In this document: positions 1-64,000 of the stretch, one piece after another | Numbering within the stretch: the stretch's first letter is position 1 | Layout of the letters: each line of letters opens with the position of its first letter | NCBI GenBank assembly: GCA_049324395.1 | Contig: JBMOOY010000056.1 | Span: forward strand, 518-64,517 | DNA length: 64,000 nt | Direction: 5' to 3' | From: Pseudomonadota bacterium | GTDB taxonomy: Bacteria > Pseudomonadota > Gammaproteobacteria > Xanthomonadales > Xanthomonadaceae | Program-made: the position numbers and the translations under genes | The notes under the pieces: model-generated | Seen by the model: the letters and a program-made list of their open reading frames with translations, nothing else | Database searches by the model: none | What the model was told of the DNA's origin: nothing

Positions 1-1
1 C

Positions 2-1222
2 GCGCCCTGGATCGACGGCACGATCGTCTACGTCACCAAGCCGTTCGGACAGATCTTCCTCAACCTGCTGTTCATGATGGTGGTGCCGCTGATGTTCTCG
101 GCGCTGGTGCTGGGCGTGGCCGAACTCGGCGACATCGCCAGCCTCGGCCGGCTCGGATGGAAGACGCTGCTCTACACCGCCACCGTCACCGGCGCCGCGG
201 TCGGCATCGGTCTGGTGATGGTCAACCTGCTGCAACCCGGCACCCATCTCGAGCCCGGCCTGATCGAGCAGGCGATGAACAGCAATCTCGCCAAGGCCGG
301 CGAGATCGTGAACAAGGGCAGCGAACTGAAGTTCATGGACCTGCTGGTCAACATCGTCCCGAAGAACATCGTCGGCGCGATGGGCGACGACAGCAAGAAG
401 CTCGGCATCGTGTTCTTCGCGCTGATGATCGGCATCGGCCTGGTGATGAAGCCGACCCCGGGCACGCAGGCGTTCAAGAACGCGCTGCACGGCCTGTTCG
501 AGATCTGCATGCATCTGATCGGCATGTTCATCAAGCTCGCGCCGTACGCCGTCGCCTGTTTCATGTTCACGCTCTGCGCGCAACTCGGCCTCGACGTGCT
601 GATGAGCCTGGCCTGGTTCGTGGTCACGGTACTGTTGGCGCTGGCGATCCACGGTTTCGTCGTGCTGCCGCTGTGGGTGCGGTTCATGGGCGGCATGTCG
701 CCGCGCGCGTTCTTCCGCGGCAGCCAGGAAGCGCTGCTGACCGCGTTCGCCACCGCTTCGTCGACCGCGACCCTGCCGGTGACCCTGCGCGTGGCCGAGG
801 AGAACCTCAAACTGCCGCGCAAGGTCTCGCGTTTCGTGCTGACGGTCGGCGCCTCCGCGAACCATCACGGCACCGCGCTGTTCGAAGGCATCACCGTGCT
901 GTTCCTCGCCCAGGTCTACGGCATCGAGATGGGCGTCGGACAGCAGTTGCTGGTGCTGGCGCTGTGCATCCTCGGCGGCATCGGCACCGCCGGCATTCCG
1001 TCCGGTTCGCTGCCGGTGATCGCGATGATCTGCACCATCATCGGCATCAAGCCCGAAGGCATCGGCATCATCCTCGGCGTCAATACCTTCCTCGATATGT
1101 GCCGCACGTCACTGAACGTCGGCGGCGATCTCGCGACCGCGGTCGTGGTCGCGCATCGCAGCGGAGAGCAGGAGGTGCAAGACGCCGCGCTTCCGGAGAA
1201 TCTGGACGACATCGTGCGCTGA
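2..1222 (+). CDS. Dicarboxylate/amino acid:cation symporter (DAACS, GltP/GltT-like), 5' end outside the window
   Basis: Frame is open from base 2 (APWIDGTIVYVTKPFGQIFLNLLFMMVVPL). Contains AFATASSTATLP, the ANHHGTALF variant of the NMDGT motif, and LDMCRTSLNVGGD. Confidence 0.93.
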   Translation, partial: APWIDGTIVYVTKPFGQIFLNLLFMMVVPLMFSALVLGVAELGDIASLGRLGWKTLLYTATVTGAAVGIGLVMVNLLQPGTHLEPGLIEQAMNSNLAKAGEIVNKGSELKFMDLLVNIVPKNIVGAMGDDSKKLGIVFFALMIGIGLVMKPTPGTQAFKNALHGLFEICMHLIGMFIKLAPYAVACFMFTLCAQLGLDVLMSLAWFVVTVLLALAIHGFVVLPLWVRFMGGMSPRAFFRGSQEALLTAFATASSTATLPVTLRVAEENLKLPRKVSRFVLTVGASANHHGTALFEGITVLFLAQVYGIEMGVGQQLLVLALCILGGIGTAGIPSGSLPVIAMICTIIGIKPEGIGIILGVNTFLDMCRTSLNVGGDLATAVVVAHRSGEQEVQDAALPENLDDIVR

Positions 1223-1308
1223 AACGCGCTTGTGGGGGCGTTCTGGCGCTGGCAGAATCCGGCCGAGAGCGCCCGTTCGGGCGCGGTGCGCGCACAAGGA
1301 GATCCGCC

Positions 1309-1743
1309 ATGCTGAAACTGTTCGGAACGACCCTGCTCCTGATCGCCGCAGGCGCCGCCGCGGCGGGCGAAAAGAAGCCCTGCGAAACCAACTACACGCA
1401 GGAAGGCAAGTTCATGACCGGCCGTCGCTTCAGCACCTGGGACGTGGTCCCGGGCGTGTCGCTGGCCACCGCATTCAAGCGGATCTCCAGCGAGGGCACG
1501 AAGTCCGGCCTGCAGATCGCCTCCAGCGACCAGAAGACCGGCACCATCTCCTTCATGCAACAGAACGGCGGCCAGATCCTCGGCGGCGGCAGCGTGAACC
1601 TGCCCTGGAACGTCGCGATCGAAGCGCAGGGCAAGGACGTCAAGATCACGGTCACCAAGACCACCCCGGGCGGTTACAACACCAGCGCCGACTTCCAGAA
1701 GGAGTCGATGTGCGCGGTGATCGACGCGGCGCGCAATCCCTGA
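1309..1743 (+). CDS. Secreted/periplasmic hypothetical protein (144 aa)
   Basis: RBS AAGGAG precedes ATG 1309. Signal-peptide-like MLKLFGTTLLLIAAGAAAA, two Cys, GC3-rich codons. Confidence 0.8.
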   Translation: MLKLFGTTLLLIAAGAAAAGEKKPCETNYTQEGKFMTGRRFSTWDVVPGVSLATAFKRISSEGTKSGLQIASSDQKTGTISFMQQNGGQILGGGSVNLPWNVAIEAQGKDVKITVTKTTPGGYNTSADFQKESMCAVIDAARNP

Positions 1744-1753
1744 ATCGCGAGTC

Positions 1754-1823
1754 GCATGCGCCGAACGGCATGCGGTGAACAGCATGCGGTGAACAGCATG
1801 CGGTGAACAGCATGCAGTGAACA
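1754..1823. repeat. 14-bp tandem repeat, consensus GCATGCGGTGAACA, 5 units (a degenerate sixth follows)
   Basis: Units start at 1754 (GCATGCGCCGAACG), 1768, 1782, 1796 (three identical) and 1810 (GCATGCAGTGAACA). No spacers. Confidence 0.95.
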
Positions 1824-1844
1824 GCCTCCGGTAAATCGCAAGTC

Positions 1845-1902
1845 GTCGCGATGCCGGCGTTCGCGCCGGGATCGCGACAGCGAAGCGCCGCGCTTCGGCG
1901 CG
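1845..1902 (+). other. Two adjacent stem-loops with TTCG loops upstream of the effector gene
   Basis: GTCGCGAT-G-CCGGCG-TTCG-CGCCGG-G-ATCGCGAC (1845-1878) and CGCGC-TTCG-GCGCG (1889-1902). Confidence 0.55.
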
Positions 1903-1957
1903 ACCCGAGCGTGGACGTCGCGGCCTGCCGTCTGCGCGATCCACAAGGAGAGGGAAA

Positions 1958-3220
1958 ATGCCAACGCCCGAAGAGATGCTGGACGACATGACGCGCGACT
2001 TCATCCAGGAAGTCAACGTGATACGGCGCCAGAAAAAACAGCCGGTTCTGTCGGACCGGGCCCAGGGCGTCCTGCAGGATCTGTTGCAGCAGCCCGGCGG
2101 CGCGCGCGAACACCTGCTGCCGGCGATCGAAAGCGGCAACCTGCAGATGTTGATGACGTCCGTCGGCGCCGGACAGGGGATGTACGCTCCGGGCGTCAGG
2201 GCGCTCGGCGTCAATCCGGACTCCCTCGAGCAGGCCGGCGCCGATCCCGCGATCGCGTACAACCTCAATTTCACGCTGGCCCACGAAAGTCGCCATGCGC
2301 GCGATCGCAACGAGATCGTGGACATGACCGAGACGATGCTCGACGCGGTCATCGCCAAGGCCGAGTCCCCGGATCTGCCGCACGACTACACCCAGATCGC
2401 CCGCGACTATCTGCAACGCGATCGCGTGCTCGAGCAGCGGGCGGAACTCGCGGGACTCAATGCCCATGTGAGCAGGGTGCTCGCGGAGGTCGGCCCGGAT
2501 GCGACCTTGCGCGATGTCTACCAGCGATCGCCGAAGGACATGGCGGCGTACGTCGACGTGACGCCCGGCGAAGGCATGGGCGCGCCCGATACGTACGCCT
2601 ACAAGCCCGGATTCGTGGTCGCGCCGAACGGCTTGCATGTCGACGCGACGCATGCGAACTCGCTGGATGCGATGGGCAGATATTTCTACGACGAGCAGAA
2701 TTACGACTGGCGCCAGGGGCTGAGAGCGGTGCTGGACGCGGTCAATACCGCCGAGTCGGGGCACTCGGCGGTACGCGATCCGCGCTCGCCGCCGCAGATC
2801 GACTTCGCCGCGCTGCAGGTCGGGCCGCCGCCGGATGGGTTGATCAGGAACAGCCTGCAGCAGGTAGTGGACAGCAGCCTGCCGCCGCCCAACGATCACC
2901 GCAACCCGGATCACGCGTACTTCGCATTCCTGCAGGCGCGATTGCCCGGCGCGAGCGACGAGACGGTCGCCTACGCCATGATGGAAGCCAAGCGCGGCGG
3001 TTTGAACGATGCCTCGCGCGTCGTCGCGGATCAGGTCGGTCAGGCGCATGACGGGACGATCTGGATCGGCGGGACCCGTGGGGAGCGCATCGAGGTCGAC
3101 CCCGCCCGGGCGACCCCGATGATCAAGACGACGCAGGCGCTGGACACGCACGCTTTCGAGGAGTCGCAGCGCCAACTGCATGCGCCGCCCAAGCAGTCTG
3201 GCGGCTGCGTCATCCTCTAG
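1958..3220 (+). CDS. Putative T4SS effector: HExxH metallopeptidase-like domain, XVIPCD-like C-terminal domain, terminal CaaX (CVIL)
   Basis: LAHESRH plus downstream EQRA. DHRNPDHAYF...EAKRGGL...IWIGG resembles the XVIPCD (DPRHPDHALY...AKxxGL). Ends KQSGGCVIL*. Strong RBS, no signal peptide. Confidence 0.72.
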   Translation: MPTPEEMLDDMTRDFIQEVNVIRRQKKQPVLSDRAQGVLQDLLQQPGGAREHLLPAIESGNLQMLMTSVGAGQGMYAPGVRALGVNPDSLEQAGADPAIAYNLNFTLAHESRHARDRNEIVDMTETMLDAVIAKAESPDLPHDYTQIARDYLQRDRVLEQRAELAGLNAHVSRVLAEVGPDATLRDVYQRSPKDMAAYVDVTPGEGMGAPDTYAYKPGFVVAPNGLHVDATHANSLDAMGRYFYDEQNYDWRQGLRAVLDAVNTAESGHSAVRDPRSPPQIDFAALQVGPPPDGLIRNSLQQVVDSSLPPPNDHRNPDHAYFAFLQARLPGASDETVAYAMMEAKRGGLNDASRVVADQVGQAHDGTIWIGGTRGERIEVDPARATPMIKTTQALDTHAFEESQRQLHAPPKQSGGCVIL

Positions 3221-3589
3221 CAGGCGATGCAGCAGATGAGACGGCCGCAGGCGTCGGCGGCGCCCCGACATCGTGCGCGACCATCGCGATAGTGCGCGCC
3301 GACCGGGCACCGGGGCATGCGGCGCCGCGATCGGCCCCGCATCCGGCTCACGCCAACCCGACACGGGCACGGGCGCCGCGCCCAGGACGCAGCGCATCTC
3401 CGCCAACGACCTGCAGCCCCGCGCTTCTTCGCCGACCCTGTCGTTCTTTTTGCGATCAGATCCTTGACCGCCGCGTTGTCCAACGCGGTTCCCCGTAGAT
3501 CGCATCAGGGTTGCGTCTAAGGACGTTTCGGTGGTGCGCTGCCGCTTCCGCCAGGGCTGTATGATTCCGATGGGCACAGGGGAGGCTCC

Positions 3590-6500
3590 ATGCGCAGGGA
3601 CGGCGTCGGGACGCAGGGGCGCGTCTTCGGTTGGGTGGTCGGATTGGCGGCGATGTGCGCGAGCGCGCTCGCGGCGCCGACGGCTGCGCGGGTGGAGGTG
3701 TCGTCCGGTCTCGCGCTCGATCCCGCGCCGGAGCCGCGTTTCGTGCGCTTCGGGGCGGAACAGGGGTTGCCTGCGCTCCTCAACGATATGGTGGTCGACC
3801 GGCGCGGCGATCTCTGGCTCGCGACAAGCGACGGGCTCGCGCGCTACGACGGCGACGGGTTCCGGTTCTGGCGTCGCACGATCGGTTCCGATGCGTCCCT
3901 GCAGCAAAACGACGTGATGGCGCTCGCCCTGGACGTCGACGACAGGTTGTGGGTCCTCAACTCGGGTGGGCTCGTGGTGCTCGACCGCGCGCGTCGCGGC
4001 ATCGCGCAGATCGTGTTCGACGGCGAACATGCGGTCTGCGGCCGCGAGATCGCCGCGATGGCGGCCGATCCGGAGGGCGGCGTGCGCATCGGCACCTATG
4101 ATGGCGCCGTGTGCGCGATCGGGCGCGATGGACGCATCCGTCGGCTCCTGCCTGCAGACGGCGGGGCGGGGCTCGGCGCCAGCGCGGTGGTGTTGCGGTC
4201 GCTGCCCGACGGACGCTGGCTGATCGCCACCGATGCGGGCCTGTGGCGTCTGCACGGGACGCGGCTGGAACCGGTCGCGCCGGAGCGCCTCGGCGACGCG
4301 TACGTGTTCGCGATCACCGACGACATCGACGGCGGCCTGTGGATCGGCACCGATCGCGGCCTGTTCGCGATGGCGCAGGACGGCACGATCCGTCCCGCAC
4401 CGTGGCGATTGCCCGAACTGGCGAACAACGCGGTCGTCCGTCGCGATCCGCAGGGGGGTTATTGGATCGGCACCGCCGCCGGACTGTTCCGCGCCGTTTC
4501 GCGCGACGCGCCCGCGTTGCCCGTGCATGGCCGTCGTCACGCCGATGGGCTGAGCAGCGGCGTCTTCGGCATGCTCATCGATCGCGAAGGCGGACTCTGG
4601 GCGGCCTCGTATTCGCAGGGACTGTCGTATCTGCCGCCGGGTCACGCGCGCTTCGCCAGCATCGACGAGATCGACGGCGTGCCGCTGGAGCGCATCGATC
4701 CGGCGGCGGCGATCGGCGACGGCGCGGGCGGTTTCTGGATCGTCGGCAGCCGCAGGCTCTACGCGCTGCCTGCGGGCGCATCGCGACCGCAGGCGGTCGT
4801 CGATGCGAGCGCGCTCGGCGTGGAATGGCTGCTCGCCGCGACCCGATGCGCCGATGGACGCCTGTGGCTGGCCAGCTTCGATCGCGCGTTCGGTTTCGAC
4901 CCGCGTTCGAAGCGCGTCGGACCGACGATCCGTTATCCCGACGACGGATCGCACACGCCGCACTCCCTGTGGTGCGATTCCGCGGGGCGATTGTGGGTCT
5001 CGCTCTACGGCGGCGCCCTGCGCGTGCACGACCGCGATGGCCGGACGCATCGCGCGCTCGCGGCCGAGGCCGTGCTCGGTGGTCCGGTCGCGGATTTCGC
5101 GCGACTCGACGCCGGCCCCGACGGCGTGCCGTGGACCAGAGACGTTCAAGGGTTGCGGCGATGGGACGGTCGTCGCTTCGTTCCGGTCGCGCTGCCCGGG
5201 GGCGAACGCGTGGACGCCTTTGCGTTCGTTGCGCCGCGAACGCTGTGGGTGGCGCGCTACGGCAGTCTCGAACGCTACGAATGGCGCGACGGGCGGGCGC
5301 GGCTGCGCGAACGCATCGACGGCGAAGCGCTGCCCCCGGTGCAGGTCGCCGGCATGCTCGCGTCGGCCGGGCAACTGTGGATGACCACGCCGCGCGGTCT
5401 GCTGCGTTTCGAACCTGCGTCCGGACGCGTGCGGATGTTCGGGGTGCGCGATGGTCTGCCCGACATCGACTTCGCGCTTGGGCCACCGGTGCAGAATGCG
5501 GTCGGGCCTGCGCTCGCCCTCTCCAAGCGCGGCATCGTCCTGTTCGATCCGGGCTTGTCGCTGCCGCCGCCGCGCGCGCCGGCGCTGTCGGTGGAAGCCA
5601 TCGACCTGCGACGCGGCGAAGACACGATCGCGTTCGAGGACGACGGTGCGGCCGTGACGATGCGCCCGGGCGACCGCGATCTGCGGGTGGCCGTGCGTGT
5701 GCGCTCGCTCGCCGATCCCGCCGCGCATCGTTACCGCTTCCGACTGCGCGGTTACGATCCGGACTGGGTCCGCCAGGGCGAGCGCGGCGAACGCGGCGAG
5801 CGCGTGTTCTCGTCGCTGCCGCCGGGTCGCTACGCGCTCGAGTTCCAGGGCGCGGACGCAGACGGCGTGTGGTCGTCGACGTACCGGATTCCGATCCTCG
5901 TCGAAGCGCCTTGGTGGCGACGCTGGTGGGCGCTGCTGCTCTATGCGACGCTCGCATCGGCGCTGGTGTGGTGGCTCGCCTATCTGGATCGCGTGCGCCT
6001 GCGCCGCAATCACAACTACCAGTTGATCAAGCAGAAGCGCGAACTCGCCGAACAGGCGTCGCTGGCGAAGAGCCGGTTCCTCGCCAACCTCGGCCACGAG
6101 ATCCGCACGCCGATGACCGGCGTCCTGGGCATGAGCGAACTGCTGCTGTCGACCCCGCTGGATGCGCGACAGCAGGATCGCATCCATGCGATCCGCCGCG
6201 CCGGCGAGCATCTGCTGCGATTGGTCAACGATGCCCTCGACCTCGCGCGCATCGAGGCCGGGCGCTTCGAACTCGACGAGGCCGATTTCGCGCTCGACGC
6301 CATCGTCGAGGATGTCGTCGGCCTGATGCGGCCGCTCGCGGAACGCAAGGGTCTGCGCTTCGTCGCGACCGTCGACGCCGATGTCCGTGGCGGTTGGCGC
6401 GGCGATCCCACCCGCGTGCGCCAGATCCTGCTGAATCTGCTCGGCAATGCGATCAAGTTCACCGAGCGCGGCGAGGTGTCGCTCGCGATCGCGTCGCTGG

Positions 6501-7159
6501 CGCCGCGCGGTCTGCGCTGCGTCGTCTGCGACACCGGGCCGGGTCTGGATGCCGAACAGCAGCGTCGACTGTTCCGCCGTTTCGAGCAGGCCGAAGGCGC
6601 GCGGACCGCCAGTCGTTACGGCGGCAGCGGGCTGGGGCTCGCGATCTGCCAGGAACTTGCGGTGGCGATGGGCGGCGGGATCGAGCTGTCGAGCGCGCCG
6701 GGCGAGGGCGCATGTTTCACCGTGCGTCTGCCGCTGGCGCCCTCGGCCGCGCCGATCGAGCTGCCGCCGGCCCCGTACCGCGAAGCCGCCGCGCGCGACG
6801 TGCTGCTGGTGGAGGACGACCCCATCGTCGCCGACGCCCTCACCGGCCTGCTGCAGACGCAGGGGCATCGCGTCGTGCACGCCGGCCATGCGCTCGCGGC
6901 GATGACCGCCCGCGCGACGCGGACTTTCGATCTGGCCTTCGTCGATCTCGATCTGCCCGGCATGGATGGTCTCTCGCTCGCCCGGCAACTGCGCGCGCAG
7001 GGCTTCGATCGGCCGTTGATCGCGATCACCGCCCGCGCCGACGCCGAGGCGGAGCCGCAGGCGATGGACGCGGGTTTCGATGCGTTCCTGAGAAAACCGC
7101 TGACCGGGACCCTGTTGGCGGAGGCGATGCTGCTCGGCGCCGGAGAAACGGCCCGGTGA
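3590..7159 (+). CDS. Hybrid sensor histidine kinase/response regulator with beta-propeller and Y_Y_Y sensor region
   Basis: Signal peptide, repeated GGLWIGT-type propeller repeats, YRFRLRGYD, TM segment, H-box GHEIRTPM, LLGNAIKFT, DTGPG, GSGLGL, C-terminal receiver (LLVEDD, FVDLDLP, KP). Confidence 0.93.
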   Translation: MRRDGVGTQGRVFGWVVGLAAMCASALAAPTAARVEVSSGLALDPAPEPRFVRFGAEQGLPALLNDMVVDRRGDLWLATSDGLARYDGDGFRFWRRTIGSDASLQQNDVMALALDVDDRLWVLNSGGLVVLDRARRGIAQIVFDGEHAVCGREIAAMAADPEGGVRIGTYDGAVCAIGRDGRIRRLLPADGGAGLGASAVVLRSLPDGRWLIATDAGLWRLHGTRLEPVAPERLGDAYVFAITDDIDGGLWIGTDRGLFAMAQDGTIRPAPWRLPELANNAVVRRDPQGGYWIGTAAGLFRAVSRDAPALPVHGRRHADGLSSGVFGMLIDREGGLWAASYSQGLSYLPPGHARFASIDEIDGVPLERIDPAAAIGDGAGGFWIVGSRRLYALPAGASRPQAVVDASALGVEWLLAATRCADGRLWLASFDRAFGFDPRSKRVGPTIRYPDDGSHTPHSLWCDSAGRLWVSLYGGALRVHDRDGRTHRALAAEAVLGGPVADFARLDAGPDGVPWTRDVQGLRRWDGRRFVPVALPGGERVDAFAFVAPRTLWVARYGSLERYEWRDGRARLRERIDGEALPPVQVAGMLASAGQLWMTTPRGLLRFEPASGRVRMFGVRDGLPDIDFALGPPVQNAVGPALALSKRGIVLFDPGLSLPPPRAPALSVEAIDLRRGEDTIAFEDDGAAVTMRPGDRDLRVAVRVRSLADPAAHRYRFRLRGYDPDWVRQGERGERGERVFSSLPPGRYALEFQGADADGVWSSTYRIPILVEAPWWRRWWALLLYATLASALVWWLAYLDRVRLRRNHNYQLIKQKRELAEQASLAKSRFLANLGHEIRTPMTGVLGMSELLLSTPLDARQQDRIHAIRRAGEHLLRLVNDALDLARIEAGRFELDEADFALDAIVEDVVGLMRPLAERKGLRFVATVDADVRGGWRGDPTRVRQILLNLLGNAIKFTERGEVSLAIASLAPRGLRCVVCDTGPGLDAEQQRRLFRRFEQAEGARTASRYGGSGLGLAICQELAVAMGGGIELSSAPGEGACFTVRLPLAPSAAPIELPPAPYREAAARDVLLVEDDPIVADALTGLLQTQGHRVVHAGHALAAMTARATRTFDLAFVDLDLPGMDGLSLARQLRAQGFDRPLIAITARADAEAEPQAMDAGFDAFLRKPLTGTLLAEAMLLGAGETAR

Positions 7160-7729
7160 TCGCGGACGTGCGAACCACGCATGGCCATCGACGTCGTCGA
7201 TTGGCGGTCGTCGGTGCGCGTTCAGTGCGGGCCGTGGCGATTGATGTCGTCGATGAAGGGGGCGTCGCTTTCGCGATCGAGGATCGGACGCGATTTCGCA
7301 TCGGATGATCGACGCCGTCGATCATGCGTCGTGCGCACGAGCGCATCGGTTCGCGCGCTTCGGTCGTGCGCCGCATCCGTCCCGAACGCGCATGATCGCG
7401 CGTCCTGCAAAATGCACGAATCCGCGTCGCGATCCTGTGACGCGCGATGCGCTCATCGCGTGCGTCTCGTAAGGCATCGCGTTTGATGCAGGGCCGCTTT
7501 CGCGCGGGATTCAAGAAGTGCGATGGTCGTCGACGAAGACGCATGCCGGGATCAACACCATTGCGGCCGAATCGACGGAGTCGTATCTCGTCCCCGATCG
7601 ATTCACGAAGGCTTCGATGGATCCTCCCGCCGATGGCGGTCGGGATCGGGCTTCTCTTCTCCGCGCGCGCAGCCGGGCGACAGCCCGGAGCGAACGGGAA
7701 TCGCCACACGACAATCAGGAATTCGTCAC

Positions 7730-7978
7730 ATGAACAGATTCAGGAATACCGGTTTCGCGATCGCCCTGCTCGGTCTCGCCATGACGTCGTCGACGGAAGT
7801 GCGCGCCGAAGCTTTGCCTACCCTCGAGTGCAACGAGAGCACCTACGGCGCTTTCCAGCGGACGTCGGAAGTCGCTCCGGAAGGCACCTATATCTATTTT
7901 TACGGTTGTACCGAATACGGATGGATGTTGTTCGGCACCGAGTTCTGCGACAACGAAGGCAACTGCTACAGCGATTGA
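7730..7978 (+). CDS. Small secreted Cys-rich protein (82 aa)
   Basis: AGGA RBS before ATG 7730. Signal peptide MNRFRNTGFAIALLGLAMTSSTEVRA. Mature part has 4 Cys and is acidic/aromatic. Confidence 0.8.
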   Translation: MNRFRNTGFAIALLGLAMTSSTEVRAEALPTLECNESTYGAFQRTSEVAPEGTYIYFYGCTEYGWMLFGTEFCDNEGNCYSD

Positions 7979-8232
7979 GACGGGGCGTCAACGCGCCCGA
8001 ACGAAATCGCGCAGTCGCGCATCGCGAAGTCCGTCCCGGGTTTTCCCGGGGCGCGACCGGTTCGGCGTCAGGTACGTGTCGAAACCGGTCGATGCCGATG
8101 TTGGACCTTGCCCGCGCCACTGGCGCGTAGGCGTCGATGCGGAGCCGTAGGCGATCGCGCGCCATGCCGAAGCGGTGTCGTAGGACGGAACCGCCGAAGG
8201 CGATTCCTTCGTCGCGGGCCCGTCGTGGAGAC

Positions 8233-8862
8233 TCAGTCCGTTTCGAGGCCGATATTCGCCGCCGCCGCAGGACCGGGCCGGTAAACCCGTTCGCGCGGCA
8301 GCGCCAGCGATGCGCAATCGCCATGGACATGAGGATGTTGTTCGCGCACGAGCGGGGTGACGTCCTCGATGTCGAGCAGATCTTCCTCGCCGTAACGGCG
8401 CAGCATGCGGCCGCGCAGGCCCAGCTGGATCGCGCGGCGCGCCAGCGGGCGGCCGTGCGGGTCGTGGTCGGGATCCCATTGCAGGCGTACGTCGGAGTGC
8501 GCCACGGCGTGCTGCCACTGATCGTGCGTGGCGTAGCGCGACGCGTCGAACGACGACGGCACCGCGGTGCGCAGCAGTTCGTCGAAGAAATCGCGGCGCA
8601 GCCGCACGGCGAGGATGCGTTCCTGACCTTCCTTCGTCGCCCAGCCGGCGCGATACATCATCCAGAGGAAGTTCGGCTTGATCCAGCTCATGCGGTTGTA
8701 GCTGAACTCGCCGCCGAAACGTTGGTGCTCGACCGCGTATTCGGCGATGGCCGGGCGGTAGGCCTGGTAGACGATGATGCTGGTGTCGTCGTACTGGGCG
8801 AGAATGTGGCGGCCGGAGTGCGGCCAGTGAGCCTGCTGTTGTGCGTACTTTTCGATTGTCAC
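8233..8862 (-). CDS. DUF4291 family protein
   Basis: ILAQYDDTSIIVYQAY, RMSWIKPNFLWMMYRAGW, VRLQWDPDHD, RRAIQLGL. Confidence 0.88.
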   Translation of the reverse strand: MTIEKYAQQQAHWPHSGRHILAQYDDTSIIVYQAYRPAIAEYAVEHQRFGGEFSYNRMSWIKPNFLWMMYRAGWATKEGQERILAVRLRRDFFDELLRTAVPSSFDASRYATHDQWQHAVAHSDVRLQWDPDHDPHGRPLARRAIQLGLRGRMLRRYGEEDLLDIEDVTPLVREQHPHVHGDCASLALPRERVYRPGPAAAANIGLETD

Positions 8863-8922
8863 ATCGGCAGTATAGCCTGCCGATGCGTCCGACTTCGCTT
8901 CGCGACGCGTGGCGCGGCGCGT

Positions 8923-10002
8923 TTACCGCGCACTGATCGCATGCACCGCCTCCACCAGCGCCGCGACATGATCCGGATTCATGTCCGGCGACATGCCGTG
9001 GCCGAGGTTGAAGACGTGGCCGTCGCGCGAGCCGTTGTTGCCCGCGGCGTAGCTGTCGAGGGCGCGGCGGACTTCGTTGCGGATGGCGTCCGGCGAGCCG
9101 TAGAGCGTCGCCGGGTCGAGGTTGCCCTGCAGCGCGACCTTGCCGGCGGTGCGGCGTGCGGCGTCGCCGAGTTCGATCAGCCAGTCGACGCCGACGCCTT
9201 CGGTGCCGGAGGCGGCGAGATCTTCGAGATACGCGGCGTTGCCCTTGCCGAACAGGATCAGCGGGGTGCGGTCGGCGCCTTCGCCGCGCTGCAGTTCCTT
9301 CGCGATGCGCACGAGGTACGGCAGCGAGAATTCGCGGTACATCGCCGGGCTGAGCACGCCGCCCCAGGTGTCGAAGACCTGCAGCGCCTGCGCGCCCGCG
9401 GCGCGCTGCGCGGCGAGATAGGCGATCACCGCGTCGGTGTTCACCGACAGGACCCGATGCAGGAGGTCGGGGGCGTTCAAGGCCATCGCCTTGATCTTCG
9501 AGAAGTTGTCGCTGCCGCCGCCTTCGATCATGTAGCAGGCCAGCGTCCAGGGACTGCCGGAGAAGCCGATCAGCGGCACGCTGCCATCGAGTTCGCGGCG
9601 GATCGTGCGTACCGCGTCCATCACGTAGCCCAGTTCGGTTTCCATGTCGGGCACGGCGAGGTTCGCGACGTCCTCGGCGGTGCGCACCGGGCGTTCGAAC
9701 TTCGGACCTTCGCCTTCGACGAAATACAGGCCCAGGCCCATCGCGTCGGGCACGGTGAGGATGTCGGAGAAGAGGATCGCCGCGTCCAGCGGGAACCGGC
9801 GCAACGGCTGCAGGGTGACTTCGCAGGCCAGCTCCGGCGTCTTCGCCATCGTCAGGAAACTGCCGGCCTGTCTGCGGGTCTCGCGGTACTCCGGCAGATA
9901 ACGACCGGCCTGACGCATCAGCCAGACCGGGGTGCGATCGGTGGCTTCGCGGCGGAGGGCGCGCAGGAAACGGTCGTTGCGGAGCGGGGCGATCGAGGTC
10001 AC
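8923..10002 (-). CDS. hemE: Uroporphyrinogen decarboxylase
   Basis: [30 protein letters not shown]. Confidence 0.98.
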
Positions 10003-10033
10003 GGGAGGTCCTGGAGAAGCGAAGGTGGGCGCG

Positions 10034-10288
10034 TCAGTTCGGCGCGTCGACGCCCTGGGCGAAGACCAGTTGGAATCCCTTCTTGAGGGTCTGGTCGCGG
10101 GCGCGTTCGAAGGCGGCGAGGGCGCTGGCCTGGTCGAGGTACTGCTCGCGCCGGAGCGTGCTGCGCTTGCCGATCTGGCCGGTCTCGCGGATCACGGTCC
10201 AGCCGCCCAGCAGATCGGCTTCCAGCTGCAACTGGACGAAGCGGGGCGCTTCGGGGCCGTCCGGGCGTTGTTGCAGGAGGATGCGCAT
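10034..10288 (-). CDS. WGR domain-containing protein
   Basis: [25 protein letters not shown], ending KKGFQL. Usual position between aroB and hemE in this family. Confidence 0.8.
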
Positions 10289-10337
10289 GCCGCGAATTGT
10301 AAGGGGTCGGGGCGCGTCCGGGCGGAGCGACCCCGGC

Positions 10338-11450
10338 TCAGCCTTCGAGCAGGGTCTCGATCACCGCGTCCTCGGGCACGCCGTCGACGATCCGCGCCGC
10401 CCCCGGCGCTTCCCACAGTACGAAGCGCAGGCCACCCGACAGGGCCTTCTTGTCCAGACGCATGCGCTGGACCAGCGCGTCGGCGTCGAGGCCCGCGGGC
10501 AGGGCGGTGGGGAGCCCGAACGCCGTCAGCAGATCGCGCAGGCGATCCGCATCGGCGGCCGGCGCCATGCCCAGGTGGGCCGAGAGACGGGCCGCGAGCA
10601 CCATGCCGACCGCCACCGCTTCGCCGTGGTTGAGCGCGTTCTCGGCGAAGCGGCCGTAGCCCTGCTCGGCTTCGATCGCGTGGCCGAAGGTGTGGCCGAA
10701 GTTCAGCAGCGCGCGTTCGCCGTATTCGAAGGGGTCGTGCTCGACGATGTTCGCCTTGTGCTGGCAACTGCGGGCGATGGCTTCGACCAGCGGCTCGCGT
10801 TCGCGCGCGAGCAGCGCGGGTGCGTGTTCGCGCAGCCAGCCGAGGAAGGGCGCGTCGACGATGGCGCCGTATTTCACGACTTCCGCGAGGCCCGCGCGCA
10901 GCTCGCGCTCCGGCAGCGAGTCCAGTACGGACGTGTCGGCGAACACCGCGCGCGGCGGATGGAAGGCGCCGACGAGATTCTTGCCCTGCGGCAGGTCGAC
11001 CGCGGTCTTGCCGCCGACCGAGGAATCGACCATCGCCAGCAGCGTGGTGGGCAACTGGATGCAGTCGATGCCGCGCATCCAGCAGGCCGCGGCGAAGCCC
11101 GCGAGGTCGCCGACCACGCCGCCGCCGAGGGCGAGGACGCAGGCGTCGCGAGTGGCGCCGAGCTGGGCCAGCGCGTCCATGACGTCGGAGAAGCGGGCGA
11201 GGGTCTTGGCCTGCTCGCCGGGCGGAATCGCGAACCGCGCCACGCGGAGGTCGGGGCGCACGTTGTGCAGCGCGATCTCCACGCGGCGTGCGTACAGCGG
11301 TGCGACATGCTCGTCGCTGACGATCAGGACGTGGCGTCCGCGGACGCGCGCGATCAGGCTGCTTCCGTCGTCGAGAAGCCCGTCGCCGATGGCGATGGTG
11401 TAGGGATGGGAGCCGCCGATGTGGACGTAGCGCATTGCGGGGGCGGTCAT
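10338..11450 (-). CDS. aroB: 3-dehydroquinate synthase
   Basis: [40 protein letters not shown]. Confidence 0.98.
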
Positions 11451-12019
11451 GTCGGGTCCGGTACGGAGGAAGGGACGGCGGAGCGATGCCGGTGGGCGTC
11501 CAGTCGGTCCGCCAGCATAGCCGCGAGCCGCGCGGCGGATTCGGCCGGAGTCTCGTCGATCGACTCGAAATTCAGGTCGGCGGCGGCTTCGTACAGCGGC
11601 CCCCGTTCCGCGGCCAGGCGACGCAACACCGCTTCGCGATCGTCGCCGGAGATCAGCGGCCGACTGCGATCCCCGGCGAGTCGGGCCAATTGCGTCTCGA
11701 CCGCGATCCGCAGATGGACGACGAAGCCGTGTCGGCGCATGAGCGCGCGGTTCTCCGGGTCCAGTACCGCACCGCCGCCGGTGGCGAGCACGCAGGACGG
11801 TCCGGCCAGGGCCCCGGCCAGCGCCTCGCGTTCGCGACGGCGGAAACCGGCCTCGCCCTCGTGCGCGAAGATCGTCGGGATGTCCGCTCCGGCGCGGAGC
11901 TCGATCTCGCGGTCGAGGTCGACGAACGGTAGATCCCGCAGCGTCGCGAGGCGGCGTCCGAGCGCGCTTTTCCCGGCGCCCATCGGGCCGATCAGGACGA
12001 GGTGGGAGGGCGGCTGCAT
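11447..12019 (-). CDS. aroK: Shikimate kinase
   Basis: [34 protein letters not shown]. Alternative start at 12028. Confidence 0.97.
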
Positions 12020-12090
12020 ATACGTCATCTTAACAGCGCGAGCGTACGCTGCCCTTCCGGCGTCCGCCGGGAATCGTGAGGAAGTCCGCC

Positions 12091-12294
12091 ATGTCCGTCG
12101 CCAAGATCATCGAAATCAACGCCTCGTCCGACGTCGGCTTCGAGGATGCGGTCCGCAGCGGTCTGAAAAAGTGCGCCGAGTCGGTCAAGAACATCAAGGG
12201 CGCCTGGGTCAACGAAACCAAGGTCGTGACCGACGATCACGGCAACGTGACCGAGTGGCGCGTGAACATGCGTGTGAGTTTCGTCGTGCAGTGA
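12091..12294 (+). CDS. Dodecin family flavin-binding protein
   Basis: [25 protein letters not shown]...[12 protein letters not shown]. Confidence 0.92.
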
Positions 12295-12304
12295 TCTCCG
12301 CGGC

Positions 12305-13150
12305 TCAGCCGACGACCCGTCGACGCGCGTCGAGCGCGAGACTGCGTTCGGCGATCCGCGGCAGCGTGCGCAGCGCCTGCCGGCCGACGCGTTCGAAATG
12401 CTGCACGAATCGCGCGATCGCGGCCGGCGTCATGCCGGTCGCGGTCCGCGACGACTGCAGCGCCTTCGCCCGGCGCTCCTGTTCGCGACGCCAGCGCAGT
12501 ACCGGTTCGAAACCGGGCGGCTGCAGCCACAGCAGCCGATCCAGTCGCGACCACAGCGCCGGATAGTCGCGGCCGAGCGCATCGTTGCACCAGCGCCGCC
12601 ACGCGCCGTCCGGGTCTTCGTCGCGCTCCAGCGCGTTGAGCGGCCGCGCCAGCGCCGCCTCGGTTTCCGGCGGGACCTTGAGGCACCAGCCGTCGAACAG
12701 CACGAGATCGGCGGTGCGGCAGGTCGGCCAGCGCGACGGCGGCAGGCGCCGGTCGGCCAGTTTGTCGAATCGCGGCAACCGTACGGCCGCGCCTGCGCGC
12801 AGGGCGTCGAGGGTGTCGAGCGCCAATGCGATCTCGTGCGTGCCCGGCGGCCCGCGCGTGGACAGCAGCGGATGCACGTCCCGCGCCAGCCGCCGTCGTT
12901 CTCGGCGACCGAGATACACGTCGTCGAGCGACAGCGTCGCGACCTGCAGTCCGCGCGTCCGCGCCAGCGCGGCGAGCTGCGCCGCGAGGGTGGACTTGCC
13001 CGACCCCTGCAGGCCGCCGATGGCGTAGACCCGCGCGCCGTGCGCCAGCGCGTCGTCGAGCGCACCGGCGACCACCGCAGCGGCGAACCCGTGCACGGCG
13101 GGGCGAACCGCGCCGGAATTGATCGAAGTCGGGTGCGGAAGCGGAGGCAT
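12305..13150 (-). CDS. P-loop kinase (D-glycerate 3-kinase-like)
   Basis: [36 protein letters not shown]. Start approximate. Confidence 0.82.
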
Positions 13151-13189
13151 CGGGCGACAATACCCCAACGCCAACGTTCGGACCCCGCC

Positions 13190-13786
13190 ATGACGCTCTA
13201 CGCCGAAGCCCTCGCCACGTTCGATGCGCTGTTCGCGCAGGCCCGCGAGGCGGGCATCCCCGAGCCGACCGCGATGACCGTGGCCACCGCCACGTCCGCC
13301 GGGCTGCCCTCGGCGCGCATGGTCCTGCTGAAGGCCCACGACGCGCGCGGCTTCGTGTTCTACACCCATCTCGACGGCCGCAAGGGCCGCGAACTGCAAG
13401 CCAACCCGCAGTGCGCGCTGCTGTTCTTCTGGAAGGCGCTGGGCGAGGACGGCGTGCAGGTGCGCATCGAGGGTGACGTGGAGATCGTCGACGAGGCCGA
13501 AGCCGACGCTTATTTCGCGATGCGCCCGCGCGACAGCCAGCTCGGCGCCTGGGCCTCGCATCAATCGGAGACGCTGGACAGTCGAGAGACCTTCGAGCAG
13601 CGCTTCGCCGAGGCGAAGGCGCGTTTCGAGGGCGTCGACGTCCCGCGCCCGGCGCGCTGGGGCGGCTTCCGCGTGAAACCGCGCAGCATCGAGTTCTGGT
13701 ACGGCGCGCAGTTCCGCCTGCACGAGCGCCATCTGTACGAACGCGGCGCGGACGGCGCGTGGACGAAGCGGATGTTGTATCCGTGA
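13190..13786 (+). CDS. pdxH: Pyridoxamine 5'-phosphate oxidase
   Basis: [44 protein letters not shown]. Confidence 0.97.
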
Positions 13787-14625
13787 GCGTGGCCGACGGC
13801 GTCGGCGCGGGTGTCGGCCCGCGCTCGGGCCCGCGACGCATCGTCTGTCTGACCGAAGAGCCGACCGAGGTGCTGTACGCGCTCGGCGAGCAGCACCGCA
13901 TCGTCGGGATCAGCGGCTTCACCGTGCGTCCGGCGATCGCGCGGAAGGAGAAACCGAAGGTCAGCGCGTTCACCTCGGCGAAGATCGGCGAGATCCTGAA
14001 TCTCGAACCGGATTTCGTCGTCGGGTTTTCCGACATCCAGGCCGACATCGCGTCCGCGCTCATCAGGCACGGCGTCGAGGTGTGGGTGTCGAATCACCGC
14101 AGCGTCGCCGGCATCCTCGACTACGTGCGCCGGCTCGGCGCCCTCGTTGGCGCATCGGAGAAGGCGAACGCGTACGCCGATGCGCTTGCGCGCGGGCTCG
14201 ACGCCATCGCCGCCGAGGCGGCGAGGCTGCCGCGCCGTCCGAAGGTGTATTTCGAGGAATGGGACGAGCCGCAGATCAGCGGCATCCGCTGGGTGTCGGA
14301 ACTGGTCGCGATCGCCGGCGGCGACGACGTCTTTCCGGAGCGCGCGGCCTCCTCGCTGGCGAAGGGGCGCATTCTCGAAGATCCCGGCGAAGTGATCCGC
14401 CGCGCGCCGGATCTCATCCTCGGCTCGTGGTGCGGCAAGAAATTCCGCCCGGAGAAGGTCGCGGCACGCCCGGGCTGGGACGCGATTCCCGCGGTGCGCG
14501 ACGGCGCGCTGCACGAGATCAAGTCGCCGATCATCCTCCAGCCGGGGCCGGCGGCGCTGACCGAAGGCGTGCGCGAGATCGCGCGGATCGTGCGCGAGTG
14601 GTCGCTGCGCGCGGGCGTCAGTTGA
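13783..14625 (+). CDS. BtuF-like (cobalamin/iron-complex) binding protein, no signal peptide
   Basis: [50 protein letters not shown] start overlaps the pdxH stop. Confidence 0.82.
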
Positions 14626-16021
14626 CGACGAACCGATGCGCGTCGGCGCGGCCGACGATGGCCGCTGCGAGCAGGGCGGCGGCGACCGCGATCGCGAAAT
14701 TGGCCAGATAGGCCGCCTCGACCGACACCGGAAGCAGGGCCGCGAACAGCGAGCCGCCGAGCGCCATCGCGGTCGACACCGCGACCGCTTCGGACAGGGG
14801 AAGCGCGGCGCTGTTGGCGCCCTGACGTTCCAGTGCGGACAGCGACAGGACCAGCACGGACAGACTGGGCGAAATCATCCCCATGCCCAGGCCGGCGACC
14901 GCCCAGCCCGACACCGCGACGAACACGTGAACCGGGGAGAGGACCGCGAGCGCGGCGACCGCGAGGCCCGCGCACAGTGCGGTCGTGCCGGTGCGCAGGA
15001 AGCGATGGCGACTCCAGCCGTTGCGGGCGTGGCCCTGGAACCAGGAGCCGAAGGTCCAGCTGATCGCCCCGGCGGTGAGCGCGAGGCCGGCCAGCGCCGG
15101 CGACAGCCCGCGTTCGCGCGACAGCAGGAGCGGCAGGAACGCTTCGACGCCGAAGAAGGCCGCGCAGACCAGTCCGCGCAGCGCGACGACGGTCGGCAGG
15201 CCGCGCGCCGCGATCGGGGTGCCGGTCGGCAACAGGCGCACGGTGCAGGCGAAGGCCAGCGCCGCCGCGGGGATCAGCACTGCGGCCGCCGGGCCGCCGC
15301 GGAGTTGTCCGCCGACGTGGAGCAGACAGATACCGGTCGCGGCGCCGAACGAGAGCGCGACCCGTCGGGGCGACACGATGCCCGCGGCGGCGGCGGCCGC
15401 CGTCGTCGCGCGCAGCGCCGGCCGCAACAGCAGCGCCGCGGGCAGCGCGATCAGCGGAATGACCAGGAAGATGCTGCGCCAGCCGAACGCTTCGACCGCG
15501 AGGCCGCTCAACGCCGGGCCGAACAGCGCCGGTATCGCCCAACTGGTCGCGAACGCCGCGAACACGCGCGGGCGCATCGTCGTCGGGTAGCGGCGGGCGA
15601 CCAGCGCGTACAGCGCGACAGTGATGCCGCCACCGCCCAGACCCTGCGCCATCCTGCCGGCGATGAGCGTCGGCATGTCCGGCGCGAGTCCGGCCAGCAA
15701 CAGGCCGCCCACGAAGCAGGCCAGCGACGCCCACAGCGGCGCCGCGGGGCCCCGGGCATCGCACCATTGGCCGGCCAGCGTGGTTCCGACCACGCTCGTC
15801 GCCATCTTGCCGCCGAACGCGAGCGCGTACAGCGGGAGGCCGTCCAGCGCCAGCGCCGCGGTGGGCATCGCGGTGACCACCGCGAGCGCTTCGTACGCGA
15901 CCAGCGCGACCAGCCCGACCATGCCGATCGTCGTCGCCCGGTAGCGCGGGGCGAAGATCGAGGCCGACCCCTCGTCCTGCTGCGACGCGTGCGGTGCGGT
16001 CGTTTCCGGTGCGAGCGACAT
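14618..16021 (-). CDS. MFS efflux transporter
   Basis: About 14 hydrophobic segments, GRMAQGLGGG motif, divergent from soxR. Confidence 0.9.
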   Translation of the reverse strand: MSLAPETTAPHASQQDEGSASIFAPRYRATTIGMVGLVALVAYEALAVVTAMPTAALALDGLPLYALAFGGKMATSVVGTTLAGQWCDARGPAAPLWASLACFVGGLLLAGLAPDMPTLIAGRMAQGLGGGGITVALYALVARRYPTTMRPRVFAAFATSWAIPALFGPALSGLAVEAFGWRSIFLVIPLIALPAALLLRPALRATTAAAAAAGIVSPRRVALSFGAATGICLLHVGGQLRGGPAAAVLIPAAALAFACTVRLLPTGTPIAARGLPTVVALRGLVCAAFFGVEAFLPLLLSRERGLSPALAGLALTAGAISWTFGSWFQGHARNGWSRHRFLRTGTTALCAGLAVAALAVLSPVHVFVAVSGWAVAGLGMGMISPSLSVLVLSLSALERQGANSAALPLSEAVAVSTAMALGGSLFAALLPVSVEAAYLANFAIAVAAALLAAAIVGRADAHRFVVN

Positions 16022-16088
16022 GCGGGGGTCCTGTGCGGAGAGCGATGGGCGTCCGTTGCGCGGCTTGCGTCGGACGGGTTCGACGCGC

Positions 16089-16119
16089 AGCATCCGACCT
16101 CAACCGGGGTTGAGGTCAA
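16089..16119 (-). promoter_or_regulatory. SoxR operator inside a MerR-type promoter (19-bp spacer) driving the MFS gene
   Basis: Perfect 10-bp inverted repeat GACCTCAACC-GG-GGTTGAGGTC at 16096-16117 matches the CCTCAA-N6-TTGAGG SoxR box. On the minus strand, -35 TTGACC (16119-16114) and -10-like GATGCT (16094-16089) are 19 bp apart. Confidence 0.88.
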
Positions 16120-16122
16120 GCG

Positions 16123-16560
16123 ATGGGCGAACTGGGCGTGGGCGAAGTGGCGCGACGCAGCGGCATGACCGTGTCGGCGCTGCATTTCTACGAGCGCGAA
16201 GGGCTGATCCGCAGCTGGCGTACGCGCGGCAACCAGCGACGGTATGCCCGCGACGTCCTGCGACGGCTGGCGGTGATCCGGGTCGCGCAGCGCGTCGGCG
16301 TGCCGCTGGCGTCGGTGCGGCACGCGTTCTCCGCTCTGCCGGATGCCCGAACGCCCACGCGCGCGGACTGGACGCGGATGTCGGCGCGATGGCGCGAGGC
16401 GCTGGACGAGCGCATCCGCGATCTGGAGCGTCTGCGCGATCAACTCGCCGAATGCATCGGCTGCGGTTGTCTGTCGCTGCGGCGCTGCCGGCTGCGCAAT
16501 CCCGACGATGCGCTGGGCGAACGCGGCGACGGGCCGCGGGTCTGGGAAGGCGGCGACTAG
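16123..16560 (+). CDS. soxR: Redox-sensitive transcriptional activator SoxR
   Basis: MerR HTH (VGEVARRSG...LHFYE...GNQRRY) and the [2Fe-2S] motif CIGCGCLSLRRC. Confidence 0.97.
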   Translation: MGELGVGEVARRSGMTVSALHFYEREGLIRSWRTRGNQRRYARDVLRRLAVIRVAQRVGVPLASVRHAFSALPDARTPTRADWTRMSARWREALDERIRDLERLRDQLAECIGCGCLSLRRCRLRNPDDALGERGDGPRVWEGGD

Positions 16561-16617
16561 CCGCCCCGGCGCCCCGGGGCGCGGCGCGGGGAACCGGCCC
16601 GTGCGGGGTCCTTGCGA

Positions 16618-17091
16618 TCAGCGCGCGAAATCGCGCGAGAAGGTCATGGTCGACGCGGCGTCGCCTTCGCGCACGATCTTCAGGTCGAAACGGAGCGTGT
16701 CCGGCGGCGAGACCTTCGCGGTGCCGACGTAATCGACGTACTCGCCCGAGCGGATTTCGCGCATCGCCAGCGTTTGCCGCTGGCCCTGCAGATTGGCGAC
16801 GGTGGCGTCGACGGTCGCCGGCAGCGCGGTATCGCGCCCCTCGGGGCCCTGGCGCACCGACACCAGCAGCATCACCGTGCCGGGGTCGCGTTCGATGCCG
16901 TATTGCTGCGCCATCGCTTCGGCGAGCCCCTCGGTGAGCAGCACGTTCGCGCGCACCGTCACGTCGCCGACCCGGCTCACCGCTTCCTGCGGCGCTTCGA
17001 TCCGCGGTGCGGGCTTCGGCGCGTCGCCACCGCAAGCGGCAAGGGCGAGGCACAGCATCAGGGGCGCGAATCGGGGGATGTACGGACGCAT
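16618..17091 (-). CDS. DUF4426-like lipoprotein
   Basis: Lipobox LAAC. AMAQQYGIER...MLLVSV...LRFDLKI. Conserved position after proC. Confidence 0.8.
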   Translation of the reverse strand: MRPYIPRFAPLMLCLALAACGGDAPKPAPRIEAPQEAVSRVGDVTVRANVLLTEGLAEAMAQQYGIERDPGTVMLLVSVRQGPEGRDTALPATVDATVANLQGQRQTLAMREIRSGEYVDYVGTAKVSPPDTLRFDLKIVREGDAASTMTFSRDFAR

Positions 17092-17098
17092 GTCGGCC

Positions 17099-17920
17099 TC
17101 AGTCGTTGGCGGCGGACAACTCGCGTCCGCGTTCGGTGGCGTTGCGGATGGCGGCGGCGACGAGGGCGCGGAAGCCGCCGGTCTCGAAGGTCTCGATGGC
17201 GGCCTGCGTGGTGCCGCCGGGCGAGGTAACCCGGCGCCGCAGTTCGGCCGGGTCCTCGCCCGATTCGGTCAGCATGCGCGCGGCGCCGAGCACGGTCTGG
17301 CGGACCAGCGCGGCGGCGGCCTGCGGCGGCAGGCCCTCGGCGATCGCGGCGGCTTCCATCGCTTCGGCCAGCAGGAAGATGTAGGCCGGCCCGCTGCCGG
17401 ACGCGGCGGTGACCGCATCCATCAGCGCCTCGTCGTCGATCCAGACCGTCTCCCCGGCCGACGACAGCAGGTCGACCGTGCGCCGGCGGCCCCGGTCGTC
17501 GACTTCAGGGCTGGCGAACAGGCCGGTGACGCCCGCGCCGAGCAGGGCGGGCGTGTTCGGCATGGTCCGGACCACGGCGATGCCGCCGCCCAGCCAGCGC
17601 TGCAGCTGTGCGGCGGTGATCCCGGCGGCGATGGACACCACCAATGGCCGCGTGGCCTGCGCCAGCGGCGCCAGGGCTTCGCACACGGTCCGCATCACCT
17701 GCGGTTTGACCGCCAGCACCCACAGCCCGGCAGGCGCGGCGGCCTCGGCGTTGTCGGTGGCGACCCGCACGCCGAAATCGCGGGCGAGGGCGTCGCGCAG
17801 GGCCTCGACCGGTTCGGAGACGCGGATGTCGCCGGCAGCCGTGCCGCGGGCGATCAGGCCGCCGATCAGGCTGCGGGCCATGTTGCCGCCGCCGATGAAG
17901 GCGATGGAGGAAGCGCTCAT
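17099..17920 (-). CDS. proC: Pyrroline-5-carboxylate reductase
   Basis: IAFIGGGNMA, LAVKPQ, RTMPNTP, SGSGPAY, VTSPGGTT. Confidence 0.98.
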   Translation of the reverse strand: MSASSIAFIGGGNMARSLIGGLIARGTAAGDIRVSEPVEALRDALARDFGVRVATDNAEAAAPAGLWVLAVKPQVMRTVCEALAPLAQATRPLVVSIAAGITAAQLQRWLGGGIAVVRTMPNTPALLGAGVTGLFASPEVDDRGRRRTVDLLSSAGETVWIDDEALMDAVTAASGSGPAYIFLLAEAMEAAAIAEGLPPQAAAALVRQTVLGAARMLTESGEDPAELRRRVTSPGGTTQAAIETFETGGFRALVAAAIRNATERGRELSAAND

Positions 17921-18663
17921 GCGGGCTCCGGAGACAGGGACTCGGAAGGGGATGGGAACTTCGACGGCCGCGGCCCGAACAGCGCACTGCCGACCCGGAC
18001 CAGGGTCGCGCCTTCGGCGATGGCCAGGGCGTAGTCCTCGCTCATCCCCATCGACAGGGTGTCGACCTCGGGATGGCGGGCGGCGAGGACGTCGAACAGG
18101 GCGCGCATGCGCCGGAACGCGTCCCGGCGCCGTCCCATGTCCGGGTCGGGCGAGGGGATCGCCATCAGCCCGCGCAGGCGCAGCGCCGGCCGGGCGGCGA
18201 TCGCCTCGGCGATGGCGTCGATCTGCTCGGGCCGGCAGCCGTGCTTGCTGGCCTCGTCGTCGATGTTCACCTGGATCAGCACGTTCAGCGGCGTCTGCCC
18301 CGGCGCGCGATGCTTCGCCAGCGCCTCGACCAGTTTCGGCCGATCCACGGTCTGCACCCAGTCGAAGGCGGCCGCGGCGTCGCGCGCCTTGTTCGACTGC
18401 AGATGGCCGATCAGATGCCATTCGATGCCCAGTCCCCCGAGCGCCGGCTGCTTGGCCAGCGTCTCCTGGACATAGTTCTCGCCGAACGCCACCGGGCCCG
18501 CGGCCGGTCGTGCGCGCAATGCGGCGGCGACCTGCGCGATCTCGTCCGCCGTCCGGGTCTTGCTCACCGCCAGCAGTCGCGCCGGCGCGCGTCCGGCGGC
18601 GGCTTCGGCCATGCCGGCGAGAAGGGCGTCGAGCGCGGAATGCGGCGGCGGTGCGTCGGTCAT
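17917..18663 (-). CDS. yggS: YggS family PLP-binding protein
   Basis: LLAVSKT, FGENYVQE, WHLIGHLQSNK, LSMGMSED, VRVGSALFG. Confidence 0.96.
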   Translation of the reverse strand: MTDAPPPHSALDALLAGMAEAAAGRAPARLLAVSKTRTADEIAQVAAALRARPAAGPVAFGENYVQETLAKQPALGGLGIEWHLIGHLQSNKARDAAAAFDWVQTVDRPKLVEALAKHRAPGQTPLNVLIQVNIDDEASKHGCRPEQIDAIAEAIAARPALRLRGLMAIPSPDPDMGRRRDAFRRMRALFDVLAARHPEVDTLSMGMSEDYALAIAEGATLVRVGSALFGPRPSKFPSPSESLSPEPA

Positions 18664-18844
18664 GGCGTGCGTTCGGGTGCGACCGGAGTCGCGGAATGGC
18701 GCAGGAAAGGTGAAGTGTATGTCGAACCGGCGCCCGGCCGATGCCGCCGCCTGCGCCCCCGGGTGCAAATCCCGGGGGCGGGGCTATACTCCGGCGCATC
18801 CCGGGTCTTCCGACCCGCACGACATCGCACCGCGGGGAGATCGC

Positions 18845-19882
18845 ATGGATATCGCCGAACTGTTGGCGTTTTCGGTCAAGAACAAAGCCTCGGACCTGCA
18901 TCTGTCCGCCGGCCTGCCGCCGATGATCCGCGTCGATGGCGACGTGCGCCGGATCAACATCCCCGCGCTGGACCACAAGCAGGTCCATGCGCTGGTCTAC
19001 GACATCATGTCGGACAAGCAACGCCGCGACTACGAGGAATTCCTCGAGTGCGACTTCTCGTTCGAGATCCCGGGCCTCGCCCGCTTCCGCGTCAACGCCT
19101 TCAACCAGAACCGCGGCGCCGGCGCCGTGTTCCGGACCATTCCCTCGGAAGTGTTGACCCTGGAAGACCTGGGGTGCCCGCCGATCTTCCGCGAACTCAT
19201 CGACCAGCCGCAGGGTCTGATCCTCGTGACCGGGCCGACCGGTTCGGGCAAGTCGACCACGCTCGCGGCGATGATCGACCACATCAACAAGAACGAATAC
19301 GCGCACATCCTCACCGTCGAGGACCCGATCGAATTCGTCCACACCTCGCAGAAGTGCCTGATCAACCAGCGCGAGGTCCATCGCGACACCCACGGCTTCA
19401 ACGAAGCGCTGCGTTCGGCCCTCCGCGAAGACCCCGACTACATCCTGGTCGGCGAAATGCGCGACATCGAGACGATCCGTCTCGCGCTCACCGCCGCGGA
19501 AACCGGCCACCTCGTGTTCGGCACCCTCCACACCAGTTCGGCGGCGAAGACCGTCGACCGCATCATCGACGTGTTCCCCGCCGGCGAAAAACCGATGGTG
19601 CGTTCGATGCTGTCCGAATCGCTGCGCGCGGTGATCTCGCAGGCGCTGCTGAAGAAGGTCGGCGGCGGCCGCACCGCGGCGTGGGAGATCATGGTCGGCA
19701 CCCCCGCGATCCGCAACCTGATCCGCGAGGACAAGGTCGCGCAGATGTATTCGTCGATCCAGACCGGCCAGAACTTCGGCATGATGACCCTCGATCAGCA
19801 CCTGCAGGATCTGGTCAAGCGCAGTCTCATCACCCGCCAGCAGGCCAAGGGCTACGCCAAGGACAAGCGGTTGTTCGAGTGA
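18845..19882 (+). CDS. pilT: Type IV pilus retraction ATPase
   Basis: MDIAELLAFSVKNKASDLHL, GPTGSGKST, ALREDPD, GTLHTSSA, AIRNLIRE. Confidence 0.98.
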   Translation: MDIAELLAFSVKNKASDLHLSAGLPPMIRVDGDVRRINIPALDHKQVHALVYDIMSDKQRRDYEEFLECDFSFEIPGLARFRVNAFNQNRGAGAVFRTIPSEVLTLEDLGCPPIFRELIDQPQGLILVTGPTGSGKSTTLAAMIDHINKNEYAHILTVEDPIEFVHTSQKCLINQREVHRDTHGFNEALRSALREDPDYILVGEMRDIETIRLALTAAETGHLVFGTLHTSSAAKTVDRIIDVFPAGEKPMVRSMLSESLRAVISQALLKKVGGGRTAAWEIMVGTPAIRNLIREDKVAQMYSSIQTGQNFGMMTLDQHLQDLVKRSLITRQQAKGYAKDKRLFE

Positions 19883-19952
19883 CCGCCGTTCGGCTCGCCC
19901 GCCGCCTAGGCGATCGGCGCGCGACCCGCTCCCCGCATTCCGGAGTTCCGTC

Positions 19953-21083
19953 ATGAGCAGCATCGACTTCACTTCCTTCCTCAAGCTGATGGCGCACCAG
20001 AAGGCGTCCGACCTGTTCATCACCGCGGGCATGCCGCCGGCGATGAAGGTGCACGGCAAGATCTCGCCGATCACCCAGAACGCGCTGACGCCGCAGCAGA
20101 GCCGCGATCTGGTGCTGAACGTGATGACGCCGGCGCAGCGCGAGGAGTTCGAAAAGACCCACGAGTGCAACTTCGCGATCGGCGTCTCCGGCGTCGGCCG
20201 CTTCCGCGTGAGCTGCTTCTACCAGCGCAACCAGGTCGGCATGGTGCTGCGCCGGATCGAATCGAAGATCCCCACGGTCGAGGAACTGGCGCTGCCGCCG
20301 ATCATCAAGACCCTGGCGATGACCAAGCGGGGCATCATCATCTTCGTCGGCGCCACCGGTACCGGCAAATCGACCTCGCTGGCGGCGATGATCGGCTACC
20401 GCAACCAGAACTCCTCGGGCCACATCATCACCATCGAGGACCCGATCGAATTCGTGCACAAGCACGAGGGCTGCATCGTCACCCAGCGCGAGGTCGGCAT
20501 CGACACCGACAGCTGGGAGAACGCGCTGAAGAACACCCTGCGACAGGCGCCGGACGTGATCATGATCGGCGAGGTGCGCACCCGAGAGGGCATGGACTAC
20601 GCCATCGCCTTCGCCGAAACCGGCCATCTGGTGCTGTGCACGCTGCACGCCAACAACGCCAACCAGGCGATGGACCGCATCATCAACTTCTTCCCCGAGG
20701 ATCGCCGCAGCCAACTGCTGATGGACCTGTCGCTGAACATGAAGGGCGTGGTCGCGCAGCAGCTGATTCCGACGCCCGACGGCAAGGGCCGCAAGGTCGC
20801 GATGGAAATCCTGCTCGGCACGCCGCTGGTGCAGGACTACATCCGCGACGGCGAGATCCACAAGCTGAAGGAGGTCATGAAGGAATCGACCAACCTCGGC
20901 ATGAAGACATTCGATCAGGCCCTGTTCGAGTTGTATCAGGCCGGCGAGATCACCTACGAGGACGCGTTGCGCTACGCCGACTCGCAGAACGAGGTGCGCC
21001 TCAAGATCAAGCTCGCCCAGGGCGGCGACGCCCGCACCCTGGCCGCCGGCCTCGACGGCGTGGAAGTGGCCGAGGTTCGCTGA
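19953..21083 (+). CDS. pilU: Twitching motility ATPase
   Basis: GATGTGKSTS, LRQAPDVIMIGEVR, TLHANNA. Follows pilT. Confidence 0.97.
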   Translation: MSSIDFTSFLKLMAHQKASDLFITAGMPPAMKVHGKISPITQNALTPQQSRDLVLNVMTPAQREEFEKTHECNFAIGVSGVGRFRVSCFYQRNQVGMVLRRIESKIPTVEELALPPIIKTLAMTKRGIIIFVGATGTGKSTSLAAMIGYRNQNSSGHIITIEDPIEFVHKHEGCIVTQREVGIDTDSWENALKNTLRQAPDVIMIGEVRTREGMDYAIAFAETGHLVLCTLHANNANQAMDRIINFFPEDRRSQLLMDLSLNMKGVVAQQLIPTPDGKGRKVAMEILLGTPLVQDYIRDGEIHKLKEVMKESTNLGMKTFDQALFELYQAGEITYEDALRYADSQNEVRLKIKLAQGGDARTLAAGLDGVEVAEVR

Positions 21084-21140
21084 CGCATCCCGCCCGTTCC
21101 CGGCCGCTTGTCGCCGTGAAATCGGGGCCGACAAGGAGAA

Positions 21141-21938
21141 GTGGGCATGCACGCTGCACGGCTCGAGGATGAGAAGGTTTCGCTGGCGATCGGGACCGGC
21201 GGTGGCGTCGGCCGCCCGTGGCTGGCGGAGGGCGAGCCCCTCGAGCCCGGCCAACCGCGGCGCCCCCCGGTCACCTCTCCGCGGGACGAGGGTTCGCAAT
21301 CGACCGAACAGGCCCCGGGGTCGGAATCCGGACCCGTCCTGCGGGCGCATCCGTCTCCGCGGGACGGCGAACCGGCGCCGCGACCGGATCTCGAATGGTG
21401 CCCGGTGCTGCCGGAGAAGGACCCGGCGCCGCCGTCCGTCGAATGGAAGGCCGACCCCTGTGCGCTGCTCTCGTCCGAGGGCCGTGCGCAGGGTGGGACC
21501 TGGGGGCCGGAGACGCCGTTGCTGACGGATCCGAAGCACCCGGACCACGCGCTGTACGAGCAGGCCCTGTCGCAATTGCGGCAGCCCGGGCTTTGCGACC
21601 GATTCAACTCTCAGGCGCAGATGGCGCGCGCCGCTGCGGCCATCGCTGCCGAGGCCAAGGAGGCCGGCCTGCGCAGGATCGACGATGTGGTCGTCGGTAC
21701 GGACGGCGGGAAATTCATCGCGATCGAGGGTCCGAATCCGTATGCGCCCGAAGCCCGTCGCGCTGCGGTGGATTACCGGGAGGCGCTGACGCAATCCGTC
21801 GAGCAGAGCACCGCGAAGGTCACGCCGGAGGCCTGTCGGCCGGGTCCGGGAGGGCCGGGCAGGGAGGGGGATCTGCTCTCCGCGCTGGTCCCGCCGTCGG
21901 AATCGATCGAACCCGCGCGATCCTCGCTCCTGCGTTGA
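21141..21938 (+). CDS. XVIPCD-containing protein with a Pro-rich low-complexity N-terminus
   Basis: LLTDPKHPDHALYEQA...AAAIAAEAKEAGLRRIDDVV...FIAIEG...ALTQSVEQST is a canonical XVIPCD. RBS AAGGAG, start GTG 21141 or ATG 21147. Confidence 0.8.
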   Translation: MGMHAARLEDEKVSLAIGTGGGVGRPWLAEGEPLEPGQPRRPPVTSPRDEGSQSTEQAPGSESGPVLRAHPSPRDGEPAPRPDLEWCPVLPEKDPAPPSVEWKADPCALLSSEGRAQGGTWGPETPLLTDPKHPDHALYEQALSQLRQPGLCDRFNSQAQMARAAAAIAAEAKEAGLRRIDDVVVGTDGGKFIAIEGPNPYAPEARRAAVDYREALTQSVEQSTAKVTPEACRPGPGGPGREGDLLSALVPPSESIEPARSSLLR

Positions 21939-22014
21939 GGCTTCGCCCGGAACTTCCAGATCGCGACACGGTCGGATTCCGCGGGTGCGACGGAACGCGC
22001 TCTGGGATGGAACG

Positions 22015-22060
22015 ACGAACGCGCCGTCCGTGCGCCGCCTGCGGGCGGCGCGTTCGTTTC
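22015..22060 (+). terminator. 16-bp stem-loop, probable terminator after the XVIPCD gene
   Basis: ACGAACGCGCCGTCCG (22015-22030) pairs with CGGGCGGCGCGTTCGT (22042-22057) with one G-U pair. Short T tract only. Confidence 0.55.
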
Positions 22061-22141
22061 CGGCACGGCCGCGGGTTACAGTAACGATCCACGAACGCGG
22101 GCCGGCCACGCCGGACGCACTGACAGGACGAGGGCAGGCGG

Positions 22142-23878
22142 GTGAATGCAGTTGTCGAAGCGGGCTCGGAGATCGACGCGGACGCCGTTTCGGCGCCGGG
22201 CGCCGGCGATCGCATCGTCGCCGCGCTGATCGAGAAGGGTCGCCTGAAGGAAGCCGATCTCGCCCGTGCCCAGCGCGTGCAGGAGGACACCGGCGGGGAA
22301 CTGCTGGCGTTGATCGCCCGCCTGGGGCTGGTGTCCGAGCGCGATCATGCCGAGGCCTGCGCCGAGGTGCTGGCCCTGCCGCTGGTGGCGGTCAAGGAAT
22401 TGCCCGATCTGCCGCCGGAGGGCGTCGAACTCACCACGAAGTTCATGAAGCAGTTCGTCGCGGTCCCGGTGGGCGAAAGCGAGTCCCACGTCGCCGTGCT
22501 GATGGCCGATCCCCAGGACGCCTATACCCTCGACGCGATCCGGCTCGCCACCGGACGCGATGTCCGGCCGCTGGTCGGGCTGCGCTCCGAGATCGGCGAT
22601 CTGATCGAGCGCTGGCACGGGCAGGGGCGCAGCGCGATGGGCGCGATCGTCGAGACCGCCGAGGGCGAGGCCGGCGACATCGAGGACGTGGAGCACCTGC
22701 GCGACCTGGCGTCGGAAGCGCCGGTCATCCGCCTCGTCAACCTGATCATCCAGCGCGCGGTCGAACTGCGCGCCTCGGACATCCACATCGAACCGTTCGA
22801 GAACCGGCTGAAGGTGCGCTACCGCATCGACGGCGTGCTCGAAGAGGGCGAGAGTCCGCCGGCCAACCTCACCGCGGCGGTCATTTCGCGCGTGAAGATC
22901 ATGGCCAAGCTCAACATCGCCGAGCGCCGCCTGCCGCAGGACGGCCGGATCATGATCCGTGTCCAGGGCAAGGAGTTGGACCTGCGCGTCAGCACGGTGC
23001 CGACCGCGCACGGCGAATCGGTGGTGATGCGTCTGCTCGACCGCGAAACGGTGGTCTTCGATTTCCACAAGCTCGGCTTCACCGACGACTTCCTGCCGCA
23101 GTTCCAGCGCGTGCTGGAGCAGCCGCACGGCATCCTGCTGGTCACCGGTCCGACCGGCTCGGGCAAGACCACCACGCTCTACACCGCGCTGTCGAAGCTC
23201 AACACGCCCGACGTCAAGATCATCACCGTCGAGGACCCGGTCGAATACCAGATCGAGGGCATCAACCAGATCCAGGCGAAGCCGCAGATCGGGCTCGATT
23301 TCGCGCATGCGCTGCGCAGCATCGTGCGCCAGGACCCGGACATCATCATGATCGGCGAAATGCGCGATCTGGAAACGTGCAAGATCGCGATCCAGTCCGC
23401 GCTCACCGGCCACCTGGTGCTGTCCACGCTGCACACCAACAACGCCGCCGGCGGCATCACCCGCCTGCTCGACATGGGCGTCGAGGACTATCTGCTGACC
23501 TCGACCATCAACGGCATCCTCGCCCAGCGCCTCGTGCGCCGGCTGGAGCCGACCCACGCCGAGCGCTACGAGGCGTCGCCGGAGGAGATCGAGAAGTTCA
23601 ACCTGCGTCGTTACCGTCCCGAGGGCACGATCCATCTGTATCGCCCGCGCGGTTCGGCGATCGCGCCCAGCGGTTACGTCGGCCGGACCACGATCATGGA
23701 ATTCCTGGTCATGAACGACGAGATCCGCCGCGCGGTGATGCGCCATGCCGGCATGGGCGAGCTCGAGCAGCTGGCCCGCCAGGCCGGGATGCGCACGATG
23801 TACGAGGACGGCATCGCCAAGGCGCTCGCCGGGGTGACCACGATCGAGGAAGTGCTGCGCGTGACCGAGGACGCCTGA
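22142..23878 (+). CDS. gspE: T2SS ATPase GspE (XpsE)
   Basis: SDIHIEP, LPQDGR, GPTGSGKTTT, LRSIVRQDPD, LSTLHTN. Confidence 0.97.
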   Translation: MNAVVEAGSEIDADAVSAPGAGDRIVAALIEKGRLKEADLARAQRVQEDTGGELLALIARLGLVSERDHAEACAEVLALPLVAVKELPDLPPEGVELTTKFMKQFVAVPVGESESHVAVLMADPQDAYTLDAIRLATGRDVRPLVGLRSEIGDLIERWHGQGRSAMGAIVETAEGEAGDIEDVEHLRDLASEAPVIRLVNLIIQRAVELRASDIHIEPFENRLKVRYRIDGVLEEGESPPANLTAAVISRVKIMAKLNIAERRLPQDGRIMIRVQGKELDLRVSTVPTAHGESVVMRLLDRETVVFDFHKLGFTDDFLPQFQRVLEQPHGILLVTGPTGSGKTTTLYTALSKLNTPDVKIITVEDPVEYQIEGINQIQAKPQIGLDFAHALRSIVRQDPDIIMIGEMRDLETCKIAIQSALTGHLVLSTLHTNNAAGGITRLLDMGVEDYLLTSTINGILAQRLVRRLEPTHAERYEASPEEIEKFNLRRYRPEGTIHLYRPRGSAIAPSGYVGRTTIMEFLVMNDEIRRAVMRHAGMGELEQLARQAGMRTMYEDGIAKALAGVTTIEEVLRVTEDA

Positions 23879-23932
23879 GGCGTCGGCGGCGGTGCAGGGG
23901 GGCGGAACGGGGGTTCTGATGAGGGGATGCGC

Positions 23933-24817
23933 ATGAAGAAGGGAGTTCTCGTCGCCGTCGCGATCGCGACGGTCGCCGTCGCCGCGGCGGCCGGCTGGTG
24001 GTTCGGACGCGAAGGTTCGGGACCCGGCTCGGCCGCGGACGCGTCCGAAGCGGCACGACCGCTGACCGCCGCCGAACGCACCGCGCGGGCCGAGCGCCTG
24101 CGCAAGGCGCGAGAGCACCGCCACCATCTCTGGCGCGAAGCGTCCTACGTCGAGATCCGCCAGGCGGCGACCGATGGCGATGCCGTCGCCCAGCGCCGGC
24201 TGTCCGAGATCTACGAGGACTGCGCCGCCTATGCCGGACCGATGAGCGGCGCGATGCGCATCATCGGCTCGATGGCCAAGGCCAAACCCGCCTCCGAACG
24301 GACGGTGATCGGGATCTACAACGACTACAAGCGTTTCTGCGTGCAGGCCGAAGCCGATCTGCGCAGGAATCCCGGCGCCGCCGACTATTGGCTGCATCGC
24401 AGCGCCAAATCCGGCGATCTCACCGCGGAAATGCGCTATTTCGGCAGGACGGTGGTCAATCTCGACCCGGAGCAGGTGCGGTATTTCGTCGGCAAGCTGA
24501 AGGCTTCGCCCGAGCCGGACGCGATGTTCGAGATGTCGCTGCTGTTGCCGAAACTGCGCGAGGAATGGCCGGACGCCGCCCAGGCGCCCGCCTTCAACAA
24601 CGCCGTCGCCCAGCACGCCTGGGCAGTCGCGGCCTGCCGCGCGGGCCACGACTGCGTGGCCGGTTCGCGGGTCATGAATCTGCTCTGCGTGGGCATGCTT
24701 TCCTGCGACCAGCCCGATTACGAACGCTATCTGGCCCTGACCACGGGGTACCTCGAACAGCGGGCGACCGTCGAGCGGCTGGTCGCGATGATCGACCGCG
24801 ACATCCTCGAGCGCTGA
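23933..24817 (+). CDS. Membrane-anchored hypothetical protein with Sel1-like motifs and 6 Cys, between gspE and gspF
   Basis: N-terminal TM segment. AATDGDAVAQRRLSEIY and YWLHRSAKSGDLTA resemble Sel1 repeats. CRAGHDC and CVGMLSC motifs. Confidence 0.75.
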   Translation: MKKGVLVAVAIATVAVAAAAGWWFGREGSGPGSAADASEAARPLTAAERTARAERLRKAREHRHHLWREASYVEIRQAATDGDAVAQRRLSEIYEDCAAYAGPMSGAMRIIGSMAKAKPASERTVIGIYNDYKRFCVQAEADLRRNPGAADYWLHRSAKSGDLTAEMRYFGRTVVNLDPEQVRYFVGKLKASPEPDAMFEMSLLLPKLREEWPDAAQAPAFNNAVAQHAWAVAACRAGHDCVAGSRVMNLLCVGMLSCDQPDYERYLALTTGYLEQRATVERLVAMIDRDILER

Positions 24818-24955
24818 GCCGCCCCGCCCGGGCGGCTCCGGGGAACCTTCGACGCCCGGCGGGCTCCCATTCGTCGGTGGCGGCCGATATCCTCCCACCC
24901 CTGACCGGACGCCCGCCCGCGGGCGTTCCCGCCCACGACCTTTCGATTCGCGCCC

Positions 24956-26167
24956 ATGCCCCTGTACCGCTACAAAGCCCTGAACAGCCGCGGCGAGGTC
25001 CTCGACGGGCAGATGGAGGCCGCCAGCGACGCCGAAGTGGCGCACCGGCTGCAGGAGCAGGGCCATCTGCCGATGGAGGCCCGCCTGGCCTCGGCCGGCG
25101 GCGACCTGGCGTGGCGGAATCTCTTCAAGCCCAAACCCTTCGCCGGCGCGCGCCTGGTCCAGTTCACCCAGCAGCTGGCGACCCTGCTCGGCGCGGGCCA
25201 GCCGCTCGATCGCGCGCTGTCGATTCTGCTCGAACTGCCCGAGGACGAGGTCGCGCGCCGCACGATCCTCGACATTCGCGACGCGGTCCGCGGCGGCACG
25301 TCGCTGTCGGTGGCGCTGGAGCGTCAGCACGGCGCGTTCTCGCGCTTCTACGTGAACATGATCCGCGCCGGCGAAAGCGGCGGCAGCCTGCACGACACGC
25401 TGCAGCGCCTCGCCGATTATCTCGAGCGCAGTCGTGCGCTCCGCGGTCGGGTGATCAACGCGCTGATCTATCCGGCGATCCTGATGACCATGGTCGGATT
25501 CTCGCTGTTGTTCCTGCTCGGTTACGTCGTGCCGCAGTTCGCGGCGATGTACGAGAACCTCGACAGTCCGCTGCCGTGGTTCTCGCGATTCGTGCTGGGG
25601 CTGGGACTGTTCGTGCGCGACTGGTGGTGGCTGCTGCTCGGCGTGCCCGCGGCCGCGGTGTGGTGGCTCGCCCGCCGCCTGCGCCAACCGGAAGTGCGCG
25701 CGCGCTTCGACGAATGGTTGCTCCGCCAGAAGATCGCCGGCCCGATCGTCGCCAGGATGGAAACCGCGCGCCTGGCGCGCACCGTCGGCACGCTGTTGAA
25801 GAACGGCGTGCCGCTGCTCACCGCGCTCGGCATCGGCGGCCGCATTCTCGGGAACCAAGCGCTGATCGGCGATGTCGAAACCGCTGCAGGCGAAGTGAAG
25901 AACGGCGTCGGGCTCTCGGCGGCGCTGGGCAAGGGAAAGAAGTTCCCGCGCCTCGCGCTGCAGATGATCCAGGTCGGCGAGGAGTCCGGCGCGCTCGAGG
26001 CGATGCTGCTGAAGACCGCGGATACCTTCGAGGCCGAGACCGGGCAGGCGCTCGACCGGATGCTGGCGATGCTGGTGCCGGTGATCACCGTGGTGATGGC
26101 CGTGGTCATCGGATTCATCATCATGGCCCTGCTGTTGCCGATGTACGAACTGACCGGCGCGCTCTGA
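24956..26167 (+). CDS. gspF: T2SS inner-membrane platform protein GspF (XpsF)
   Basis: MPLYRYKAL, FTQQLATLLGAG, AGESGGSL, ALIYP, VGEESGAL. Confidence 0.97.
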   Translation: MPLYRYKALNSRGEVLDGQMEAASDAEVAHRLQEQGHLPMEARLASAGGDLAWRNLFKPKPFAGARLVQFTQQLATLLGAGQPLDRALSILLELPEDEVARRTILDIRDAVRGGTSLSVALERQHGAFSRFYVNMIRAGESGGSLHDTLQRLADYLERSRALRGRVINALIYPAILMTMVGFSLLFLLGYVVPQFAAMYENLDSPLPWFSRFVLGLGLFVRDWWWLLLGVPAAAVWWLARRLRQPEVRARFDEWLLRQKIAGPIVARMETARLARTVGTLLKNGVPLLTALGIGGRILGNQALIGDVETAAGEVKNGVGLSAALGKGKKFPRLALQMIQVGEESGALEAMLLKTADTFEAETGQALDRMLAMLVPVITVVMAVVIGFIIMALLLPMYELTGAL

Positions 26168-26229
26168 GCGCTGCCGCGACCTTCCTCCGATCCTTCGAAT
26201 CCACCACCCTTCACAACGGAACGACCGAC

Positions 26230-26670
26230 ATGCGCCACACACGCCCGCTTCGCCGCACCGCGCCGCACCGCTCGCAGGCCGGCATGACCCTGATCGAGAT
26301 CATGATCGTCATCGTGCTGATCGGCGGCGTGCTCGCCGTGGTCGGCGGCTCGATCTTCGGCAACAAGGACAAGGCCAACCACAAGCTCGCCCGCATCCAG
26401 GTCGACAAGGTGGCCGCCATGGTCGAGCAGTACAACGACGACGTCGGCGAATATCCGCGTTCGCTCGAGGACCTCGTCGCCGATCCGCAGATCAACGGCT
26501 GGCTCGGTCCCTACGCCCAGGAAAAGGATCTCAAGGATCCGTTCAACAAGCCGCTGCAGTACACCGTGCCCGGCGAGAACGGCGCGTTCGACCTCATCAG
26601 CTACGGCAAGGACGGCCGCCCCGGCGGCAGCAGCGTCGACGGCGACATCCGCTACGGTGACGCCGGCTGA
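26230..26670 (+). CDS. gspG: Major pseudopilin GspG
   Basis: Prepilin motif QAG|MTLIEIMIV, GWLGPY, DPFNKP, LISYGKDG. Confidence 0.96.
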   Translation: MRHTRPLRRTAPHRSQAGMTLIEIMIVIVLIGGVLAVVGGSIFGNKDKANHKLARIQVDKVAAMVEQYNDDVGEYPRSLEDLVADPQINGWLGPYAQEKDLKDPFNKPLQYTVPGENGAFDLISYGKDGRPGGSSVDGDIRYGDAG

Positions 26671-26699
26671 TTCGCTGCCGACGTTCCGGGTCCGATGCG

Positions 26700-27191
26700 A
26701 TGAACGCAAGCGCCGCGCGAGCTCGGACCCATCGCGCCCGTGCCGCCGCGCGCGGGTTCAGCCTGCTCGAAATGCTGGTCGTCGTGACCCTGATCGCCGC
26801 GCTGAGCGCGGTCCTGATCGGCGCGATGAACGGCGGCATGGACGGTCTGCGCATGCGGTCCGCGGCGAAGACGCTCGCGGCCGAATTGCGCTTCGCGCGC
26901 GCGCAGGCGATCGCCACCGGCACCGTGCAGCGGTTCGCGATCGTGCCCGACAAGCGCACCTGGACCGGCGCGAAGGATCGGCGCGGCGAATTGCCCAAGG
27001 CCTTCGAGGTGACCTTCACGGGCGTGCGTCAGGTGCAGTCGCGCGAAGGCGAGGGCGTGATCCTGTTCTTCGAGGACGGCGCGTCCACCGGCGGTCGCAT
27101 CCAGCTGCGCCGCGACAACGCCGCCTGGAACGTCGACGTGACCTGGCTCACCGGCGAAGTCGGCCTGCACCGCGGCGAGGTCGAACGGTGA
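26700..27191 (+). CDS. gspH: Minor pseudopilin GspH
   Basis: RG|FSLLEMLVV, ILFFEDGASTGG. Confidence 0.93.
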   Translation: MNASAARARTHRARAAARGFSLLEMLVVVTLIAALSAVLIGAMNGGMDGLRMRSAAKTLAAELRFARAQAIATGTVQRFAIVPDKRTWTGAKDRRGELPKAFEVTFTGVRQVQSREGEGVILFFEDGASTGGRIQLRRDNAAWNVDVTWLTGEVGLHRGEVER

Positions 27192-27643
27192 CGCGCCCGC
27201 GGTCCGCGTCGCGTCGCGCAGCGCAGCGCGGCTATACGCTCATCGAAGTGGTGGTCGCGTTCGGCCTGCTCGCCTTCGGCATGAGCCTGCTGCTCGGCTC
27301 CCTGTCCAACGCGAGCAAGCAGGTGCGGGCCTCCGACGAATACGGTCGTGCGGCGCTGCACGCGCAATCGCTGCTCGACCAGGCCGGCGTCGGCGAAGCG
27401 CTGTCGGTCGGTCGGCGCGATGGCGAACTCGACGGCGGACGCTATCGCTGGGAGATGGCGGTCGCGCCGTATCGCGATCCCGGCGCGCCGCCGCGGCAGC
27501 CGCAGGCGCTCGGCGCGCCGCAATTGCTGCAACTGGATCTGACGGTGCAATGGGGCGAGGGCGGGCCGAAGCAGCGCCTGCACGTGCGCTCGTTGCGTCT
27601 GGTCACGCCCACCGACGTCAACGCCGCGGGCGTGGTGCCGTGA
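27188..27643 (+). CDS. gspI: Minor pseudopilin GspI
   Basis: QRG|[14 protein letters not shown] overlap with gspH. Confidence 0.92.
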
Positions 27644-28293
27644 ACGCACGCCGCCGCGCCGCCGGTTTCACCTTGATGGAGATTCTGGTCGCGACCGCGC
27701 TGCTGGCCGCGGCGATGGCGCTGGCCTTCGCGACCTTGCGCGCGGCGTCGGCGGCGGCCACCCGCGGCGAGCAGAAGGCGCAGCGCAACGAGCGCATGCG
27801 CGCGGTCGAAGGCTTCCTGCGTCGGCGCATCGCTTCGGCGCTGCCGGTCGCTTACGAGGTCGATCCGCGCAGCGGCATTCCCGCGCGCTTCCTCGGCGAA
27901 TCCGATCGCATGCGCTTCGTCGCCGACCTGCCGCCGTATCTCGGTCGCGGCGGGCCGCATCTGCACGAGATCGGCGTGGTCGACGACGGCGCCGGCGGCC
28001 TGCGCCTGGAGGTCGAATTCGCGGTGGTGTTGGCCAACCAGATCGTCGAGGAGCGCGATCCGCGTCCGCCGGAGCGGCTGGTCGACGGGCTGCGCGAGGT
28101 GAAGATCTCCTATCGCGCCCTGGACGCGCAGAACCGCATCGGCGAGTGGCAGGATCGCTGGCAGCAGGTCGATCGCATGCCGATGCAGGTGCGGATCGAG
28201 ATCGTCGACGCTCGCGGCGAACGCTGGCCGCCGGTGGTGGTGTCGCTGCCGCAGGCCGGCAGCTACGGCGGCTTCTCGCAGGTGCCGTTCTGA
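27640..28293 (+). CDS. gspJ: Minor pseudopilin GspJ
   Basis: AG|[13 protein letters not shown] overlap with gspI. Confidence 0.92.
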
Positions 28294-29174
28294 TGCCCGC
28301 CGCACGTCCCTTCCGCGCATCGCGCGTCGACGCCGGCGCCGCGCTGCTGCTGGTGCTGTGGCTGATCGCGCTGCTGACGGCGGTGGTCGGCGCCTTCGCG
28401 CTGATCGCCCGCGTCGAATACCTGCAGGGGCGCACCCTGAGCCAGGGCGTCGTCGCCGATCAGGCGGCGCGCGCCGGGCTGGAATACGCGATGACCCGGG
28501 TGGTCGACTTCGACCCGACCCGGCAATGGCTGCCCGACGGACGCGAGTACGCCTGGGAGTTCGGCGATGCCGAGGTGACCATCGCCATCGTCGACGAATC
28601 GGGCAAGGTCGACATCAACGGCGCGGATCTGGACCTGCTGGCCGGGCTGCTCCAGGCCGTGGGCACCGAGCGGGGGCCCGCGCGCAAGCTCGCCTCGGCG
28701 ATCATCGACTGGCGCGATCCCGACAGCCTGACCCAGGCCGAGGGCGGCGCCGAGGACGGGGACTACGCGTCGGAAGGGCTGCCTTACGGCGCCAAGGACG
28801 CGCCGTTCGAGACCGCGGCCGAGCTGCAGCTCGTGCTGGGCATGTCCCAGGCGCTGTTCGAAAAACTGGCGCCGCACATCACCGTCTACAGCGGCCAGGG
28901 CCGACCCAACGAGCAGTACGCCAGCGCCGAAGTGCTGCGCGCGATGGGCGTGGATGCGGAGCGGGCGCTGGCCGAACGTCGCCGGCCGCGGCAGCCCGGG
29001 GAGGCCGGAGCGCTCGTCGGTGCCGGCACGGGAACGTATAGTATCGACAGCCGGGCGCGGTTGCGTGGCGGTCGCGTGTCGGTGCTGCGCGCCGTCGTGC
29101 GCGCCGGCAACAGCGGGATGCCCGGTTCGGCCTACACCCCGCTGCGCTGGGAAGAAGGCGCCATTCTGCGATGA
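28293..29174 (+). CDS. gspK: Minor pseudopilin GspK
   Basis: [35 protein letters not shown]. Confidence 0.94.
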
Positions 29175-29322
29175 GCTCCGGAATGCGCCCGTTCCCCGCC
29201 CCGTCGGTGTCCTGTCGAGGGTTCCGAACCTTTCGGAGCCCGAGTTGTCATGTGATGACGTCGCCCGCGGCTGCGGGGCGGCGTCGCCGATCCATCGAGG
29301 ACCGTTTCCGAGAGGGCTGTTT

Positions 29323-30546
29323 CTGAGCACGACCGCCGACAACGCGACGCCCGCCCGGGCGACATCCAAACCGTCGCAGGGCGGTTTCGGCCGTGCGTGG
29401 CCGGGACTGCGCGGCTTCTGGGCCTGGTGGCTGAATGCGCTCGGCAGTTGGCTGCCGCCGCGGCTGCGCGCGGTTTTCGGGCTGGCCCAGCAGCGGCTCC
29501 TGCTGCAGCGCGGCGATGGCGCACTGTCGCTGGCGCTCGCGGTACCGGCCCAGCCGGGCGAAGCGTCGATCCGTCCGCTCGCCGAATTGCCCTGGGATGC
29601 CGAGTCCGCCGCCGCCGAGGAGCCGCTGTCGCGATTGCTCGCGCCGCGGATCAACGGGCTTCCGCGCTGGCTGCTGCTGCCCGGACGCGGTGGTCTGCGC
29701 CGGCGGATCGCGCTGCCGGCCGCCGCCGCGGATCGCCTGCGCGACGTGCTCGGGTTCGAGATCGACCGCCAGACCCCGTTCTCCGCCGAAGAGGTCTATT
29801 ACGACGCGCGCCTGATCGGTCGCCGTGGCGACGGACAGATCGACGCCGAGCTCGTCGTGGTGCCGCGCGCCAGCCTGGAGCAGGCCCTCGCCGGCCTCGG
29901 CCCCTCGTTGACCGCGACCCTGGCCGGCGTCGACATGGCCGATGCCGACGGTCTGCCGCTCGGCGTGAATCTTCTGCCCGGCGCCCAGCGCAGTCGCCGT
30001 CGAGATCCGCGCGCGGTCTGGAACCTGGCGTTGCTCGCGATCACGCTGGCCGCGGCCGGCGCCGGGCTCTGGCAGATCCGCGAAAACCGCACCGCCGCCG
30101 CCGACGCCTTCGAGGTCGAGGCCAAGCGCCGCAGTCAGCAGGCGCGCAAGGTCGCCGAAGAGAAGAAACGCCTGGTCGATCTGGTCGAGGGCATGCGCTT
30201 CCTGCAGCAGACCCGCAACGGCCGGCCGACCACGGTCGAGGTGCTGGACGAACTCACCCGTCGCCTGCCCGACAACACCTTCGTCGAGAAGGTGTCGATC
30301 GAGGGCGAACGCATCCTGATCATCGGCCTGAGCTCCGAGGCGCCGCGTCTGGTCGAGCGCCTGCAGAGCTCGAAGCTGTGGCATTCGATGAACCTCACCG
30401 GCGCGCTGATGACCGATCCGACCAAGGGCAAGGACCGCTTCACCCTCGAAGCCAAGCTGGCGGTCGCCGCGCCGCAGAAGGGCAGGGCGAACGGCAATCG
30501 CGGTGCCGCCGGGGGCGACTCCGCCGAGCGGGAGCGCGCGCCATGA
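29323..30546 (+). CDS. gspL: GspL (XpsL, PilN domain), non-ATG start (CTG 29323 or TTG 29245)
   Basis: FWAWWLNALGSWLP, FEIDRQTPF, LDELTRRLPD. No in-frame ATG or GTG near the expected start. Confidence 0.9.
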   Translation: MSTTADNATPARATSKPSQGGFGRAWPGLRGFWAWWLNALGSWLPPRLRAVFGLAQQRLLLQRGDGALSLALAVPAQPGEASIRPLAELPWDAESAAAEEPLSRLLAPRINGLPRWLLLPGRGGLRRRIALPAAAADRLRDVLGFEIDRQTPFSAEEVYYDARLIGRRGDGQIDAELVVVPRASLEQALAGLGPSLTATLAGVDMADADGLPLGVNLLPGAQRSRRRDPRAVWNLALLAITLAAAGAGLWQIRENRTAAADAFEVEAKRRSQQARKVAEEKKRLVDLVEGMRFLQQTRNGRPTTVEVLDELTRRLPDNTFVEKVSIEGERILIIGLSSEAPRLVERLQSSKLWHSMNLTGALMTDPTKGKDRFTLEAKLAVAAPQKGRANGNRGAAGGDSAERERAP

Positions 30547-31184
30547 CGCCGGCCACCGCCGCCGTTTCGCCGCGCGAACGCTGGGCCGCCCTCGGTCTGC
30601 TGGCCGGCGCGCTGCTGGTCGGCTACTTCCTCTTCGTCCATCCGTGGTGGACGGTGCCGATGCTCGAACTGCAGTCCCGCATCGACGATCTCAAGGACCG
30701 CGACGCGCGCGCCCGCGCCACGCTCCAGCAGGCGCCCGAAATCCGGAAGCGTCTCGGCGAAGTGCGGGAACAGGCGGCGCGGCTGCCCGGTTTCATGGCC
30801 GAAGGCAGCACCGAACTGGCCACCGCGGCGCTGATCCAGCGCCTCGAAACGGCGGTCCAGCAGGCCAGCCCGAAGAACCGCAGCTGCGCGATCCAGAATC
30901 GTTCGCCGCTGACCGAACCGCGCAAGGAGCGTTTCGCCCGCGCGGTGGTGCAGGTCCGCCTGCAGTGCGGCGTGCGCGAACTGGAGGTCGTGCTGCACTC
31001 GCTGGAAAGCGGCTCGCCGCGCCTGTTCGTGGACAATCTCAACGTCACCGCGCAGCGCTTCTACTTCACGCCCGACCAGGCCCCGACCGGCGGCGGCGTC
31101 GATGTGAGTTTCGATCTGTACGGCTACGTCGCGCCCGCCGCGGGAGCGAACGCCGCGGGAGGAGAGACCGATGCGCGTCGATAG
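30543..31184 (+). CDS. gspM: GspM (XpsM)
   Basis: N-terminal TM segment, LHSLESGSPRLFVDNL, FDLYGY. ATGA overlap with gspL. Confidence 0.92.
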   Translation: MTPATAAVSPRERWAALGLLAGALLVGYFLFVHPWWTVPMLELQSRIDDLKDRDARARATLQQAPEIRKRLGEVREQAARLPGFMAEGSTELATAALIQRLETAVQQASPKNRSCAIQNRSPLTEPRKERFARAVVQVRLQCGVRELEVVLHSLESGSPRLFVDNLNVTAQRFYFTPDQAPTGGGVDVSFDLYGYVAPAAGANAAGGETDARR

Positions 31185-31965
31185 TCTCGGCCCCCGGACC
31201 TGGCTGCTCGCCGGCGTCGCGGGCTGGGCGGTGTGCCTGTGGGTGTTCGCGATGCTCGGTCTCGGCGGCAGGCTGGGCGCCGTGCCGGAGGACGTCGCGG
31301 CGCAGACCCTGCCTTCGACGAAGATCCCGTCGGCCGAACGGCCCGGCCCGCTCGGCCAGTACGACGAGATCGCCGTGCGGCCGATGTTCGCGGAGAACCG
31401 CAAGCCGCAGACCTTCGTCATCGGCGGCGCCGGCGAGGAAGCGCAGGCCAATACCTTCGACTACACCCTCACCAGCGTGCTCATCGCCGGCGAAACCCGG
31501 GTGGCGATCCTCAAACCCGCCGCCGACGGCGCCCAGCCGGTGCGGGTGAAGATGGGCGAAGCGGTCGAAACCGCACCGCAGTGGAGCCTCGCGAAGCTGG
31601 AGTCGCGGCTGGCGGTGTTCCGCGGCCCCGACGGCGAGAAGACCCTGGAGCTGCGGGTGTTCAACGGGGTCGGTGGCGCCGTCCCGCCGCCGATGGCGGC
31701 CTCGGGCGCTCCGCCGGTGGCAGGCGTCGTCCAGGAAGCCCCGCCCGGCTCCGAACAGCCGGGGCCGCAGGGCCCGCCGCAGGTCGCGAACGCACCCCCG
31801 CCGCCGCCCGCTCCGCAGAACGCGGCCGGTCCGCCGGCATCGGTCTCCACCGAAGCGCAACTGGAAGCCATCCGTCGGCGGATCGAGGCGCGCCGCGCCC
31901 AGATTCGCCAACAGGCCGCGCAAGAAGCGCAGAACGCCGGCTCGACGCCGGGACAAACACCCTGA
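31171..31965 (+). CDS. gspN: XpsN (GspC-like/GspN) T2SS component
   Basis: PRTWLLAGVAGWA, RPMFAENRKP, LTSVLI, Pro-rich tail. Sits directly before the secretin. Confidence 0.85.
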   Translation: MRVDSLGPRTWLLAGVAGWAVCLWVFAMLGLGGRLGAVPEDVAAQTLPSTKIPSAERPGPLGQYDEIAVRPMFAENRKPQTFVIGGAGEEAQANTFDYTLTSVLIAGETRVAILKPAADGAQPVRVKMGEAVETAPQWSLAKLESRLAVFRGPDGEKTLELRVFNGVGGAVPPPMAASGAPPVAGVVQEAPPGSEQPGPQGPPQVANAPPPPPAPQNAAGPPASVSTEAQLEAIRRRIEARRAQIRQQAAQEAQNAGSTPGQTP

Positions 31966-31975
31966 GATCTCCACG

Positions 31976-34219
31976 ATGACCCTGCGATCCACCGCCTACG
32001 CCTTTTTCGCCGCCGCGCTCAGCGCGATGCTCGCCGCCTGCGCCGCGACGCCGATGCCGCGGTTGCAGCGCGCCGAGGACCGGCCCGTGCGCGCCGAACC
32101 GGCGTCGACCGACGCCGGCGACGTGCGCACCGAGCCGATGGTCGACGACGATCGTGCCGAGGACGGCCGCGAGGAGGACGGACGTCCGCGCCCGCGCATC
32201 CGCCGCGGCAGCGGTCAGGTCATCAATGCCGCGGCGGCGGCCGCGCCGATGCCGGACATCGGCGCCACCGGCGGCGAGGCCACGTTCAATTTCGAGGGCG
32301 AATCGCTGCACGCCGTGGTCAAGGTGATCCTCGGCGACATGCTCCGCCAGAACTACACCATCGCCCCGAACGTGCAGGGCACGGTCACCTACTCGACGCC
32401 GCGACCGGTCAGCCCGGCGCAGGCGCTCTCGGTGCTGGAGATGATCCTCGGCTGGAACAACGCGCGGATGATCTACGGCGACGGCCGCTACAGCATCGTG
32501 CCGGCCGACCAGGCGCTGGGCACCGGCGTGGTCACCCCGCGCACCGGCTCGCCGGAGAGCGCGCGCGGCTTCGAATCGCGGGTCGTGCCGCTGCGCTACA
32601 TCTCGGCCACCGAGATGGAGAAGCTGCTCAAGCCCTACGCGCGTCCGAACGCGATCGTCACCGTCGACCCGGGTCGCAATTTGCTCACCATCGCCGGCAC
32701 CCGCGCCGAACTCGAGAACTACCTGCGCACCATCCAGATCTTCGACGTCGACTGGATGTCGAGCATGTCGGTCGGCGTGTTCCCCTTGCAGTCGAGCAAG
32801 GCCAACAAGGTCGTGCAGGACCTGGAGAAGGTGTTCGGCGAGCAGAGCAAATCCCCGGTCGCCGGCATGTTCCGCTTCATGCCGCTGGACGGCGCCAACG
32901 CCGTGCTCGCGATCACCTCGCAGGCCGACTACCTCGACGACATCGAGCAATGGATCGAGCGCATCGACGGCGCCGGAGAAGGCGTGCGCCTGTATTCCTA
33001 CGAGCTCAAGTATGTCACCGCGAAGGATCTGGCGGTGCGCCTGAGCGAAGTCTTCGGCGGCGGCGGTCGCAGCGGCAACAGCGGCGGCGACGGCAATTAC
33101 TCGCTGATCCCGGGCGGCCAGGCGAGCATGATCGGCGGCGGCAGCGGCGACAAGGACGGCGGCAGCGATCTGGGCGGCACGACCGGCAGCGCCGGTCCGG
33201 GCGGCGGCGGTCTCGGCAGCGGTTCGCTCTCGCTCGGTCCGTCGCAGGGCGGCAGCGGCAGCGTCACCCTCGAAGTCGGCGGCGACAAGGTCGCGATCTC
33301 GGCGATCGAGGAGAACAACACGCTGCTGGTGCGTTCGACCGCCTCCGCCTGGCGCTCGATCCTCGACGTGATCGAGAAGCTCGACGTGCTGCCGCTGCAG
33401 GTGCATATCGAGGCGCAGGTGGTCCAGGTCGACCTGACCGGCGACCTGTCCTACGGCGTCAACTGGTTCTTCGAGCGCGCGGTCACCGACAACGGTCTGC
33501 CCAGCGCGGTCGGCCGCGATACCTGGAGCACGCTCGCCGGCAGCGTGAAGCCCTCCGGCGGCACCAATCCGGGCCTCGCCTGGACTTTCCTCGGCCGCAA
33601 CGCCGCGGCGGTGATCTCCGCGCTCGACGCGGTCAGCGACGTGAAGCTGCTGCAGACGCCGTCGATCATGGTCCGCAACAACCAGGAAGCGACGCTCAAC
33701 GTCGGCGACCGCATCCCGGTCACGTCGGTGTCGATCAATCCGATCCTCGGCAGCAACAACACCACCAGCCAGGTGCAGTACCTCGATACCGGCACGATCC
33801 TGAAGGTGCGTCCGCGCGTGACCAAGGACGGCACCGTGTTCGTCGAACTGGTGCAGGAAATCAGCGCGCCGAAGGGCGAGCCCGACGACAACGGCAACGT
33901 GCGCATCAGCACCAACCGGATGAAGACCAGCGCGGTGATCCAGAGCGGCGACACGGTGCTGCTGGCCGGTCTGATCACCGACAGCGACAGCAAGGGATCG
34001 AGCGGTTTCCCGGGGCTGAGCCGCCTGCCGGTGGTCGGCGGACTGTTCGGACGCCAGTCCGTCGGCAAGCGCCGCAGCGAGATCATCATCCTGATCACGC
34101 CGACGCTGGTCGAGGACCCGCGCGCCGCGCGCGATCTCACCGACGAATACGGGCGCCAGTTCCGCGCGTTGCAGCCGCTGCCGAAGGCCGATCCGCCGGG
34201 GCCGCAGCCGCATCGCTGA
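31976..34219 (+). CDS. gspD: Secretin GspD (XpsD), lipoprotein type
   Basis: Lipobox LAAC, FNFEGESL, Gly/Ser-rich loop, QVHIEAQV, GLSRLPVVGGLFG, IILITP. Confidence 0.97.
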   Translation: MTLRSTAYAFFAAALSAMLAACAATPMPRLQRAEDRPVRAEPASTDAGDVRTEPMVDDDRAEDGREEDGRPRPRIRRGSGQVINAAAAAAPMPDIGATGGEATFNFEGESLHAVVKVILGDMLRQNYTIAPNVQGTVTYSTPRPVSPAQALSVLEMILGWNNARMIYGDGRYSIVPADQALGTGVVTPRTGSPESARGFESRVVPLRYISATEMEKLLKPYARPNAIVTVDPGRNLLTIAGTRAELENYLRTIQIFDVDWMSSMSVGVFPLQSSKANKVVQDLEKVFGEQSKSPVAGMFRFMPLDGANAVLAITSQADYLDDIEQWIERIDGAGEGVRLYSYELKYVTAKDLAVRLSEVFGGGGRSGNSGGDGNYSLIPGGQASMIGGGSGDKDGGSDLGGTTGSAGPGGGGLGSGSLSLGPSQGGSGSVTLEVGGDKVAISAIEENNTLLVRSTASAWRSILDVIEKLDVLPLQVHIEAQVVQVDLTGDLSYGVNWFFERAVTDNGLPSAVGRDTWSTLAGSVKPSGGTNPGLAWTFLGRNAAAVISALDAVSDVKLLQTPSIMVRNNQEATLNVGDRIPVTSVSINPILGSNNTTSQVQYLDTGTILKVRPRVTKDGTVFVELVQEISAPKGEPDDNGNVRISTNRMKTSAVIQSGDTVLLAGLITDSDSKGSSGFPGLSRLPVVGGLFGRQSVGKRRSEIIILITPTLVEDPRAARDLTDEYGRQFRALQPLPKADPPGPQPHR

Positions 34220-34241
34220 GGACGGATCGCCGCGCCCGGGC

Positions 34242-35120
34242 ATGAACGCGCAGCCGACTTCCCCGCTGCCCGTCGTGCTGCTGCCGGTGGGCGTCGACGA
34301 CGACGCCCTCGATGCCTGCCTCGCGGCGCTCGACGCCGGCACGCCGCCTGGGACGCGGGTCTGGCTCGCCGACGACGCGCAATGCGGCCCGCGCGGCGTC
34401 GCGATCGTCGAGCGCTGGCTCAAGCGCACCGCGCTGCAGGCCGACTACACGCGTCGCCCGCGTTCGATCGGCGAAGCCGCGCATCTCGACGAAATGCTTC
34501 GCGCCTGCGGCGATGCCGACGTGCTGTTGCTGGCCGGCGATGCGGTGCCGTTCCCCGGTTGGGCGACCCGCCTCGCCGCGTGCGCCGCGCGGGATCCCGC
34601 GATCGCCAGCGCGACGCCCTGGAGCAACGCCGGCGAAACCGCCTCATGGCCACGGGTGGGCGAGATCGCGCCGATTCCCGATGCGCCCGAACGGCTGGCG
34701 CAGGCCGCGGCCTCGCTGCCGCCGCATCATCCCGAGCTGCCTGCGGCGGTCGGTCATGCGCTGTTCCTGCGCGGCAGCGCGCGACGCCGGGCCGGCGGCC
34801 TCGACGCCGCCAGTTACGCGTCCTCCTGCGCCGCGCTGATCGACCTGTCGCTGCGCATGGCCGGTCTCGGTTGGCGCAACGTGCTGTGCGAAACCGCCTT
34901 CGTCGGCCGTCGCGGCGAGGGCGTGCCGCTGGGCGACGACGTCGAGACCCTGGCCGTGCGCTGGCCCGCGTGGCACGCCCGGCTGGCGCAGTTCCTGATG
35001 CAGGATCCGCTGCACGCGCTGCGGCAGAGCCTGCGCCATGCGTTCGAGAACGCCGAACTGCGGACCCAGCCCGATCTCTTCGGCGAGCGCGGCGATGCCG
35101 ACGCCGCACCGGTGCCATGA
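34242..35120 (+). CDS. GT2-like glycosyltransferase
   Basis: VWLADDA, IASATPWSNA, DLSLRMAGLGWRNV. Conserved downstream of xpsD in this family. Confidence 0.78.
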   Translation: MNAQPTSPLPVVLLPVGVDDDALDACLAALDAGTPPGTRVWLADDAQCGPRGVAIVERWLKRTALQADYTRRPRSIGEAAHLDEMLRACGDADVLLLAGDAVPFPGWATRLAACAARDPAIASATPWSNAGETASWPRVGEIAPIPDAPERLAQAAASLPPHHPELPAAVGHALFLRGSARRRAGGLDAASYASSCAALIDLSLRMAGLGWRNVLCETAFVGRRGEGVPLGDDVETLAVRWPAWHARLAQFLMQDPLHALRQSLRHAFENAELRTQPDLFGERGDADAAPVP

Positions 35121-35962
35121 ACGCGGATTCCGCCATCGCCGTCGTCGTGGTGACCCATCGCAGCGCCGAAACCATCGGCGAATGTCTTGATCGTCTGCGC
35201 GCAGCTGCCGACGTGGCGCAGATCCGCGTGGTCGACAACGCGTCCGACGACGGCACGCTCGACATCGTGCAGCGCCATGCGTTGGCCGATCCGCGTCTGC
35301 GTTTCATCGCCAATCCGGACAATCCCGGCTTCGGCATCGCCTGCAACCAGGGCGCCGCCGACAGCGACGCGCCGTGGCTGGCCTTCGTCAATCCGGACTG
35401 TCTGCCGGCGCCCGACGCACTGTCGCGGCTGCGCGCGCATGCGCAGGCCTGCGCGCGCGACGCGCTGCTCGGCGTCGATCTGGTCGATGAAGCCGGCGTG
35501 CGCGACGGCGCCGCGCGACGGCGCGATCCCGACTTCGCGGCGATGCTCGTGCGCGCCGCCGCGCGGCGCCTCGACGTGCCGCTCGATCCGACCGCGACGC
35601 TGCAGGCGGTGCCCGCGATTTCCGGCGCGCTCATGCTCATGCCGCGCGGCCTGTTCCACCGCCTGGGCGGTTTCGACCCAGGCTACCGTCTGCATGCCGA
35701 GGACCTGGATCTCTGCCGTCGCGCGCGCGAGTCCGGCGCATTCGTCGCGGTCGCGAACGACATCGCCGTCGTCCACGTGCGCGGGGTCTCCAGCCGTTCG
35801 CGACCCTGGTTCGTCGAGTGGCACAAGCATCGCGGCCTGAGCCGTTATTTCCGCAAGTTCGAAGGGCCTCGTCGCAGCGCGCCGGTGCGCGCCGCGGTCT
35901 ACGCGACGATCTGGCTGCGATTCCCGTTCGCGGCGCTGCGCGCGTGGCTGCGGTCGCGATGA
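35117..35962 (+). CDS. GT2 glycosyltransferase
   Basis: VVDNASDDGT, NPGFGIACNQG, FVNPDC, GGFDPGYRLHAEDLD. Confidence 0.92.
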   Translation: MNADSAIAVVVVTHRSAETIGECLDRLRAAADVAQIRVVDNASDDGTLDIVQRHALADPRLRFIANPDNPGFGIACNQGAADSDAPWLAFVNPDCLPAPDALSRLRAHAQACARDALLGVDLVDEAGVRDGAARRRDPDFAAMLVRAAARRLDVPLDPTATLQAVPAISGALMLMPRGLFHRLGGFDPGYRLHAEDLDLCRRARESGAFVAVANDIAVVHVRGVSSRSRPWFVEWHKHRGLSRYFRKFEGPRRSAPVRAAVYATIWLRFPFAALRAWLRSR

Positions 35963-37215
35963 TCCGACGCGTGCCGGCGTGGCTGTCGCTGTTCGCGCTG
36001 TGGGCGCTCTGCCTGCCCGTGGGCGCGGCGCCGGCCGTTGACGAGACGGCGGCTGTCGACGAGGCGGCGGCCGTCTTCGACCGTCGCGAGTCCGCCGAAC
36101 TGGACCGTCTCGTCCGCGATGTCTGCCGGAAAGACATCGTGCTGCTCGGCGAGGACGCGAACCACGGCGGCGGCCGCACGCTGGAGGTCAAGGTCGAACT
36201 GGTCCGTCGACTGACGACCCGCTGCGGTTTCGGCGGCGTGTTGTTCGAAAGCCAGTTCTACGACCTGCTCGACGAGGCGCATGCGGTCGAGGCCGGCACC
36301 GCGCGCGCGCAGGGGCTCGCCGACGTCATCGGTCCGCTGTGGTCGCGCGCGCGGGAAGCGCAGCCGTTGATCCGCTTCCTGCATCGGGAGCGGATCGCCG
36401 GCCGGCTGCGGGTGGGCGGCATCGACCCGCAGGTCGGCGGCATCGACGGTGCGTATTCGCGGAAGCGCCTCGCCTCCACGCTCGCATCGTTGCTCGACGC
36501 CGGGCCGCGCCGCGACGCCTGCGCGATCGAATTGCAACGCCACAACGACTGGCGTTACGACGACGCGTCTCCGTTCGACGATGCGGCCCGCGAACGCCTG
36601 CGCGCCTGCGGCGAGGAGATCCGGGCGGCCGCGATCCGCACCGCGGCGACCGCGGACTCCGACGCCGCCGCGATCGATCCGGAGCGCGCCATGATGGCCG
36701 CGGCGTACGCGCGTTACCTCGGGATGGCGCTGGACGGCGACGGCGATCAGCGCGATCTGGGCATGTTCGAACTGCTGCAATGGCATCGCGCGCGTTGGCC
36801 GCGCGGCACCAAACTCATCGTCTGGTGCGCCACCGTTCACGCCGCGCGCCGACTGGACGGCGTCGCGCCCGACATGCGGTCGATGGGCACGCGCCTGCAC
36901 GCGCGCCACGGCGCGCGCATGGCGGTGGTGGGGTTCACCGCGCTCGGCGGCGCGTTCGGTTCGCCGGGCGGTCGCGGTGCTGCGATTCCGTTGCCGCGCG
37001 CCGTCGACGCGTCGCTGGAAACCGCCGTCCTCGACGACGACGGTCCGGATCTGCGCTACGTCGACCGCAAGCGCCTGCGCCGGCTCGGCACCATCGCGGC
37101 GCGCCCGATCAATTACCGCACGGTTCACGCGGCGCCCTGGGGCGAATACCTCGACGCCGTGATCGTGCTGCGCGAGGAGCGACCGGTCGTCCGCGCCGAT
37201 GCGCCGACCCGCTGA
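35959..37215 (+). CDS. Erythromycin esterase-like family protein with signal peptide
   Basis: IVLLGEDANHG, VLFESQFYD, RDLGMF, KLIVWCATVH, YLDAVI. Confidence 0.75.
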   Translation: MIRRVPAWLSLFALWALCLPVGAAPAVDETAAVDEAAAVFDRRESAELDRLVRDVCRKDIVLLGEDANHGGGRTLEVKVELVRRLTTRCGFGGVLFESQFYDLLDEAHAVEAGTARAQGLADVIGPLWSRAREAQPLIRFLHRERIAGRLRVGGIDPQVGGIDGAYSRKRLASTLASLLDAGPRRDACAIELQRHNDWRYDDASPFDDAARERLRACGEEIRAAAIRTAATADSDAAAIDPERAMMAAAYARYLGMALDGDGDQRDLGMFELLQWHRARWPRGTKLIVWCATVHAARRLDGVAPDMRSMGTRLHARHGARMAVVGFTALGGAFGSPGGRGAAIPLPRAVDASLETAVLDDDGPDLRYVDRKRLRRLGTIAARPINYRTVHAAPWGEYLDAVIVLREERPVVRADAPTR

Positions 37216-37220
37216 AGCGC

Positions 37221-38051
37221 TCAGCGATGGCGGTTGATCTCGTCGCGCAGCGCGCGAGCGGCTTTCGCGGCGGCGTCGGCGTAATCGTCGCCGTTCGAGG
37301 CGTAGAGGATGGCGCGCGAGGAGCTGACGATCAGGCCGGTGCCGTCGCGCGTGCGCGCGTTGCGCACCACCGCTTCGACGTCGCCGCCCTGCGCGCCGAC
37401 GCCGGGCACCAGGAACGGCACGTCGCCGACGATCGCGCGGACCTCGCGCAGTTGTTCCGGCCAGGTCGCACCGACGACCAGTGCGCAGTTGCCGTGCTCG
37501 TTCCAGTCGCGCGCGATCTTCTCGGCCACATGCTGGTACAGCGGGCGCCCGGCGCCGCTCTTGTCGTACAGGACCATGTCCTGCAGATCGCCCGCACCGG
37601 GGTTCGACGTGCGGCAGAGGATGACCACGCCCTTGTCGGCGCGATCGAGGAACGGCTGCACGGAATCGCGGCCGAGATACGGATTGACCGTCACCGCGTC
37701 GGCGCCGTAGCGGTCGAAGGCCTCGCTCGCGTAATGCTGCGCGGTGCTGCCGATGTCGCCGCGCTTGCTGTCGAGGATCACAGGAACGTCCGGCCAGCGG
37801 AAACCGATGTGCAGGATCAGCATCCGCAGCGCTTCCTCCGCATGCGCCGCCGCGAAGTGGGCGATCTGCGGCTTGAACGCGCAGGCGTAGGGCGCGGTGG
37901 CGTCGACGATGTCGCGGCAGAAATGGAAGATCGCGTCCGGATCGTGGGCGAACTTCGCGGGGAATTTCGCCGGCTCGGGATCCAGGCCGACGCAGACCAG
38001 GGTGTCGGCGGCGTCCCAGCGGGTCCGCAGGCGGTCCATGAAGCTGCGCAT
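37221..38051 (-). CDS. pyrF: Orotidine 5'-phosphate decarboxylase
   Basis: VCVGLDP, FKPQIAHF, LDSKRGDIGST, LVPGVGAQGG, SSSRAI. Confidence 0.97.
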   Translation of the reverse strand: MRSFMDRLRTRWDAADTLVCVGLDPEPAKFPAKFAHDPDAIFHFCRDIVDATAPYACAFKPQIAHFAAAHAEEALRMLILHIGFRWPDVPVILDSKRGDIGSTAQHYASEAFDRYGADAVTVNPYLGRDSVQPFLDRADKGVVILCRTSNPGAGDLQDMVLYDKSGAGRPLYQHVAEKIARDWNEHGNCALVVGATWPEQLREVRAIVGDVPFLVPGVGAQGGDVEAVVRNARTRDGTGLIVSSSRAILYASNGDDYADAAAKAARALRDEINRHR

Positions 38052-38190
38052 CGGTTCGGGCGTCTTCGTGCGAGTGGTTCCGGTCATGATTCCAAAGTCG
38101 CGTTGCGGGCGTAAGGACTTCCGATCGTTTTCGTGAGGCCGATCCGGTGACCTGTGCCTCAGTTCGGACATGGCGTCCCGGGCGGATGCG

Positions 38191-38215
38191 AAACGCCCGC
38201 CGTGAAGGCGGGCGT
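38191..38215 (-). terminator. Intrinsic terminator-like hairpin after ettA
   Basis: ACGCCCGCC-GTGAA-GGCGGGCGT 9-bp stem starting 6 bp past the ettA stop, followed by a short T run on the minus strand. Confidence 0.65.
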
Positions 38216-38220
38216 GCGTC

Positions 38221-39882
38221 TCACTTCAGCGCCTTGAAGCGCAGGCGGTGCGGCTTGGCGCCTTCCTCGCCGAGGCGGCGTTTCTTGTCTTCCTCGTATT
38301 CGCGGTAGTTGCCCTGGAAGAACTCGACGTGCGAGTCGCCTTCGAAGGCCAGGATGTGGGTCGCGATGCGGTCGAGGAACCAGCGGTCGTGCGAGATCAC
38401 GAAGGTGTTGCCGGGGAATTCCAGCAGCGCGTCTTCGAGCGCGCGCAGGGTTTCGATGTCGAGGTCGTTCGACGGTTCGTCGAGCAGAAGCACGTTGCCG
38501 CCCTGCAGCAGGGTCTTGGCGAGGTGCAGGCGACCGCGTTCGCCGCCCGACAGCGAGCCGACCATCTTCTGCTGGTCCTGGCCCTTGAAGTTGAAGCGGC
38601 CGATGTAGGCGCGCGACTGGATCTCGACGCCGTTGATGTTGAGGATGTCGAGGCCGCCGGAGACTTCCTGGAAGACGTTGTGGTTGCCTTCGAGCTTGTC
38701 GCGGCTCTGGTCGACGTAGGCCAGCTTCACCGTCGGACCCTTGACGATCTCGCCCTTGTCCGGCTTCTCGATGCCCATGAGCATCTTGAACAGCGTCGAC
38801 TTGCCGGCGCCGTTGGGGCCAATGATGCCGACGATCGCGCCCGGCGGCACCAGCATGTTGAGGTTGTCGATCAGCAGGCGGTCGCCGAACGACTTCGACA
38901 CGCCCTTGAACTCGATCACCGAGTTGCCCAGGCGCTCGCCCGGCGGGATGAAGATTTCGTTGGTCTCGTTGCGGCGCTGGTATTCCTGCGACTGCAGTTC
39001 TTCCAGGCGAGCGAGACGCGCCTTGCCCTTGCTGCGGCCGCCCTTGGCGTTCTGGCGCGACCACTCCAGTTCGCGCGCGATCGCCTTCTGGCGCGCCTTC
39101 TCCTGGTTTTCTTCCTGCTTCAGGCGCTCGTCCTTCTGGACCAGCCATTCGGTGTAATTGCCCTTCCACGGAATGCCGCGGCCGCGGTCGAGTTCGAGGA
39201 TCCACTCGGCGGCGTTGTCGAGGAAGTAGCGGTCGTGGGTGACCGCGACCACGGTGCCCGGGAAGCGGGCGAGGAACTGTTCCAGCCACTCCACCGACTC
39301 GGCGTCGAGATGGTTGGTCGGTTCGTCCAGCAGCAGCATGTCCGGCTTGCTCAGCAGCAGGCGGCAGAGCGCGACGCGGCGCTTTTCGCCGCCGGAGAGC
39401 GTGGAGATCTTCGCGTCCCACGGCGGCAGGCGCAGGGCGTCCGCGGCCACTTCCAGCTGCTGTTCCAGCATGTGCGCGTCGCCGGAGGCGAGGATCGCTT
39501 CGAGACGCTGCTGTTCTGCGGCGAGCTTGTCGAAGTCGGCGCCTTCCTCGGCGTAGGCGGCGTAGACCGCGTCCAGCGCGGCCTGGGCCTGGAGGACCTC
39601 GCCGACGCCTTCCTCGACCGATTCGCGCACGGTCTTGTTCGGATCGAGTTCGGGCTCCTGCGCCAGGTAGCCGACCTTGATGCCCGGTTGCGGGCGGGCT
39701 TCGCCCTGGAAGTCCTTGTCGACGCCGGCCATGATCTTCAGCACGGTCGACTTGCCGGCGCCGTTCAGGCCGAGCAGGCCGATCTTCGCGCCGGGGAAGA
39801 AGGACAGCGAGATGTCCTTGATGATCTGGCGCTTCGGCGGCACGGTCTTGCTGACGCCGTTCATGGTGTAGATGTATTGCAT
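38221..39882 (-). CDS. ettA: Energy-dependent translational throttle protein (ABC-F)
   Basis: MQYIYTMNGVSK, two ABC domains (GLNGAGKST; GPNGAGKST), FQGNYREYEEDKKRR. Confidence 0.98.
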   Translation of the reverse strand: MQYIYTMNGVSKTVPPKRQIIKDISLSFFPGAKIGLLGLNGAGKSTVLKIMAGVDKDFQGEARPQPGIKVGYLAQEPELDPNKTVRESVEEGVGEVLQAQAALDAVYAAYAEEGADFDKLAAEQQRLEAILASGDAHMLEQQLEVAADALRLPPWDAKISTLSGGEKRRVALCRLLLSKPDMLLLDEPTNHLDAESVEWLEQFLARFPGTVVAVTHDRYFLDNAAEWILELDRGRGIPWKGNYTEWLVQKDERLKQEENQEKARQKAIARELEWSRQNAKGGRSKGKARLARLEELQSQEYQRRNETNEIFIPPGERLGNSVIEFKGVSKSFGDRLLIDNLNMLVPPGAIVGIIGPNGAGKSTLFKMLMGIEKPDKGEIVKGPTVKLAYVDQSRDKLEGNHNVFQEVSGGLDILNINGVEIQSRAYIGRFNFKGQDQQKMVGSLSGGERGRLHLAKTLLQGGNVLLLDEPSNDLDIETLRALEDALLEFPGNTFVISHDRWFLDRIATHILAFEGDSHVEFFQGNYREYEEDKKRRLGEEGAKPHRLRFKALK

Positions 39883-40147
39883 GGGGGCTCCGGTCGTGCG
39901 CGGCGCACGATGTCGGGACAGCGGCGGCCGCGGGTGCGGACGGCGAAGGCCTGCCGTTGGGAGAGCAGGGGCCGTCGGGGATTCGGGGAATGGCGGAATT
40001 ATCGCCGATCCCGTCGGAGCCGTCACGTCGCAGGGGTGCGGCCGTAGGGCCGCGGAGGCCGGTCGACGGCATCGTCGAGGGAATAAATCCCTGCGGCGCT
40101 TCGTTCTCTCGTCCACACCGGCGCGCAGGGCGCCGAGGAGACGATGG

Positions 40148-41275
40148 ATGGCGACCGTGCCCCGGCAGCGAATGTTCGACCCGACCTCCAGCGACCACGG
40201 CCTCCGGCCGGGCACCGGCCCCGCCTCGGGGACGATCGGCGGGTCCGACCGCGGATTCGCCCGCCTGGAGGCGGCCAAGCGCGGGTTCTGCCTGCGTCGG
40301 GTCGACGTGCGGGTGGCGACCCTGCTCGGTCGGCAATATGCGCCCGAGGCGGGCAGCCTGTTCCTGGCGCGGGTGACCGAGCTGGGCCACCACACCCGGA
40401 TCGAATTGCCCGACGGCCGGCGCGCGCGCCTCTTCGCGGGCGACGAGGTGGTGGCCTGCTACGGCCACCGCTATGCGCCCGACCAGTACGGCATCCGGGT
40501 GCCGGAGCACATGCAACGCTGCGCGCTGGCGACCAGCGGCGGCGTGGCGGGCGAACTGGAAAGCCGGCACGACGCCGTGGGCAGGCCGACGATGCTGCAA
40601 CCGATCGGCATGCTCGGCGATCTGTCGGGCGCGCCGTTGAATCTGACGCGCTTCGCGCTGCCTCCGGTCGAGCGCTGTCCGGTGCAGGTGCCGGTGTTCG
40701 CGGTGCTGGGTTCGAGCATGAATTCCGGCAAGACCACCACCGCCGCCTGCACGGTACGCGGTCTGACCAACGCCGGCATGCGCGTGGCCGCGGCCAAGAT
40801 CACCGGCACCGGATCGGGCGCGGATTACTGGCACATGCTCGACGCCGGCGCGATCGCGGTGCGGGATTTCAGCGATTGCGGCCTGCCATCCACCTTTCGC
40901 GTCGATCTGCAGACCTTGCAGCGCACGTTCTTCACGCTGCTTTCGGAGCTGCAGCGAAGCGCGCCGGACGCGATCGTGATCGAGATCTCCGATGGCCTGT
41001 TCCAGCGCGAGACCGCGATGATGGTGGCCGCGCCCTGGTTCCGCGACGCGGTCGACAAGGTGCTGCTGGCGGCGCCGGACGCGATGGCGCTGGCGACCGG
41101 CGTCGAGATCCTCCGCCGTCACGCGCTTTCGGTGGCCGCCCTGAGCGGGCTGGTCAGCCGCAGTCCGCTGGCGATGCAGGAGGCGGCGGAACAGACGGGC
41201 CTGCGCGTGCTGGACATCGCCGGCCTCGAAAGCCCGGAGATCGTCACGCCGCTGCTGTTCTCGCTCGGCCGCTGA
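40148..41275 (+). CDS. DUF1611-like P-loop protein
   Basis: LGHHTRIELPDGRRARLFAGDEVVACYGHRYAPDQY, Walker A GSSMNSGKTT, AAKITGTG, IVIEISDGLFQRET. Alternative start at 40172. Confidence 0.8.
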   Translation: MATVPRQRMFDPTSSDHGLRPGTGPASGTIGGSDRGFARLEAAKRGFCLRRVDVRVATLLGRQYAPEAGSLFLARVTELGHHTRIELPDGRRARLFAGDEVVACYGHRYAPDQYGIRVPEHMQRCALATSGGVAGELESRHDAVGRPTMLQPIGMLGDLSGAPLNLTRFALPPVERCPVQVPVFAVLGSSMNSGKTTTAACTVRGLTNAGMRVAAAKITGTGSGADYWHMLDAGAIAVRDFSDCGLPSTFRVDLQTLQRTFFTLLSELQRSAPDAIVIEISDGLFQRETAMMVAAPWFRDAVDKVLLAAPDAMALATGVEILRRHALSVAALSGLVSRSPLAMQEAAEQTGLRVLDIAGLESPEIVTPLLFSLGR

Positions 41276-41282
41276 GGTCGAC

Positions 41283-42926
41283 GTGGACGGCTTCCCCGCG
41301 CTCTTCGCAGGCCGGCGACGAACGTTGCTGCTGCGCCTGATCGCCAACGGCGTCGGCCAGGGCGCCGTCGCAGGCGCGTTCGCACTGGGACTGCGCGACG
41401 TGCTGGACGGCGATGCGGGCCTTTCGTTGCCGGTCGTCGTGGCGCTCTGGGGATCGGTGTTGGCGACCGGTACGCTGCGCTGGCTGGAGCGGGTCGATGC
41501 GGAGCGCCTCGGGCAGTCGTACATCGACCGCATCCGCCTGCGCCTGTTCGACCATCTGGGGCGGGTCGCCCCCGAGCGACTGCGTCGCATCCGCCATGGC
41601 GCGCTGTCGCTGCGGTTCGTGGGCGATCTCTCGGCGCTGCGGCTGTGGGCCAGTCGCGGGCTGGCGCGCGTGTGGACGGCCGGCGCGATGACGCTGGGCG
41701 TCGTCGCGGTGCTCGCGTGGCTGGACTGGCGCTTCGCGTGCGCGGCCGGCGGCGTGCTCGCGCTCGGCGCGCTCGCCGCGTACGTCGGCGCCGGCGCGCT
41801 GGACGCTTCGGTGCGCAGGGCGCGCAGACGCCGCGGACGCTTCGCCGCGGCGATCGACGAGCAGTTGTCGCGACTGCCGACGATCCAGGCCTATGCGCGT
41901 CGCGACGCCGAAAAGGCGGCGATCGTCGAACGCTCGCGTCGCGTGCGCCGCGCCGCGGTGGCGCTGGCGCATCGTTCCGGCCTCATGATCGCGATTTCCG
42001 CGACCGTCGTCGGCACGTCGACCTTGTCGGTCGCGCTGATCGGTCATTCCGATGCGACGCATTCCCGCGGCACGCTGCTGGCGGCGCTGCTGCTGGTGTC
42101 GCTGCTGGCGACGCCCCTGCATCGCCTGGGACGGGTGTTCGAACTGTGGCGTTCGGCGATCGTGGCCCGGGAAAAAGTGCGTTCGCTGCTCGAGATCGCG
42201 CCGCTGGCGAGCCCCGGCGCGGAGGTCGCGCCGCTGCCGAAGGGCCCGGGTGCGATCGAATTCGCGCAGGTCGCGATTCCGGGATGCCCGACGCCGCTCG
42301 ATGCCGTCGTGGCGCCGGGCGAGCGCGTGCTGATCGCCTCCGATCCCGGCATCGAGGCGTCGCTGTTGCTGTGGGCGTTGCCGCGGCTGACCGATGCGGT
42401 GACCGGAACGATCCGCATCGACGGACGCGACATCGCGGAAGCCGCGCCCGGTTCGCTGCGACGCGCGGCGGTCCTGGTCAGCGAGAGCCTGCCGCTGCTG
42501 CGGGGCAGCCTGATCGACAATCTGCGCTACCGCGCGCCGGGCGCGCGTCTCGACGAGATCGATCGCATCCTGGATCGCTGCGGGCTGCGCGAGGCCGTCG
42601 AGCGAATGCCGCGCGGACTCGAAACGCCGCTCGGCAGCGATGGATTCGGGCTCGCGCGCGCGGAGCGCTGGCGTCTGCGCTGGGCGCGGGCGTTGCTCGG
42701 GCGGCCGCGGATCCTGCTGTTCGAGGACGTCGACGCGCAGATCCAGGGCGAGAACCGCGATGCCTTCTTCGCGATGCTGGAACGGTTCCGCGGCACCGTG
42801 CTGATGACCGGGCGCGACGGCGCCGACTGGCCGCGCACGATCCGGCGGTGGCGGTTGTCGACGGCCGCTCCGATGCGGGCGGGCGGGAGCTCCCCGGCGA
42901 CCCTTCTCGAAAGGCACGGCACATGA
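41283..42926 (+). CDS. ABC exporter-type fused TMD-NBD protein with degenerate ATPase motifs
   Basis: ABC TM domain (RIRLRLFDHL, LRFVGDL) followed by NBD scaffold (GTIRIDG, LIDNLRY, ARALL..P.ILL), but Walker A, signature, Walker B and H-switch are altered. Confidence 0.85.
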   Translation: MDGFPALFAGRRRTLLLRLIANGVGQGAVAGAFALGLRDVLDGDAGLSLPVVVALWGSVLATGTLRWLERVDAERLGQSYIDRIRLRLFDHLGRVAPERLRRIRHGALSLRFVGDLSALRLWASRGLARVWTAGAMTLGVVAVLAWLDWRFACAAGGVLALGALAAYVGAGALDASVRRARRRRGRFAAAIDEQLSRLPTIQAYARRDAEKAAIVERSRRVRRAAVALAHRSGLMIAISATVVGTSTLSVALIGHSDATHSRGTLLAALLLVSLLATPLHRLGRVFELWRSAIVAREKVRSLLEIAPLASPGAEVAPLPKGPGAIEFAQVAIPGCPTPLDAVVAPGERVLIASDPGIEASLLLWALPRLTDAVTGTIRIDGRDIAEAAPGSLRRAAVLVSESLPLLRGSLIDNLRYRAPGARLDEIDRILDRCGLREAVERMPRGLETPLGSDGFGLARAERWRLRWARALLGRPRILLFEDVDAQIQGENRDAFFAMLERFRGTVLMTGRDGADWPRTIRRWRLSTAAPMRAGGSSPATLLERHGT

Positions 42927-43816
42927 GCGAAACCATCCTCCTTCCGAAGCCGGCGGGCCGCGGGACGCATCCCTACGCGAGAACGCCGGACGGAATTCCC
43001 GAGTGCAGTTACTTCGTCCATCGTCCGCAGGGCGAGCACGACCGCAGCCGGCTGCTGGTCGCGGTGCACGGCATCACCCGCAACGCGCTCGAACACGCGA
43101 TGGTGTTCCGTCGCTGGTCGGAACGACTGGGCGTCGCGGTGGTCGCGCCGTTGTTCCCGCGCGCGGGGTATCGGCGCTACCAGACCCTCGAAGGCCGCAG
43201 GGGCATCCCGGCCGCGGACGAGGCCTTCGACCGCATCGTCGAAGACGCGTGCCGTCATCTGGGAATGGATGCGCCGGCCCTGCATCTGTTCGGATATTCC
43301 GGCGGCGGACAGTTCGCGCACCGTTACGCGTTCCGCCATCCGCGCGCGGTGTCGCGGATGGTCGTGGGCGCAGCGGGTTGGTACACGTTCCCGGACGACG
43401 ATCTCGCCTACCCGCTGGGCCTCGGTGCGCGCGGCGCGACGTCGGCGTTCGCGCACGCCGACGTCGTCGCGCGGTATCCGCCGACGCTGGTGGTGGTCGG
43501 TTCGCACGACCGCATGCGCGACGAGTCGCTCAACCAGGACCCCGACATCGACCTGCGTCAGGGCCTGCACCGCCGCGCCCGCGCGCGGCGATGGGTCGAC
43601 GCGATGGCGGGCGCGGCGCGGCGCGCGGGCTGCGCGTCGCCCTGCCGCCTGCACGTGCTGCGCGGCGCGAGCCATGCGTTCGGCCCTTCCGTTCGCAGCC
43701 ACGCCCTCGACCGCATCGTGGTCGGCTTCCTGTTTCCGGATGCCGACCTCGGCGCAGGCGATGCGCCGTGCGCCGAGGACGCACTCCTTCCCCGATCCCC
43801 CGGAGCATCGAAATGA
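42923..43816 (+). CDS. Alpha/beta hydrolase (esterase/depolymerase-like)
   Basis: VAVHG, nucleophile elbow GYSGG(GQFAHRY), late His in ASHAF. No signal peptide. Confidence 0.85.
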
Positions 43817-44994
43817 AGACTTCCCTGACGAGACTCTCCCTGCCCGTGGCGCTGGCGTGCCTGACCCCCGTGGCCGCGCAGGCCCAAGCCTTCGAGGCCG
43901 GCCGCGAGGGCCTGGTCTGGACCTCGGACGACGGCGACAGCGAACTGCGCATCGGCTGCCGCCTGCATTACGACAGCGTGCGTTTCGACGAGGACGTCAC
44001 GCCGCTCGACGACCGCAGCGATTTCCGTCGCGCCAGGATCGCGCTGTCCGGACGATTCGCGAAGGACTGGCGTTTCCGGGTCGAGAACGATCTCGGCGGC
44101 ACGTCGCAGGGCTGGAAAGGCGTGTGGTTGGCCTATCGCGGTTTCGACGACTGGGACCTGCGCGCGGGCCACCTGATCGCCCCGGTCGGCATGGAGCAAT
44201 CGATGAGCTCGGACGAGATGCCGCTGATGGAGCGTTCGCTGTCCTCCGCGCTGTCGCCCGGGTTCCTGGTCGGCGCGCAGGGCACCTACGCCCGCAAGGG
44301 CTGGACCGCGACGCTCGGCTATTACGGGGACCCGATCGACGGCGAACAGGACGCGTCCGGACAGGACGGGCGCGGATTCGCCGGACGTGCGACCTGGGCG
44401 CCGTTGCGCGGGAAGGGGCGGGTGGTGCATCTGGGCGCGTCCTTCGAGCAGCGCCGGGTCGATCCGGTCGCCGCGCCGGGCGGGTATCGGATTTCGTCCC
44501 GTCCCGGCGCGGGTCTGGCCAACGCTTCGCTGATCAATACCGGCGCCATCGCCGGCGTCGATCGCACGCGGACGATCGGCGTCGAAGCGGGCGTCGTGCT
44601 CGGTCCGGTCTCGGTGCTGGGCGAGGGCATGCGGATGACGGTCGCGCGCAGCGGCGCGCCGGATGCCGACTTCAGGGGCGGACACGTCACCGCGGCATGG
44701 GCGCTGACCGGCGAATCGCGGCGATACAACGAGGACACCGGCGTCATCGGCGGTCTCCGGCCGTCGCGACGCTGGGGCGCGCTGGAACTGGCGGCCCGCT
44801 ACGAGCGCCTCGACCTCGAAGACGCGGGCATCACCGGCGGCAGCGAGCGCAATCTGGCCTATGGCCTGAACTGGTACTTCGGACGCAATTTCCGGCTGAT
44901 GCTGAACCACGTCGATGCCGAAGCCGACCCGAACCGGAACGGGGTCCGGGAGTCGGTGGGAATCGACCAGATCCGGGCCCAGGTCGACTTCTGA
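43813..44994 (+). CDS. OprO/OprP-family anion-selective porin
   Basis: Signal peptide, [30 protein letters not shown], terminal aromatic (QVDF). Confidence 0.88.
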
Positions 44995-45113
44995 GTTCGC
45001 GGGCAAGGGACATCGGCTGCGGAGGGGAGGGGGCGGCAGGCCGGGGCGGCGATGTCCCCGGGGCGGCCAACCGTTACAATTCCGGCTTCCCCACAAGCCC
45101 CCTTGGAGCGCCG

Positions 45114-46364
45114 ATGTTCCCGCGCGATGCCCGCATCGAAGGTTTCGACCCCGAACTCGCCGCCGCCATCGCGGCCGAAGACCGCCGCCAGGAAGACCAC
45201 GTCGAGCTGATCGCGTCCGAAAACTACGCCAGTCCGCGGGTCATGGAAGCGCAGGGCAGCCAGCTGACCAACAAGTACGCGGAGGGGTATCCGGGCAAGC
45301 GCTACTACGGCGGCTGCGAGTACGTCGACATCGCGGAGCAGCTGGCGATCGAGCGCGTCAAGACGCTGTTCGGCGCGGACTACGCCAACGTCCAGCCGCA
45401 TTCGGGCTCGCAGGCCAACCAGGCGGTGTATTTCGCGCTGCTGCAGCCGGGCGACACCATTCTCGGCATGTCGTTGGCGCACGGCGGCCATCTCACCCAT
45501 GGCGCCAAGGTCAACGCCTCGGGCAAGCTCTTCAACGCCGTGCAGTACGGCGTGAACGACCAGGGTCTGATCGACTACGACGAAGTCGAACGACTGGCCC
45601 TGGAGCACAAGCCGAAGATGGTCGTCGCCGGCTTTTCGGCGTATTCGCAGGTCGTCGACTGGGCGCGCTTCCGCGCCATCGCCGACAAGGTCGGCGCGTA
45701 TCTCTTCGTCGACATGGCGCACGTGGCCGGGCTGGTCGCCGCCGGCGTCTATCCGAATCCCGTGCCCTACGCCGACATCGTGACCTCGACCACCCACAAG
45801 ACCCTGCGCGGCCCGCGCGGCGGGATCATCGTCGCCCGCGCCAACGAGGAGATCGAGAAGAAACTGCAGAGCATCGTCTTCCCGGGCATCCAGGGCGGTC
45901 CGCTGATGCACGTCATCGCCGCGAAGGCGGTCGCCTTCCTCGAAGCGCTGCAGCCGGAGTTCAAGGTCTACCAGGCGCAGGTGGTGAAGAACGCGCAGGC
46001 GATGGCGAACGCGATCATCGCCCGCGGTTACAAGATCGTCTCCGGCGGTACCCAGAACCACCTGATGCTGGTCGACATGATCGGCAAGGGCATCACCGGC
46101 AAGGACGCGGAAGCCGCGCTCGGTCGCGCCCACATCACCGTGAACAAGAACGCGGTGCCGAACGATCCGCAGAAGCCGTTCGTGACCTCGGGCCTGCGCC
46201 TGGGCACGCCTGCGGTGACCACCCGCGGCTACCTCGAACAGGACTGCGTCGATCTGGCGAACTGGATCTGCGACGTGCTCGACGCGCCGAAGGACGAGGC
46301 GGTGATCGCCCGGGTGAAGGCGAACGTCGAGGCGCAGTGCCGGAAGTACCCGGTGTACGGCTGA
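45114..46364 (+). CDS. glyA: Serine hydroxymethyltransferase
   Basis: [44 protein letters not shown]. Confidence 0.99.
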
Positions 46365-46428
46365 ACCCCGGCGAACCTGCGCGCGGGCCGCGGCCCGCAC
46401 GACGGGTCGCCCATCCCGAGCCCGCCTG

Positions 46429-46953
46429 ATGCACTGCCCCTTCTGCCAGCACGAGAACACCCGCGTCATCGATTCGCGCGTCAGCGAAGACGGCGCGACG
46501 ATCCGTCGCCGGCGCGAGTGCGAGGCGTGCGGCGAGCGGTTCAGCACGCTCGAGACGATCGAACTGAAGCTGCCGGCGATCATCAAGTCGGACGGTCGCC
46601 GCGAGCATTTCGACGCGCGCAAGCTGCGCCACGGTTTCGATCGCGCGCTGCACAAGCGGCCGGTGTCGGAAGAGCAGATCGAGGCCGCGGTGCGCGCGGT
46701 GGTGCACCAGCTGCGGATGACCACCGAACGCGAACTGCCGTCGCGACGTGTCGGCGAGTTCGTGATGGCCGAGCTGCGCAAGCTCGACCACGTCGCCTTC
46801 GTCCGCTTCGCGTCGGTGTACCGGGCGTTCGAGGACGTGGCCGATTTCCGCGAGGAACTCGACCGGCTCGAACGCGAACTGCCGGGCGAAGGCCAGTTGT
46901 CGCTGCTGGGCGCGGACATCGTGCCCTTCGACAAGGACAAGAAGAAGCGATGA
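46429..46953 (+). CDS. nrdR: Transcriptional repressor NrdR
   Basis: [25 protein letters not shown]. Confidence 0.98.
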
Positions 46954-48086
46954 GCGCTGCGTTGCGCGGGTTGGCGGCGACCCTGGCCATCGCCGGTCTC
47001 GCCGTCGCGATGCCTTCGGCGGCGGGGGAATCGCTGGCCGGTCACTACTTCCTGCAGGGCATCCACGAGACCGGTTCTGAACTGCGTCTGCGCGAGGACG
47101 GGCGCTACGACTGGTTCATGGCGTACGGCGCGATGGATGCGACCAGCGCCGGTCGCTGGTCGCGCGAAAGCGATCGCGTCGTGCTGATCGCGGACCTTCC
47201 GGCGAAGGACGCGCCGCTGTTTCGTGTCGATGCCGCGTTCCCGTGGGACGACACGACCGAAGCGAGATTGCGCGATCTCGAGGCCGAACGCGACGGTGCG
47301 TTGGCCGAAGAGCGTTGCCCGTTCCTCGCCGTCGCCGACTTCGCTTCGGCGGCGCCGGCGTTCGGCGAGGAGAAGCCGCCGCAGGCCGAGCTCGAGCGGG
47401 CGGCGCGCGACGCGCTGGCGGCGCTGCAGAACGCGCGCGACGTATTCGAGGCCGCCGCAGAGGGCGCCGTGAAGATCCGCGCGCACGTCGTGGCCGTGCA
47501 GGGCGACGACGCGCTGCGTCGCGACGCCGACGACGCCATGCGGTTGGCGGTCGCGGCGATGGACGCCTATCGCGCCAACCGCGCGCAGGCGCGTGACGCG
47601 CACCATGCCGCCGGTCTGCCGCTCCCGACATTGCCGGAACCGCGCATTCCGATCGAATGCGGCGTCGTGCCTTCGACGACGCCCGACGATGCCGCGAAGG
47701 GGCTCGGCGTGGTGGTCGGCGATCCGGCGGGCGGTCTGCGATTCGCGGAGATCGAGGCGGTGTTCGAGTTTTCCGACGGGCATCGCGAGACCCGCACGAC
47801 CAATCGCGGCGGTTGGGCGCTGATCCGCCCGAGGGACGGCGCGAGCCTGCGCCGCGTGACGCTGTCGATCGCGCGTGACATGCGCGAATCGGTGGGACTG
47901 GACGAGACCGTCGCAAGCGCCGCGTTCGCGTTCGATCCCGCGAAGGGCGATGTGCTGGCGATCGTGCTCGACAGCGCGCGACTGGCGTCGCCGATGTTCG
48001 AGCGACTGGAACTGCGGGTCGAGGATGGCGCGCTGATTCCGACCTGGTCCAACGGCGAAGAGCGAGGGCGTTATGTCCGCGAATGA
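46950..48086 (+). CDS. Secreted hypothetical protein (378 aa) between nrdR and ribD
   Basis: Signal peptide. [31 protein letters not shown]...GRW N-terminal domain. Overlaps both neighbouring genes. Confidence 0.78.
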
Positions 48087-49197
48087 CGCGATCTTTTCGG
48101 CGATCGACCACGCGATGATGGCGCGGGCCCTGCGCCTGGCCGAGCGCGGCGCCTACACCACCAAACCCAATCCGATGGTCGGCTGCGTCCTCGCGCACGG
48201 CGAGGAGGTGGTCGGCGAAGGCTGGCATGCCGTCGCCGGCGGCCCGCACGCCGAGATCGTCGCGCTGCAGGCGGCGGGCGACCGCGCGCGCGGCGCGACC
48301 GCGTACGTCACGCTCGAGCCCTGCGCGCATCACGGCAAGACCGGTCCCTGCGTGGACGCGCTGATCGCCGCCGGCGTCGGCCGCGTGGTCGCGGCGATGC
48401 GCGATCCGTTCCCGCAGGTCGACGGCGTCGGTTTCGACCGGCTGCGCGCGGCCGGGATCGCGGTCGCGTACGGGCTGATGGCTGGCGATGCGCGACGGCT
48501 CAATCGCGGTTTCCTGTCGCGGATCGAACGCAAACGGCCGTGGGTGCGGGTGAAGCTCGCGACCAGTCTCGACGGCCGCACCGCGCTGGCCAATGGCGAT
48601 TCGAAATGGATCAGCGGCGAGGCCTCGCGCCGCGACGTGATGCGCTGGCGCGCCCGCGCCGGCGCGCTGCTCACCGGCGCGGGCACGGTGCTCGCCGACG
48701 ATCCGCAGCTGACCGTGCGTTTCGACGACGACGGCTCCGGCGAAGCCATCGCGTTCGTGCCGCCGCTGCGCGTGGTGCTCGATCCCGGCCTCGCGACCGT
48801 CGGCCGCGGCCACATCCGCGCCGGCGATGCCCCGACCCTGTATTTCCATGCGCCGGACGCCAAGCCGCCGCGCGGCTTCGGCGCCGCCCACGCTGCGGTG
48901 CGCATGCGCGATGGACTGCTGGATCTCGACGCCGTGCTGCAGGCGCTTGCCGCGCGCGAGATCAACGAGGTGCAGGTCGAGGCCGGCGCCACGCTCGCCG
49001 GTGCGTTGCTGCGCGCGGCGCTGGTCGACGAGGTCTTGCTCTACGTCGCGCCGGTGCTGCTCGGCGCCGAGGCGCGGCCGCTGTTCGACGGGCTGCGGAT
49101 CGAGGAAATGGCCCAACGCCTGCGCCTGCAGGTCGTGGAAACGCGCCGGCTCGGCGACGACACCCGTCTGCTGCTGCGGCCGGAGCGCGGTGCGTGA
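48073..49197 (+). CDS. ribD: Riboflavin biosynthesis deaminase/reductase
   Basis: PNPMVGCV, HAE, TLEPCAH, KLATSLDG, VEAG. Confidence 0.98.
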   Translation: MSANDAIFSAIDHAMMARALRLAERGAYTTKPNPMVGCVLAHGEEVVGEGWHAVAGGPHAEIVALQAAGDRARGATAYVTLEPCAHHGKTGPCVDALIAAGVGRVVAAMRDPFPQVDGVGFDRLRAAGIAVAYGLMAGDARRLNRGFLSRIERKRPWVRVKLATSLDGRTALANGDSKWISGEASRRDVMRWRARAGALLTGAGTVLADDPQLTVRFDDDGSGEAIAFVPPLRVVLDPGLATVGRGHIRAGDAPTLYFHAPDAKPPRGFGAAHAAVRMRDGLLDLDAVLQALAAREINEVQVEAGATLAGALLRAALVDEVLLYVAPVLLGAEARPLFDGLRIEEMAQRLRLQVVETRRLGDDTRLLLRPERGA

Positions 49198-49958
49198 GCG
49201 GACCTTCCGCCTCGGGCTTTCCGGATCATTTCTCCGCGGTGGCGGCGCAGTACGCCGTCGCACGTCCCGATTATCCGCAGGCGTTGTTCGACTGGATCGC
49301 GACCCTCGTGCCGTCGTCGCGCCGGGTCTGGGAAGCCGGTTGCGGCAGCGGGCAGGCCACCGTCGGCCTGGCCGGTGTTTTCGACGACGTCCACGCGACC
49401 GACCCGAGCGCGCAGCAGATCGCGCAGGCGCCGCAACGCGCGAACGTGCGCTACGCCGTCGAGCCGGCCGAACGCTGCGGCCTCGACGACGCCAGCGTCG
49501 ACGCGATCTGCGTGGCGCAGGCGCTGCACTGGTTCGATCGCCCCGCGTTCTTCGCCGAATGCGCACGCGTGCTCAGGCCCGGCGGCGCGCTGATCGTCTG
49601 GGGGTACCAGGACATCGAAGTCCCCGAGGCGCTCCGCGAGAGCGCCGGCGCCTTCGCCGCGCGCATCCGCGACGCCTGGCCGGCCGAACGCATCCTCGTC
49701 GATCGCGCCTACGCCGACATCGCGCTGCCCTTCGAGGCGGTCGGCACCGGCGCGGCGCCGCGCGAGATCGCGACGCGATGGCCGCTCACCCGGCTGCTCG
49801 ACTATTTTTCCAGCTATTCCGCGGTCAAGCGTTATCGCGAGGCGCACGGCGTCGACCCGGTCGCCGCCCATGCCTGGGCGATGGCGCTGGCCTGGGGCGA
49901 CGGCGGCGCGGTGCCGCTGCGCTGGCCGTTGTTCGTGCATGCGAGAAGGAAATACTGA
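49194..49958 (+). CDS. Class I SAM-dependent methyltransferase
   Basis: DHFS...YAVARPDYP, WEAGCGSGQAT, AQALHWFD. Confidence 0.92.
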   Translation: MSGPSASGFPDHFSAVAAQYAVARPDYPQALFDWIATLVPSSRRVWEAGCGSGQATVGLAGVFDDVHATDPSAQQIAQAPQRANVRYAVEPAERCGLDDASVDAICVAQALHWFDRPAFFAECARVLRPGGALIVWGYQDIEVPEALRESAGAFAARIRDAWPAERILVDRAYADIALPFEAVGTGAAPREIATRWPLTRLLDYFSSYSAVKRYREAHGVDPVAAHAWAMALAWGDGGAVPLRWPLFVHARRKY

Positions 49959-50560
49959 TGTTCACGGGTTTGATCGAAGGCGTCGGGCGCGTGCTCGCGC
50001 TGGAACCGCGCGGCGGCGATCTGCGACTGCGGATCGGCGTCGGCACGCTGCCGTTCGAGGGCGTCGCGCTGGGCGAAAGCATCGCGGTGAGCGGCGTATG
50101 CCTGACCGTGGTCGAGTTCGATGCGGATTCGTTCGCCGCCGACGCCTCCACCGAAACCCTGGCGTTGACCACCCTCGGCGCGCTCGCGGTCGGCCATGCG
50201 GTCAATCTCGAACGGGCGATGCGTCCGACCGATCGGCTCGGCGGGCATCTGGTCAGCGGCCACGTCGACGGCATCGGCCGGGTGCTCTCGGTGCGCGACG
50301 ACGCCCGCGCCCAGCGCTGGCGCTTCGCTGCGCCGGCGCCGCTGCTGAAATACATCGCGACCAAGGGCTCGATCTGCGTCGACGGCGTGAGCCTGACCGT
50401 GAACGCGGTGGACGGCGAGGGCTTCGAGGTCGCGCTGATCCCGCATACGGTCTCCCACACCGCGTTCGCGTCGACCCGGGTCGGCGACGCGGTCAATCTG
50501 GAAGTCGATCTGGTCGCGCGCTACGTCGAGCGACTGCTGTCCGCACGAGAGGTGTCATGA
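49958..50560 (+). CDS. ribE: Riboflavin synthase
   Basis: MFTGLIE, SIAVSGVCLTV, GGHLVSGHVD, VNLEVD. Confidence 0.98.
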   Translation: MFTGLIEGVGRVLALEPRGGDLRLRIGVGTLPFEGVALGESIAVSGVCLTVVEFDADSFAADASTETLALTTLGALAVGHAVNLERAMRPTDRLGGHLVSGHVDGIGRVLSVRDDARAQRWRFAAPAPLLKYIATKGSICVDGVSLTVNAVDGEGFEVALIPHTVSHTAFASTRVGDAVNLEVDLVARYVERLLSAREVS

Positions 50561-51651
50561 GTTTCGCGAGCATTCCCGAACTGCTGGACGAGATCCGCGC
50601 CGGCCGCATGGTGGTCATCGTCGACGACGAGGACCGCGAGAACGAGGGCGACCTGATCATGGCCGCGGAGCTGGTGCGACCGCAGGACGTCAATTTCATG
50701 GTCACCCATGCGCGCGGGCTGGTGTGCCTGTCGCTGACCCGCGAGCGCTGCCGCCAGCTCGGGCTGCCGCCGATGGTGCGCGACAACACCTCGCCGCACG
50801 GGACCAACTTCACGGTCAGCATCGAGGCCGCCGAGGGCGTGACCACCGGCATCAGCGCCTACGATCGCGCGCACACCGTCCGCACCGCGGTGCGTCCGGA
50901 CGCGAAGCCCGGGGATCTGTCCCAGCCCGGCCACATCTTTCCGCTGATGGCGCAGCCGGGGGGCGTGCTCAACCGCGCCGGGCATACCGAGGCGGCGAGC
51001 GATCTGGCGCTGCTCGCGGGATTCGAGCCCGCCGGCGTGCTGGTCGAGATCCTCAACGCCGACGGCAGCATGGCGCGGCGTCCGCAGTTGGAAGTGTTCG
51101 CGCGCGAACATGGTTTGAAAATGGGGTCGATCGAGGACCTGATCCGCTACCGCCTGCACAACGAGCACACCATCGAGCGCGTGGACGTTCGCGAGATCGC
51201 GACCGAACACGGTCCGTTCCGCTTGTTCACCTATCGCGATCGCATCGGCCACGGTCTGCATTTCGCGCTGCTGCGCGGCGAACCGGACGCGGCGACGCCG
51301 ACCCTGGTCCGTGTGCACATGCAGAACCCGCTCGCCGATGCCCTGCACTGGCGGCGTCCGGATTTCGGCCCGGCGGTCGGCGACGTCCTGGCGAAGATCG
51401 CCGCCGAAGGGCGGGGCGCCCTGGTGCTGCTGGGCGAGCCCCAGACCGCCGAGGCCCTGCTGGCGCGGATCCGCGAGCAGCCCGAACCGGCGACCCGGAG
51501 CGGCGCGATGGCCGAATGGCGCCGCAACGGCGCCGGCAGCCAGATCCTGGCCGATCTCGGCCTGGGCCGGCTCCGGGTGCTGGGGACGCCCAGGAAGCAG
51601 GTCGGACTGGCCGGTTTCGGACTCGAAGTCGTCGAGTACGTGGGGCTCTGA
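50557..51651 (+). CDS. ribB: DHBP synthase fused to a degenerate GTP cyclohydrolase II domain (RibBX-type)
   Basis: DDEDRENEGD, RAGHTEA. The C-terminal domain reads VRVHMQNPLAD and has no Cys ligands. Confidence 0.93.
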   Translation: MSFASIPELLDEIRAGRMVVIVDDEDRENEGDLIMAAELVRPQDVNFMVTHARGLVCLSLTRERCRQLGLPPMVRDNTSPHGTNFTVSIEAAEGVTTGISAYDRAHTVRTAVRPDAKPGDLSQPGHIFPLMAQPGGVLNRAGHTEAASDLALLAGFEPAGVLVEILNADGSMARRPQLEVFAREHGLKMGSIEDLIRYRLHNEHTIERVDVREIATEHGPFRLFTYRDRIGHGLHFALLRGEPDAATPTLVRVHMQNPLADALHWRRPDFGPAVGDVLAKIAAEGRGALVLLGEPQTAEALLARIREQPEPATRSGAMAEWRRNGAGSQILADLGLGRLRVLGTPRKQVGLAGFGLEVVEYVGL

Positions 51652-51707
51652 CCGGCCGCGTCGACGGCCGGCTACAATAGCCGGCCTTCTCGCCCCCGAG
51701 CCCCTGC

Positions 51708-52175
51708 ATGCCGCACCATGAAGGCGATCTGCGCGCCCCCGAGGGCGCCCGCTTCGCGATCATCGCCAGTCGCTGGAATCCGCGCATCACCGACCGTCTG
51801 GTCGCCGGCGCGCGGCAGGCCTTCGCCGCGCACGGCGTGGCCGAGGAGGCGGTGGACGTGATCCGCGTGCCGGGCGCCTGGGAGATCCCGCTGGCGGCCG
51901 CGCGACTCGCCGCCGGCGGCGGCCACGCGGCACTGATCGGGCTGGGCTGCGTGGTCCGCGGCGATACCCGCCATTACGAACAGGTGGCCGACGGCTGCTC
52001 CGACGGCCTGATGCGGGTCTCGCTGGATTTCGGCCTGCCGGTCGCCAACGGCGTGCTCGCGGTGGATCGTTACGAGGACGCCGAGGCCCGCGCCGGCGGC
52101 AGTCACGGCAACAAGGGCGAAGAGGCGGCGCTGGTCGCGATCGAAATGGCGAATCTGCTGGAGAGACTGCCGTGA
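51708..52175 (+). CDS. ribH: Lumazine synthase
   Basis: [30 protein letters not shown]. Confidence 0.98.
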
Positions 52176-52642
52176 GCAAACCGCATCATCGCCGGCCGGA
52201 CGGCGTGGACCCCGTGCTGCGTACCCGCGCGCGTCGTCGCGCGCTGCAGGCGGTCTACGCGTGGCAGCTCTCCGGCGCCAGCGCGCGCGAGATCGTCACC
52301 CAGTTCGCGCACGAACAGGCGCGCGAGATCGCCGATCTGGCCTATTTCGAGGACCTGGTGCACGGCGTCGACGCGCACCGCGACGAACTGGACGCCGCGC
52401 TCGCGCCGTTCCTCGATCGCGGCATCGAAGAGGTCGATCCGATCGAACGCGCCGCACTGCGCATCGCCGCCTACGAACTGAAGCACCGCATCGACGTGCC
52501 GTATCGCGTGGTGTTGAACGAGGCCGTCGAATCGGTCAAGCGCTTCGGCTCCGAACACGGCCACACCTACGTCAACGGCGTCCTCGACCACGCTGCGGTG
52601 GCGCTGCGCGACGTCGAGGTGCAGGCGTCGCGGAGGACGTGA
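52172..52642 (+). CDS. nusB: Transcription antitermination factor
   Basis: [28 protein letters not shown]. Confidence 0.97.
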
Positions 52643-52651
52643 GCGTCCCGC

Positions 52652-53803
52652 TCATTCCTCGCTGACGCCGGGAATCGAGCCGTCCGCGCCGCGGATGCCG
52701 CCCGACACCGAGTCCCACCACGCCATCTGTTCCGGATCGTCGAGAAAGGCCGCGTAGGTCAGCGTCTCGGGAATCGCGTCGAGCGCATAATCCGCGCGCG
52801 CCTGCGCCAGCATCGCGGTCATCGCGCGCAGCAGCGGCAACTTCGGCACGTCGTGCTCGACGAACAGGAACTGCCCGGCCTGGTTGATCTCCAGGAAATG
52901 CAGGTCGTCGCGTTCGTCCACCACCAGGTCGATGCAGCCGAACGCCAGTCCCAGCGCGTCCATCAGCCGTCGCAGCGTCGTTTCCATGGCGGCCGGCAGC
53001 GGCACCGCGCGCGAGCGGGCGCGGTCGTCGATCGCCGAGGCGCGCCAGTCGACGACGCCATCGTCGGTCTCGGGCGTGTCGACGCGCACGGCGAACATCC
53101 GCTCTCCGACGACGGTCACGCGCAGGTCGTGGCGCTTGCGGACGCAGGCCTGGTAGATGCCGGGGCACAGCCGCAGCGACGCGTCGTCGCGCAGCGCGTC
53201 GGCGTCGACCACGCGGGCGTAGGTGCTGTAGATGCGCCCCTCGCCGTCGCGCCAGCTGTGGGTCGCGTAGGGTTTGTAGACCACGCGCTCGTGCGATGCG
53301 AAGAACGCGCGGATTTCGGTCGGGTCTGAAGACACCAGCGTCGCCGGGAAACGCAGGCCGCAGGCGTGCGCAACGCGCAGTTGCAGCAGCTTGTTTTCCG
53401 CGGCCGCGGCGCGGTCCGGGCGATTGACCCAGAACACGTCGTCGGCGGATGCGGCCACGGCGTGGACGTTGGCGACGTGCCGCTTCCACTCGTCGCGCAG
53501 GAAGTCGACGTCCGCCGGCGCCGCGCCGGGGAACGCATCGGGCAGGCGAGGGCGTCTGAACCACACGCTCGACGTGCGCCCCGACGCGATTCCGCCCGCG
53601 AAACGCAGGCCGTCGCGATCGTCGGCGTGCAGCGAGACGGATGCCATCGCCGTATCGGCGAGCGTCTTCGCCCAGATCGGGTGGAATCCGCTGTGGCGCA
53701 GGGCCCAGCACACCGCTGCGGCATGCACGTCGTGCGCGAGCCAGGAGAGCACGAGCGGTTGAGGGGCGCCCTGACCATCGGGGCGGTCGTGTCGATCGCG
53801 CAT
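52652..53803 (-). CDS. ATP-grasp RiPP (graspetide) synthetase
   Basis: VWFRRP, WVN...ENKLLQL...GLRFPATLVS, VYKP, IYQ...DLRVTVVG, DWR, GCIDL...LEINQAGQF. Confidence 0.9.
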   Translation of the reverse strand: MRDRHDRPDGQGAPQPLVLSWLAHDVHAAAVCWALRHSGFHPIWAKTLADTAMASVSLHADDRDGLRFAGGIASGRTSSVWFRRPRLPDAFPGAAPADVDFLRDEWKRHVANVHAVAASADDVFWVNRPDRAAAAENKLLQLRVAHACGLRFPATLVSSDPTEIRAFFASHERVVYKPYATHSWRDGEGRIYSTYARVVDADALRDDASLRLCPGIYQACVRKRHDLRVTVVGERMFAVRVDTPETDDGVVDWRASAIDDRARSRAVPLPAAMETTLRRLMDALGLAFGCIDLVVDERDDLHFLEINQAGQFLFVEHDVPKLPLLRAMTAMLAQARADYALDAIPETLTYAAFLDDPEQMAWWDSVSGGIRGADGSIPGVSEE

Positions 53804-53950
53804 GCGCGCTCCGTCGCGATGGGAAAACGGACTGTCGAACTTGAAAACGCCGCGCCCATGCAGCGGCGCGGCGTTCGGGCCGGGATCGTTGCGCAGATGC
53901 CTCGCGACCGTGGGTCGGACGGCGTGCGCGAATCCCCGGCCGCGGTGGCG

Positions 53951-54127
53951 TCAGATCGCCGGATCGCCCGGATCGCCCGGATCGTCGCCGTTCGGACCGG
54001 TGGCGTGGGTGTGGATCGGGATCCTGCCGCCCGAGACTTTCTCGATCTCCTGCGGGGAGAGTTCGCGCGCGACGGTGCGGGCGAGCGGGCGAGCGGCGTC
54101 CTGGGACGGGGCGTCGAACTTCGACAT
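53951..54127 (-). CDS. Graspetide precursor peptide (58 aa)
   Basis: AAGGAG RBS. Leader LARTVARELSPQEIEKVSGG, core RIPIHTHATGPNGDDPGDPGDPAI with Thr donors and Asp acceptors. Directly upstream of the ATP-grasp gene. Confidence 0.88.
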   Translation of the reverse strand: MSKFDAPSQDAARPLARTVARELSPQEIEKVSGGRIPIHTHATGPNGDDPGDPGDPAI

Positions 54128-54544
54128 TGCGTGCACTCCTTCATTCATCCTGAGGAAGATACGGCGCCGGAACGCTCCGGCGCTGTGCTTCGGATTCCGA
54201 TGCCATCGGCCGTCGAAGACGTGCGACGACGGCTTGCGACAACGGTTTGCAACGACGGCGATCGGAACCGGCGCCCGTACGCGCGTGCGCGCAGCGGGCA
54301 CGGATCGAGTCTATGCGCGGGGATCGGGCAGGGTGTTAACTTCCCGTAATCCGATGTGCCGCGGTTCGCACTCCGGCCGGATTTCGTCAAGCGCGACTTC
54401 GTCGAGCGCGACGTCGTCGAGCGTCGCGCGCACCGGCATTGCGGTGCCGATGCCGTCGCTGCGCGCGCCGACGGACCGATCCCGCGACAGGCGCGGGTCC
54501 GGCTGTGTCACCATGACGCGACCGAACCCCGCCCGTCGTCGCAG

Positions 54545-55510
54545 ATGTCCGCACGCGAATCCGAATTCGATCTCATCGCCCGCATCCGCGCGCGCGTCGC
54601 GTCGCGCGAGGACGTGGCGCTGGGCATCGGCGACGACGCCGCGCTCCTGCGCGTGCCGTCCGGTCGCGATCTCGTCGTCGCGATGGACACGCTCAACGCG
54701 GGCGTGCATTTTCCGGAAGAGACCGCGCCGGCCGATATCGGCTGGAAGGCGCTGGCGGTGAACCTGTCGGACCTCGCCGCGATGGGCGCGGATCCGGCGT
54801 GGTGCGCACTGTCGCTGTCGTTGCCCGTGTCCGATCCGGCCTGGGTCGACGGGTTCCTCGACGGATTCCTCGAACTCGCCGCGCGTCATCGCGTCGCGCT
54901 GATCGGCGGCGACACCACGCGCGGGCCGCTGTCGATCTGCGTCGCCGCGCACGGATTCGTCGAGCCGCGCGGTGCGCTGCGTCGGGATGCCGCGCGCGTC
55001 GGCGACGATCTGTGGGTCACCGGCACGCTCGGCGACGCCGCGGGCGCGTTGCGGCAATGGCGGCAGGGCGATGCGATGACGCCTGCGCTGCGCGCCCGGC
55101 TCGATCGCCCGACGCCGCGCGTCGCCGCGGGCCGCGCGTTGGCCGGCATCGCCCACGCCTGCATCGACGTCTCCGACGGACTGCTCGCGGATCTCGGCCA
55201 TGTCTGCGCGGCGAGTCGCGTCGGCGCGCGGGTCGATATCGACGCGCTCCCGGCATCTGCGACGCTGCGTGCGACCTTCGCGGAGGAGGTCCTGCGCACG
55301 CTGCAGGCCGCCGGCGGCGACGACTACGAACTGTGCTTCAGCGCGCCGAAGACCGCGCGGATGGCGGTGGAAGAGGCCCTGTCGCTCGCCGATGTCGCCG
55401 CGACGCGGATCGGCGTCGTCACCGCGGACGTCGGGCGGATCGAGACGGCCGATCGCGACGGTGCGCCGTGGTCGCCGCCCCGTCGCGGTTACGCGCATTT
55501 CGCAGAGTGA
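54545..55510 (+). CDS. thiL: Thiamine-monophosphate kinase
   Basis: SEFDLIAR, GIGDDAA, VNLSDLAAMGA, LIGGDT, IDVSDGL, GGDDYEL. Confidence 0.97.
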   Translation: MSARESEFDLIARIRARVASREDVALGIGDDAALLRVPSGRDLVVAMDTLNAGVHFPEETAPADIGWKALAVNLSDLAAMGADPAWCALSLSLPVSDPAWVDGFLDGFLELAARHRVALIGGDTTRGPLSICVAAHGFVEPRGALRRDAARVGDDLWVTGTLGDAAGALRQWRQGDAMTPALRARLDRPTPRVAAGRALAGIAHACIDVSDGLLADLGHVCAASRVGARVDIDALPASATLRATFAEEVLRTLQAAGGDDYELCFSAPKTARMAVEEALSLADVAATRIGVVTADVGRIETADRDGAPWSPPRRGYAHFAE

Positions 55511-55541
55511 ACGTCCCCGCGGTCGTCGCGAGCGGGCCGCG

Positions 55542-56132
55542 TTACCGGACAGCGAGGGCTTCGCGCACGCGCGCCCGCAACGCCGGCACCGCGTCGCGCT
55601 CGAACCACGGGTTGGCCTTGAACCAGCCGATGTTGCGCGGGCTGGGATGCGGCAGGGCGAAGAACCGCGGCAGGTACTCGGGATAGGCCGCCACGGTTTC
55701 GGTCAGCGAAGCCTTGCGCCTGCGGTCGAGGAAATACGCCTGCGCGTACTGGCCGATCAGCAGCGTGAGACGCACGTTCTCCAGCATCGGGACCAGGCGC
55801 GGATGCCAGGTCGCGCGGCATTCCGGGCGCGGCGGGGCGTCGCCGGCGCCCTGTTTGCCGGGATAGCAGAAGCCCATCGGCGCGATCGCGATCCGCGTCG
55901 TGTCGTAGAAGGCCTCGGGCGTCATCTCCAGCCAGTCGCGCAACCGCCTGCCGCTGGCGTCGTCCCAGGGAATGCCGCTGGCGTGCACCTTCGTGCCGGG
56001 CGCTTGTCCGACGATGAGCAGTCGCGCGCTCGCGCTCGCGCGCAGCACCGGCCGCGGACCGAGCGGCAATTGCGCTTCGCACAGCCGACAGGCGCGGATC
56101 TCCGCGAGCAGGGTATCCAGCGCCGCGCTCAC
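55542..56132 (-). CDS. Uracil-DNA glycosylase family protein
   Basis: CRLC, LIVGQAPG, PMGFCYPG, PHPSPRN. Confidence 0.9.
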   Translation of the reverse strand: MSAALDTLLAEIRACRLCEAQLPLGPRPVLRASASARLLIVGQAPGTKVHASGIPWDDASGRRLRDWLEMTPEAFYDTTRIAIAPMGFCYPGKQGAGDAPPRPECRATWHPRLVPMLENVRLTLLIGQYAQAYFLDRRRKASLTETVAAYPEYLPRFFALPHPSPRNIGWFKANPWFERDAVPALRARVREALAVR

Positions 56133-57526
56133 GGCAGCAGCTTGCCGGGATTGAGGATGCCGTCCGGATCGAACGTCGACTTCACCTGTCGCATCAGCGC
56201 CAGCGTCGACGCGTCGATCGCCTGCGGCATGAAGTCGCGTTTCGCGAGGCCGATGCCGTGCTCGCCGGACAGCGTGCCGCCGAGCGACAGGGTCAGCGCG
56301 AACACGTCGGCCATCGCGGTCTGCGCGCGCGCGCTCTGCGACGGATCCGCCGGGTCGTACATCAGGTTCACATGCAGATTGCCGTTGCCGGCGTGACCGA
56401 AGCAGACGATGGTCAGGGCGCTGTCGCGCGCGATCGCGCGCACGCCGGCGACGAGGTCGGGAATGCGCGAGACCGGCACCACCACGTCCTCGTTGATCTT
56501 GCCCGGCGCGAGGCCGCGGAGCGCCGGCGACAGGGCCTTGCGCGCGGCCCACAGCCGTTCCCGCGCGCGCTCGTCCGGCGCGATCTCGACGCCGAGGCAG
56601 CCGTCGCCCGATGCGGCGCGACGCAGCGCGTCGAGCGTCGCCGGGAGGGTCTGCGGATCGCCATCGGCCTCGATCATCAGCAGCGCGCCGGCGTGCTCCG
56701 GCAGATCGCCGTCGCCGCCGCTCGCGCGCATCTGCGCGCGCGCCAACCGCAGCGCGATGTCGTCCATGAATTCCAGCATCGACGGCGTCGCCGGTTGCGC
56801 CATCAGTCGCGCCACCGCGGCCGCGGCCGCGTCGACATCGCGGTACGACGCGCGCAGGACGCGGCGCGCGTCGGGCAGCGGCGTCAGGCGCAGGGTCGCT
56901 TCGACGATCAGCGCCAGCGTGCCTTCGCTGCCCACCAGCAGACGCTGCAGGTCGTAACCGGTCGCGCCCTTGGTGGTCGCGCTGCCGCAGTGGATGCGTT
57001 CGCCGGCGCCGGTCACCGCCGTCAGCGCGAGCACGTTGTCGCGACTGGCGCCGTATTTCACCGCCCGCGGTCCACCGGCGTTGCAGGCGAGATTGCCGCC
57101 GACCGTGGAGAAATCGGCGCTGGTCGGATCCGGCGGCCAGAACAGCCCGTGCGGTTTCAGCGCGCGCTGCAGGTCGCCGTTCAACACGCCCGGTTCGACC
57201 ACCGCGCAGCGATCCCCGGGACGGATGTCGAGAATCCGTCGCATGCGCTCGAACGACACCACGATGCCGCCGGCGCTCGGCACCGCGGCGCCGGTGGTGT
57301 TGGTCCCGCGACCGCGCGCGACCAGCGGGACCCGGTGCGCGCGGCAGGCGCGGACCAACGCCACGACCTCATCCGCCGTCGTCGGCAGCGCCACCGCATC
57401 CGGCATCGCCTGCCGTCGCGAGTTGTCGTAGCCGTAGGTCAGGCGTTCGTCGCCATCGGTGCGGAAACCCGCGCCGAGCAGTTCGGCGAGGGTGCGGACC
57501 AGATCGGCGGGCAGCGGGGCGCTCAT
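56129..57526 (-). CDS. FAD-linked oxidase (GlcD/D-2-hydroxyacid dehydrogenase family)
   Basis: RGRGTNTTG, FWPPDPTS, GSEGTL, FGHAGNGNLH, GEHGIG, DPDGILNPGK. Confidence 0.92.
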   Translation of the reverse strand: MSAPLPADLVRTLAELLGAGFRTDGDERLTYGYDNSRRQAMPDAVALPTTADEVVALVRACRAHRVPLVARGRGTNTTGAAVPSAGGIVVSFERMRRILDIRPGDRCAVVEPGVLNGDLQRALKPHGLFWPPDPTSADFSTVGGNLACNAGGPRAVKYGASRDNVLALTAVTGAGERIHCGSATTKGATGYDLQRLLVGSEGTLALIVEATLRLTPLPDARRVLRASYRDVDAAAAAVARLMAQPATPSMLEFMDDIALRLARAQMRASGGDGDLPEHAGALLMIEADGDPQTLPATLDALRRAASGDGCLGVEIAPDERARERLWAARKALSPALRGLAPGKINEDVVVPVSRIPDLVAGVRAIARDSALTIVCFGHAGNGNLHVNLMYDPADPSQSARAQTAMADVFALTLSLGGTLSGEHGIGLAKRDFMPQAIDASTLALMRQVKSTFDPDGILNPGKLLP

Positions 57527-58068
57527 GCGTCGATTGTAGGGCGGGCCCCGGCCCGCCATCGCAGGCTCCGTGCGAGGAAAGCGGGGCCCATGAGCGGCAG
57601 CCAGACCCACAGCAGCTCCGACCGCAGTACCGACAGCCCGCGCGCGCTGAAGAATCCGACGCCGATCGGCGACACCGCGATCGGTCGCCACGGCGCGAAA
57701 TGGCGCGCATCCGACCACGGCCACAGCAGCGCGACGCCGAGGCCGCCGTCGGTCAGCGCATCCAGCAGCGGATGCGAGGCGGTGCAGAGCGCGAGGAACG
57801 CGAACGCCTTCCCGCGCGACGTGCGCAGCGCGGGCGCGCACGCGGCGCCGATCAGGCCGATCGCCAGCGCGAACAGCAGCGAATGGCTCGCGCCGCGATG
57901 CCCGAACTGATCGGCGTAGGCGATGCCGAGCCTGAAGGCGATGCTGTCGAAGTCCGGCGCGATCGACGCGAACGCGCCGGCGGCGACCAGTCGCGGGGAC
58001 AGCGCTTTCGTGCCCAGCGCCAGGCCGGCGGCGAGCGGGATCGCGACATGGGTGAAGATCGTGGGCAT
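57523..58068 (-). CDS. Inner-membrane metal-dependent hydrolase (YdjM/YbcI-like)
   Basis: TIFTH, PDFD, HRGASHSL, SHPLLD. Confidence 0.88.
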   Translation of the reverse strand: MPTIFTHVAIPLAAGLALGTKALSPRLVAAGAFASIAPDFDSIAFRLGIAYADQFGHRGASHSLLFALAIGLIGAACAPALRTSRGKAFAFLALCTASHPLLDALTDGGLGVALLWPWSDARHFAPWRPIAVSPIGVGFFSARGLSVLRSELLWVWLPLMGPAFLARSLRWRAGARPTIDA

Positions 58069-58099
58069 CGCGTCGGCGCGGCTCGACGGACGATGCGCG

Positions 58100-58495
58100 T
58101 CAGACGTCGTCCGCGCGGAACGCGTCGCGCAGCCATTCGAAGCCGGGCGCGTCGGCGTCGCCGTGGGCGTCGATCACGTCGAAACGGCAGGGCAGGCGCG
58201 CGAATTCGCGATGCGCGGCGAGATAGCGTTCGGCGGCGCGCACGATCCTGCGGCGTTTCGCGGCGTCGATCGAGGCCGCGCCGCCGCCGAAACCGCTGCC
58301 GGAACCGCCGCCGCCCGGTCCGCGGCGATAGCGCACTTCGACGAACACCAGCGCGTCGCCGTCGCGCATCACCAGGTCGAGTTCGCCGTCGCGGTAGTTC
58401 GCGTTCGCGGCGACCGGGGTCAGGCCTTCGCCGCGCAGGAAATCGCCGGCCAGCGCCTCGATGCGGGCGCCGAGCGCGCGACGGTCAGTCGCCAC
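58100..58495 (-). CDS. yraN: YraN family endonuclease-like protein
   Basis: [22 protein letters not shown]. Confidence 0.93.
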
Positions 58496-59897
58496 TGCGG
58501 GCGAGGACGACGATCTGGCCGTTGCTGAAGGTCGACCAGGCCGGGCTGCGCACGATGTTGCCGAAGCCGTCGATGCGCAGGGTGCCGGTGGCACCGTCGA
58601 TCTTGCCGTTGGCGTCGCCGGCGAGGCGTTCGAGATAAGCGGTCAGCAGCCAGGCGTCGTAACCGAAGGCGAACAGCTTGGCCGCCGGGCCGCGGGCGGT
58701 GTTGAGCCCCTTGCCGGTGGCGTCCGCCGGCGGCAGGCCGGGCACGCCCTGGACGGTCCAGGTTTCGGCCGGGAACGCGATGCCGTCGAGGGCCTTGTCC
58801 TGCTCCGGCTTGCCGGTGCCCGACAGCAGCTGCGCGGTGGCCACGCGCGGTTTCGCGCCGAGGCCGGCGGCGGCGAGTTGCGGCGCGAGCGCGCGCGCCT
58901 GCGCCCCCTTCAGCGCGAAGAACACCGCGTCGACGCCGCCGTCCTTCTGCGCCGCGGCCTGCAGCGCGGCGGTGCTGTCGGCCGGTTTGTCGGCGATCGT
59001 GAGGGTTTCCACCACGCTGCCGCCGCGGCTGGAAAGATGTTCGCGGAACGCGGCGACGCTGCGGCGCATGCCGTCGTCGGCGCCGACCAGCACCAGCACC
59101 CGACGCGCCTTGCGCGAGATGAGGAATTCGGCGGCGGCGATGCCGTCGTCTTCCGGCGCCAGCGCGAAGCTGGCGTTGCCGTTCGGCGGCGCGGTCGGTC
59201 CGCGGTTGAGCGCCAGTACCGGCACCGTCAGCTGCGCGTCCTTGAACAGCGCGCCGACCTCGTCGCGGCCGAGCGGGCCGAGGATGTAATCGGCGCCTTC
59301 GCCGGTCGCCTTCTGGTAGGCGGACACCGCACCCGCCGGGGTGCCGGTGGTGTCGTAGAAGACGATCTCGGGGCGCTGCCGGTGCTCGCCGTAGTAGCCG
59401 GCCAGCAGGCCGTCGCGTACCGGCGAGGCGGCGGTGGCGAGGTTGCCGGTCAGCGGGAGCAGGACTGCCAGCCTGCGCGGCGGGCGGTAGCCGTCGCGGT
59501 CCGCGGGCGCGCGATCGCCGGCGTTGAAGCGCCAGTCGCCTTCGCGGTCGAACGGCCGCGGCAGCGGCAGGCCGCGACGCAGGAGTTCGCGGCCGACGAA
59601 GTTGTAGAGGGTGTCGCCCTGGCCGATCATCGCCGCCTCGGTGCTCAGGGTGGCGTTGTCGAGGCCGGCGATCAGGCGCTCGATCTCGCGCGCGGCGTCG
59701 ACCTTGGCCTGCCCGGAGAGACTCTGGTGGTTCTTCGCCAGGGCCGAGGCCTGGACGATGGCGGGGTTCGCGCGATGGACCGCCGGCTTGTTCGGCCGGG
59801 TCTGGGTGGGAACGCAGGCCGACAGGCCCAGGGTCATGAGACCGGCGCAGAGCAGCCCGGAACACAGCCTCGCCATCGCCTTCCGCTTCGTCGACAT
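58485..59897 (-). CDS. lpoA: Penicillin-binding protein activator LpoA (LppC) lipoprotein
   Basis: Lipobox [35 protein letters not shown]. Divergent from rsmI. Confidence 0.88.
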
Positions 59898-59978
59898 CGC
59901 CGCAACCTGAGGGGGAACGGCTACGATTCTACCCGCACGACCCCACCCGTTCACCCCGAAACCGAGCCGCTGCCCGCC

Positions 59979-60842
59979 ATGTCCAGTCCCACCGCCGCGG
60001 GCGCCGCCGGAACCTCCGGCGCCCCGGGAACGCTCTTCGTGGTCGCGACGCCGATCGGGAACCTCGGCGACCTGTCGCCGCGGGCCCTCGACACCCTGCG
60101 TACGGTGGCCGCCGTCTGCGCCGAGGACACCCGCCACACGCGCCAGTTGCTCGCCCACTACGGCATCGAGCAGAGCCTCATCGCGCTGCACGAGCACAAC
60201 GAGTCCGGGCTGGCCGAACGCATCGTCGCCCGTCTGCGCGGCGGGGATTCGCTGGCGCTGGTGTCGGATGCGGGCACGCCGCTGGTCAGCGACCCCGGCT
60301 TCCGGCTGGTCGCCGCCGCCCGCGCCGCGGGCCTGCGGGTCAGTCCGATCCCCGGCCCGAGCGCCCTGATCGCCGCGCTCAGCATCGCCGGACTCCCCAG
60401 CGACCGGTTCGCCTTCGAGGGCTTCCTTCCGGCCAAGGCCGGCGCGCGCCGGGAGCGTCTGGCCCGTCTCGCCGGCGAGCCCCGCACCCTGATCTTCTAC
60501 GAGGCCTCGCACCGGATCGAGGAGACCCTGGCCGATGCCGTGACGGCGTTCGGACCGGATCGCCCGGCGGTGGTCGCGCGCGAACTGACCAAGCTGTTCG
60601 AGACCGCGCTCGATGGCACCCTCGCCGCGCTGCACGCGCGGGTCGCCGCCGATGCCGACCAGCGCAAGGGCGAATTCGTGCTCCTGATCCAGGGCGCGGC
60701 CGACGAGGCCGCCGCGAAACTGGCCGAAGGTCGCCGCGTCTACGCCAAACTCAGCGAACACCTGCCGCCGTCCACCGCCGCGAAACTGGCCGCGGAACTG
60801 ACCGGGGCGTCGAGGAAGGATCTCTACGGCGCAAGAGAATGA
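59979..60842 (+). CDS. rsmI: 16S rRNA (cytidine1402-2'-O)-methyltransferase
   Basis: LFVVATPIGNL, AEDTR, LVSDAGTP.VSDPG, RELTKLFE. Confidence 0.98.
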   Translation: MSSPTAAGAAGTSGAPGTLFVVATPIGNLGDLSPRALDTLRTVAAVCAEDTRHTRQLLAHYGIEQSLIALHEHNESGLAERIVARLRGGDSLALVSDAGTPLVSDPGFRLVAAARAAGLRVSPIPGPSALIAALSIAGLPSDRFAFEGFLPAKAGARRERLARLAGEPRTLIFYEASHRIEETLADAVTAFGPDRPAVVARELTKLFETALDGTLAALHARVAADADQRKGEFVLLIQGAADEAAAKLAEGRRVYAKLSEHLPPSTAAKLAAELTGASRKDLYGARE

Positions 60843-61567
60843 CGCGTCCGGCGCAGAAAGAGTTGGAGAGGAGGCAGCTGGCGCTCGCAATGCGGGTGTG
60901 TCCCGACCTGTTGCCGATCGACATCGACATCAGGAATGGCAACGAAAAGAATGAGCCAGATTTTATTGTGAGACTGGCTTCTGGACGAAGCATCGGGATC
61001 GAATTGACTTCGCTGAGGGATCGACAGGAAGTCGATGGTTACGTTCCTTCCCAGTTGGAAGCTGCGCGGGATCGCATCGTTTTTCGAGCGATAGAGTTGT
61101 ATCAGGCTGCAGGAGGGCGGCCTGTTTGTGTCAATGCATACATCGACGAAGGCCCTTATGAGGTCGAATCTGTTGCGCAGTACTTGGCGGCAATGGTCTT
61201 AAATCATGCTGCGGACGGAATTTGCGTGAGTGCATGGCCGGCATGCGGTGCACCTGCAAGTATCCATATCTCCGTATGGCCTTGCGGCGAACATGAGCGC
61301 CTTTGGCGGTTGAGCGCTGTGGGAGAAACCAAGTGTCTTACGCAGCAGGTCATTCAGGATGCGGTCGAAATAAAAGAACGGAAAGTCTCAAGGAATCCAT
61401 ATGAATCAGGACTCGATGAGTTGTGGCTTCTGGTTGTGGCCACGATGTTCCCATCGTCCTCGGACTTCGTTTTTCCATCAGATACCGCGGAATGGTCGAT
61501 CGTTCATTCGTCTTTTCATCGTGTTCTTGTGTTGAGTCAAGGCGATTGGAAGTTGCTGTCTTTCTAG
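60839..61567 (+). CDS. Low-GC hypothetical protein with a PD-(D/E)xK-like nuclease signature
   Basis: EPDF(IVRLASGRS)IGIELT. Visibly AT-richer codons (GAA, ATT, AAT, TTT) than neighbours. ATGA overlap with rsmI. Confidence 0.68.
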   Translation: MTRPAQKELERRQLALAMRVCPDLLPIDIDIRNGNEKNEPDFIVRLASGRSIGIELTSLRDRQEVDGYVPSQLEAARDRIVFRAIELYQAAGGRPVCVNAYIDEGPYEVESVAQYLAAMVLNHAADGICVSAWPACGAPASIHISVWPCGEHERLWRLSAVGETKCLTQQVIQDAVEIKERKVSRNPYESGLDELWLLVVATMFPSSSDFVFPSDTAEWSIVHSSFHRVLVLSQGDWKLLSF

Positions 61568-61642
61568 GAGGGCATCATCGGCGTCGCTCTGATGAGGGCG
61601 GCGCCCGTCTCGTTAAATGTTCATCTTCGTAGCGACCGAGGG

Positions 61643-61754
61643 TCAGTTCGCCCCGCGTTCCGCCAGCACCTTCGCGCAGGCCTTGTCTTCGATCGGGATG
61701 TGCCCCGACAGCCAGTGCTTGAGATGGTGCTGCAGGTCCTCGCCGAGGTTGTTC
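61643..61754 (-). pseudogene. Duplicated 3' fragment of the hemerythrin gene (112 bp)
   Basis: Aligns ungapped to 62946-63057 with 8 mismatches in 112 bp, 7 of them non-synonymous. Confidence 0.9.
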
Positions 61755-61798
61755 ACGAATGAACTCCGATGCGCGGCGTCCGCGTTCCGGTCGCCCGA

Positions 61799-62386
61799 TC
61801 AGCGCCGATACCGGTCCGCGGCATGCGATGGCGACCATGCCGCGGTCTTGTTCGGCCTGAACCCCAGTCCGCGCAACGCGCTCATCAACTCGGACTCTTT
61901 CACGGCCGCCAGCGGGCCCTTCGGCCTGATCGCCCACAGGTGCGCCTGTCGCGGCATCCGCTCCGCCATCGCCGGCAGCGCATCGAGCGCCTCGGGCGAA
62001 TCGAACAGCGCGAAGACCAGATCGGCTTCTTCGAGTGCGACGCGTCGACCCGGCATCGACGCCAGCGTCGCCAACGGCTCCGCCCGTTCGTCGATCACAT
62101 GGAGCGCCGCATCGTCGGAGAGGCCGAGCTTGTCGGCCAGCGTCGGCGGCGAGAGGATCTTCTTCAGCCACAGCGTCGCTTCGCGGGGCCCCAGCGCAAG
62201 CGCGAGTTCGCCGGCATCGGTGCGCGCGCGGAGGGTCCCGCCGTCCACCCGTGCCGCACGCAGGGTCGCCAATGGGAGATCCGCGCGGATGCCTCCGCGC
62301 AGTTGGATGCGATCGGACTCCAGCATCGCTTTCGTCTCGCCGGCTTCGGCGCCGAGCTCGCCATGACACAGTGCGGTACGTCCCAT
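61799..62386 (-). CDS. Hypothetical protein with DUF3052-like C-terminal domain
   Basis: PPTLADKLGL, LWAIRPKG, NKTAAWS. Family call tentative. Confidence 0.7.
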   Translation of the reverse strand: MGRTALCHGELGAEAGETKAMLESDRIQLRGGIRADLPLATLRAARVDGGTLRARTDAGELALALGPREATLWLKKILSPPTLADKLGLSDDAALHVIDERAEPLATLASMPGRRVALEEADLVFALFDSPEALDALPAMAERMPRQAHLWAIRPKGPLAAVKESELMSALRGLGFRPNKTAAWSPSHAADRYRR

Positions 62387-62409
62387 CGAACGCTCTCCGG
62401 TGTGGGGTC

Positions 62410-62874
62410 TCAGTCCGCGGATCCGGGCAATCGCCGCGCCGCGTCCGCCAGCAGGCGCAGCCCACGCACGGCGTCCGCGGCTTCTTCGGTCGGCATCGAG
62501 TCGAGCAGCGCGCGCAGGCGTCCGGCATCGAGAGGGGACTGCTCGGACAATACGTCCCGGCCGGCGTCGCTCAGGCGGATGCGTTTCCGGCGCTTGTCCT
62601 CCTGCTCGATCCCGACCTCGATCAGACCGAGCGATTCGAGTCGTTTGAGGTGCTGCGACAGGGATGCCTTTCCGATGCCGAGGTGTTTCGCCAGCGCCGT
62701 CGCCGCGATCCCCTCCGCGCCGTCGAGATGGGCGAGGATCCCGCTCTCGCGGTCCGTGATGCCCGAAGCATGGGGCGTCGCGCGGGTGCGATGCTCCCGA
62801 TGGCAGGCGAACCAGATCCGGGGATAGGCCTGCTGGATCGCGCGCACCCATGCGGTCGTGTCGGCGGTGGTCAT
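62410..62874 (-). CDS. MarR family transcriptional regulator
   Basis: LAKHLGIGKASLSQHLKRLESLGLI...DKRRKRIRLSDAG. Confidence 0.9.
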   Translation of the reverse strand: MTTADTTAWVRAIQQAYPRIWFACHREHRTRATPHASGITDRESGILAHLDGAEGIAATALAKHLGIGKASLSQHLKRLESLGLIEVGIEQEDKRRKRIRLSDAGRDVLSEQSPLDAGRLRALLDSMPTEEAADAVRGLRLLADAARRLPGSAD

Positions 62875-62945
62875 GCCGGGAGTGTTCCCGACCGGGGATC
62901 GTTCGTCAAAACGAACCATCTCGGGCCGTCTCCGCACGGGCGGCG

Positions 62946-63353
62946 TCAATTCGCCCCGCGTTCCGCCAGCACCTTCGCGTAGGCCTTGTCTTCGATCAGG
63001 ATGTGCTCCGACAGCCAGTGCTTGAGATAGCGCAGCAGGTCCTCGCCGACGTTGTTCTCGCCGTTGGCGTGTCTTCGCTCGCAATCCTCGATCATCCGGA
63101 CGAAGGCATGGTGCGCGCGGCCGTGGTCGTCGGCCTGCTCGTAACGGTAGACCTTGAACATGGCTTCTTCGTAGGCGAAATGGACGCGGGTGTAGTTGCG
63201 CAGTCGTTCCAGCACCTTCTGCACGGTGAAGCCGCCGCGGCCCTTGTCGATGGCATCGCCCAGCTCGTTGATGTAGCCGATCAGCAGGCGATGCTGGCGA
63301 TCCACCGACTCCAGCCCGACCGACAGGCCCGGCGACCATTCGAAGTACGTCAT
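62946..63353 (-). CDS. Single-domain bacteriohemerythrin
   Basis: W...SVG...VDRQH, HFAYEE, H...H, WLSEHILIED di-iron ligands. Confidence 0.94.
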   Translation of the reverse strand: MTYFEWSPGLSVGLESVDRQHRLLIGYINELGDAIDKGRGGFTVQKVLERLRNYTRVHFAYEEAMFKVYRYEQADDHGRAHHAFVRMIEDCERRHANGENNVGEDLLRYLKHWLSEHILIEDKAYAKVLAERGAN

Positions 63354-63420
63354 GCGGCTCCCCTCCCCGGGACGAACGACCAGTGTGCGGACGGTCGCTC
63401 GGTCGGCGCCTTGACCGGGG

Positions 63421-64000
63421 TCAATCGCTCGCGGGGACGCGTTCTCCCGCTGCCTTCGGGAGGGTGGCCGTTTTCGGAAGCGCGCTGCCGGCATCGCTCT
63501 CGGCCACCACCACCCGGTTGCGGCCCTGCTCCTTCGCCGCATAGAGCGCGCGGTCGGCGCGGATCAGCAGATGGTCGAAGTGCCCATCTTCCGGCACGAG
63601 ACAGGCGACGCCGACCGAGGCGGTCGGCGAGATCGTCGCCTCGCCGACGCGCACCGCGACGCCGGCCACCGCATGGCGCAGACGTTCGGCGGCGGCCTGC
63701 GCGTGCTCGGGACCGATGTCCTGCAGCAGTACGGCGAATTCCTCGCCGCCGTAGCGACCCAGCACGTCGCTGTCGCGACAGACCGCGCGCATCGCCTCGG
63801 CCACCGCCTTGAGCACTTCATCGCCGGCGGCATGACCGTGGCGATCGTTGATGCGCTTGAAGTGGTCGATGTCGACCACCGCCACCGCCAGCGGATGCGA
63901 GCCGTCGAGCGCCTGCGCCACCGCGGCGTTGCCGGCCTCGGTCAGATAGCGCCGGCTGCGGACGGCGGTGAGGAAATCGGTCGCGATCGCGATTTCCATC
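63421..64000 (-). CDS. Diguanylate cyclase (GGDEF), 5' end outside the window
   Basis: VVDIDHFKRINDRHGHAAGD, I-site RDSD, RYGGEEF, ADRALYAAK. Confidence 0.94.
   Translation of the reverse strand, partial: MEIAIATDFLTAVRSRRYLTEAGNAAVAQALDGSHPLAVAVVDIDHFKRINDRHGHAAGDEVLKAVAEAMRAVCRDSDVLGRYGGEEFAVLLQDIGPEHAQAAAERLRHAVAGVAVRVGEATISPTASVGVACLVPEDGHFDHLLIRADRALYAAKEQGRNRVVVAESDAGSALPKTATLPKAAGERVPASD

Follow-up and report, generated by a model that had tools for sequence, protein, structure and literature searches.

A gene in the window analyzed here (the whole stretch of DNA studied, 64,000 nucleotides in length) rather likely encodes a type IV secretion system (T4SS) effector that has been retargeted to eukaryotes, and is prenylated by its host. 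The product has the predicted architecture of an X-Tfe, with a zinc metallopeptidase-like N-terminal domain and a C-terminal secretion domain of the XVIPCD type, which is followed by a CaaX box. The targets of the effector are probably fungi or protists, given that the usual antidote gene appears to have been lost and that a lipid-anchor signal meaningful only in eukaryotes always occupies the terminal position. The chances are slightly better than even that environmental Lysobacteraceae carry X-T4SS effectors intended for eukaryotic victims, in which a single tail acts as both the T4SS translocation signal and a CaaX box for the prenyltransferases of the victim.

The open reading frame begins with an ATG and terminates in a TAG stop codon at positions 3218-3220, and the HESRH motif, the EQRA motif downstream from it, and the terminal CVIL, all listed in the original prediction, are present in this frame (Table 1). 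The AlphaFold2 model of the protein has a mean pLDDT of 91.8 and a pTM of 0.85. A homolog search with the effector recovered 26 family members, and those that make up the CaaX clade, which are 43-59% identical, all come from metagenomes or metagenome-assembled genomes (MAGs), such that the clade is known solely from uncultured Lysobacteraceae. The comparison of the whole protein with the PDB sequences returned no XVIPCD or Rab entry. A scan of positions 1200-3700 for promoters and terminators produced nothing above chance, and a 14-nt tandem repeat upstream from the gene, considered as a conserved regulatory element, was rejected, as it is present in this strain only.

Table 1. Features of the effector gene, its product, and two other genes of the window.
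Feature	Position	Strand	Remarks
Upstream core gene, secreted protein of 144 aa	1309..1743	+	also present in effector-free genomes
Shine-Dalgarno-like AAGGAGAG	1945..1952	+	read from the sequence; 5 nt ahead of the ATG at 1958
Effector gene, stop included	1958..3220	+	420 aa, no signal peptide
N-terminal domain, ~300 aa, putative gluzincin-type zinc metallopeptidase	1958..2857	+	profile of the domain
HESRH, the HExxH zinc-binding/catalytic motif, H109/E110/H113 (aa 109-113)	2282..2296	+	invariant in the alignments
E159-Q-R-A (ExxA), candidate third zinc ligand	2432..2443	+	E159 invariant; predicted helix 145-178
XVIPCD-type domain, aa 309-408	2882..3181	+	hhalign profile columns 10-109, 99.6%; HMM E 4.2e-21
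Flexible linker APPKQSGG, aa 409-416, one basic residue	3182..3205	+	pLDDT <50 for aa 412-420
CaaX box C417-V-I-L	3206..3217	+	Cys codon 3206-3208; conserved Cys at -4
Second, canonical XVIPCD protein, 265 aa	21141..21938	+	Pfam PF20410 E 4.1e-22, 79 bits (cut-off 24.9)

The C-terminal block had been thought to resemble the XVIPCD, and this resemblance is borne out by the comparison of profiles. A test HMM built solely from 19 unrelated XVIPCD-type tails recognized the effector frame, with no other match in the six-frame translation of the window, and the hhalign comparison of the C-domain profile of the effector with the profile of the unrelated tails scored 99.6% (E 1.9e-24), in addition to 63% (E 6.9e-5) for the C-domain of the effector family against the canonical XVIPCD of the window. 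The predicted elements of the domain are helices at residues 319-328 and 334-346, strands at 355-362, 368-372, and 377-380, and a helix at 388-408, and this helix-helix-strand-strand-strand order, predicted in the AlphaFold2 models, corresponds to the published topology of XAC2609 (PMC8740702). The domain is strongly conserved across the homologs and, in a representative search, was found at the C-terminus of approximately 65 proteins with varied N-termini (lipase, peptidoglycan-binding, and M23-like, for example); many multi-domain toxins, such as lipases and peptidoglycan-binding proteins, carry this same variant and keep the typical Gln-rich tails. On the evidence of these profiles, the C-terminal block is a divergent member of the XVIPCD superfamily.

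The Pfam model PF20410 misses the effector, matches a single one of the 26 family members, weakly (E 0.0087), and recovers four of the 19 unrelated XVIPCD-type tails (best E 3.1e-5). When the full-length and C-domain models were run through Foldseek against the PDB, the solved XVIPCD structure (7MU9) was not among the best matches listed, which were to unrelated folds (E 0.07-0.25), and PDB sequence searches with the C-domain profile and a generic XVIPCD profile returned no XVIPCD entry, 7MU9 included. The seemingly strong matches of the C-domain profile to the designer beta-propellers "Cake" and "Pizza" were discarded as an artefact, in which weak repeats are summed over 26 residues, as were the multi-stretch matches of the representative search, which arise in the same way.

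The N-terminal domain represents a putative, uncharacterized family of metallopeptidase-like proteins. In an alignment of 18 sequences, down to 23% identity, the residues H109, E110, H113, and E159 never vary, A162 reaches at least 90% conservation, and, judged from this alignment, the combination of HESRH and E159 is beyond chance. Further invariant residues of the family are D143, T145, N168, and E266. A search with the profile of the domain matched 79 proteins, of which 30 have a precomputed PF20410 assignment, including three that are named "XVIPCD domain-containing protein" by NCBI. Fusions of the same N-domain with the canonical PF20410 (X-Tfes_XVIPCD) occur in Xanthomonas campestris, Stenotrophomonas, and Pseudoxanthomonas, for example, and this type of domain has been seen solely in XVIPCD fusions, which means that the toxin domain of the effector is common to recognized X-Tfes. 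X-Tfes of the HExxH type were already included in the review of Sgro et al. (2019).

No Pfam or NCBIfam family covers the N-domain. Scans of the whole effector returned a sub-threshold match to Tox-MPTase2 (E 0.16) and nothing more, and the best further Pfam matches of the N-domain were to DUF6782 (E 0.031) and M48 (E 0.089), also below the cut-offs. Foldseek found no significant neighbor of the fold in the PDB; the best relevant match, weak and local, was the minigluzincin selecase (4qhf), with E 3.4 and a TM of 0.45 on the target. The likeness to these minigluzincins and gluzincin toxin peptidases lies in a helix with an HExxH motif, which is followed by a helix with a conserved Glu, and the local matches, all weak and below the family thresholds (E 0.03-3.4), fall near these active-site helices. 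Unlike these proteins, the effector has an N-domain of approximately 300 residues, with the additional invariant residues D143, T145, N168, and E266.

The original prediction called for a test of whether a terminal CaaX is conserved in the homologs and its neighbors variable, and this proved to be the case: all 25 of the clade members with an intact C-terminus have a Cys at position -4, in contrast with none of the 119 other XVIPCD or family proteins, only two of which have a Cys anywhere in the last ten residues. The entropy of the 25 clade sequences is 0 bits at -4 and 0.63 bits at -1, and increases to 2.2-2.8 bits at positions -5 and -6. The linker is variable in sequence, and its length before the Cys differs among the members of the clade, although at least one Lys or Arg is found at positions -5 to -10 in 24 of the 25, and an acidic residue in only one. 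The second aliphatic position (a2) is always V, L, I, or M, the final residue (X) is M in 21 sequences and L in four, and a1 may be A, L, V, S, R, or I, which gives the variants CAVM, CLMM, CVIL, CALM, CLVM, CSLM, CVLM, CIVM, and CRVM. As read from this alignment, the pattern is that expected from the rules of the CaaX enzymes (a1 tolerant, a2 aliphatic, X either M or L), and the Leu in the X position of CVIL is predictive of the geranylgeranyltransferase-I type.

The published data on yeast point in the same direction, given that the prenylation-positive training set of a yeast CaaX model lists CALM, CLMM, CLVM, and CVLM, and that the model itself classes CAVM and CALM as prenylated and cleaved, with p ~0.99 (PMC9231725, supplements). 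Within the window, the effector is the only one of the 38 predicted genes with a Cys at -4, and the only fit to C-x-[AVILMF]-[MLSQACF] among the 303 six-frame open reading frames of at least 100 residues. The conserved spacing of the Cys could, in part, be the result of phylogenetic inertia, but the CaaX ending is beyond chance on the strength of this conservation. The AlphaFold2 model predicts that the tail is disordered and exposed. A further suggestion, that the PPKQSGGC segment resembles the tail of Rab1A, found no support, as the last 30 residues have no PDB sequence match at E<=10, and the KQSGG segment is variable in the homologs. Such mimicry is, in addition, irrelevant for the CaaX enzymes; the CC tails of the Rabs are prenylated by RabGGTase with REP, and not by these enzymes.

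This tail may also be interpreted in more conventional terms, by which the protein would be a standard antibacterial X-Tfe, with the Cys-aliphatic-aliphatic-Met/Leu ending as the form that the hydrophobic, positively charged translocation signal takes in this lineage, and with immunity either unlinked or unnecessary, the latter due to the enzyme being inactive in the cytoplasm of the producer. According to Oka et al., Arg is present and acidic residues are absent at positions -6 to -1 of the XVIPCD tails, where Met, Pro, Leu, Ala, Gly, and Ser are over-represented, and killing is abolished once the last six residues are deleted (PMC8740702). The tail of the effector, EESQRQLHAPPKQSGGCVIL, has the same general character, being rich in Gln, Ala, and charged residues, with a hydrophobic or small end, at least one basic residue, and no acidic ones (PMC8740702). 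Given that an excess of Met, Leu, and small residues is typical of XVIPCD tails in general, it is only the Cys that is truly distinctive, and this residue counts against the conventional interpretation, as it is not enriched in XVIPCD tails and is invariant in the clade, whereas its immediate neighbors vary. The fit of a1, a2, and X to the specificity of the prenyltransferases also argues against it.

The gene neighborhood provides evidence on both sides. In three of the four non-CaaX relatives examined, a homologous gene is located 12-14 bp upstream from the effector, and carries a lipoprotein signal (lipobox) in two cases, such that the nearest relatives outside the clade look like typical antibacterial toxin-immunity pairs, with lipoproteins upstream. 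The fourth relative (P0029) likewise has no adjacent immunity-like gene, which favors the antibacterial interpretation. No homolog of the upstream immunity gene of the relatives was found in the window or at the 12 clade loci, where the neighbors vary (YceI/M23, metK/DUF4256, or the core small gene/tkt), and the cognate immunity gene thus appears to have been lost in the CaaX clade. This loss coincides with the gain of the Cys, which counts against the ordinary antibacterial interpretation and leaves it unlikely overall.

The gene immediately upstream from the effector had been suspected of being a rescue factor, but it does not hold up as a dedicated immunity gene. It is a core gene, 67-68% conserved in the syntenic loci, which is part of the BatD-SDF-small gene-transketolase (tkt) backbone of three effector-free loci (L013, L014, and L015) and is missing near the second subclade. 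A tblastn search of these effector-free loci found no remnant of the effector.

The C-terminal Cys may, alternatively, serve the enzyme itself, either as a cysteine switch, in which the catalytic zinc is capped and the protease kept latent in the producer, in place of immunity, or by taking part in a disulfide or a metal site once the protein has been exported. Latency through a cysteine switch is well established in the pro-domains of the matrix metalloproteinases, a flexible tail of approximately ten residues could reach the active site, and auto-inhibition would account for the loss of the immunity gene. In the AlphaFold2 model, however, the tail is left undocked, with a pLDDT below 50 for residues 412-420, and a zinc cap requires neither an exact spacing of three residues between the Cys and the end of the chain nor the aliphatic-aliphatic-Met/Leu sequence seen in 25 of 25 members. 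The varying length of the linker is also better suited to a signal anchored at the C-terminus than to an intramolecular contact that depends on geometry, and this explanation is thus decidedly unlikely.

The idea that the divergent C-domain is no longer a T4SS signal, in a peptidase that is cytoplasmic or exported by other means, with a functionless CaaX-like end, may draw on the failure of PF20410 and Foldseek to recover the effector and 7MU9, respectively, and on the absence of virB/virD4 genes among the 30 open reading frames of the window scanned with Pfam, but it is hardly credible, given that the domain is strongly conserved and that the same variant ends many toxins with typical Gln-rich tails, that an invariant Cys at 43-59% identity is unexpected in a functionless tail, and that Ser replaces this Cys in P0027, which is truncated, carries many substitutions, and is the only copy that seems to have decayed. 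The canonical XVIPCD protein encoded further along the window indicates, indirectly, that the genome does produce X-T4SS substrates. Other genes of the region are pilT/pilU-like, form a type II secretion cluster, or have housekeeping functions.

If the effector is directed at eukaryotes, then, the process would begin with the recognition of the protein by VirD4, through the XVIPCD fold and with no signal peptide, followed by its injection, on cell contact, into a fungus, amoeba, or other protist of the biofilm, for example. The Cys417 would be lipidated by the host, through farnesyltransferase in the case of the Met tails, or geranylgeranyltransferase I in the case of CVIL, after which the VIL residues would be removed by Rce1 and the new end methylated by ICMT. 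The lipid and the nearby Lys or Arg residues may then keep the protease at the cytosolic face of the host membranes, where it would cut a membrane-proximal target. The producer would need no immunity protein, because either the target or the activating localization would exist only in eukaryotes. From an evolutionary viewpoint, the hydrophobic and basic extreme C-terminus of the clade, already needed for the translocation of the XVIPCD, may have become a genuine CaaX box.

The effector shares many features with the known X-Tfes, such as XAC2609 of X. citri, P0198 of X. campestris, and P0192 of Stenotrophomonas. These features include an N-terminal toxin domain with a C-terminal XVIPCD of approximately 120 residues, the lack of a signal peptide, the metallopeptidase-like N-domain family, the predicted order of the structural elements, and a Gln-rich, charged tail, which extends approximately 29 residues beyond the equivalent of Ser404 (our own count, with T391 taken as the equivalent position), within the published common range of 26-42 (PMC8740702). 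The X-Tfes end in sequences such as SRSMSM or GPSMTR, in contrast with the invariant CaaX box of the effector clade, which also differs in the absence of an upstream cognate X-Tfi gene, and in a divergent XVIPCD, in which helices 1 and 2 are joined by a shorter loop, and which falls below the Pfam threshold.

Host prenylation has its own precedents, such as the prenylated Salmonella effector SifA, which is delivered by a T3SS. In Legionella pneumophila, the CaaX boxes of AnkB and Pel/CMP, translocated by the Dot/Icm (type IVB) system, are lipidated by the FTase or GGTase-I of the host, and then processed by Rce1 and ICMT (PMC13081727), and prenylation anchors the translocated effectors on the host membranes (PMC13081727; see also PMC2916131). 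The effector shares the C-terminal CaaX with its Cys at -4, identified here from the sequence, but has no sequence relationship with these proteins, and it is a predicted substrate of a different system, a VirB/VirD4-type X-T4SS with an XVIPCD signal. Unlike the intravacuolar Legionella, its producer presumably lives outside other cells, as an environmental competitor or predator, and the cargo is protease-like.

A further parallel is found in Lysobacter enzymogenes, in which fungi receive the DNase LtdD (Le4579) through the X-T4SS, as shown by Lin et al. (Sci Adv, Sept 2026; PMC13600162), and the X-T4SS was demonstrated experimentally to carry an XVIPCD fusion into yeast (PMC13600162). Like LtdD, the effector is proposed to act in eukaryotes through a contact-dependent T4SS. 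LtdD is an HNH/EndoVII DNase that has no eukaryote-specific motif and is reported to probably target fungi specifically, and its paper mentions neither CaaX nor prenylation (PMC13600162), unlike the effector family, whose motif makes sense solely in a eukaryotic cell. In the literature covered, no paper was found to link the XVIPCD, the X-T4SS, or Lysobacter effectors to CaaX or prenylation. The proposal that the X-T4SS reaches beyond the killing of bacteria is partly pre-empted by the delivery of LtdD, in which no CaaX is involved. The original prediction of a trans-kingdom effector is partly supported, given that three of its four sequence-level checks were run, all with favorable outcomes (the XVIPCD homology, the strict CaaX, and its absence from the other XVIPCD proteins sampled), and that the loss of the immunity gene, a test not foreseen in that prediction, also fits, whereas the Rab1A resemblance found no support.

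The X-T4SS has been treated so far as an antibacterial weapon, with the delivery of a DNase into fungi being described in a single study from 2026 (PMC13600162). If correct, the present interpretation would make this the first XVIPCD effector with a sequence signature exclusive to eukaryotes, and the first case of CaaX hijacking outside the intracellular pathogens, and the combination of an invariant CaaX and the lack of an immunity partner would represent genomic evidence of X-T4SS effectors that evolved specifically against eukaryotes. The mimicry of host prenylation would then extend from intracellular pathogens, such as Legionella and Salmonella, to free-living biofilm bacteria, and would add an uncharacterized family of metallopeptidases that acts on a eukaryotic substrate. 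The gain of a Cys at -4 would illustrate a route by which the tail of a secretion signal could become a host-modification motif, and a "bacteria-killing" T4SS may routinely be turned on grazers or fungi in biofilms. The metagenomes in which the effector gene was found represent biofilm, freshwater, river, bioreactor, sediment, and groundwater habitats.

The effector gene, with AAGGAGAG ahead of its ATG, encodes 420 residues without a signal peptide, and all of the elements described in the original prediction were confirmed on the forward strand, that is, HESRH at residues 109-113, the downstream E159-Q-R-A, and the terminus KQSGG-C-V-I-L, followed by the stop codon. Its GC3 of 0.84 is typical of coding sequence in the window, which has a GC content of approximately 70%. 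In the AlphaFold2 model, for which the input was the 26-sequence family alignment (mean pLDDT 91.8, pTM 0.85), disorder is confined to the final nine residues (412-420). A search of 5.8 billion proteins recovered only 26 clusters of homologues, with 43-63% identity, none of which has a functional name (five are "hypothetical protein" only) or a Pfam domain. Among the GTDB species representatives, the family is found in four MAGs, labelled Lysobacteraceae, Lysobacterales, Thermomonas, and uncultured Gammaproteobacteria, and near-identical DNA occurs in metagenomes from biofilm, freshwater, riverine, bioreactor, sediment, and groundwater sources.

Features of the window discussed in the text
Feature	Position	Strand	Remarks
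Upstream secreted protein, 144 aa	1309-1743	+	Two Cys; highly conserved end SMCAVIDAARNP; no Pfam family
Intergenic tandem repeat	1754-1825		5.1 copies of the 14-nt unit GCATGCGGTGAACA
Effector	1958-3220	+	
Hybrid sensor kinase, 1189 aa	3590-7159	+	Reg_prop/Y_Y_Y, HisKA, HATPase_c, receiver
T2SSE ATPase, PilT/PilU-like	18560-19882		
T2SSE ATPase, PilT/PilU-like	19953-21083		
Canonical XVIPCD protein, 265 aa	21141-21938	+	PF20410, E 4.1e-22
GspE	22142-23878		Type II secretion cluster
GspF	24956-26167		Type II secretion cluster
GspH	26700-27191		Type II secretion cluster
PilN-domain protein	28954-30546		Type II secretion cluster
Secretin GspD	31673-34219		Type II secretion cluster

The Pfam profile of the VirD4-interacting domain (XVIPCD, PF20410) does not match the effector at the family threshold, and matches a single member of its family, weakly (E 0.0087). 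When a profile covering the final 121 residues (A2) was searched against 1.84 billion representative proteins, it recovered 97 proteins at E<=1e-3, approximately 65 of which have a single match, invariably at the extreme C-terminus, in proteins of 111-1198 aa. The other matches, in multiple stretches, are repeat artefacts, as are the PDB matches of the C-domain profile to designer propellers. Among the N-termini ahead of this domain are regions of lipase-like (GHSLGG), peptidoglycan-binding, and M23-like type, and such varied N-termini joined to a common C-terminal domain are the modular hallmark of the XVIPCD effectors. An alignment of 19 unrelated tails (A3), four of which reach PF20410, matched A2 in hhalign (99.6%, E 1.9e-24), and an HMM built from A3 alone and run on the six-frame window found the effector ORF at E 4.2e-21, which bears out the predicted XVIPCD where PF20410 itself misses it. 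The predicted topology of the domain (helix, helix, three strands, helix, and a floppy end) has the same order as the XVIPCD of XAC2609, solved by Oka et al. (PMC8740702). The solved XVIPCD structure 7MU9 was retrieved neither by Foldseek, with the full and C-domain models, nor by searching the PDB with sequence profiles, so membership rests on the sequence profiles. One protein (P0056) has two tandem XVIPCD-type domains, a canonical PF20410 at aa 462-556 and a shorter variant at aa 586-685, at the extreme C-terminus; three others (P0048, P0054, and P0061) resemble it by eye only, in an upstream PGHP...HSEK segment. This shorter variant, of the type also borne by the effector, is a distinct branch that is poorly detected by Pfam.

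A profile of the first ~290 residues (A5) found 79 proteins, 30 of which have a precomputed PF20410, including three, from Xanthomonas campestris, Stenotrophomonas, and Pseudoxanthomonas, to which NCBI gives the name "XVIPCD domain-containing protein". An alignment extending down to 23% identity shows no variation at H109, E110, H113, D143, T145, E159, and N168, and almost none at A162, which is the pattern of a gluzincin-like zinc peptidase. Comparison with curated families and solved folds gave no significant match, and the best relevant fold match was a weak one to the minigluzincin selecase (Foldseek, E 3.4). The effectors of the Xanthomonadales type IV secretion system (X-Tfes of the X-T4SS) listed in the review of Sgro et al. 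already include HExxH types, and the N-domain is a recurrent X-Tfe toxin domain. Both halves thus place the protein among the X-T4SS effectors, and its identification as an XVIPCD-type metallopeptidase effector is well supported. In the syntenic subclade of the family alignment (A1), the zinc motif is covered by 16 members, and in 14 of these it reads HECRH, which puts a cysteine inside it, in the column of residue 111. HESRH is present in the protein of the window, in P0009 and P0012, and throughout the second subclade.

The cysteine lies exactly four residues from the end in all 25 members of the CaaX clade with an intact C-terminus, where A, L, V, S, R, and I occur at a1, a2 is restricted to V, L, I, and M, and the final residue is M (n = 21) or L (n = 4). 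The neighboring positions vary, as anticipated, with entropies of 2.2-2.8 bits at -5 and -6, and a cysteine at -4 occurs in 0/119 of the other XVIPCD or family proteins sampled; among the 38 predicted genes of the window, it is found only in the effector. The sole family copy without this cysteine (P0027, 189 aa), which ends in ...SVMM, with Ser replacing Cys, looks like a decaying copy, since it is N-terminally truncated and heavily substituted. The suggested resemblance to the Rab1A tail found no support. The CaaX prenyltransferases are tolerant at a1 and require an aliphatic residue at a2, while a final Met directs farnesylation and Leu, geranylgeranylation, a specificity that the tail pattern of the clade matches. 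PMC9231725 is consistent with this rule, and its supplement gives probabilities of ~0.99 for the predicted prenylation and cleavage of CAVM and CALM, and its training table lists CLMM, CLVM, CVLM, and CALM as prenylation-positive.

This invariant tail is best read as a probable signal for prenylation in eukaryotes, and would mark a retargeting of the effector to fungi or protists. It is rather unlikely that the CaaX-like end is a lineage-specific translocation tail of an ordinary antibacterial toxin. At their extreme C-terminus, the XVIPCD tails need hydrophobic and small residues and a positive charge, as in XAC2609, which ends in SRSMSM (Oka et al., PMC8740702), and the clade tails, with K/R at -5 to -10 in 24/25 and an acidic residue in 1/25, preserve these properties, so little separates a CaaX box from an ordinary XVIPCD tail, and the box may double as the translocation signal. 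A cysteine switch, or another intramolecular role for the conserved residue, is improbable, and that the protein is not secreted is highly improbable. The linker ahead of the cysteine differs in length among the clade members.

For AnkB and the Pel proteins of Legionella, CaaX effectors that use the Dot/Icm system, prenylation by the host is established (PMC13081727). The X-T4SS of Lysobacter enzymogenes was shown to suppress yeasts and filamentous fungi, and both the DNase LtdD and an XVIPCD fusion enter yeast through it (Lin et al., Sci Adv, 23 Sept 2026, PMC13600162). This makes X-T4SS delivery into eukaryotes plausible, and also removes part of the novelty claimed for an extension of the system beyond bacterial killing. 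Lin et al. mention neither CaaX nor prenylation, and a search of the literature joining CaaX with type IV secretion, or with Lysobacter or Xanthomonas effectors, found no X-T4SS effector paper.

The genes of the X-Tfes are usually preceded by that of a cognate immunity protein (Sgro et al. review). In three relatives of the family with non-CaaX tails, mutually homologous upstream proteins were found, with genes ending 14 bp (X. campestris, 209 aa, lipobox), 12 bp (Stenotrophomonas loci L020 and L021, 205 aa, lipobox), and 13 bp (metagenomic locus L017, 165 aa, without an evident signal peptide) ahead of the effector gene. In a fourth (P0029), the upstream gene encodes a response regulator. No homologue of the immunity-like gene was found in the 64-kb window or the 12 clade loci, so the gain of the CaaX box coincides with the loss of the immunity partner, as would be expected if the target had moved out of bacteria. 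The X. campestris relative lies in an island between IS (DDE transposase) genes (CP066937, 3357-8432), which also has a second immunity-like lipoprotein gene (6006-6620, 57% identity) and a further PF20410 protein (7530-8432).

The genomic position of the effector gene divides the CaaX clade in two. In the first group (52-63% identity to the query), it lies between the gene of a 141-144-aa secreted protein and transketolase, in a BatD-SDF backbone, and in the second (~45% identity), it is flanked either by YceI and an M23 peptidase gene or by metK and a DUF4256 gene. For the upstream 144-aa gene, which had been regarded as a possible rescue factor, 54 clusters are found, from Lysobacteraceae metagenomes, about twice the number of the effector. 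On one side of it there is always the SDF transporter gene, and on the other, transketolase or the effector. Genomes without the effector have this gene in the same backbone, with no detectable effector remnant, and it was rejected as an immunity gene, being a core neighbor. The tandem repeat upstream of the effector gene is found only in the window and in a near-identical contig (L005), and is absent from the homologous loci, which makes it strain-specific. After the effector in the window, the sensor kinase gene takes the place that transketolase has in the other syntenic loci, indicating a local rearrangement next to the effector.

No VirB or VirD4 was found among the 30 larger ORFs of the window. 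With the canonical XVIPCD protein, this genome codes for at least one standard substrate of the X-T4SS. Positions 18560-35120 hold the two PilT/PilU-like genes, followed by the type II secretion cluster, and the canonical XVIPCD gene is placed between these ATPase genes and gspE. The N-terminal 129 residues of its product are of low complexity, with no domain, there is no obvious immunity neighbor, and this protein may be an orphan or remnant X-Tfe.

Follow-up and report, generated by a model that had tools for sequence, protein, structure and literature searches.

DgcN, which acts in D-glutamate N-acetylation and which we take to be a DUF1611 protein, is to our knowledge the only characterised member of that family, with a catabolic role, and a DgcN-DgcA pathway exists in the literature. 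The N-terminal domain of DUF1611 proteins is an alpha/beta domain. Among ABC proteins, CFTR has turned into an ATP-gated anion channel that carries out no ATP-driven pumping, and SbmA is a transporter that has no NBD. For the polyaspartate hydrolases of the PahZ1 type, we know of no natural substrate that has been identified. Hydrolysis of tPAA by PahZ1KT-1 requires R246, and Brevifollis has a PahZ1 domain in fusion with CapA (PMC13017698). The same paper names no natural substrate for PahZ1, nor does it mention an operon or gene cluster (PMC13017698).

A four-gene cassette between ettA and glyA

The window, that is, the whole 64-kb stretch of DNA that was analysed, originates from a biofilm metagenome. 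In the interval between ettA (38221-39882, minus strand) and glyA (45114-46364, plus strand), the four co-oriented ORFs of the preliminary description, here termed g1 to g4, were all found where it had placed them and with the spacing it had reported. The first, g1 (40148-41275, plus strand; 375 aa), carries a GAGGAG ribosome-binding site 7-12 nt upstream of its start codon, which is kept among relatives. It is followed after a 7-bp gap by g2 (41283-42926, plus strand; 547 aa), which begins with GTG, while g3 (42923-43816, plus strand; 297 aa) and g4 (43813-44994, plus strand; 393 aa) each overlap the preceding gene by ATGA. The core four-gene span contains no further gene, such as a second ABC half or glycosyltransferases, and a scan of the 64-kb window for cyanophycin-synthetase-like, PGA_cap, S8 and ECF genes gave no match. 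Apart from g1, nothing in the window is an obvious candidate for supplying monomers or for polymerising them.

All four ORFs are intact in a relative of 93% identity, with the same spacing as in the window, and in one of 73% identity, with the same order and short gaps. Purifying selection acts on each of the four genes (dN/dS 0.12-0.37). A Lysobacteraceae relative (L082) carries g1 alone at the ettA-glyA site, having lost g2-g4. PADLOC gave no anti-phage defence match, and Rfam no riboswitch or leader RNA upstream of g1 in the window and seven further loci; a sub-threshold Rfam sRNA match at 44911-44991 was taken as chance. A RiPP precursor or other small ORF upstream of g1 was also rejected: conservation of the ettA-g1 spacer is not that of a coding sequence, since indels break the frame. 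The conserved blocks in this spacer are instead the ettA promoter, an ECF-sigma motif and the ribosome-binding site.

The ECF motif qualifies the earlier statement that the cassette has no regulator. While no regulatory gene is adjacent, an ECF-sigma-type promoter, GGAATAAATCCCTGCGGCGCTTCGTT, lies upstream of g1 (40080-40105, plus strand; -35 GGAATA, -10 CGTT), and it is the sole match to GGAATA-N14-17-CGTT in the 64-kb window, where 0.07 would be expected. The motif is conserved upstream of g1 in related loci (L081-L085). The cognate ECF sigma gene is not in the 64-kb window; loci that do have an adjacent ECF sigma gene show the same motif before g1, the sigma gene itself, an S8 peptidase gene and an Asp hydroxylase gene. 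A secreted S8 peptidase is co-regulated through this motif in 13 loci, and the ECF regulon in related loci also takes in outer-membrane barrels and a protease. A sigma-54 promoter was considered for the Rhodocyclaceae loci and rejected, as only one weak match was obtained.

The cassette is a conserved unit that recurs across phyla, as had been proposed. In a survey of 85 loci (for GTDB, the best 80 of about 550), g2 adjoins g1 homologues in 77, g3 in 61 and g4 in 31, and the g1-g2-g3-g4 arrangement is far above chance. The median gap between g1 and g2 is about 2 nt, and translational coupling is almost always present. The g1 family comprises about 680 representative clusters at E≤1e-30, with carriers among Proteobacteria, Cyanobacteria, Actinomycetota, Desulfobacterota, Bdellovibrionota and Acidobacteriota. 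Fusions link the genes further: g1-g3 in P0149 and P0186, the reverse order g3-g1 in P0227 (within an AspHyd - g3::g1 - g2 operon, L086), and REC-g1 in P0125 (L087). The one g2-g3 fusion (L035) comes from a single MAG and might be an assembly frameshift. Two classes of long g1 were set aside: those with C-terminal extensions (P0137, P0144, P0255) are Mutator-transposase junctions and not functional fusions, and those with N-terminal extensions, in which the extensions scanned hold no Pfam domain, probably reflect wrong start calls in GC-rich DNA. Pairs of g1 and g3 without g2 also occur (L028, L032, L048, L071, L075), and g1, which stands alone in L082, may function independently of transport. 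In the literature searched, "DUF1611" appeared only in two unrelated papers and none of those found described the cassette, in agreement with the earlier claim that it matches no characterised pathway.

Domains and motif states of the four proteins

An AF2 model divides g1 into a disordered segment (residues 1-32), a beta-rich N-domain (about 33-171) and a SIMIBI-class P-loop domain (about 179-375), with a pLDDT of 88.9 for the full protein and 95.7 for the N-domain alone. The P-loop GSSMNSGKTT was confirmed to be intact (40709-40738, plus strand). It follows the extended pattern G-[TS]-x4-GK-x-T, and 83 of the 85 rows of the g1 alignment show either GTSMNAGKTT or a near variant that keeps the GK[TS] core. 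In fold and in the length of this loop (G-x5-GK-T-T), the C-domain resembles DUF1611 proteins (2G0T, 2OBN), MobB (2F1R) and BioD, and with MobB it further shares a K..G..GxDxW..AGA segment. Foldseek matched the C-domain to DTBS, SRP GTPases, DUF1611 and HypB, with dethiobiotin synthetase as the best hit (E 2.5e-7), while the best hit of a profile search of g1 against the PDB was MobB (2f1r).

Despite this likeness, g1 falls below the gathering score of each of the corresponding Pfam models. Against DUF1611 (PF07755) it scores 13.6 bits (E 0.045; gathering cut-off 25), and it matches MobB, AAA_26 and CbiA about as well, all at sub-threshold level; 21 of 23 g1 family members likewise match DUF1611 only below threshold. 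The N-domain is beta-rich, unlike that of DUF1611. It had no Pfam match and, by Foldseek, no fold match in the PDB (best hit trypanothione synthetase, E 0.25, TM 0.24), and only the C-domain of g1 aligns to 2obn and 2g0t. Across homologues, the N-domain nevertheless contains many invariant polar residues. The description of g1 as DUF1611-like therefore applies loosely to its P-loop domain and does not make it a bona fide PF07755 member. Because of the sub-threshold score, the equal matches to MobB, AAA_26 and CbiA and the different N-domain fold, the apparent link to DgcN is weak. The ligand of g1 could be an NTP, or CoA as in DgcN.

PGAP labels g1 homologues as "DUF1611 domain-containing protein" or "dethiobiotin synthase". 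More remote homologues, full-length and at 27-31% identity, occur in Bacillaceae plasmid clusters alongside a gene of the PEP-mutase family and genes for a TPP-dependent enzyme, ATP-grasp proteins, a carbamoyltransferase and an MFS transporter. As read from the PGAP product names, these clusters look like natural-product biosynthesis clusters.

Like the type-IV exporters CydDC and MsbA, g2, a half-transporter, combines an ABC_membrane TMD (PF00664, 3.7e-17, residues 19-277), whose hydrophobic segments fit six helices, with a C-terminal NBD-like domain that matches ABC_tran weakly (5e-6). The nearest NCBIfam models are CydC/CydD/MsbA-like and fall below their cut-offs (MsbA, 5e-33). Unlike in those exporters, all four ATPase motifs are lost when set against the consensus of 69 homologues: the Walker A equivalent (42336-42362) reads ASDPGIEAS in place of GPNGAGKS, the signature (42651-42674) LARAERWR in place of LSxGQRQR, Walker B (42711-42737) ILLFEDVDA in place of LLLDEADA, and the H-loop (42801-42818) MTGR in place of VTH, all on the plus strand. 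A presumed homodimer would thus have no functional site, yet the domain is still under selection, as the dN/dS of the pseudo-NBD (0.21 and 0.35) is similar to that of the g2 TMD. The preliminary description of g2 as an ATPase-dead ABC exporter holds for this lineage and not for the family, in which 42 of the 69 homologues have fully intact NBD motifs; the g2 of Aromatoleum is an example with an intact NBD. Decay of the NBD recurs in at least four clades, as counted on a rough NJ tree, with the operon kept intact.

By sequence, g3 is related to the poly(aspartate) hydrolase PahZ1. It is an alpha/beta hydrolase with a triad of S126 (GYSGG), D196 and H251, and its matches in the PDB are LpqC (3d0k, 2.8e-18) and PahZ1 (6ve6, 1.8e-14). 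The triad aligns with S157 and D225 of PahZ1KT-1 and with the His of 3d0k, and g3 shares with PahZ1 (6VE6, 9O7U) and LpqC (3D0K) the fold, the GxSxG nucleophile and an AGWYTxPD motif. Its resemblance to both PahZ1 and LpqC, the latter an LpqC-type "PHB depolymerase" esterase, is distant (E 1e-14 to 1e-18). The PahZ1 likeness extends to the QGxxR arginine, which in PahZ1KT-1 (R246, QGVHR) positions the polyanionic substrate and aligns with R217 (QGLHR) of g3; the equivalent arginine is kept in at least 90% of 61 homologues, in which the triad is also conserved. PahZ1 enzymes are periplasmic, whereas no signal peptide was found in g3, and g3 is fused to cytoplasmic partners elsewhere. With its Ser-Asp-His triad, g3 thus matches the cytoplasmic serine hydrolase that had been described.

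The last protein, g4, is a clear member of the Porin_O_P family (PF07396, 1.3e-65) with a Sec signal peptide at about 43813-43890. It aligns with the phosphate- and pyrophosphate-selective porins OprO (4rjx) and OprP (2o4v) along most of the barrel, although at only about 25% identity, and the central phosphate-binding lysines of OprP, K121 and K126, are replaced by Q and D. The family assignment as an OprO/P-type channel therefore stands, while selectivity of the phosphate type is not implied.

A possible route for a small acidic compound and its alternatives

Genes found near the core in other genomes offer a hint as to the chemistry. In Bdellovibrionales loci, g1, g2 and g3 lie amid split genes that resemble cyanophycin synthetase (E 1e-126 to 1e-140), PGA_cap genes lie downstream of g3 in Actinomycetota loci, and a gene for an Asp/Asn beta-hydroxylase stands inside the operon in at least six loci. 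Each is a minority neighbour (2, 7 and 6 of the 85 loci, respectively, with the best 80 of about 550 GTDB loci surveyed) and could be a lineage-specific add-on. Together with the S8 protease, they point to acidic peptide or poly-amino-acid chemistry. These neighbours and the PahZ1 likeness of g3 are in keeping with the anionic metabolite or polymer proposed earlier. The long-polymer form of that proposal fares less well, since the narrow porin argues for a small product.

We tentatively favour, at somewhat short of even chances, a reading in which the cassette makes, edits and releases a small acidic compound derived from amino acids, most likely an Asp/Glu-type amide or isopeptide. The four genes would form one ECF-sigma-controlled envelope module, with g1 and g3 as cytoplasmic enzymes at the inner face of the ABC-type membrane protein g2. 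A P-loop enzyme of the BioD/MobB/DUF1611 group, g1 would depend on a nucleotide, bind its substrate through a beta domain of its own and ligate or activate the compound, and g3, a serine hydrolase of the PahZ1/LpqC type whose arginine would position a carboxylate, might then cleave or release it. The compound would be carried over the inner membrane by g2 and leave through the g4 porin in the outer membrane. Since all of its ATPase motifs are lost, passage in this lineage could not be driven by ATP hydrolysis in g2; efflux of an anion down the membrane potential would suffice without an ATPase, and the pseudo-NBD may persist as a platform for dimerisation or for the docking of g1 and g3. A more specific form of this reading, in which g1 represents a new class of BioD/MobB-like P-loop enzyme that forms amides and makes a short Asp/Glu oligomer with beta or gamma linkages, or else a related polycarboxylate, edited by g3, and in which g2 has repeatedly become an ATP-independent anion conduit, is a long shot.

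The direction of transport bears on the principal alternative, namely uptake and catabolism. An anionic oligomer, such as beta-Asp or gamma-Glu peptides made extracellularly by the co-regulated S8 protease, would enter through g4, be imported by g2 and cleaved by g3, and then be phosphorylated, acylated or ligated by g1. The degradative nature of PahZ1 relatives would fit such a route, as would the placement of the secreted peptidase under the same ECF motif, the usual role of porins in uptake and the catabolic role of DgcN. Moreover, proteins with a type-IV ABC fold may serve import as well, and transport through a porin can run either way. However, the exporter fold of g2, its nearest models and the absence of a substrate-binding protein among the recurrent neighbours in the 85 loci favour export. 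The recurrent death of the NBD is also easier to tolerate with downhill anion efflux than with uptake, in which uphill import against the membrane potential would lack a drive of its own, and the REC-g1 fusions and the homologues in biosynthetic-looking clusters fit synthesis better. Uptake and catabolism is thus considered unlikely.

Alternatively, g1 might be an NTPase that energises or gates g2, in the manner of ArsA for ArsB or of a BY-kinase for a polymer exporter, in which case the ABC NBD would be free to decay because g1 energises g2. Nearly every locus, dead NBD or not, retains the Walker A motif of g1, the two genes are almost always coupled in translation, and the SIMIBI class does include ATPases with membrane partners. 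Yet most family members keep an intact NBD alongside g1, which is difficult to reconcile with such a motor, as are the g1-g3 pairs without g2, the solitary g1 of L082, the g1-g3 fusions in both orders and the distant homologues in soluble biosynthetic-looking clusters. A motor function is accordingly judged quite improbable.

The presence of sensor proteins near the cassette raises the possibility of a signal loop, in which g1 would make an exported, autoinducer-like signal that is degraded by g3, released by g2 and g4 and sensed by adjacent histidine kinases or anti-sigma factors. Sensor kinases adjoin the core in 23 of the 85 loci (best 80 of about 550 GTDB loci); in a cyanobacterial locus (L016), a CHASE3 kinase gene (12691-14103) abuts the end of g2 (11036-12691), and Rhodocyclaceae show the order g1-g2-g3-HK-RR. 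The REC-g1 fusions resemble REC-GGDEF logic, and pairs of synthetase and hydrolase are typical of messengers. Regulators adjacent to an operon, however, usually just regulate it, and the window has no linked sensor, which leaves a signal loop very unlikely.

Less likely again is envelope-lipid remodelling, in which an MsbA-like flippase would act with a lipase or esterase, joined in some genomes by an LpxO/OlsC-like hydroxylase, all under ECF control of the envelope-stress kind. The MsbA resemblance of g2, the outer-membrane barrels and protease of the ECF regulon, and PF05118, which includes bacterial lipid hydroxylases, would all be consistent with it. Against this, the closest characterised relatives of g3 cleave polyanionic amides and g3 keeps their arginine, neither the cyanophycin-synthetase-like nor the PGA_cap neighbours belong to lipid metabolism, and a narrow porin would have no role for lipids. 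Finally, although the NBD is dead and L082 lost g2-g4 at the same site, it is highly improbable that the cassette is a decaying, functionless remnant, given the intact ORFs with conserved spacing and order in the two relatives, the selection that extends to the pseudo-NBD, and the conserved promoter and ribosome-binding site.

Relation to known poly-amino-acid systems

Were the favoured reading correct, a widespread cassette that carries no functional annotation would become a tractable target, and its ECF-sigma regulon would be a defined one that could be switched on experimentally in culturable carriers, among which are Novosphingobium taihuense CGMCC 1.3432, Aromatoleum tolulyticum ATCC 51758 and Paracoccus albus p1. 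It would contain a P-loop enzyme of a new, two-domain kind whose N-domain fold has no match, offer a plausible physiological context for the PahZ1-type polyaspartate hydrolases, and show, as an experiment of nature, an ABC exporter that loses its ATPase time and again and yet stays under selection. Should g1 in addition form amides, a natural source of "polyaspartate-like" compounds would be revealed, and with it a natural substrate of the PahZ1 type.

The cassette can finally be compared with the cyanophycin (CphA/CphB) and poly-gamma-glutamate (PgsBCA/CapA) systems, which it would resemble in that a synthetase and a dedicated hydrolase, at times together with export, serve an acidic poly-amino acid. 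In some phyla, genes of the cyanophycin-synthetase-like and CapA-like kinds adjoin g1, g2 and g3. Unlike those systems, the window lacks genes for ATP-grasp, Mur-ligase and CapA proteins. Were the chemistry of the same kind as for cyanophycin or poly-gamma-glutamate, g1 would have to supply the synthetase role by a different fold.

Gene layout and occurrence

The four co-oriented genes lie exactly where the preliminary description placed them, in a region of ~70% G+C flanked by ettA (38221-39882, minus strand) and glyA (45114-46364, plus strand). All are on the plus strand: g1, which encodes the P-loop protein (40148-41275; 375 aa); g2, the ABC protein (41283-42926; 547 aa), which begins with GTG 7 bp past the g1 stop codon; and g3, the serine hydrolase (42923-43816; 297 aa), and g4, the porin (43813-44994; 393 aa), each joined to the preceding gene by an ATGA overlap. 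The g1 start codon is preceded by a GAGGAG ribosome-binding site, and relatives of 93% and 73% identity keep both the ATG and the site. Within the 3' end of g4 (44911-44991), the Rfam model of the Rhizobiales sRNA Atu_Ti1 is matched at 28.6 bits (E 0.22), short of its gathering score of 55, most likely by chance.

With each GTDB species represented by one genome, a scan returned 554 relatives of g1; the best 80 of these 554 loci were kept and, with five fetched by protein look-up, form an 85-locus set. Within it, 77 loci have a g2 homologue beside g1, 61 have g3 and 31 have g4, which is confined to Gram-negative lineages; the g1-g2 junction is usually a start/stop overlap (median gap ~2 nt). 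Carriers include Rhodocyclaceae, Methylococcales, sphingomonads, Caulobacterales, Nitrosomonas, Desulfobacterales, Bdellovibrionales, Acidobacteriota, Actinomycetota and cyanobacteria, and a g1 profile recovered 679 members, at E<=1e-30, from a set of 1.84 billion representative proteins. The genes thus do co-occur elsewhere, and the preliminary description is not refuted on this count.

Fusions link the same genes. g1 is fused to g3 in proteins P0149 and P0186 and in the reverse order in P0227, the operon in locus L086 reading Asp/Asn-hydroxylase, g3::g1, g2; the occurrence of both orders argues that g1 and g3 act on the same molecule. A g2-g3 fusion is found in one Desulfobacterales MAG (L035), and a receiver domain is fused to g1 in P0125 (followed by g2, in L087) and P0256. 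Since g1-g3 pairs occur without g2 (L028, L032, L048, L071, L075) and g1-g2 pairs without g3 (cyanobacteria and some Actinomycetota), g1 is the hub of the cassette. Several g1 genes (P0137, P0144, P0255 and hit H5 on a Microvirga ossetica plasmid) run into Mutator-family transposase sequence, and in some genomes IS elements are inserted just past g1. In a Lysobacteraceae MAG (L082; g1 56% identical), g1 stands alone (545-1597) at the same ettA-glyA site, where g2-g4 are absent and the promoter motif discussed below lies at 313-337; in closer relatives the four genes are all kept.

Promoter and regulators

The cassette had been described as having no regulator, and no regulator gene adjoins it; it does, however, carry a conserved ECF-sigma-type promoter motif at 40080-40105 on the plus strand (GGAATAAATCCCTGCGGCGCTTCGTT), 43 bp upstream of the g1 start. 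This is the sole match to GGAATA-N14-17-CGTT, the -35/-10 pattern, in the 64-kb window (0.07 expected), and the motif is kept upstream of g1 in L081-L085. Some loci have an ECF sigma/anti-sigma pair next to the cassette, and there the motif precedes g1, the sigma gene, the S8 peptidase gene, the hydroxylase gene and the gene for an outer-membrane barrel with a Ser/Gly/Asp-rich loop. Because the window shares its motif with these loci and holds no ECF sigma gene, its operon most likely depends on an ECF sigma encoded elsewhere in the genome. Other lineages have two-component systems in place of the ECF sigma: 23 of the 85 loci carry a histidine kinase, and NtrC-, OmpR- or NarL-type regulators also occur.

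The barrel, a weak Phenol_MetA_deg match with a long Ser/Gly/Asp-rich low-complexity insert, lies at 8756-9817 in L031, 8776-9825 in L050 and 4063-4950 in L081, and in at least nine further loci; it is absent from the window. The motif lies upstream of it in L031, L033, L050 and L081. The divergent ettA has a sigma-70-like promoter (GTGACG-17-GATAAT; 39998-40026, minus strand) within the block of spacer sequence between ettA and g1 that L083 and L085 conserve.

The P-loop protein and its ABC partner

The P-loop of g1, GSSMNSGKTT, is intact. The preliminary label "DUF1611-like" agrees with the PGAP name of g1 homologues, but the match to DUF1611_C (E 0.045) reaches 13.6 bits against a cut-off of 25, and the other Pfam/NCBIfam hit, MobB (E 0.009), is likewise sub-threshold. 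Across 23 family members, MobB, DUF1611_C, AAA_26 (BioD-like) and CbiA are matched about equally, all below threshold. In an AlphaFold2 model (pLDDT 88.9), the N-terminus is disordered and is followed by a beta-rich domain (~residues 33-171) and then by a P-loop domain of the SIMIBI class. The closest PDB fold to the modelled P-loop domain is dethiobiotin synthetase (E 2.5e-7), followed by SRP GTPases, the DUF1611 structures 2obn and 2g0t, HypB, MinD and CTP synthase; the sequence profile instead finds MobB 2f1r first, in an alignment reaching beyond the P-loop into a conserved K..TGTGSGGDxW..DAGA segment. The N-domain, when modelled separately, is predicted with very high confidence (pLDDT 95.7), yet no fold in the PDB matches it (best E 0.25, TM <0.25). 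Together, the sub-threshold matches and this N-domain place g1 in a distinct family.

The g2 protein matches ABC_membrane (3.7e-17), its nearest NCBIfam models (CydC, CydD, MsbA) all falling far under their cut-offs, and is a half-transporter of the type-IV ABC exporter fold. Its ATPase domain (NBD) has lost Walker A, signature, Walker B and H-loop, which bears out the earlier reading of the window protein as ATPase-dead. All four motifs are intact in 42 of 69 g2 homologues, so NBD death is not a family trait. It is common to the window, L083 (93% relative) and L085 (73%), is partial in L081 (58%), and recurs, wholly or partly, in sphingomonads, L069, L039, the Vibrio nigripulchritudo/Motiliproteus group and Bordetella petrii, amounting to at least four clades in a rough NJ tree. 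The dN/dS of the pseudo-NBD (0.21 against L083, 0.35 against L085) is similar to that of the transmembrane domain (0.14 and 0.38), so the pseudo-NBD is not drifting.

The putative product and its route

As previously claimed, g3 is a serine hydrolase; it is of the alpha/beta type and has no signal peptide. Among solved structures it comes nearest to the LpqC-type esterase 3d0k (2.8e-18) and the poly(aspartic acid) hydrolases PahZ1 (6ve6, 1.8e-14; 9o7u, 1.3e-9); since a sphingomonad g3 gives the same matches, the family is a distant relative of PahZ1 and not an orthologue. In the alignment, S126, D196 and H251 fall on the PahZ1 triad and R217 on the substrate-positioning R246 of PahZ1KT-1, mutation of which impairs polyaspartate hydrolysis about as much as that of the catalytic Ser or Asp (PMC13017698).

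Apart from regulators, all recurrent neighbours of the cassette encode peptide or poly-amino-acid enzymes. In Bdellovibrionales, split cyanophycin-synthetase-like genes encode an M-domain protein (3.7e-135), whose gene overlaps the g2 start, and N+G-domain proteins (1e-126 to 1e-140). CapA/PGA_cap genes occur in 7 of the 85 loci, where those of Actinomycetota come immediately behind g3 and those of Bdellovibrionales close to it, and a PahZ1 homologue fused to CapA has been published (PMC13017698). Six of the 85 loci have a PF05118 Asp/Asn beta-hydroxylase gene within or beside the operon, as does the later-fetched L086, and a secreted S8 peptidase occurs in 13 loci. None of these four gene types is present in the 64-kb window. 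Taken with the arginine of g3, these neighbours point to a product that may be an acidic Asp/Glu-type amide or isopeptide compound.

In the Bdellovibrionales MAGs L049 (1887-19817) and L051, translation of the M-domain protein is coupled to that of the ABC gene, the N+G-domain protein is present in two copies, two uncharacterised proteins are duplicated, and a CapA/PGA_cap protein and another g3-like hydrolase are also encoded. On plasmid p1 of Paracoccus albus (L089), an HTTM-domain gene (vitamin-K-dependent gamma-carboxylase-like), a single occurrence of another acidic-residue-modifying gene, and a DUF393 gene (3338-5206) lie ~1.4 kb upstream of a g3-g1-g2 operon, with a small hypothetical gene between. 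DUF6502 proteins recur near the cassette in eight loci (L030, L038 and L045 among them) and in L086 (9321-12269), there flanked by a PG_binding_1 and a DUF5666 protein.

These observations can be accommodated, tentatively, by a general scheme of making or editing and export. The nucleotide-dependent enzyme g1 and the hydrolase g3 would work as a make/edit pair at the cytoplasmic side of g2, which would carry a small acidic product derived from amino acids into the periplasm, g4 providing its way across the outer membrane. Linkage, fusions, motif states, folds and promoter are shown, whereas the direction of transport, the class of substrate, the chemistry of g1 and the source of energy are inferred. 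On bioenergetic grounds, recurrent loss of the ABC ATPase while the operon stays intact would be most easily tolerated if the substrate were an anion whose exit from the cell follows the membrane potential downhill. An unlikely alternative is that acidic oligopeptides are taken up and catabolised, with transport in the opposite direction. That g1 is instead the NTPase energising g2 is less probable: distant full-length homologues (27-31% identity) lie in clusters on plasmids of Priestia megaterium (L090, 3760-12448) and Bacillus paranthracis (L091, 1784-10107) annotated with a PEP-mutase-family protein, a TPP-dependent enzyme, ATP-grasp proteins, a carbamoyltransferase (whose gene overlaps the g1-like gene in L091), an MFS transporter and, in one of the two, an M20 peptidase. 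These look like small-molecule biosynthesis clusters of phosphonate-type natural-product appearance, which favours g1 as an enzyme and not merely a motor. An exported-signal loop seems more doubtful again, and remodelling of envelope lipids a shade more so. A decaying remnant is very improbable given a dN/dS of 0.12-0.37 across the four window genes, indicative of purifying selection, and the cassette is not a pseudogene array.

No characterised pathway was found to match the cassette, in line with the preliminary description: full-text searches found no published account of it, "DUF1611" returned two unrelated papers only, and no mention was found in the cyanophycin and PahZ1 literature. The cassette is rated as a biosynthesis/processing-plus-export operon with every part drawn from known superfamilies, and two features are unusual, namely a P-loop enzyme whose N-domain lacks a PDB fold match and an ABC partner that is repeatedly ATPase-dead. 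While the P-loop domain of g1 resembles 2obn and 2g0t, its N-domain matches neither; PahZ1 enzymes are periplasmic (PMC13017698), unlike the leaderless g3. Finally, g4 carries a Sec signal peptide and, as proposed, clearly belongs to the Porin_O_P family (1.3e-65). Its identity to OprO and OprP is ~25%, but K121 and K126 of OprP are replaced by Q and D, and therefore the phosphate-type selectivity first ascribed to such porins should not be assumed for g4.

Follow-up and report, generated by a model that had tools for sequence, protein, structure and literature searches.

A probable thatisin-family graspetide operon, reduced in its exporter genes, between nusB and thiL

In the 64-kb stretch of DNA analysed here (the window), the interval between nusB and thiL holds, on the opposite strand, a gene for a small peptide and one for an ATP-grasp ligase. 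Do they form a minimal graspetide cluster, perhaps with rings of a new topology, as a sequence-only reading had proposed, or are they a reduced relative of a known system? ORFs, profiles and homologues agree on a graspetide precursor and an ATP-grasp macrocyclase at this site, and the ORFs, lengths and core composition given in the sequence-only reading were all correct. Very likely the two genes are an operon belonging to graspetide group 16, the thatisin family, from which the exporter genes have been lost. Its features, by position in the window, are as follows.

52172..52642, plus strand: nusB (TIGR01951, 4e-37; PF01029, 8e-32)
52652..53803, minus strand: ATP-grasp graspetide synthetase, predicted to form macrolactones (profile, structure and homology evidence)
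53843..53876, minus strand: GC-rich hairpin in the precursor-ligase interval, with a U tract after it (12-bp stem, -24.8 kcal/mol)
53951..54127, minus strand: precursor peptide gene (ORF, and homologues beside homologous ligases)
53954..54025, minus strand: core peptide RIPIHTHATGPNGDDPGDPGDPAI, 24 residues
53954..53984, no strand assigned: 9-bp tandem repeat, 3.6 copies, which codes for the (GDP)3 end of the core, fourth Asp included (TRF score 55, 95% matches)
54026..54127, minus strand: leader peptide, 34 residues, with GG at its end
54136..54142, minus strand: GAAGGAG, ribosome-binding site of the precursor gene, 8 nt from its ATG
54294..54357, minus strand: conserved upstream element CTTACGGGAAGTTAACACC...N...CATAGACTCGA (invariant columns in the alignment; equivalent in relatives to the 3' end of the exporter gene)
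54358..54544, no strand assigned: stretch of ~190 bp in place of the 3.6-kb hlyD and C39-ABC segment of relatives, comprising a deletion scar and the thiL 5' region (blastn to the related locus L004)
54545..55510, plus strand: thiL (TIGR01379, 6e-100; the match starts at residue 70 of the long ORF)

The nusB gene converges with the ligase gene, their stop codons being 9 bp apart, and thiL diverges from the precursor gene. The GTG at 54356, where a mechanically called ORF begins, was rejected as the thiL start; the true start is at 54545 (MSARESEF), where the homology boundary also lies. Logan contigs from run X1 tiled positions 51800-55800 with zero differences. Short joints among the Logan contigs were dismissed as 20-40-nt chance overlaps of GC-rich contigs.

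The precursor ORF runs from an ATG at 54127 to a TGA stop at 53953-53951 and encodes 58 residues, which read MSKFDAPSQDAARPLARTVARELSPQEIEKVSGG (leader) followed by RIPIHTHATGPNGDDPGDPGDPAI (core). The core contains two Thr and four Asp and is devoid of Ser, Lys and Glu. The AAGGAG core of the ribosome-binding site is unchanged in all seven aligned relatives, and the surrounding block TTCCTCAGGATGAnTGAAGGAGTGCAnGCAATG is common to five of the seven. The precursor gene is upstream, with 147 nt between its stop and the ligase start. Searches by tblastn found a precursor ORF beside a homologous ligase in 46 instances (E values from 1e-10 to 1e-26), a conservation that argues against a chance ORF. 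Across these 46 precursors the pattern RP..R..AREL...E.....GG, followed by T.ATG(PN)GDDP.DP, is invariant, with GG at positions -2/-1 kept in 44 of the 46. The leader of the window peptide ends in ...LSPQEIEKVSGG, in which the canonical hydrophobic and acidic positions are present; read as L(-12) S P Q E(-8) I(-7) E K V(-4) S G G, it has the residues of a double-glycine leader at the key positions. The match of TIGR03949 to this leader was weak (E = 0.013, under its cut-off). No second precursor and no second ligase copy were found in the 64-kb window.

The ligase ORF extends from an ATG at 53803 to a stop at 52652 and encodes 383 residues. NCBIfam models of ATP-grasp ribosomal peptide maturases matched it with E values of 5.7e-58, 2.8e-44 and 4.6e-43, all under their curated cut-offs. 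For TIGR04187 (the GRASP_SAV_5884 subfamily) the score was 196.6 bits against a cut-off of 350, indicating a homologue and not a member, and the scores likewise fell under the cut-offs of TIGR04185 and TIGR04184. All Pfam ATP-grasp matches were below the gathering threshold. The family assignment of the ligase is therefore by homology and not by a curated model. A profile search of the PDB with the ligase returned MdnB, MdnC, AMdnB, CdnC, PruB and PsnB only (E values from 6e-49 to 2e-19). The AlphaFold2 model of the ligase had a pLDDT of 88, and its best 32 Foldseek matches were MdnC, CdnC, AMdnB, PruB, MdnB and PsnB structures, with RimK and LysX trailing these graspetide macrocyclases by ~10 orders of magnitude. 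The catalytic and nucleotide-binding positions K138, K177, Q218, K223, R228, D252-W253-R254, E305 and N307 are invariant in a 20-sequence family alignment. Ester formation by the ligase, and its choice of the residues to be linked, are predictions from these sequence comparisons.

Thatisin is reported by Ramesh et al. (2021) to contain two interlocking Thr-Asp macrolactones. The ligase of the window is 52% identical over 370 residues (373 bits) to WP_057916645.1 of Lysobacter antibioticus. The usual EFI score formula takes the form bits x 0.301 - log10(383 x 373) here and, applied to this one pair, gives an alignment score of ~107. This is above the score of 70 at which the published graspetide network was divided into similarity clusters. 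WP_057916645.1 is the thatisin synthetase, placed in graspetide group 16 by the SI table of PMC13097080. The neighbouring thatisin precursor, WP_057916646.1, reads MSKQDVYSNNALPQDEAARPLARIAARELSLDEIAAISGG followed by KGDTTHATGPNGDDPGDPDFL. One residue separates it from the L. antibioticus precursor of locus L036, to which the window precursor is ~61% identical (tblastn). The window and thatisin share a 14-residue stretch of the core, THATGPNGDDPGDP, without a difference. The relation to thatisin that the sequence-only reading had suggested is thus much closer than it supposed, embracing a ligase of 52% identity, a conserved leader and the same 14-residue motif; comparison with the classified graspetide groups leads to group 16 by both ligase score and core motif.

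How the operon is expressed can be proposed from two conserved elements. In the element upstream of the precursor, GTTAAC and TAGACT are spaced 27-28 nt from start to start in 20 of the 25 upstream stretches of precursors in the nusB/thiL clade, and two of the other five are clipped at contig ends. In the related locus L004 the element spans the last codons and stop of the C39-ABC gene (TAG 5452-5454); transporter-less loci keep it as non-coding DNA. Its interpretation as a mere 3' stub of the exporter gene was rejected as a sole explanation, given its near-invariance in several transporter-less lineages. The element probably serves the precursor-ligase operon as promoter or operator, and transcription of the precursor would start there. 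With a 20-nt spacer from TTAACA to TAGACT it departs from the canonical sigma-70 promoter, and scans of 52400-54700 for sigma-70 promoters and for strict intrinsic terminators gave nothing. The hairpin between the two genes escaped the strict terminator scan because it has too few T residues in its tract. Most loci of the nusB/thiL clade have a comparable hairpin, in which the stem is the same and the loop varies, with TTTTCAT after it. The hairpin is probably a partial terminator or attenuator, by which read-through to the ligase would be curbed. Neither a riboswitch nor an integration-site tRNA came up in Rfam and tRNA scans over the full window.

The claim that no local peptidase or transporter accompanies the two genes holds for the entire window, in which neither a C39 peptidase nor a cognate HlyD was found. 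The only ABC ATPase-domain matches in the window are generic (25-31% identity) and fall at 38-43 kb, on a half-transporter without a peptidase and on an ABC-F protein. In the locus of L. antibioticus, in most relatives and in most loci at the nusB/thiL site, hlyD and a C39-ABC exporter gene are directly upstream of the precursor gene; the exporter of these relatives is an NHLM-type PCAT (TIGR03796, 3e-140). Alignment by blastn matched window positions 55516-54545 to positions 866-1840 of L004, and window positions 54357-52173 to positions 5408-7598. The thiL-proximal motif ATGGTGACACAG is found in loci with and without the transporter alike. In the ligase tree the nusB/thiL clade is monophyletic and the transporter-less members are scattered inside it, and the exporter module of the family has undergone repeated full losses as well as shortening of hlyD. 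Relatives without the transporter include JAYRSY01, JAEKKX01 and SSGH01, whereas Lysobacter hankyongensis JCM 18204, a cultured member of the clade, has it. The cluster is accordingly reduced and not primitively minimal, being derived from a cassette of hlyD, C39-ABC exporter, precursor and ligase genes at the same site. We propose that this four-gene cassette (hlyD, C39-peptidase ABC exporter, precursor and ligase) would have been inserted at the nusB/thiL site a single time, in a Lysobacteraceae lineage, and that the exporter pair would have been deleted later in the lineage of the window, as in several of its sisters. The leader with its double glycine would stay, and cleavage and export, if any, would be carried out in trans by a peptidase-containing transporter encoded elsewhere. 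One integration, repeated loss of exporter and peptidase, and a constrained ligase and precursor together make a small natural experiment on the need for dedicated export.

Another reading of the missing exporter is that the product has no dedicated export and either stays in the cytoplasm or periplasm to act there, perhaps by inhibiting a protease, or leaves by an unrelated general exporter, perhaps with its leader retained. Many graspetides are protease inhibitors. The exporter has been lost several times with precursor and ligase retained under constraint, the cassette is inherited vertically in the housekeeping row ribH-nusB-[cassette]-thiL, and the 64 kb hold no C39 peptidase, all of which would suit an internal role. 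We nevertheless regard this reading as unlikely. Transporter-less lineages keep GG together with L-12, E-8, I-7 and V-4, favouring cleavage by a C39-type peptidase from elsewhere; the visible sequence is 64 kb of a genome; and no activity for the thatisin family was found in the literature surveyed. A more specific proposal, which we consider doubtful, is that the nusB/thiL cassette is a vertically inherited, "domesticated" graspetide with a cell-associated role, for instance in regulation or as an endogenous inhibitor of proteases, and not a secreted weapon, its alleles being swapped between lineages by recombination in the conserved nusB and thiL flanks. It would draw on at least three to four losses of exporter and peptidase at the nusB/thiL site, with precursor and ligase under purifying selection. 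Were this proposal true, a dedicated exporter and leader peptidase would be dispensable in these protease-secreting bacteria.

That the two remaining genes became functionless after the deletion and are now being lost is improbable. The locus has lost its own hlyD and C39-ABC genes, the exporter module erodes repeatedly in the family, and a search for RNA-seq of the locus gave DNA metagenome runs only, as might be expected of a decaying remnant. Against this, both ORFs are intact, the ligase has every family-invariant residue, and conservation extends to the ribosome-binding site, the hairpin and the upstream element. Relative to the transporter-less locus L002, dN/dS was 0.23 for the ligase, within the range seen for the housekeeping genes on either side, 0.34 for thiL and 0.38 for the precursor, values that are comparative only because strong GC codon bias probably compresses dS. 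L001 and L002, with ligases ~17-19% different from that of the window, are transporter-less too, so this state must be long-lived. Moreover, in a published survey hlyD was near 52%, and an NHLM-type peptidase ABC transporter near 51%, of 107 group-16 clusters, the pair accompanying only ~52% of them. With its upstream element and hairpin kept and a ligase dN/dS of ~0.23, the precursor-ligase operon looks functional.

The ligase of this operon would recognise the leader through RPLARxxAREL...E....GG and, with ATP, would phosphorylate Asp side chains and close two Thr-to-Asp omega-ester macrolactones within T6-H-A-T9-G-P-N-G-D14-D15-P-G-D18-P. As this motif is identical in thatisin, the same rings are expected, and the ring connectivity is predicted to be like that of thatisin. 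The isomerising bond of thatisin is Asp14-Pro15 according to a review, with the core numbered from the residue after GG; the equivalent in the window is D15-P16. The only invariant ring-relevant residues of the 46 related precursors are two Thr and three Asp, and with three invariant Asp for two expected esters the sequence does not tell which two are used. The sequence-only reading had argued that a choice of two acceptors from four Asp might give a new topology, a step that is not supported: with five Asp and three Thr in thatisin itself, surplus acceptors are normal in the family, only T-x-A-T and D-D-P-x-D-P are invariant, and the fourth Asp of the window sits in a subclade-specific expansion of the 9-bp repeat. 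The third GDP is carried only by the window and L001-L003, and the other relatives end in GDPGS, GDPGT, ADPGS and similar tails. Macrolactones unlike those of thatisin, formed for instance through D21, are thus highly improbable: the third GDP does offer one more potential acceptor, and the N-terminal part of the core is RIPIH in place of the KGDTT of thatisin, but the 14 residues holding every family-invariant donor and acceptor are those of thatisin, the enzyme family cannot depend on a D21-type Asp when 42 of the 46 related precursors are without it, and a core with two Thr only and neither Ser nor Lys makes a further ring impossible. No new chemistry or mechanism is indicated.

Compared with known systems, the window leader resembles in its end and key positions the double-glycine leaders processed by peptidase-containing ABC transporters, as in class II bacteriocins and NHLP/Nif11 RiPPs; those systems differ in having the transporter, which the window does not encode. 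Microviridin biosynthesis (MdnA with MdnB and MdnC, group 1) is alike in ligase fold, catalytic residues and leader-dependent side-chain macrocyclisation, and MdnC (5IG9) was among the best structural matches of the ligase (E = 6e-24, TM 0.66-0.81). However, sequence identity is only 23-26%, the microviridin leader motif is PFFARFL, and two ligases act there, with formation of a Lys-Glu lactam; the window has one ligase, and only esters are possible in a core without Lys. Plesiocin (PsnA and PsnB, group 2) and the other graspetides with omega-esters only share with the window a single ligase that makes nothing but Thr-to-Asp/Glu esters. A PCAT is nearby in 31% and HlyD in 28% of group 2, often but not always. 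PsnB (7DRM, E = 2e-19) is the weakest solved relative of the ligase, and plesiocin has repeated hairpin-type core units where the window has a single non-repeated unit.

The closest counterpart is the cluster for thatisin and iso-thatisin of L. antibioticus ATCC 29479, from the same bacterial family, in which a single ligase gene is likewise directly downstream of a single small precursor gene on the same strand and the RPLARxxAREL...E....GG leader and THATGPNGDDPGDP core motif recur. The two loci differ in the upstream hlyD and C39-ABC exporter genes, which the window lacks, and in chromosomal place, the window cassette being at the nusB/thiL site. The cores differ on the N-terminal side of the motif (RIPIH in the window, KGDT(T) in thatisin) and on the C-terminal side (GDPAI and DFL, respectively), the window having one GDP repeat more. 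The 46 precursors set the minimal invariant leader and ring motifs of the thatisin family, which can be used in connectivity prediction and engineering, and the window core is a natural variant of the sole characterised group-16 graspetide, with another N-terminal segment and an added GDP repeat.

The precursor and ligase genes lie between nusB and thiL, where ORFs, flanking-gene models and ligase homology all agree with the sequence-only reading of a graspetide precursor followed by an ATP-grasp ligase. The counts given there were reproduced on re-reading of the ORF and sequence: 58 aa, with a 24-aa core containing two Thr, four Asp and no Ser, Lys or Glu. The ligase is convergent with nusB, their stop codons 9 bp apart, and the precursor is divergent from thiL, whose real start is placed at 54545 because the homology boundaries fall there. 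Logan contigs from the source run covered 51800-55800 with 0 differences from the window, and the gene arrangement is therefore no assembly artefact. In a run from a different freshwater metagenome, a related population lacks 13 bp at 54234, within the 5' region of the precursor, and differs from the window by 14 substitutions over 53941-54365.

Features of the window
38221-40395, minus strand: ABC-F type protein, two ABC domains and ABC_tran_Xtn linker; unrelated to the graspetide exporter
41283-42926, plus strand: peptidase-less ABC half-transporter; unrelated to the graspetide exporter
43003-44994, plus strand: phosphate-selective porin O/P homologue; unrelated to the graspetide exporter
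52172-52642, plus strand: nusB (TIGR01951, 4e-37)
53803 to 52652, minus strand: ligase ORF, 383 aa, after a 147-nt spacer from the precursor
53843-53876, minus strand: 12-bp GC stem, then U tract, between precursor and ligase (-24.8 kcal/mol)
53954-53984: 9-bp tandem repeat GATCCGGGC, 3.6 copies, encoding the (GDP)3 tail (TRF)
54127 (ATG) to 53951 (stop), minus strand: precursor ORF, 58 aa, leader MSKFDAPSQDAARPLARTVARELSPQEIEKVSGG, then core RIPIHTHATGPNGDDPGDPGDPAI
8 nt upstream of the precursor ATG, minus strand: ribosome-binding site GAAGGAG, from sequence
54294-54357, minus strand: upstream element of ~64 nt, GTTAAC and TAGACT at a 27-28-nt offset
54545 (start), plus strand: thiL, beginning MSARESEF (TIGR01379, 6e-100)

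The operon belongs to graspetide group 16, the thatisin family. The thatisin synthetase of Lysobacter antibioticus, WP_057916645.1, is assigned to this group (supplementary table, PMC13097080); exact-sequence look-up matched it to protein P0123, adjoined by the precursor WP_057916646.1. Over 370 residues the window ligase and this synthetase share 52% identity (373 bits), bearing out the link to thatisin proposed in the sequence-only reading. By our own conversion this is an alignment score of ~107, far over the published group-defining threshold of 70.

Pfam ATP-grasp matches to the ligase were all sub-threshold. The NCBIfam matches (TIGR04187, 5.7e-58; MvdC model, 2.8e-44; MvdD model, 4.6e-43) were all under the curated cut-offs, and the ligase is therefore a divergent relative outside those curated subfamilies. 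A PDB search with a profile of 20 family members returned exactly six distinct sequences, all graspetide macrocyclases: MdnB, MdnC, AMdnB, CdnC, PruB and PsnB. The same six made up the 32 best Foldseek matches to an AlphaFold2 model (pLDDT 88, pTM 0.87), with RimK, LysX and Ddl weaker by about ten orders of magnitude. Every family member keeps K138, K177, Q218, K223, R228, DWR 252-254, E305 and N307, which occupy the nucleotide, Mg and catalytic sites. The family also has a C-terminal extension of ~45 residues past the solved macrocyclases, helical in the model and closing with an invariant Glu, E383 (window 52652-52657; alignment A1).

At the L. antibioticus locus and most others, two genes stand ahead of the precursor on its strand: one for an HlyD-type adaptor (TIGR01843, 1e-26), the other for an ABC exporter of the NHLM type whose N-terminal domain is a C39 peptidase (TIGR03796, 3e-140). 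The nusB/thiL position is common to 25 loci, most with the full four-gene cassette. Neighbour joining groups their ligases as a single clade, which suggests that the cassette integrated once and was then inherited vertically. The window aligns to the Lysobacter hankyongensis locus (L004) either side of a 3.57-kb exporter segment, which is represented by ~190 bp in the window. No C39 peptidase or cognate adaptor was found in the whole 64-kb window, as the sequence-only reading had stated for the locus; the only ABC matches were the ABC-F protein and the peptidase-less half-transporter. The "minimal" cluster of that reading is correct in having two genes and no exporter, but this is not the original state: the operon is a reduced cassette that has lost its exporter genes. 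Transporter-less members (the window with L001 and L002; L019; L022; L024) are scattered over the clade, which implies a minimum of three to four separate losses. This agrees with a published survey of 107 group-16 clusters, where only about half had the transporter pair nearby.

hlyD is shortened in other lineages too, the L. antibioticus type included. At L033, L034 and L036 (the L. antibioticus type, to which the thatisin-producing locus belongs) and at L017, L018 and L021, the adaptor matches the full-length protein only over residues ~7-96 and 327-452; the L036 copy is an intact 195-aa ORF (2817-3404). This looks like an in-frame internal deletion recurring in two distinct regions of the tree.

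Identities between L002 and L004 are 95% for nusB, 93% for thiL and 76% for the ligase; between L002 and the window they are 88, 79 and 83%. The ligase identities among L001, L002, L004 and the window thus conflict with those of the flanks, suggesting allele exchange or strongly uneven rates. Cassette alleles may have been exchanged between lineages via the conserved nusB/thiL flanks. Of modest specialist interest are the cassette's fixed place between nusB and thiL, its repeated exporter losses and this possible exchange.

Simple decay of the reduced operon is unlikely. Both ORFs are intact. Compared with the transporter-less L002, the window gives a dN/dS of 0.23 for the ligase and 0.38 for the precursor (thiL, 0.34; nusB, 0.14). 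The GTTAAC/TAGACT element is nearly invariant over the clade (L001-L022) and lies 125-237 nt ahead of the precursor's ATG. In transporter-bearing loci it spans the last codons and stop of the exporter gene; its retention as non-coding DNA where the exporter is deleted suggests that it serves the precursor-ligase unit as promoter or operator. Its 20-nt spacer does not fit canonical sigma-70 spacing, and it is possibly read by another sigma factor or is a regulator site. The hairpin at 53843-53876 has a conserved stem and variable loop among relatives and is probably an attenuator, which would give surplus precursor transcript. Such attenuators are found in many RiPP operons.

The main alternative for a product with no exporter beside it is an unexported, cell-associated role. 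However, the double-glycine leader with its canonical L-12, E-8, I-7 and V-4 is kept in all transporter-less lineages of the clade, which favours cleavage by a C39-type transporter that would be encoded elsewhere.

The family scan, limited to a single genome for each species, gave 80 loci, with 46 instances of a homologous precursor immediately upstream of a homologous ligase. The leader pattern RP..R..AREL...E.....GG and core pattern T.ATG(PN)GDDP.DP are invariant among these, leaving only two Thr and three Asp as family-invariant donors and acceptors. The fourth Asp of the window core sits in a third GDP unit, made by the tandem repeat; among the aligned precursors, the window shares this unit with its three nearest relatives and no others. 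The repeat packs four GATC sites into 30 nt. At the position of thatisin Asp17, 39 of 44 precursors encode Asp as GAT, a synonymous conservation, although the ligase gene favours GAC 4:1. Four loci (L027, L030, L038 and L047) have two precursor genes with different cores beside one ligase, for example RPATTHATGPNGDDPADPGDLA and RPPPDHTHATGANGDDPSDPGV in L027. Distant ligase homologues (35-46% identity; L045, L047, L052 and L048-L080) occur in Rhodanobacteraceae and Myxococcota; an ARE[LI]S...GG leader is kept with unrelated cores, such as YATPGISNSPGGDGDRDMIN, and at some of these loci tblastn found no recognisable precursor. They may represent neighbouring, uncharacterised graspetide groups.

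The anatomy, homology and conservation of the operon, its exporter-gene loss and its selective constraint are direct observations; for the chemical steps we infer from established graspetide synthetase chemistry. The ligase would bind the conserved leader, convert Asp carboxylates into acyl phosphates and close two Thr-Asp omega-esters, on two of the three invariant Asp, within T6...T9...D14-D15-P-G-D18 (numbered from the first residue after GG).

The thatisin precursor has the leader MSKQDVYSNNALPQDEAARPLARIAARELSLDEIAAISGG and core KGDTTHATGPNGDDPGDPDFL. Counted from the residue after GG, its Asp14-Pro15 coincides exactly with the isomerising amide of thatisin described in a review, and window D15-P16 would be the counterpart of this cis/trans-isomerising bond. 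The window core has two Thr but neither Ser nor Lys, and so allows two esters at most. Given this maximum, and five Asp in the thatisin core against four in the window, the earlier proposal of a new topology from a choice of two among four Asp is not supported; the fourth Asp is itself confined to a subclade. We expect from the cores that the ring pattern is the same as in thatisin. A 14-residue core block, THATGPNGDDPGDP, is common to the two precursors with zero changes. The predicted window compound differs from thatisin yet has its whole conserved ring-forming motif.
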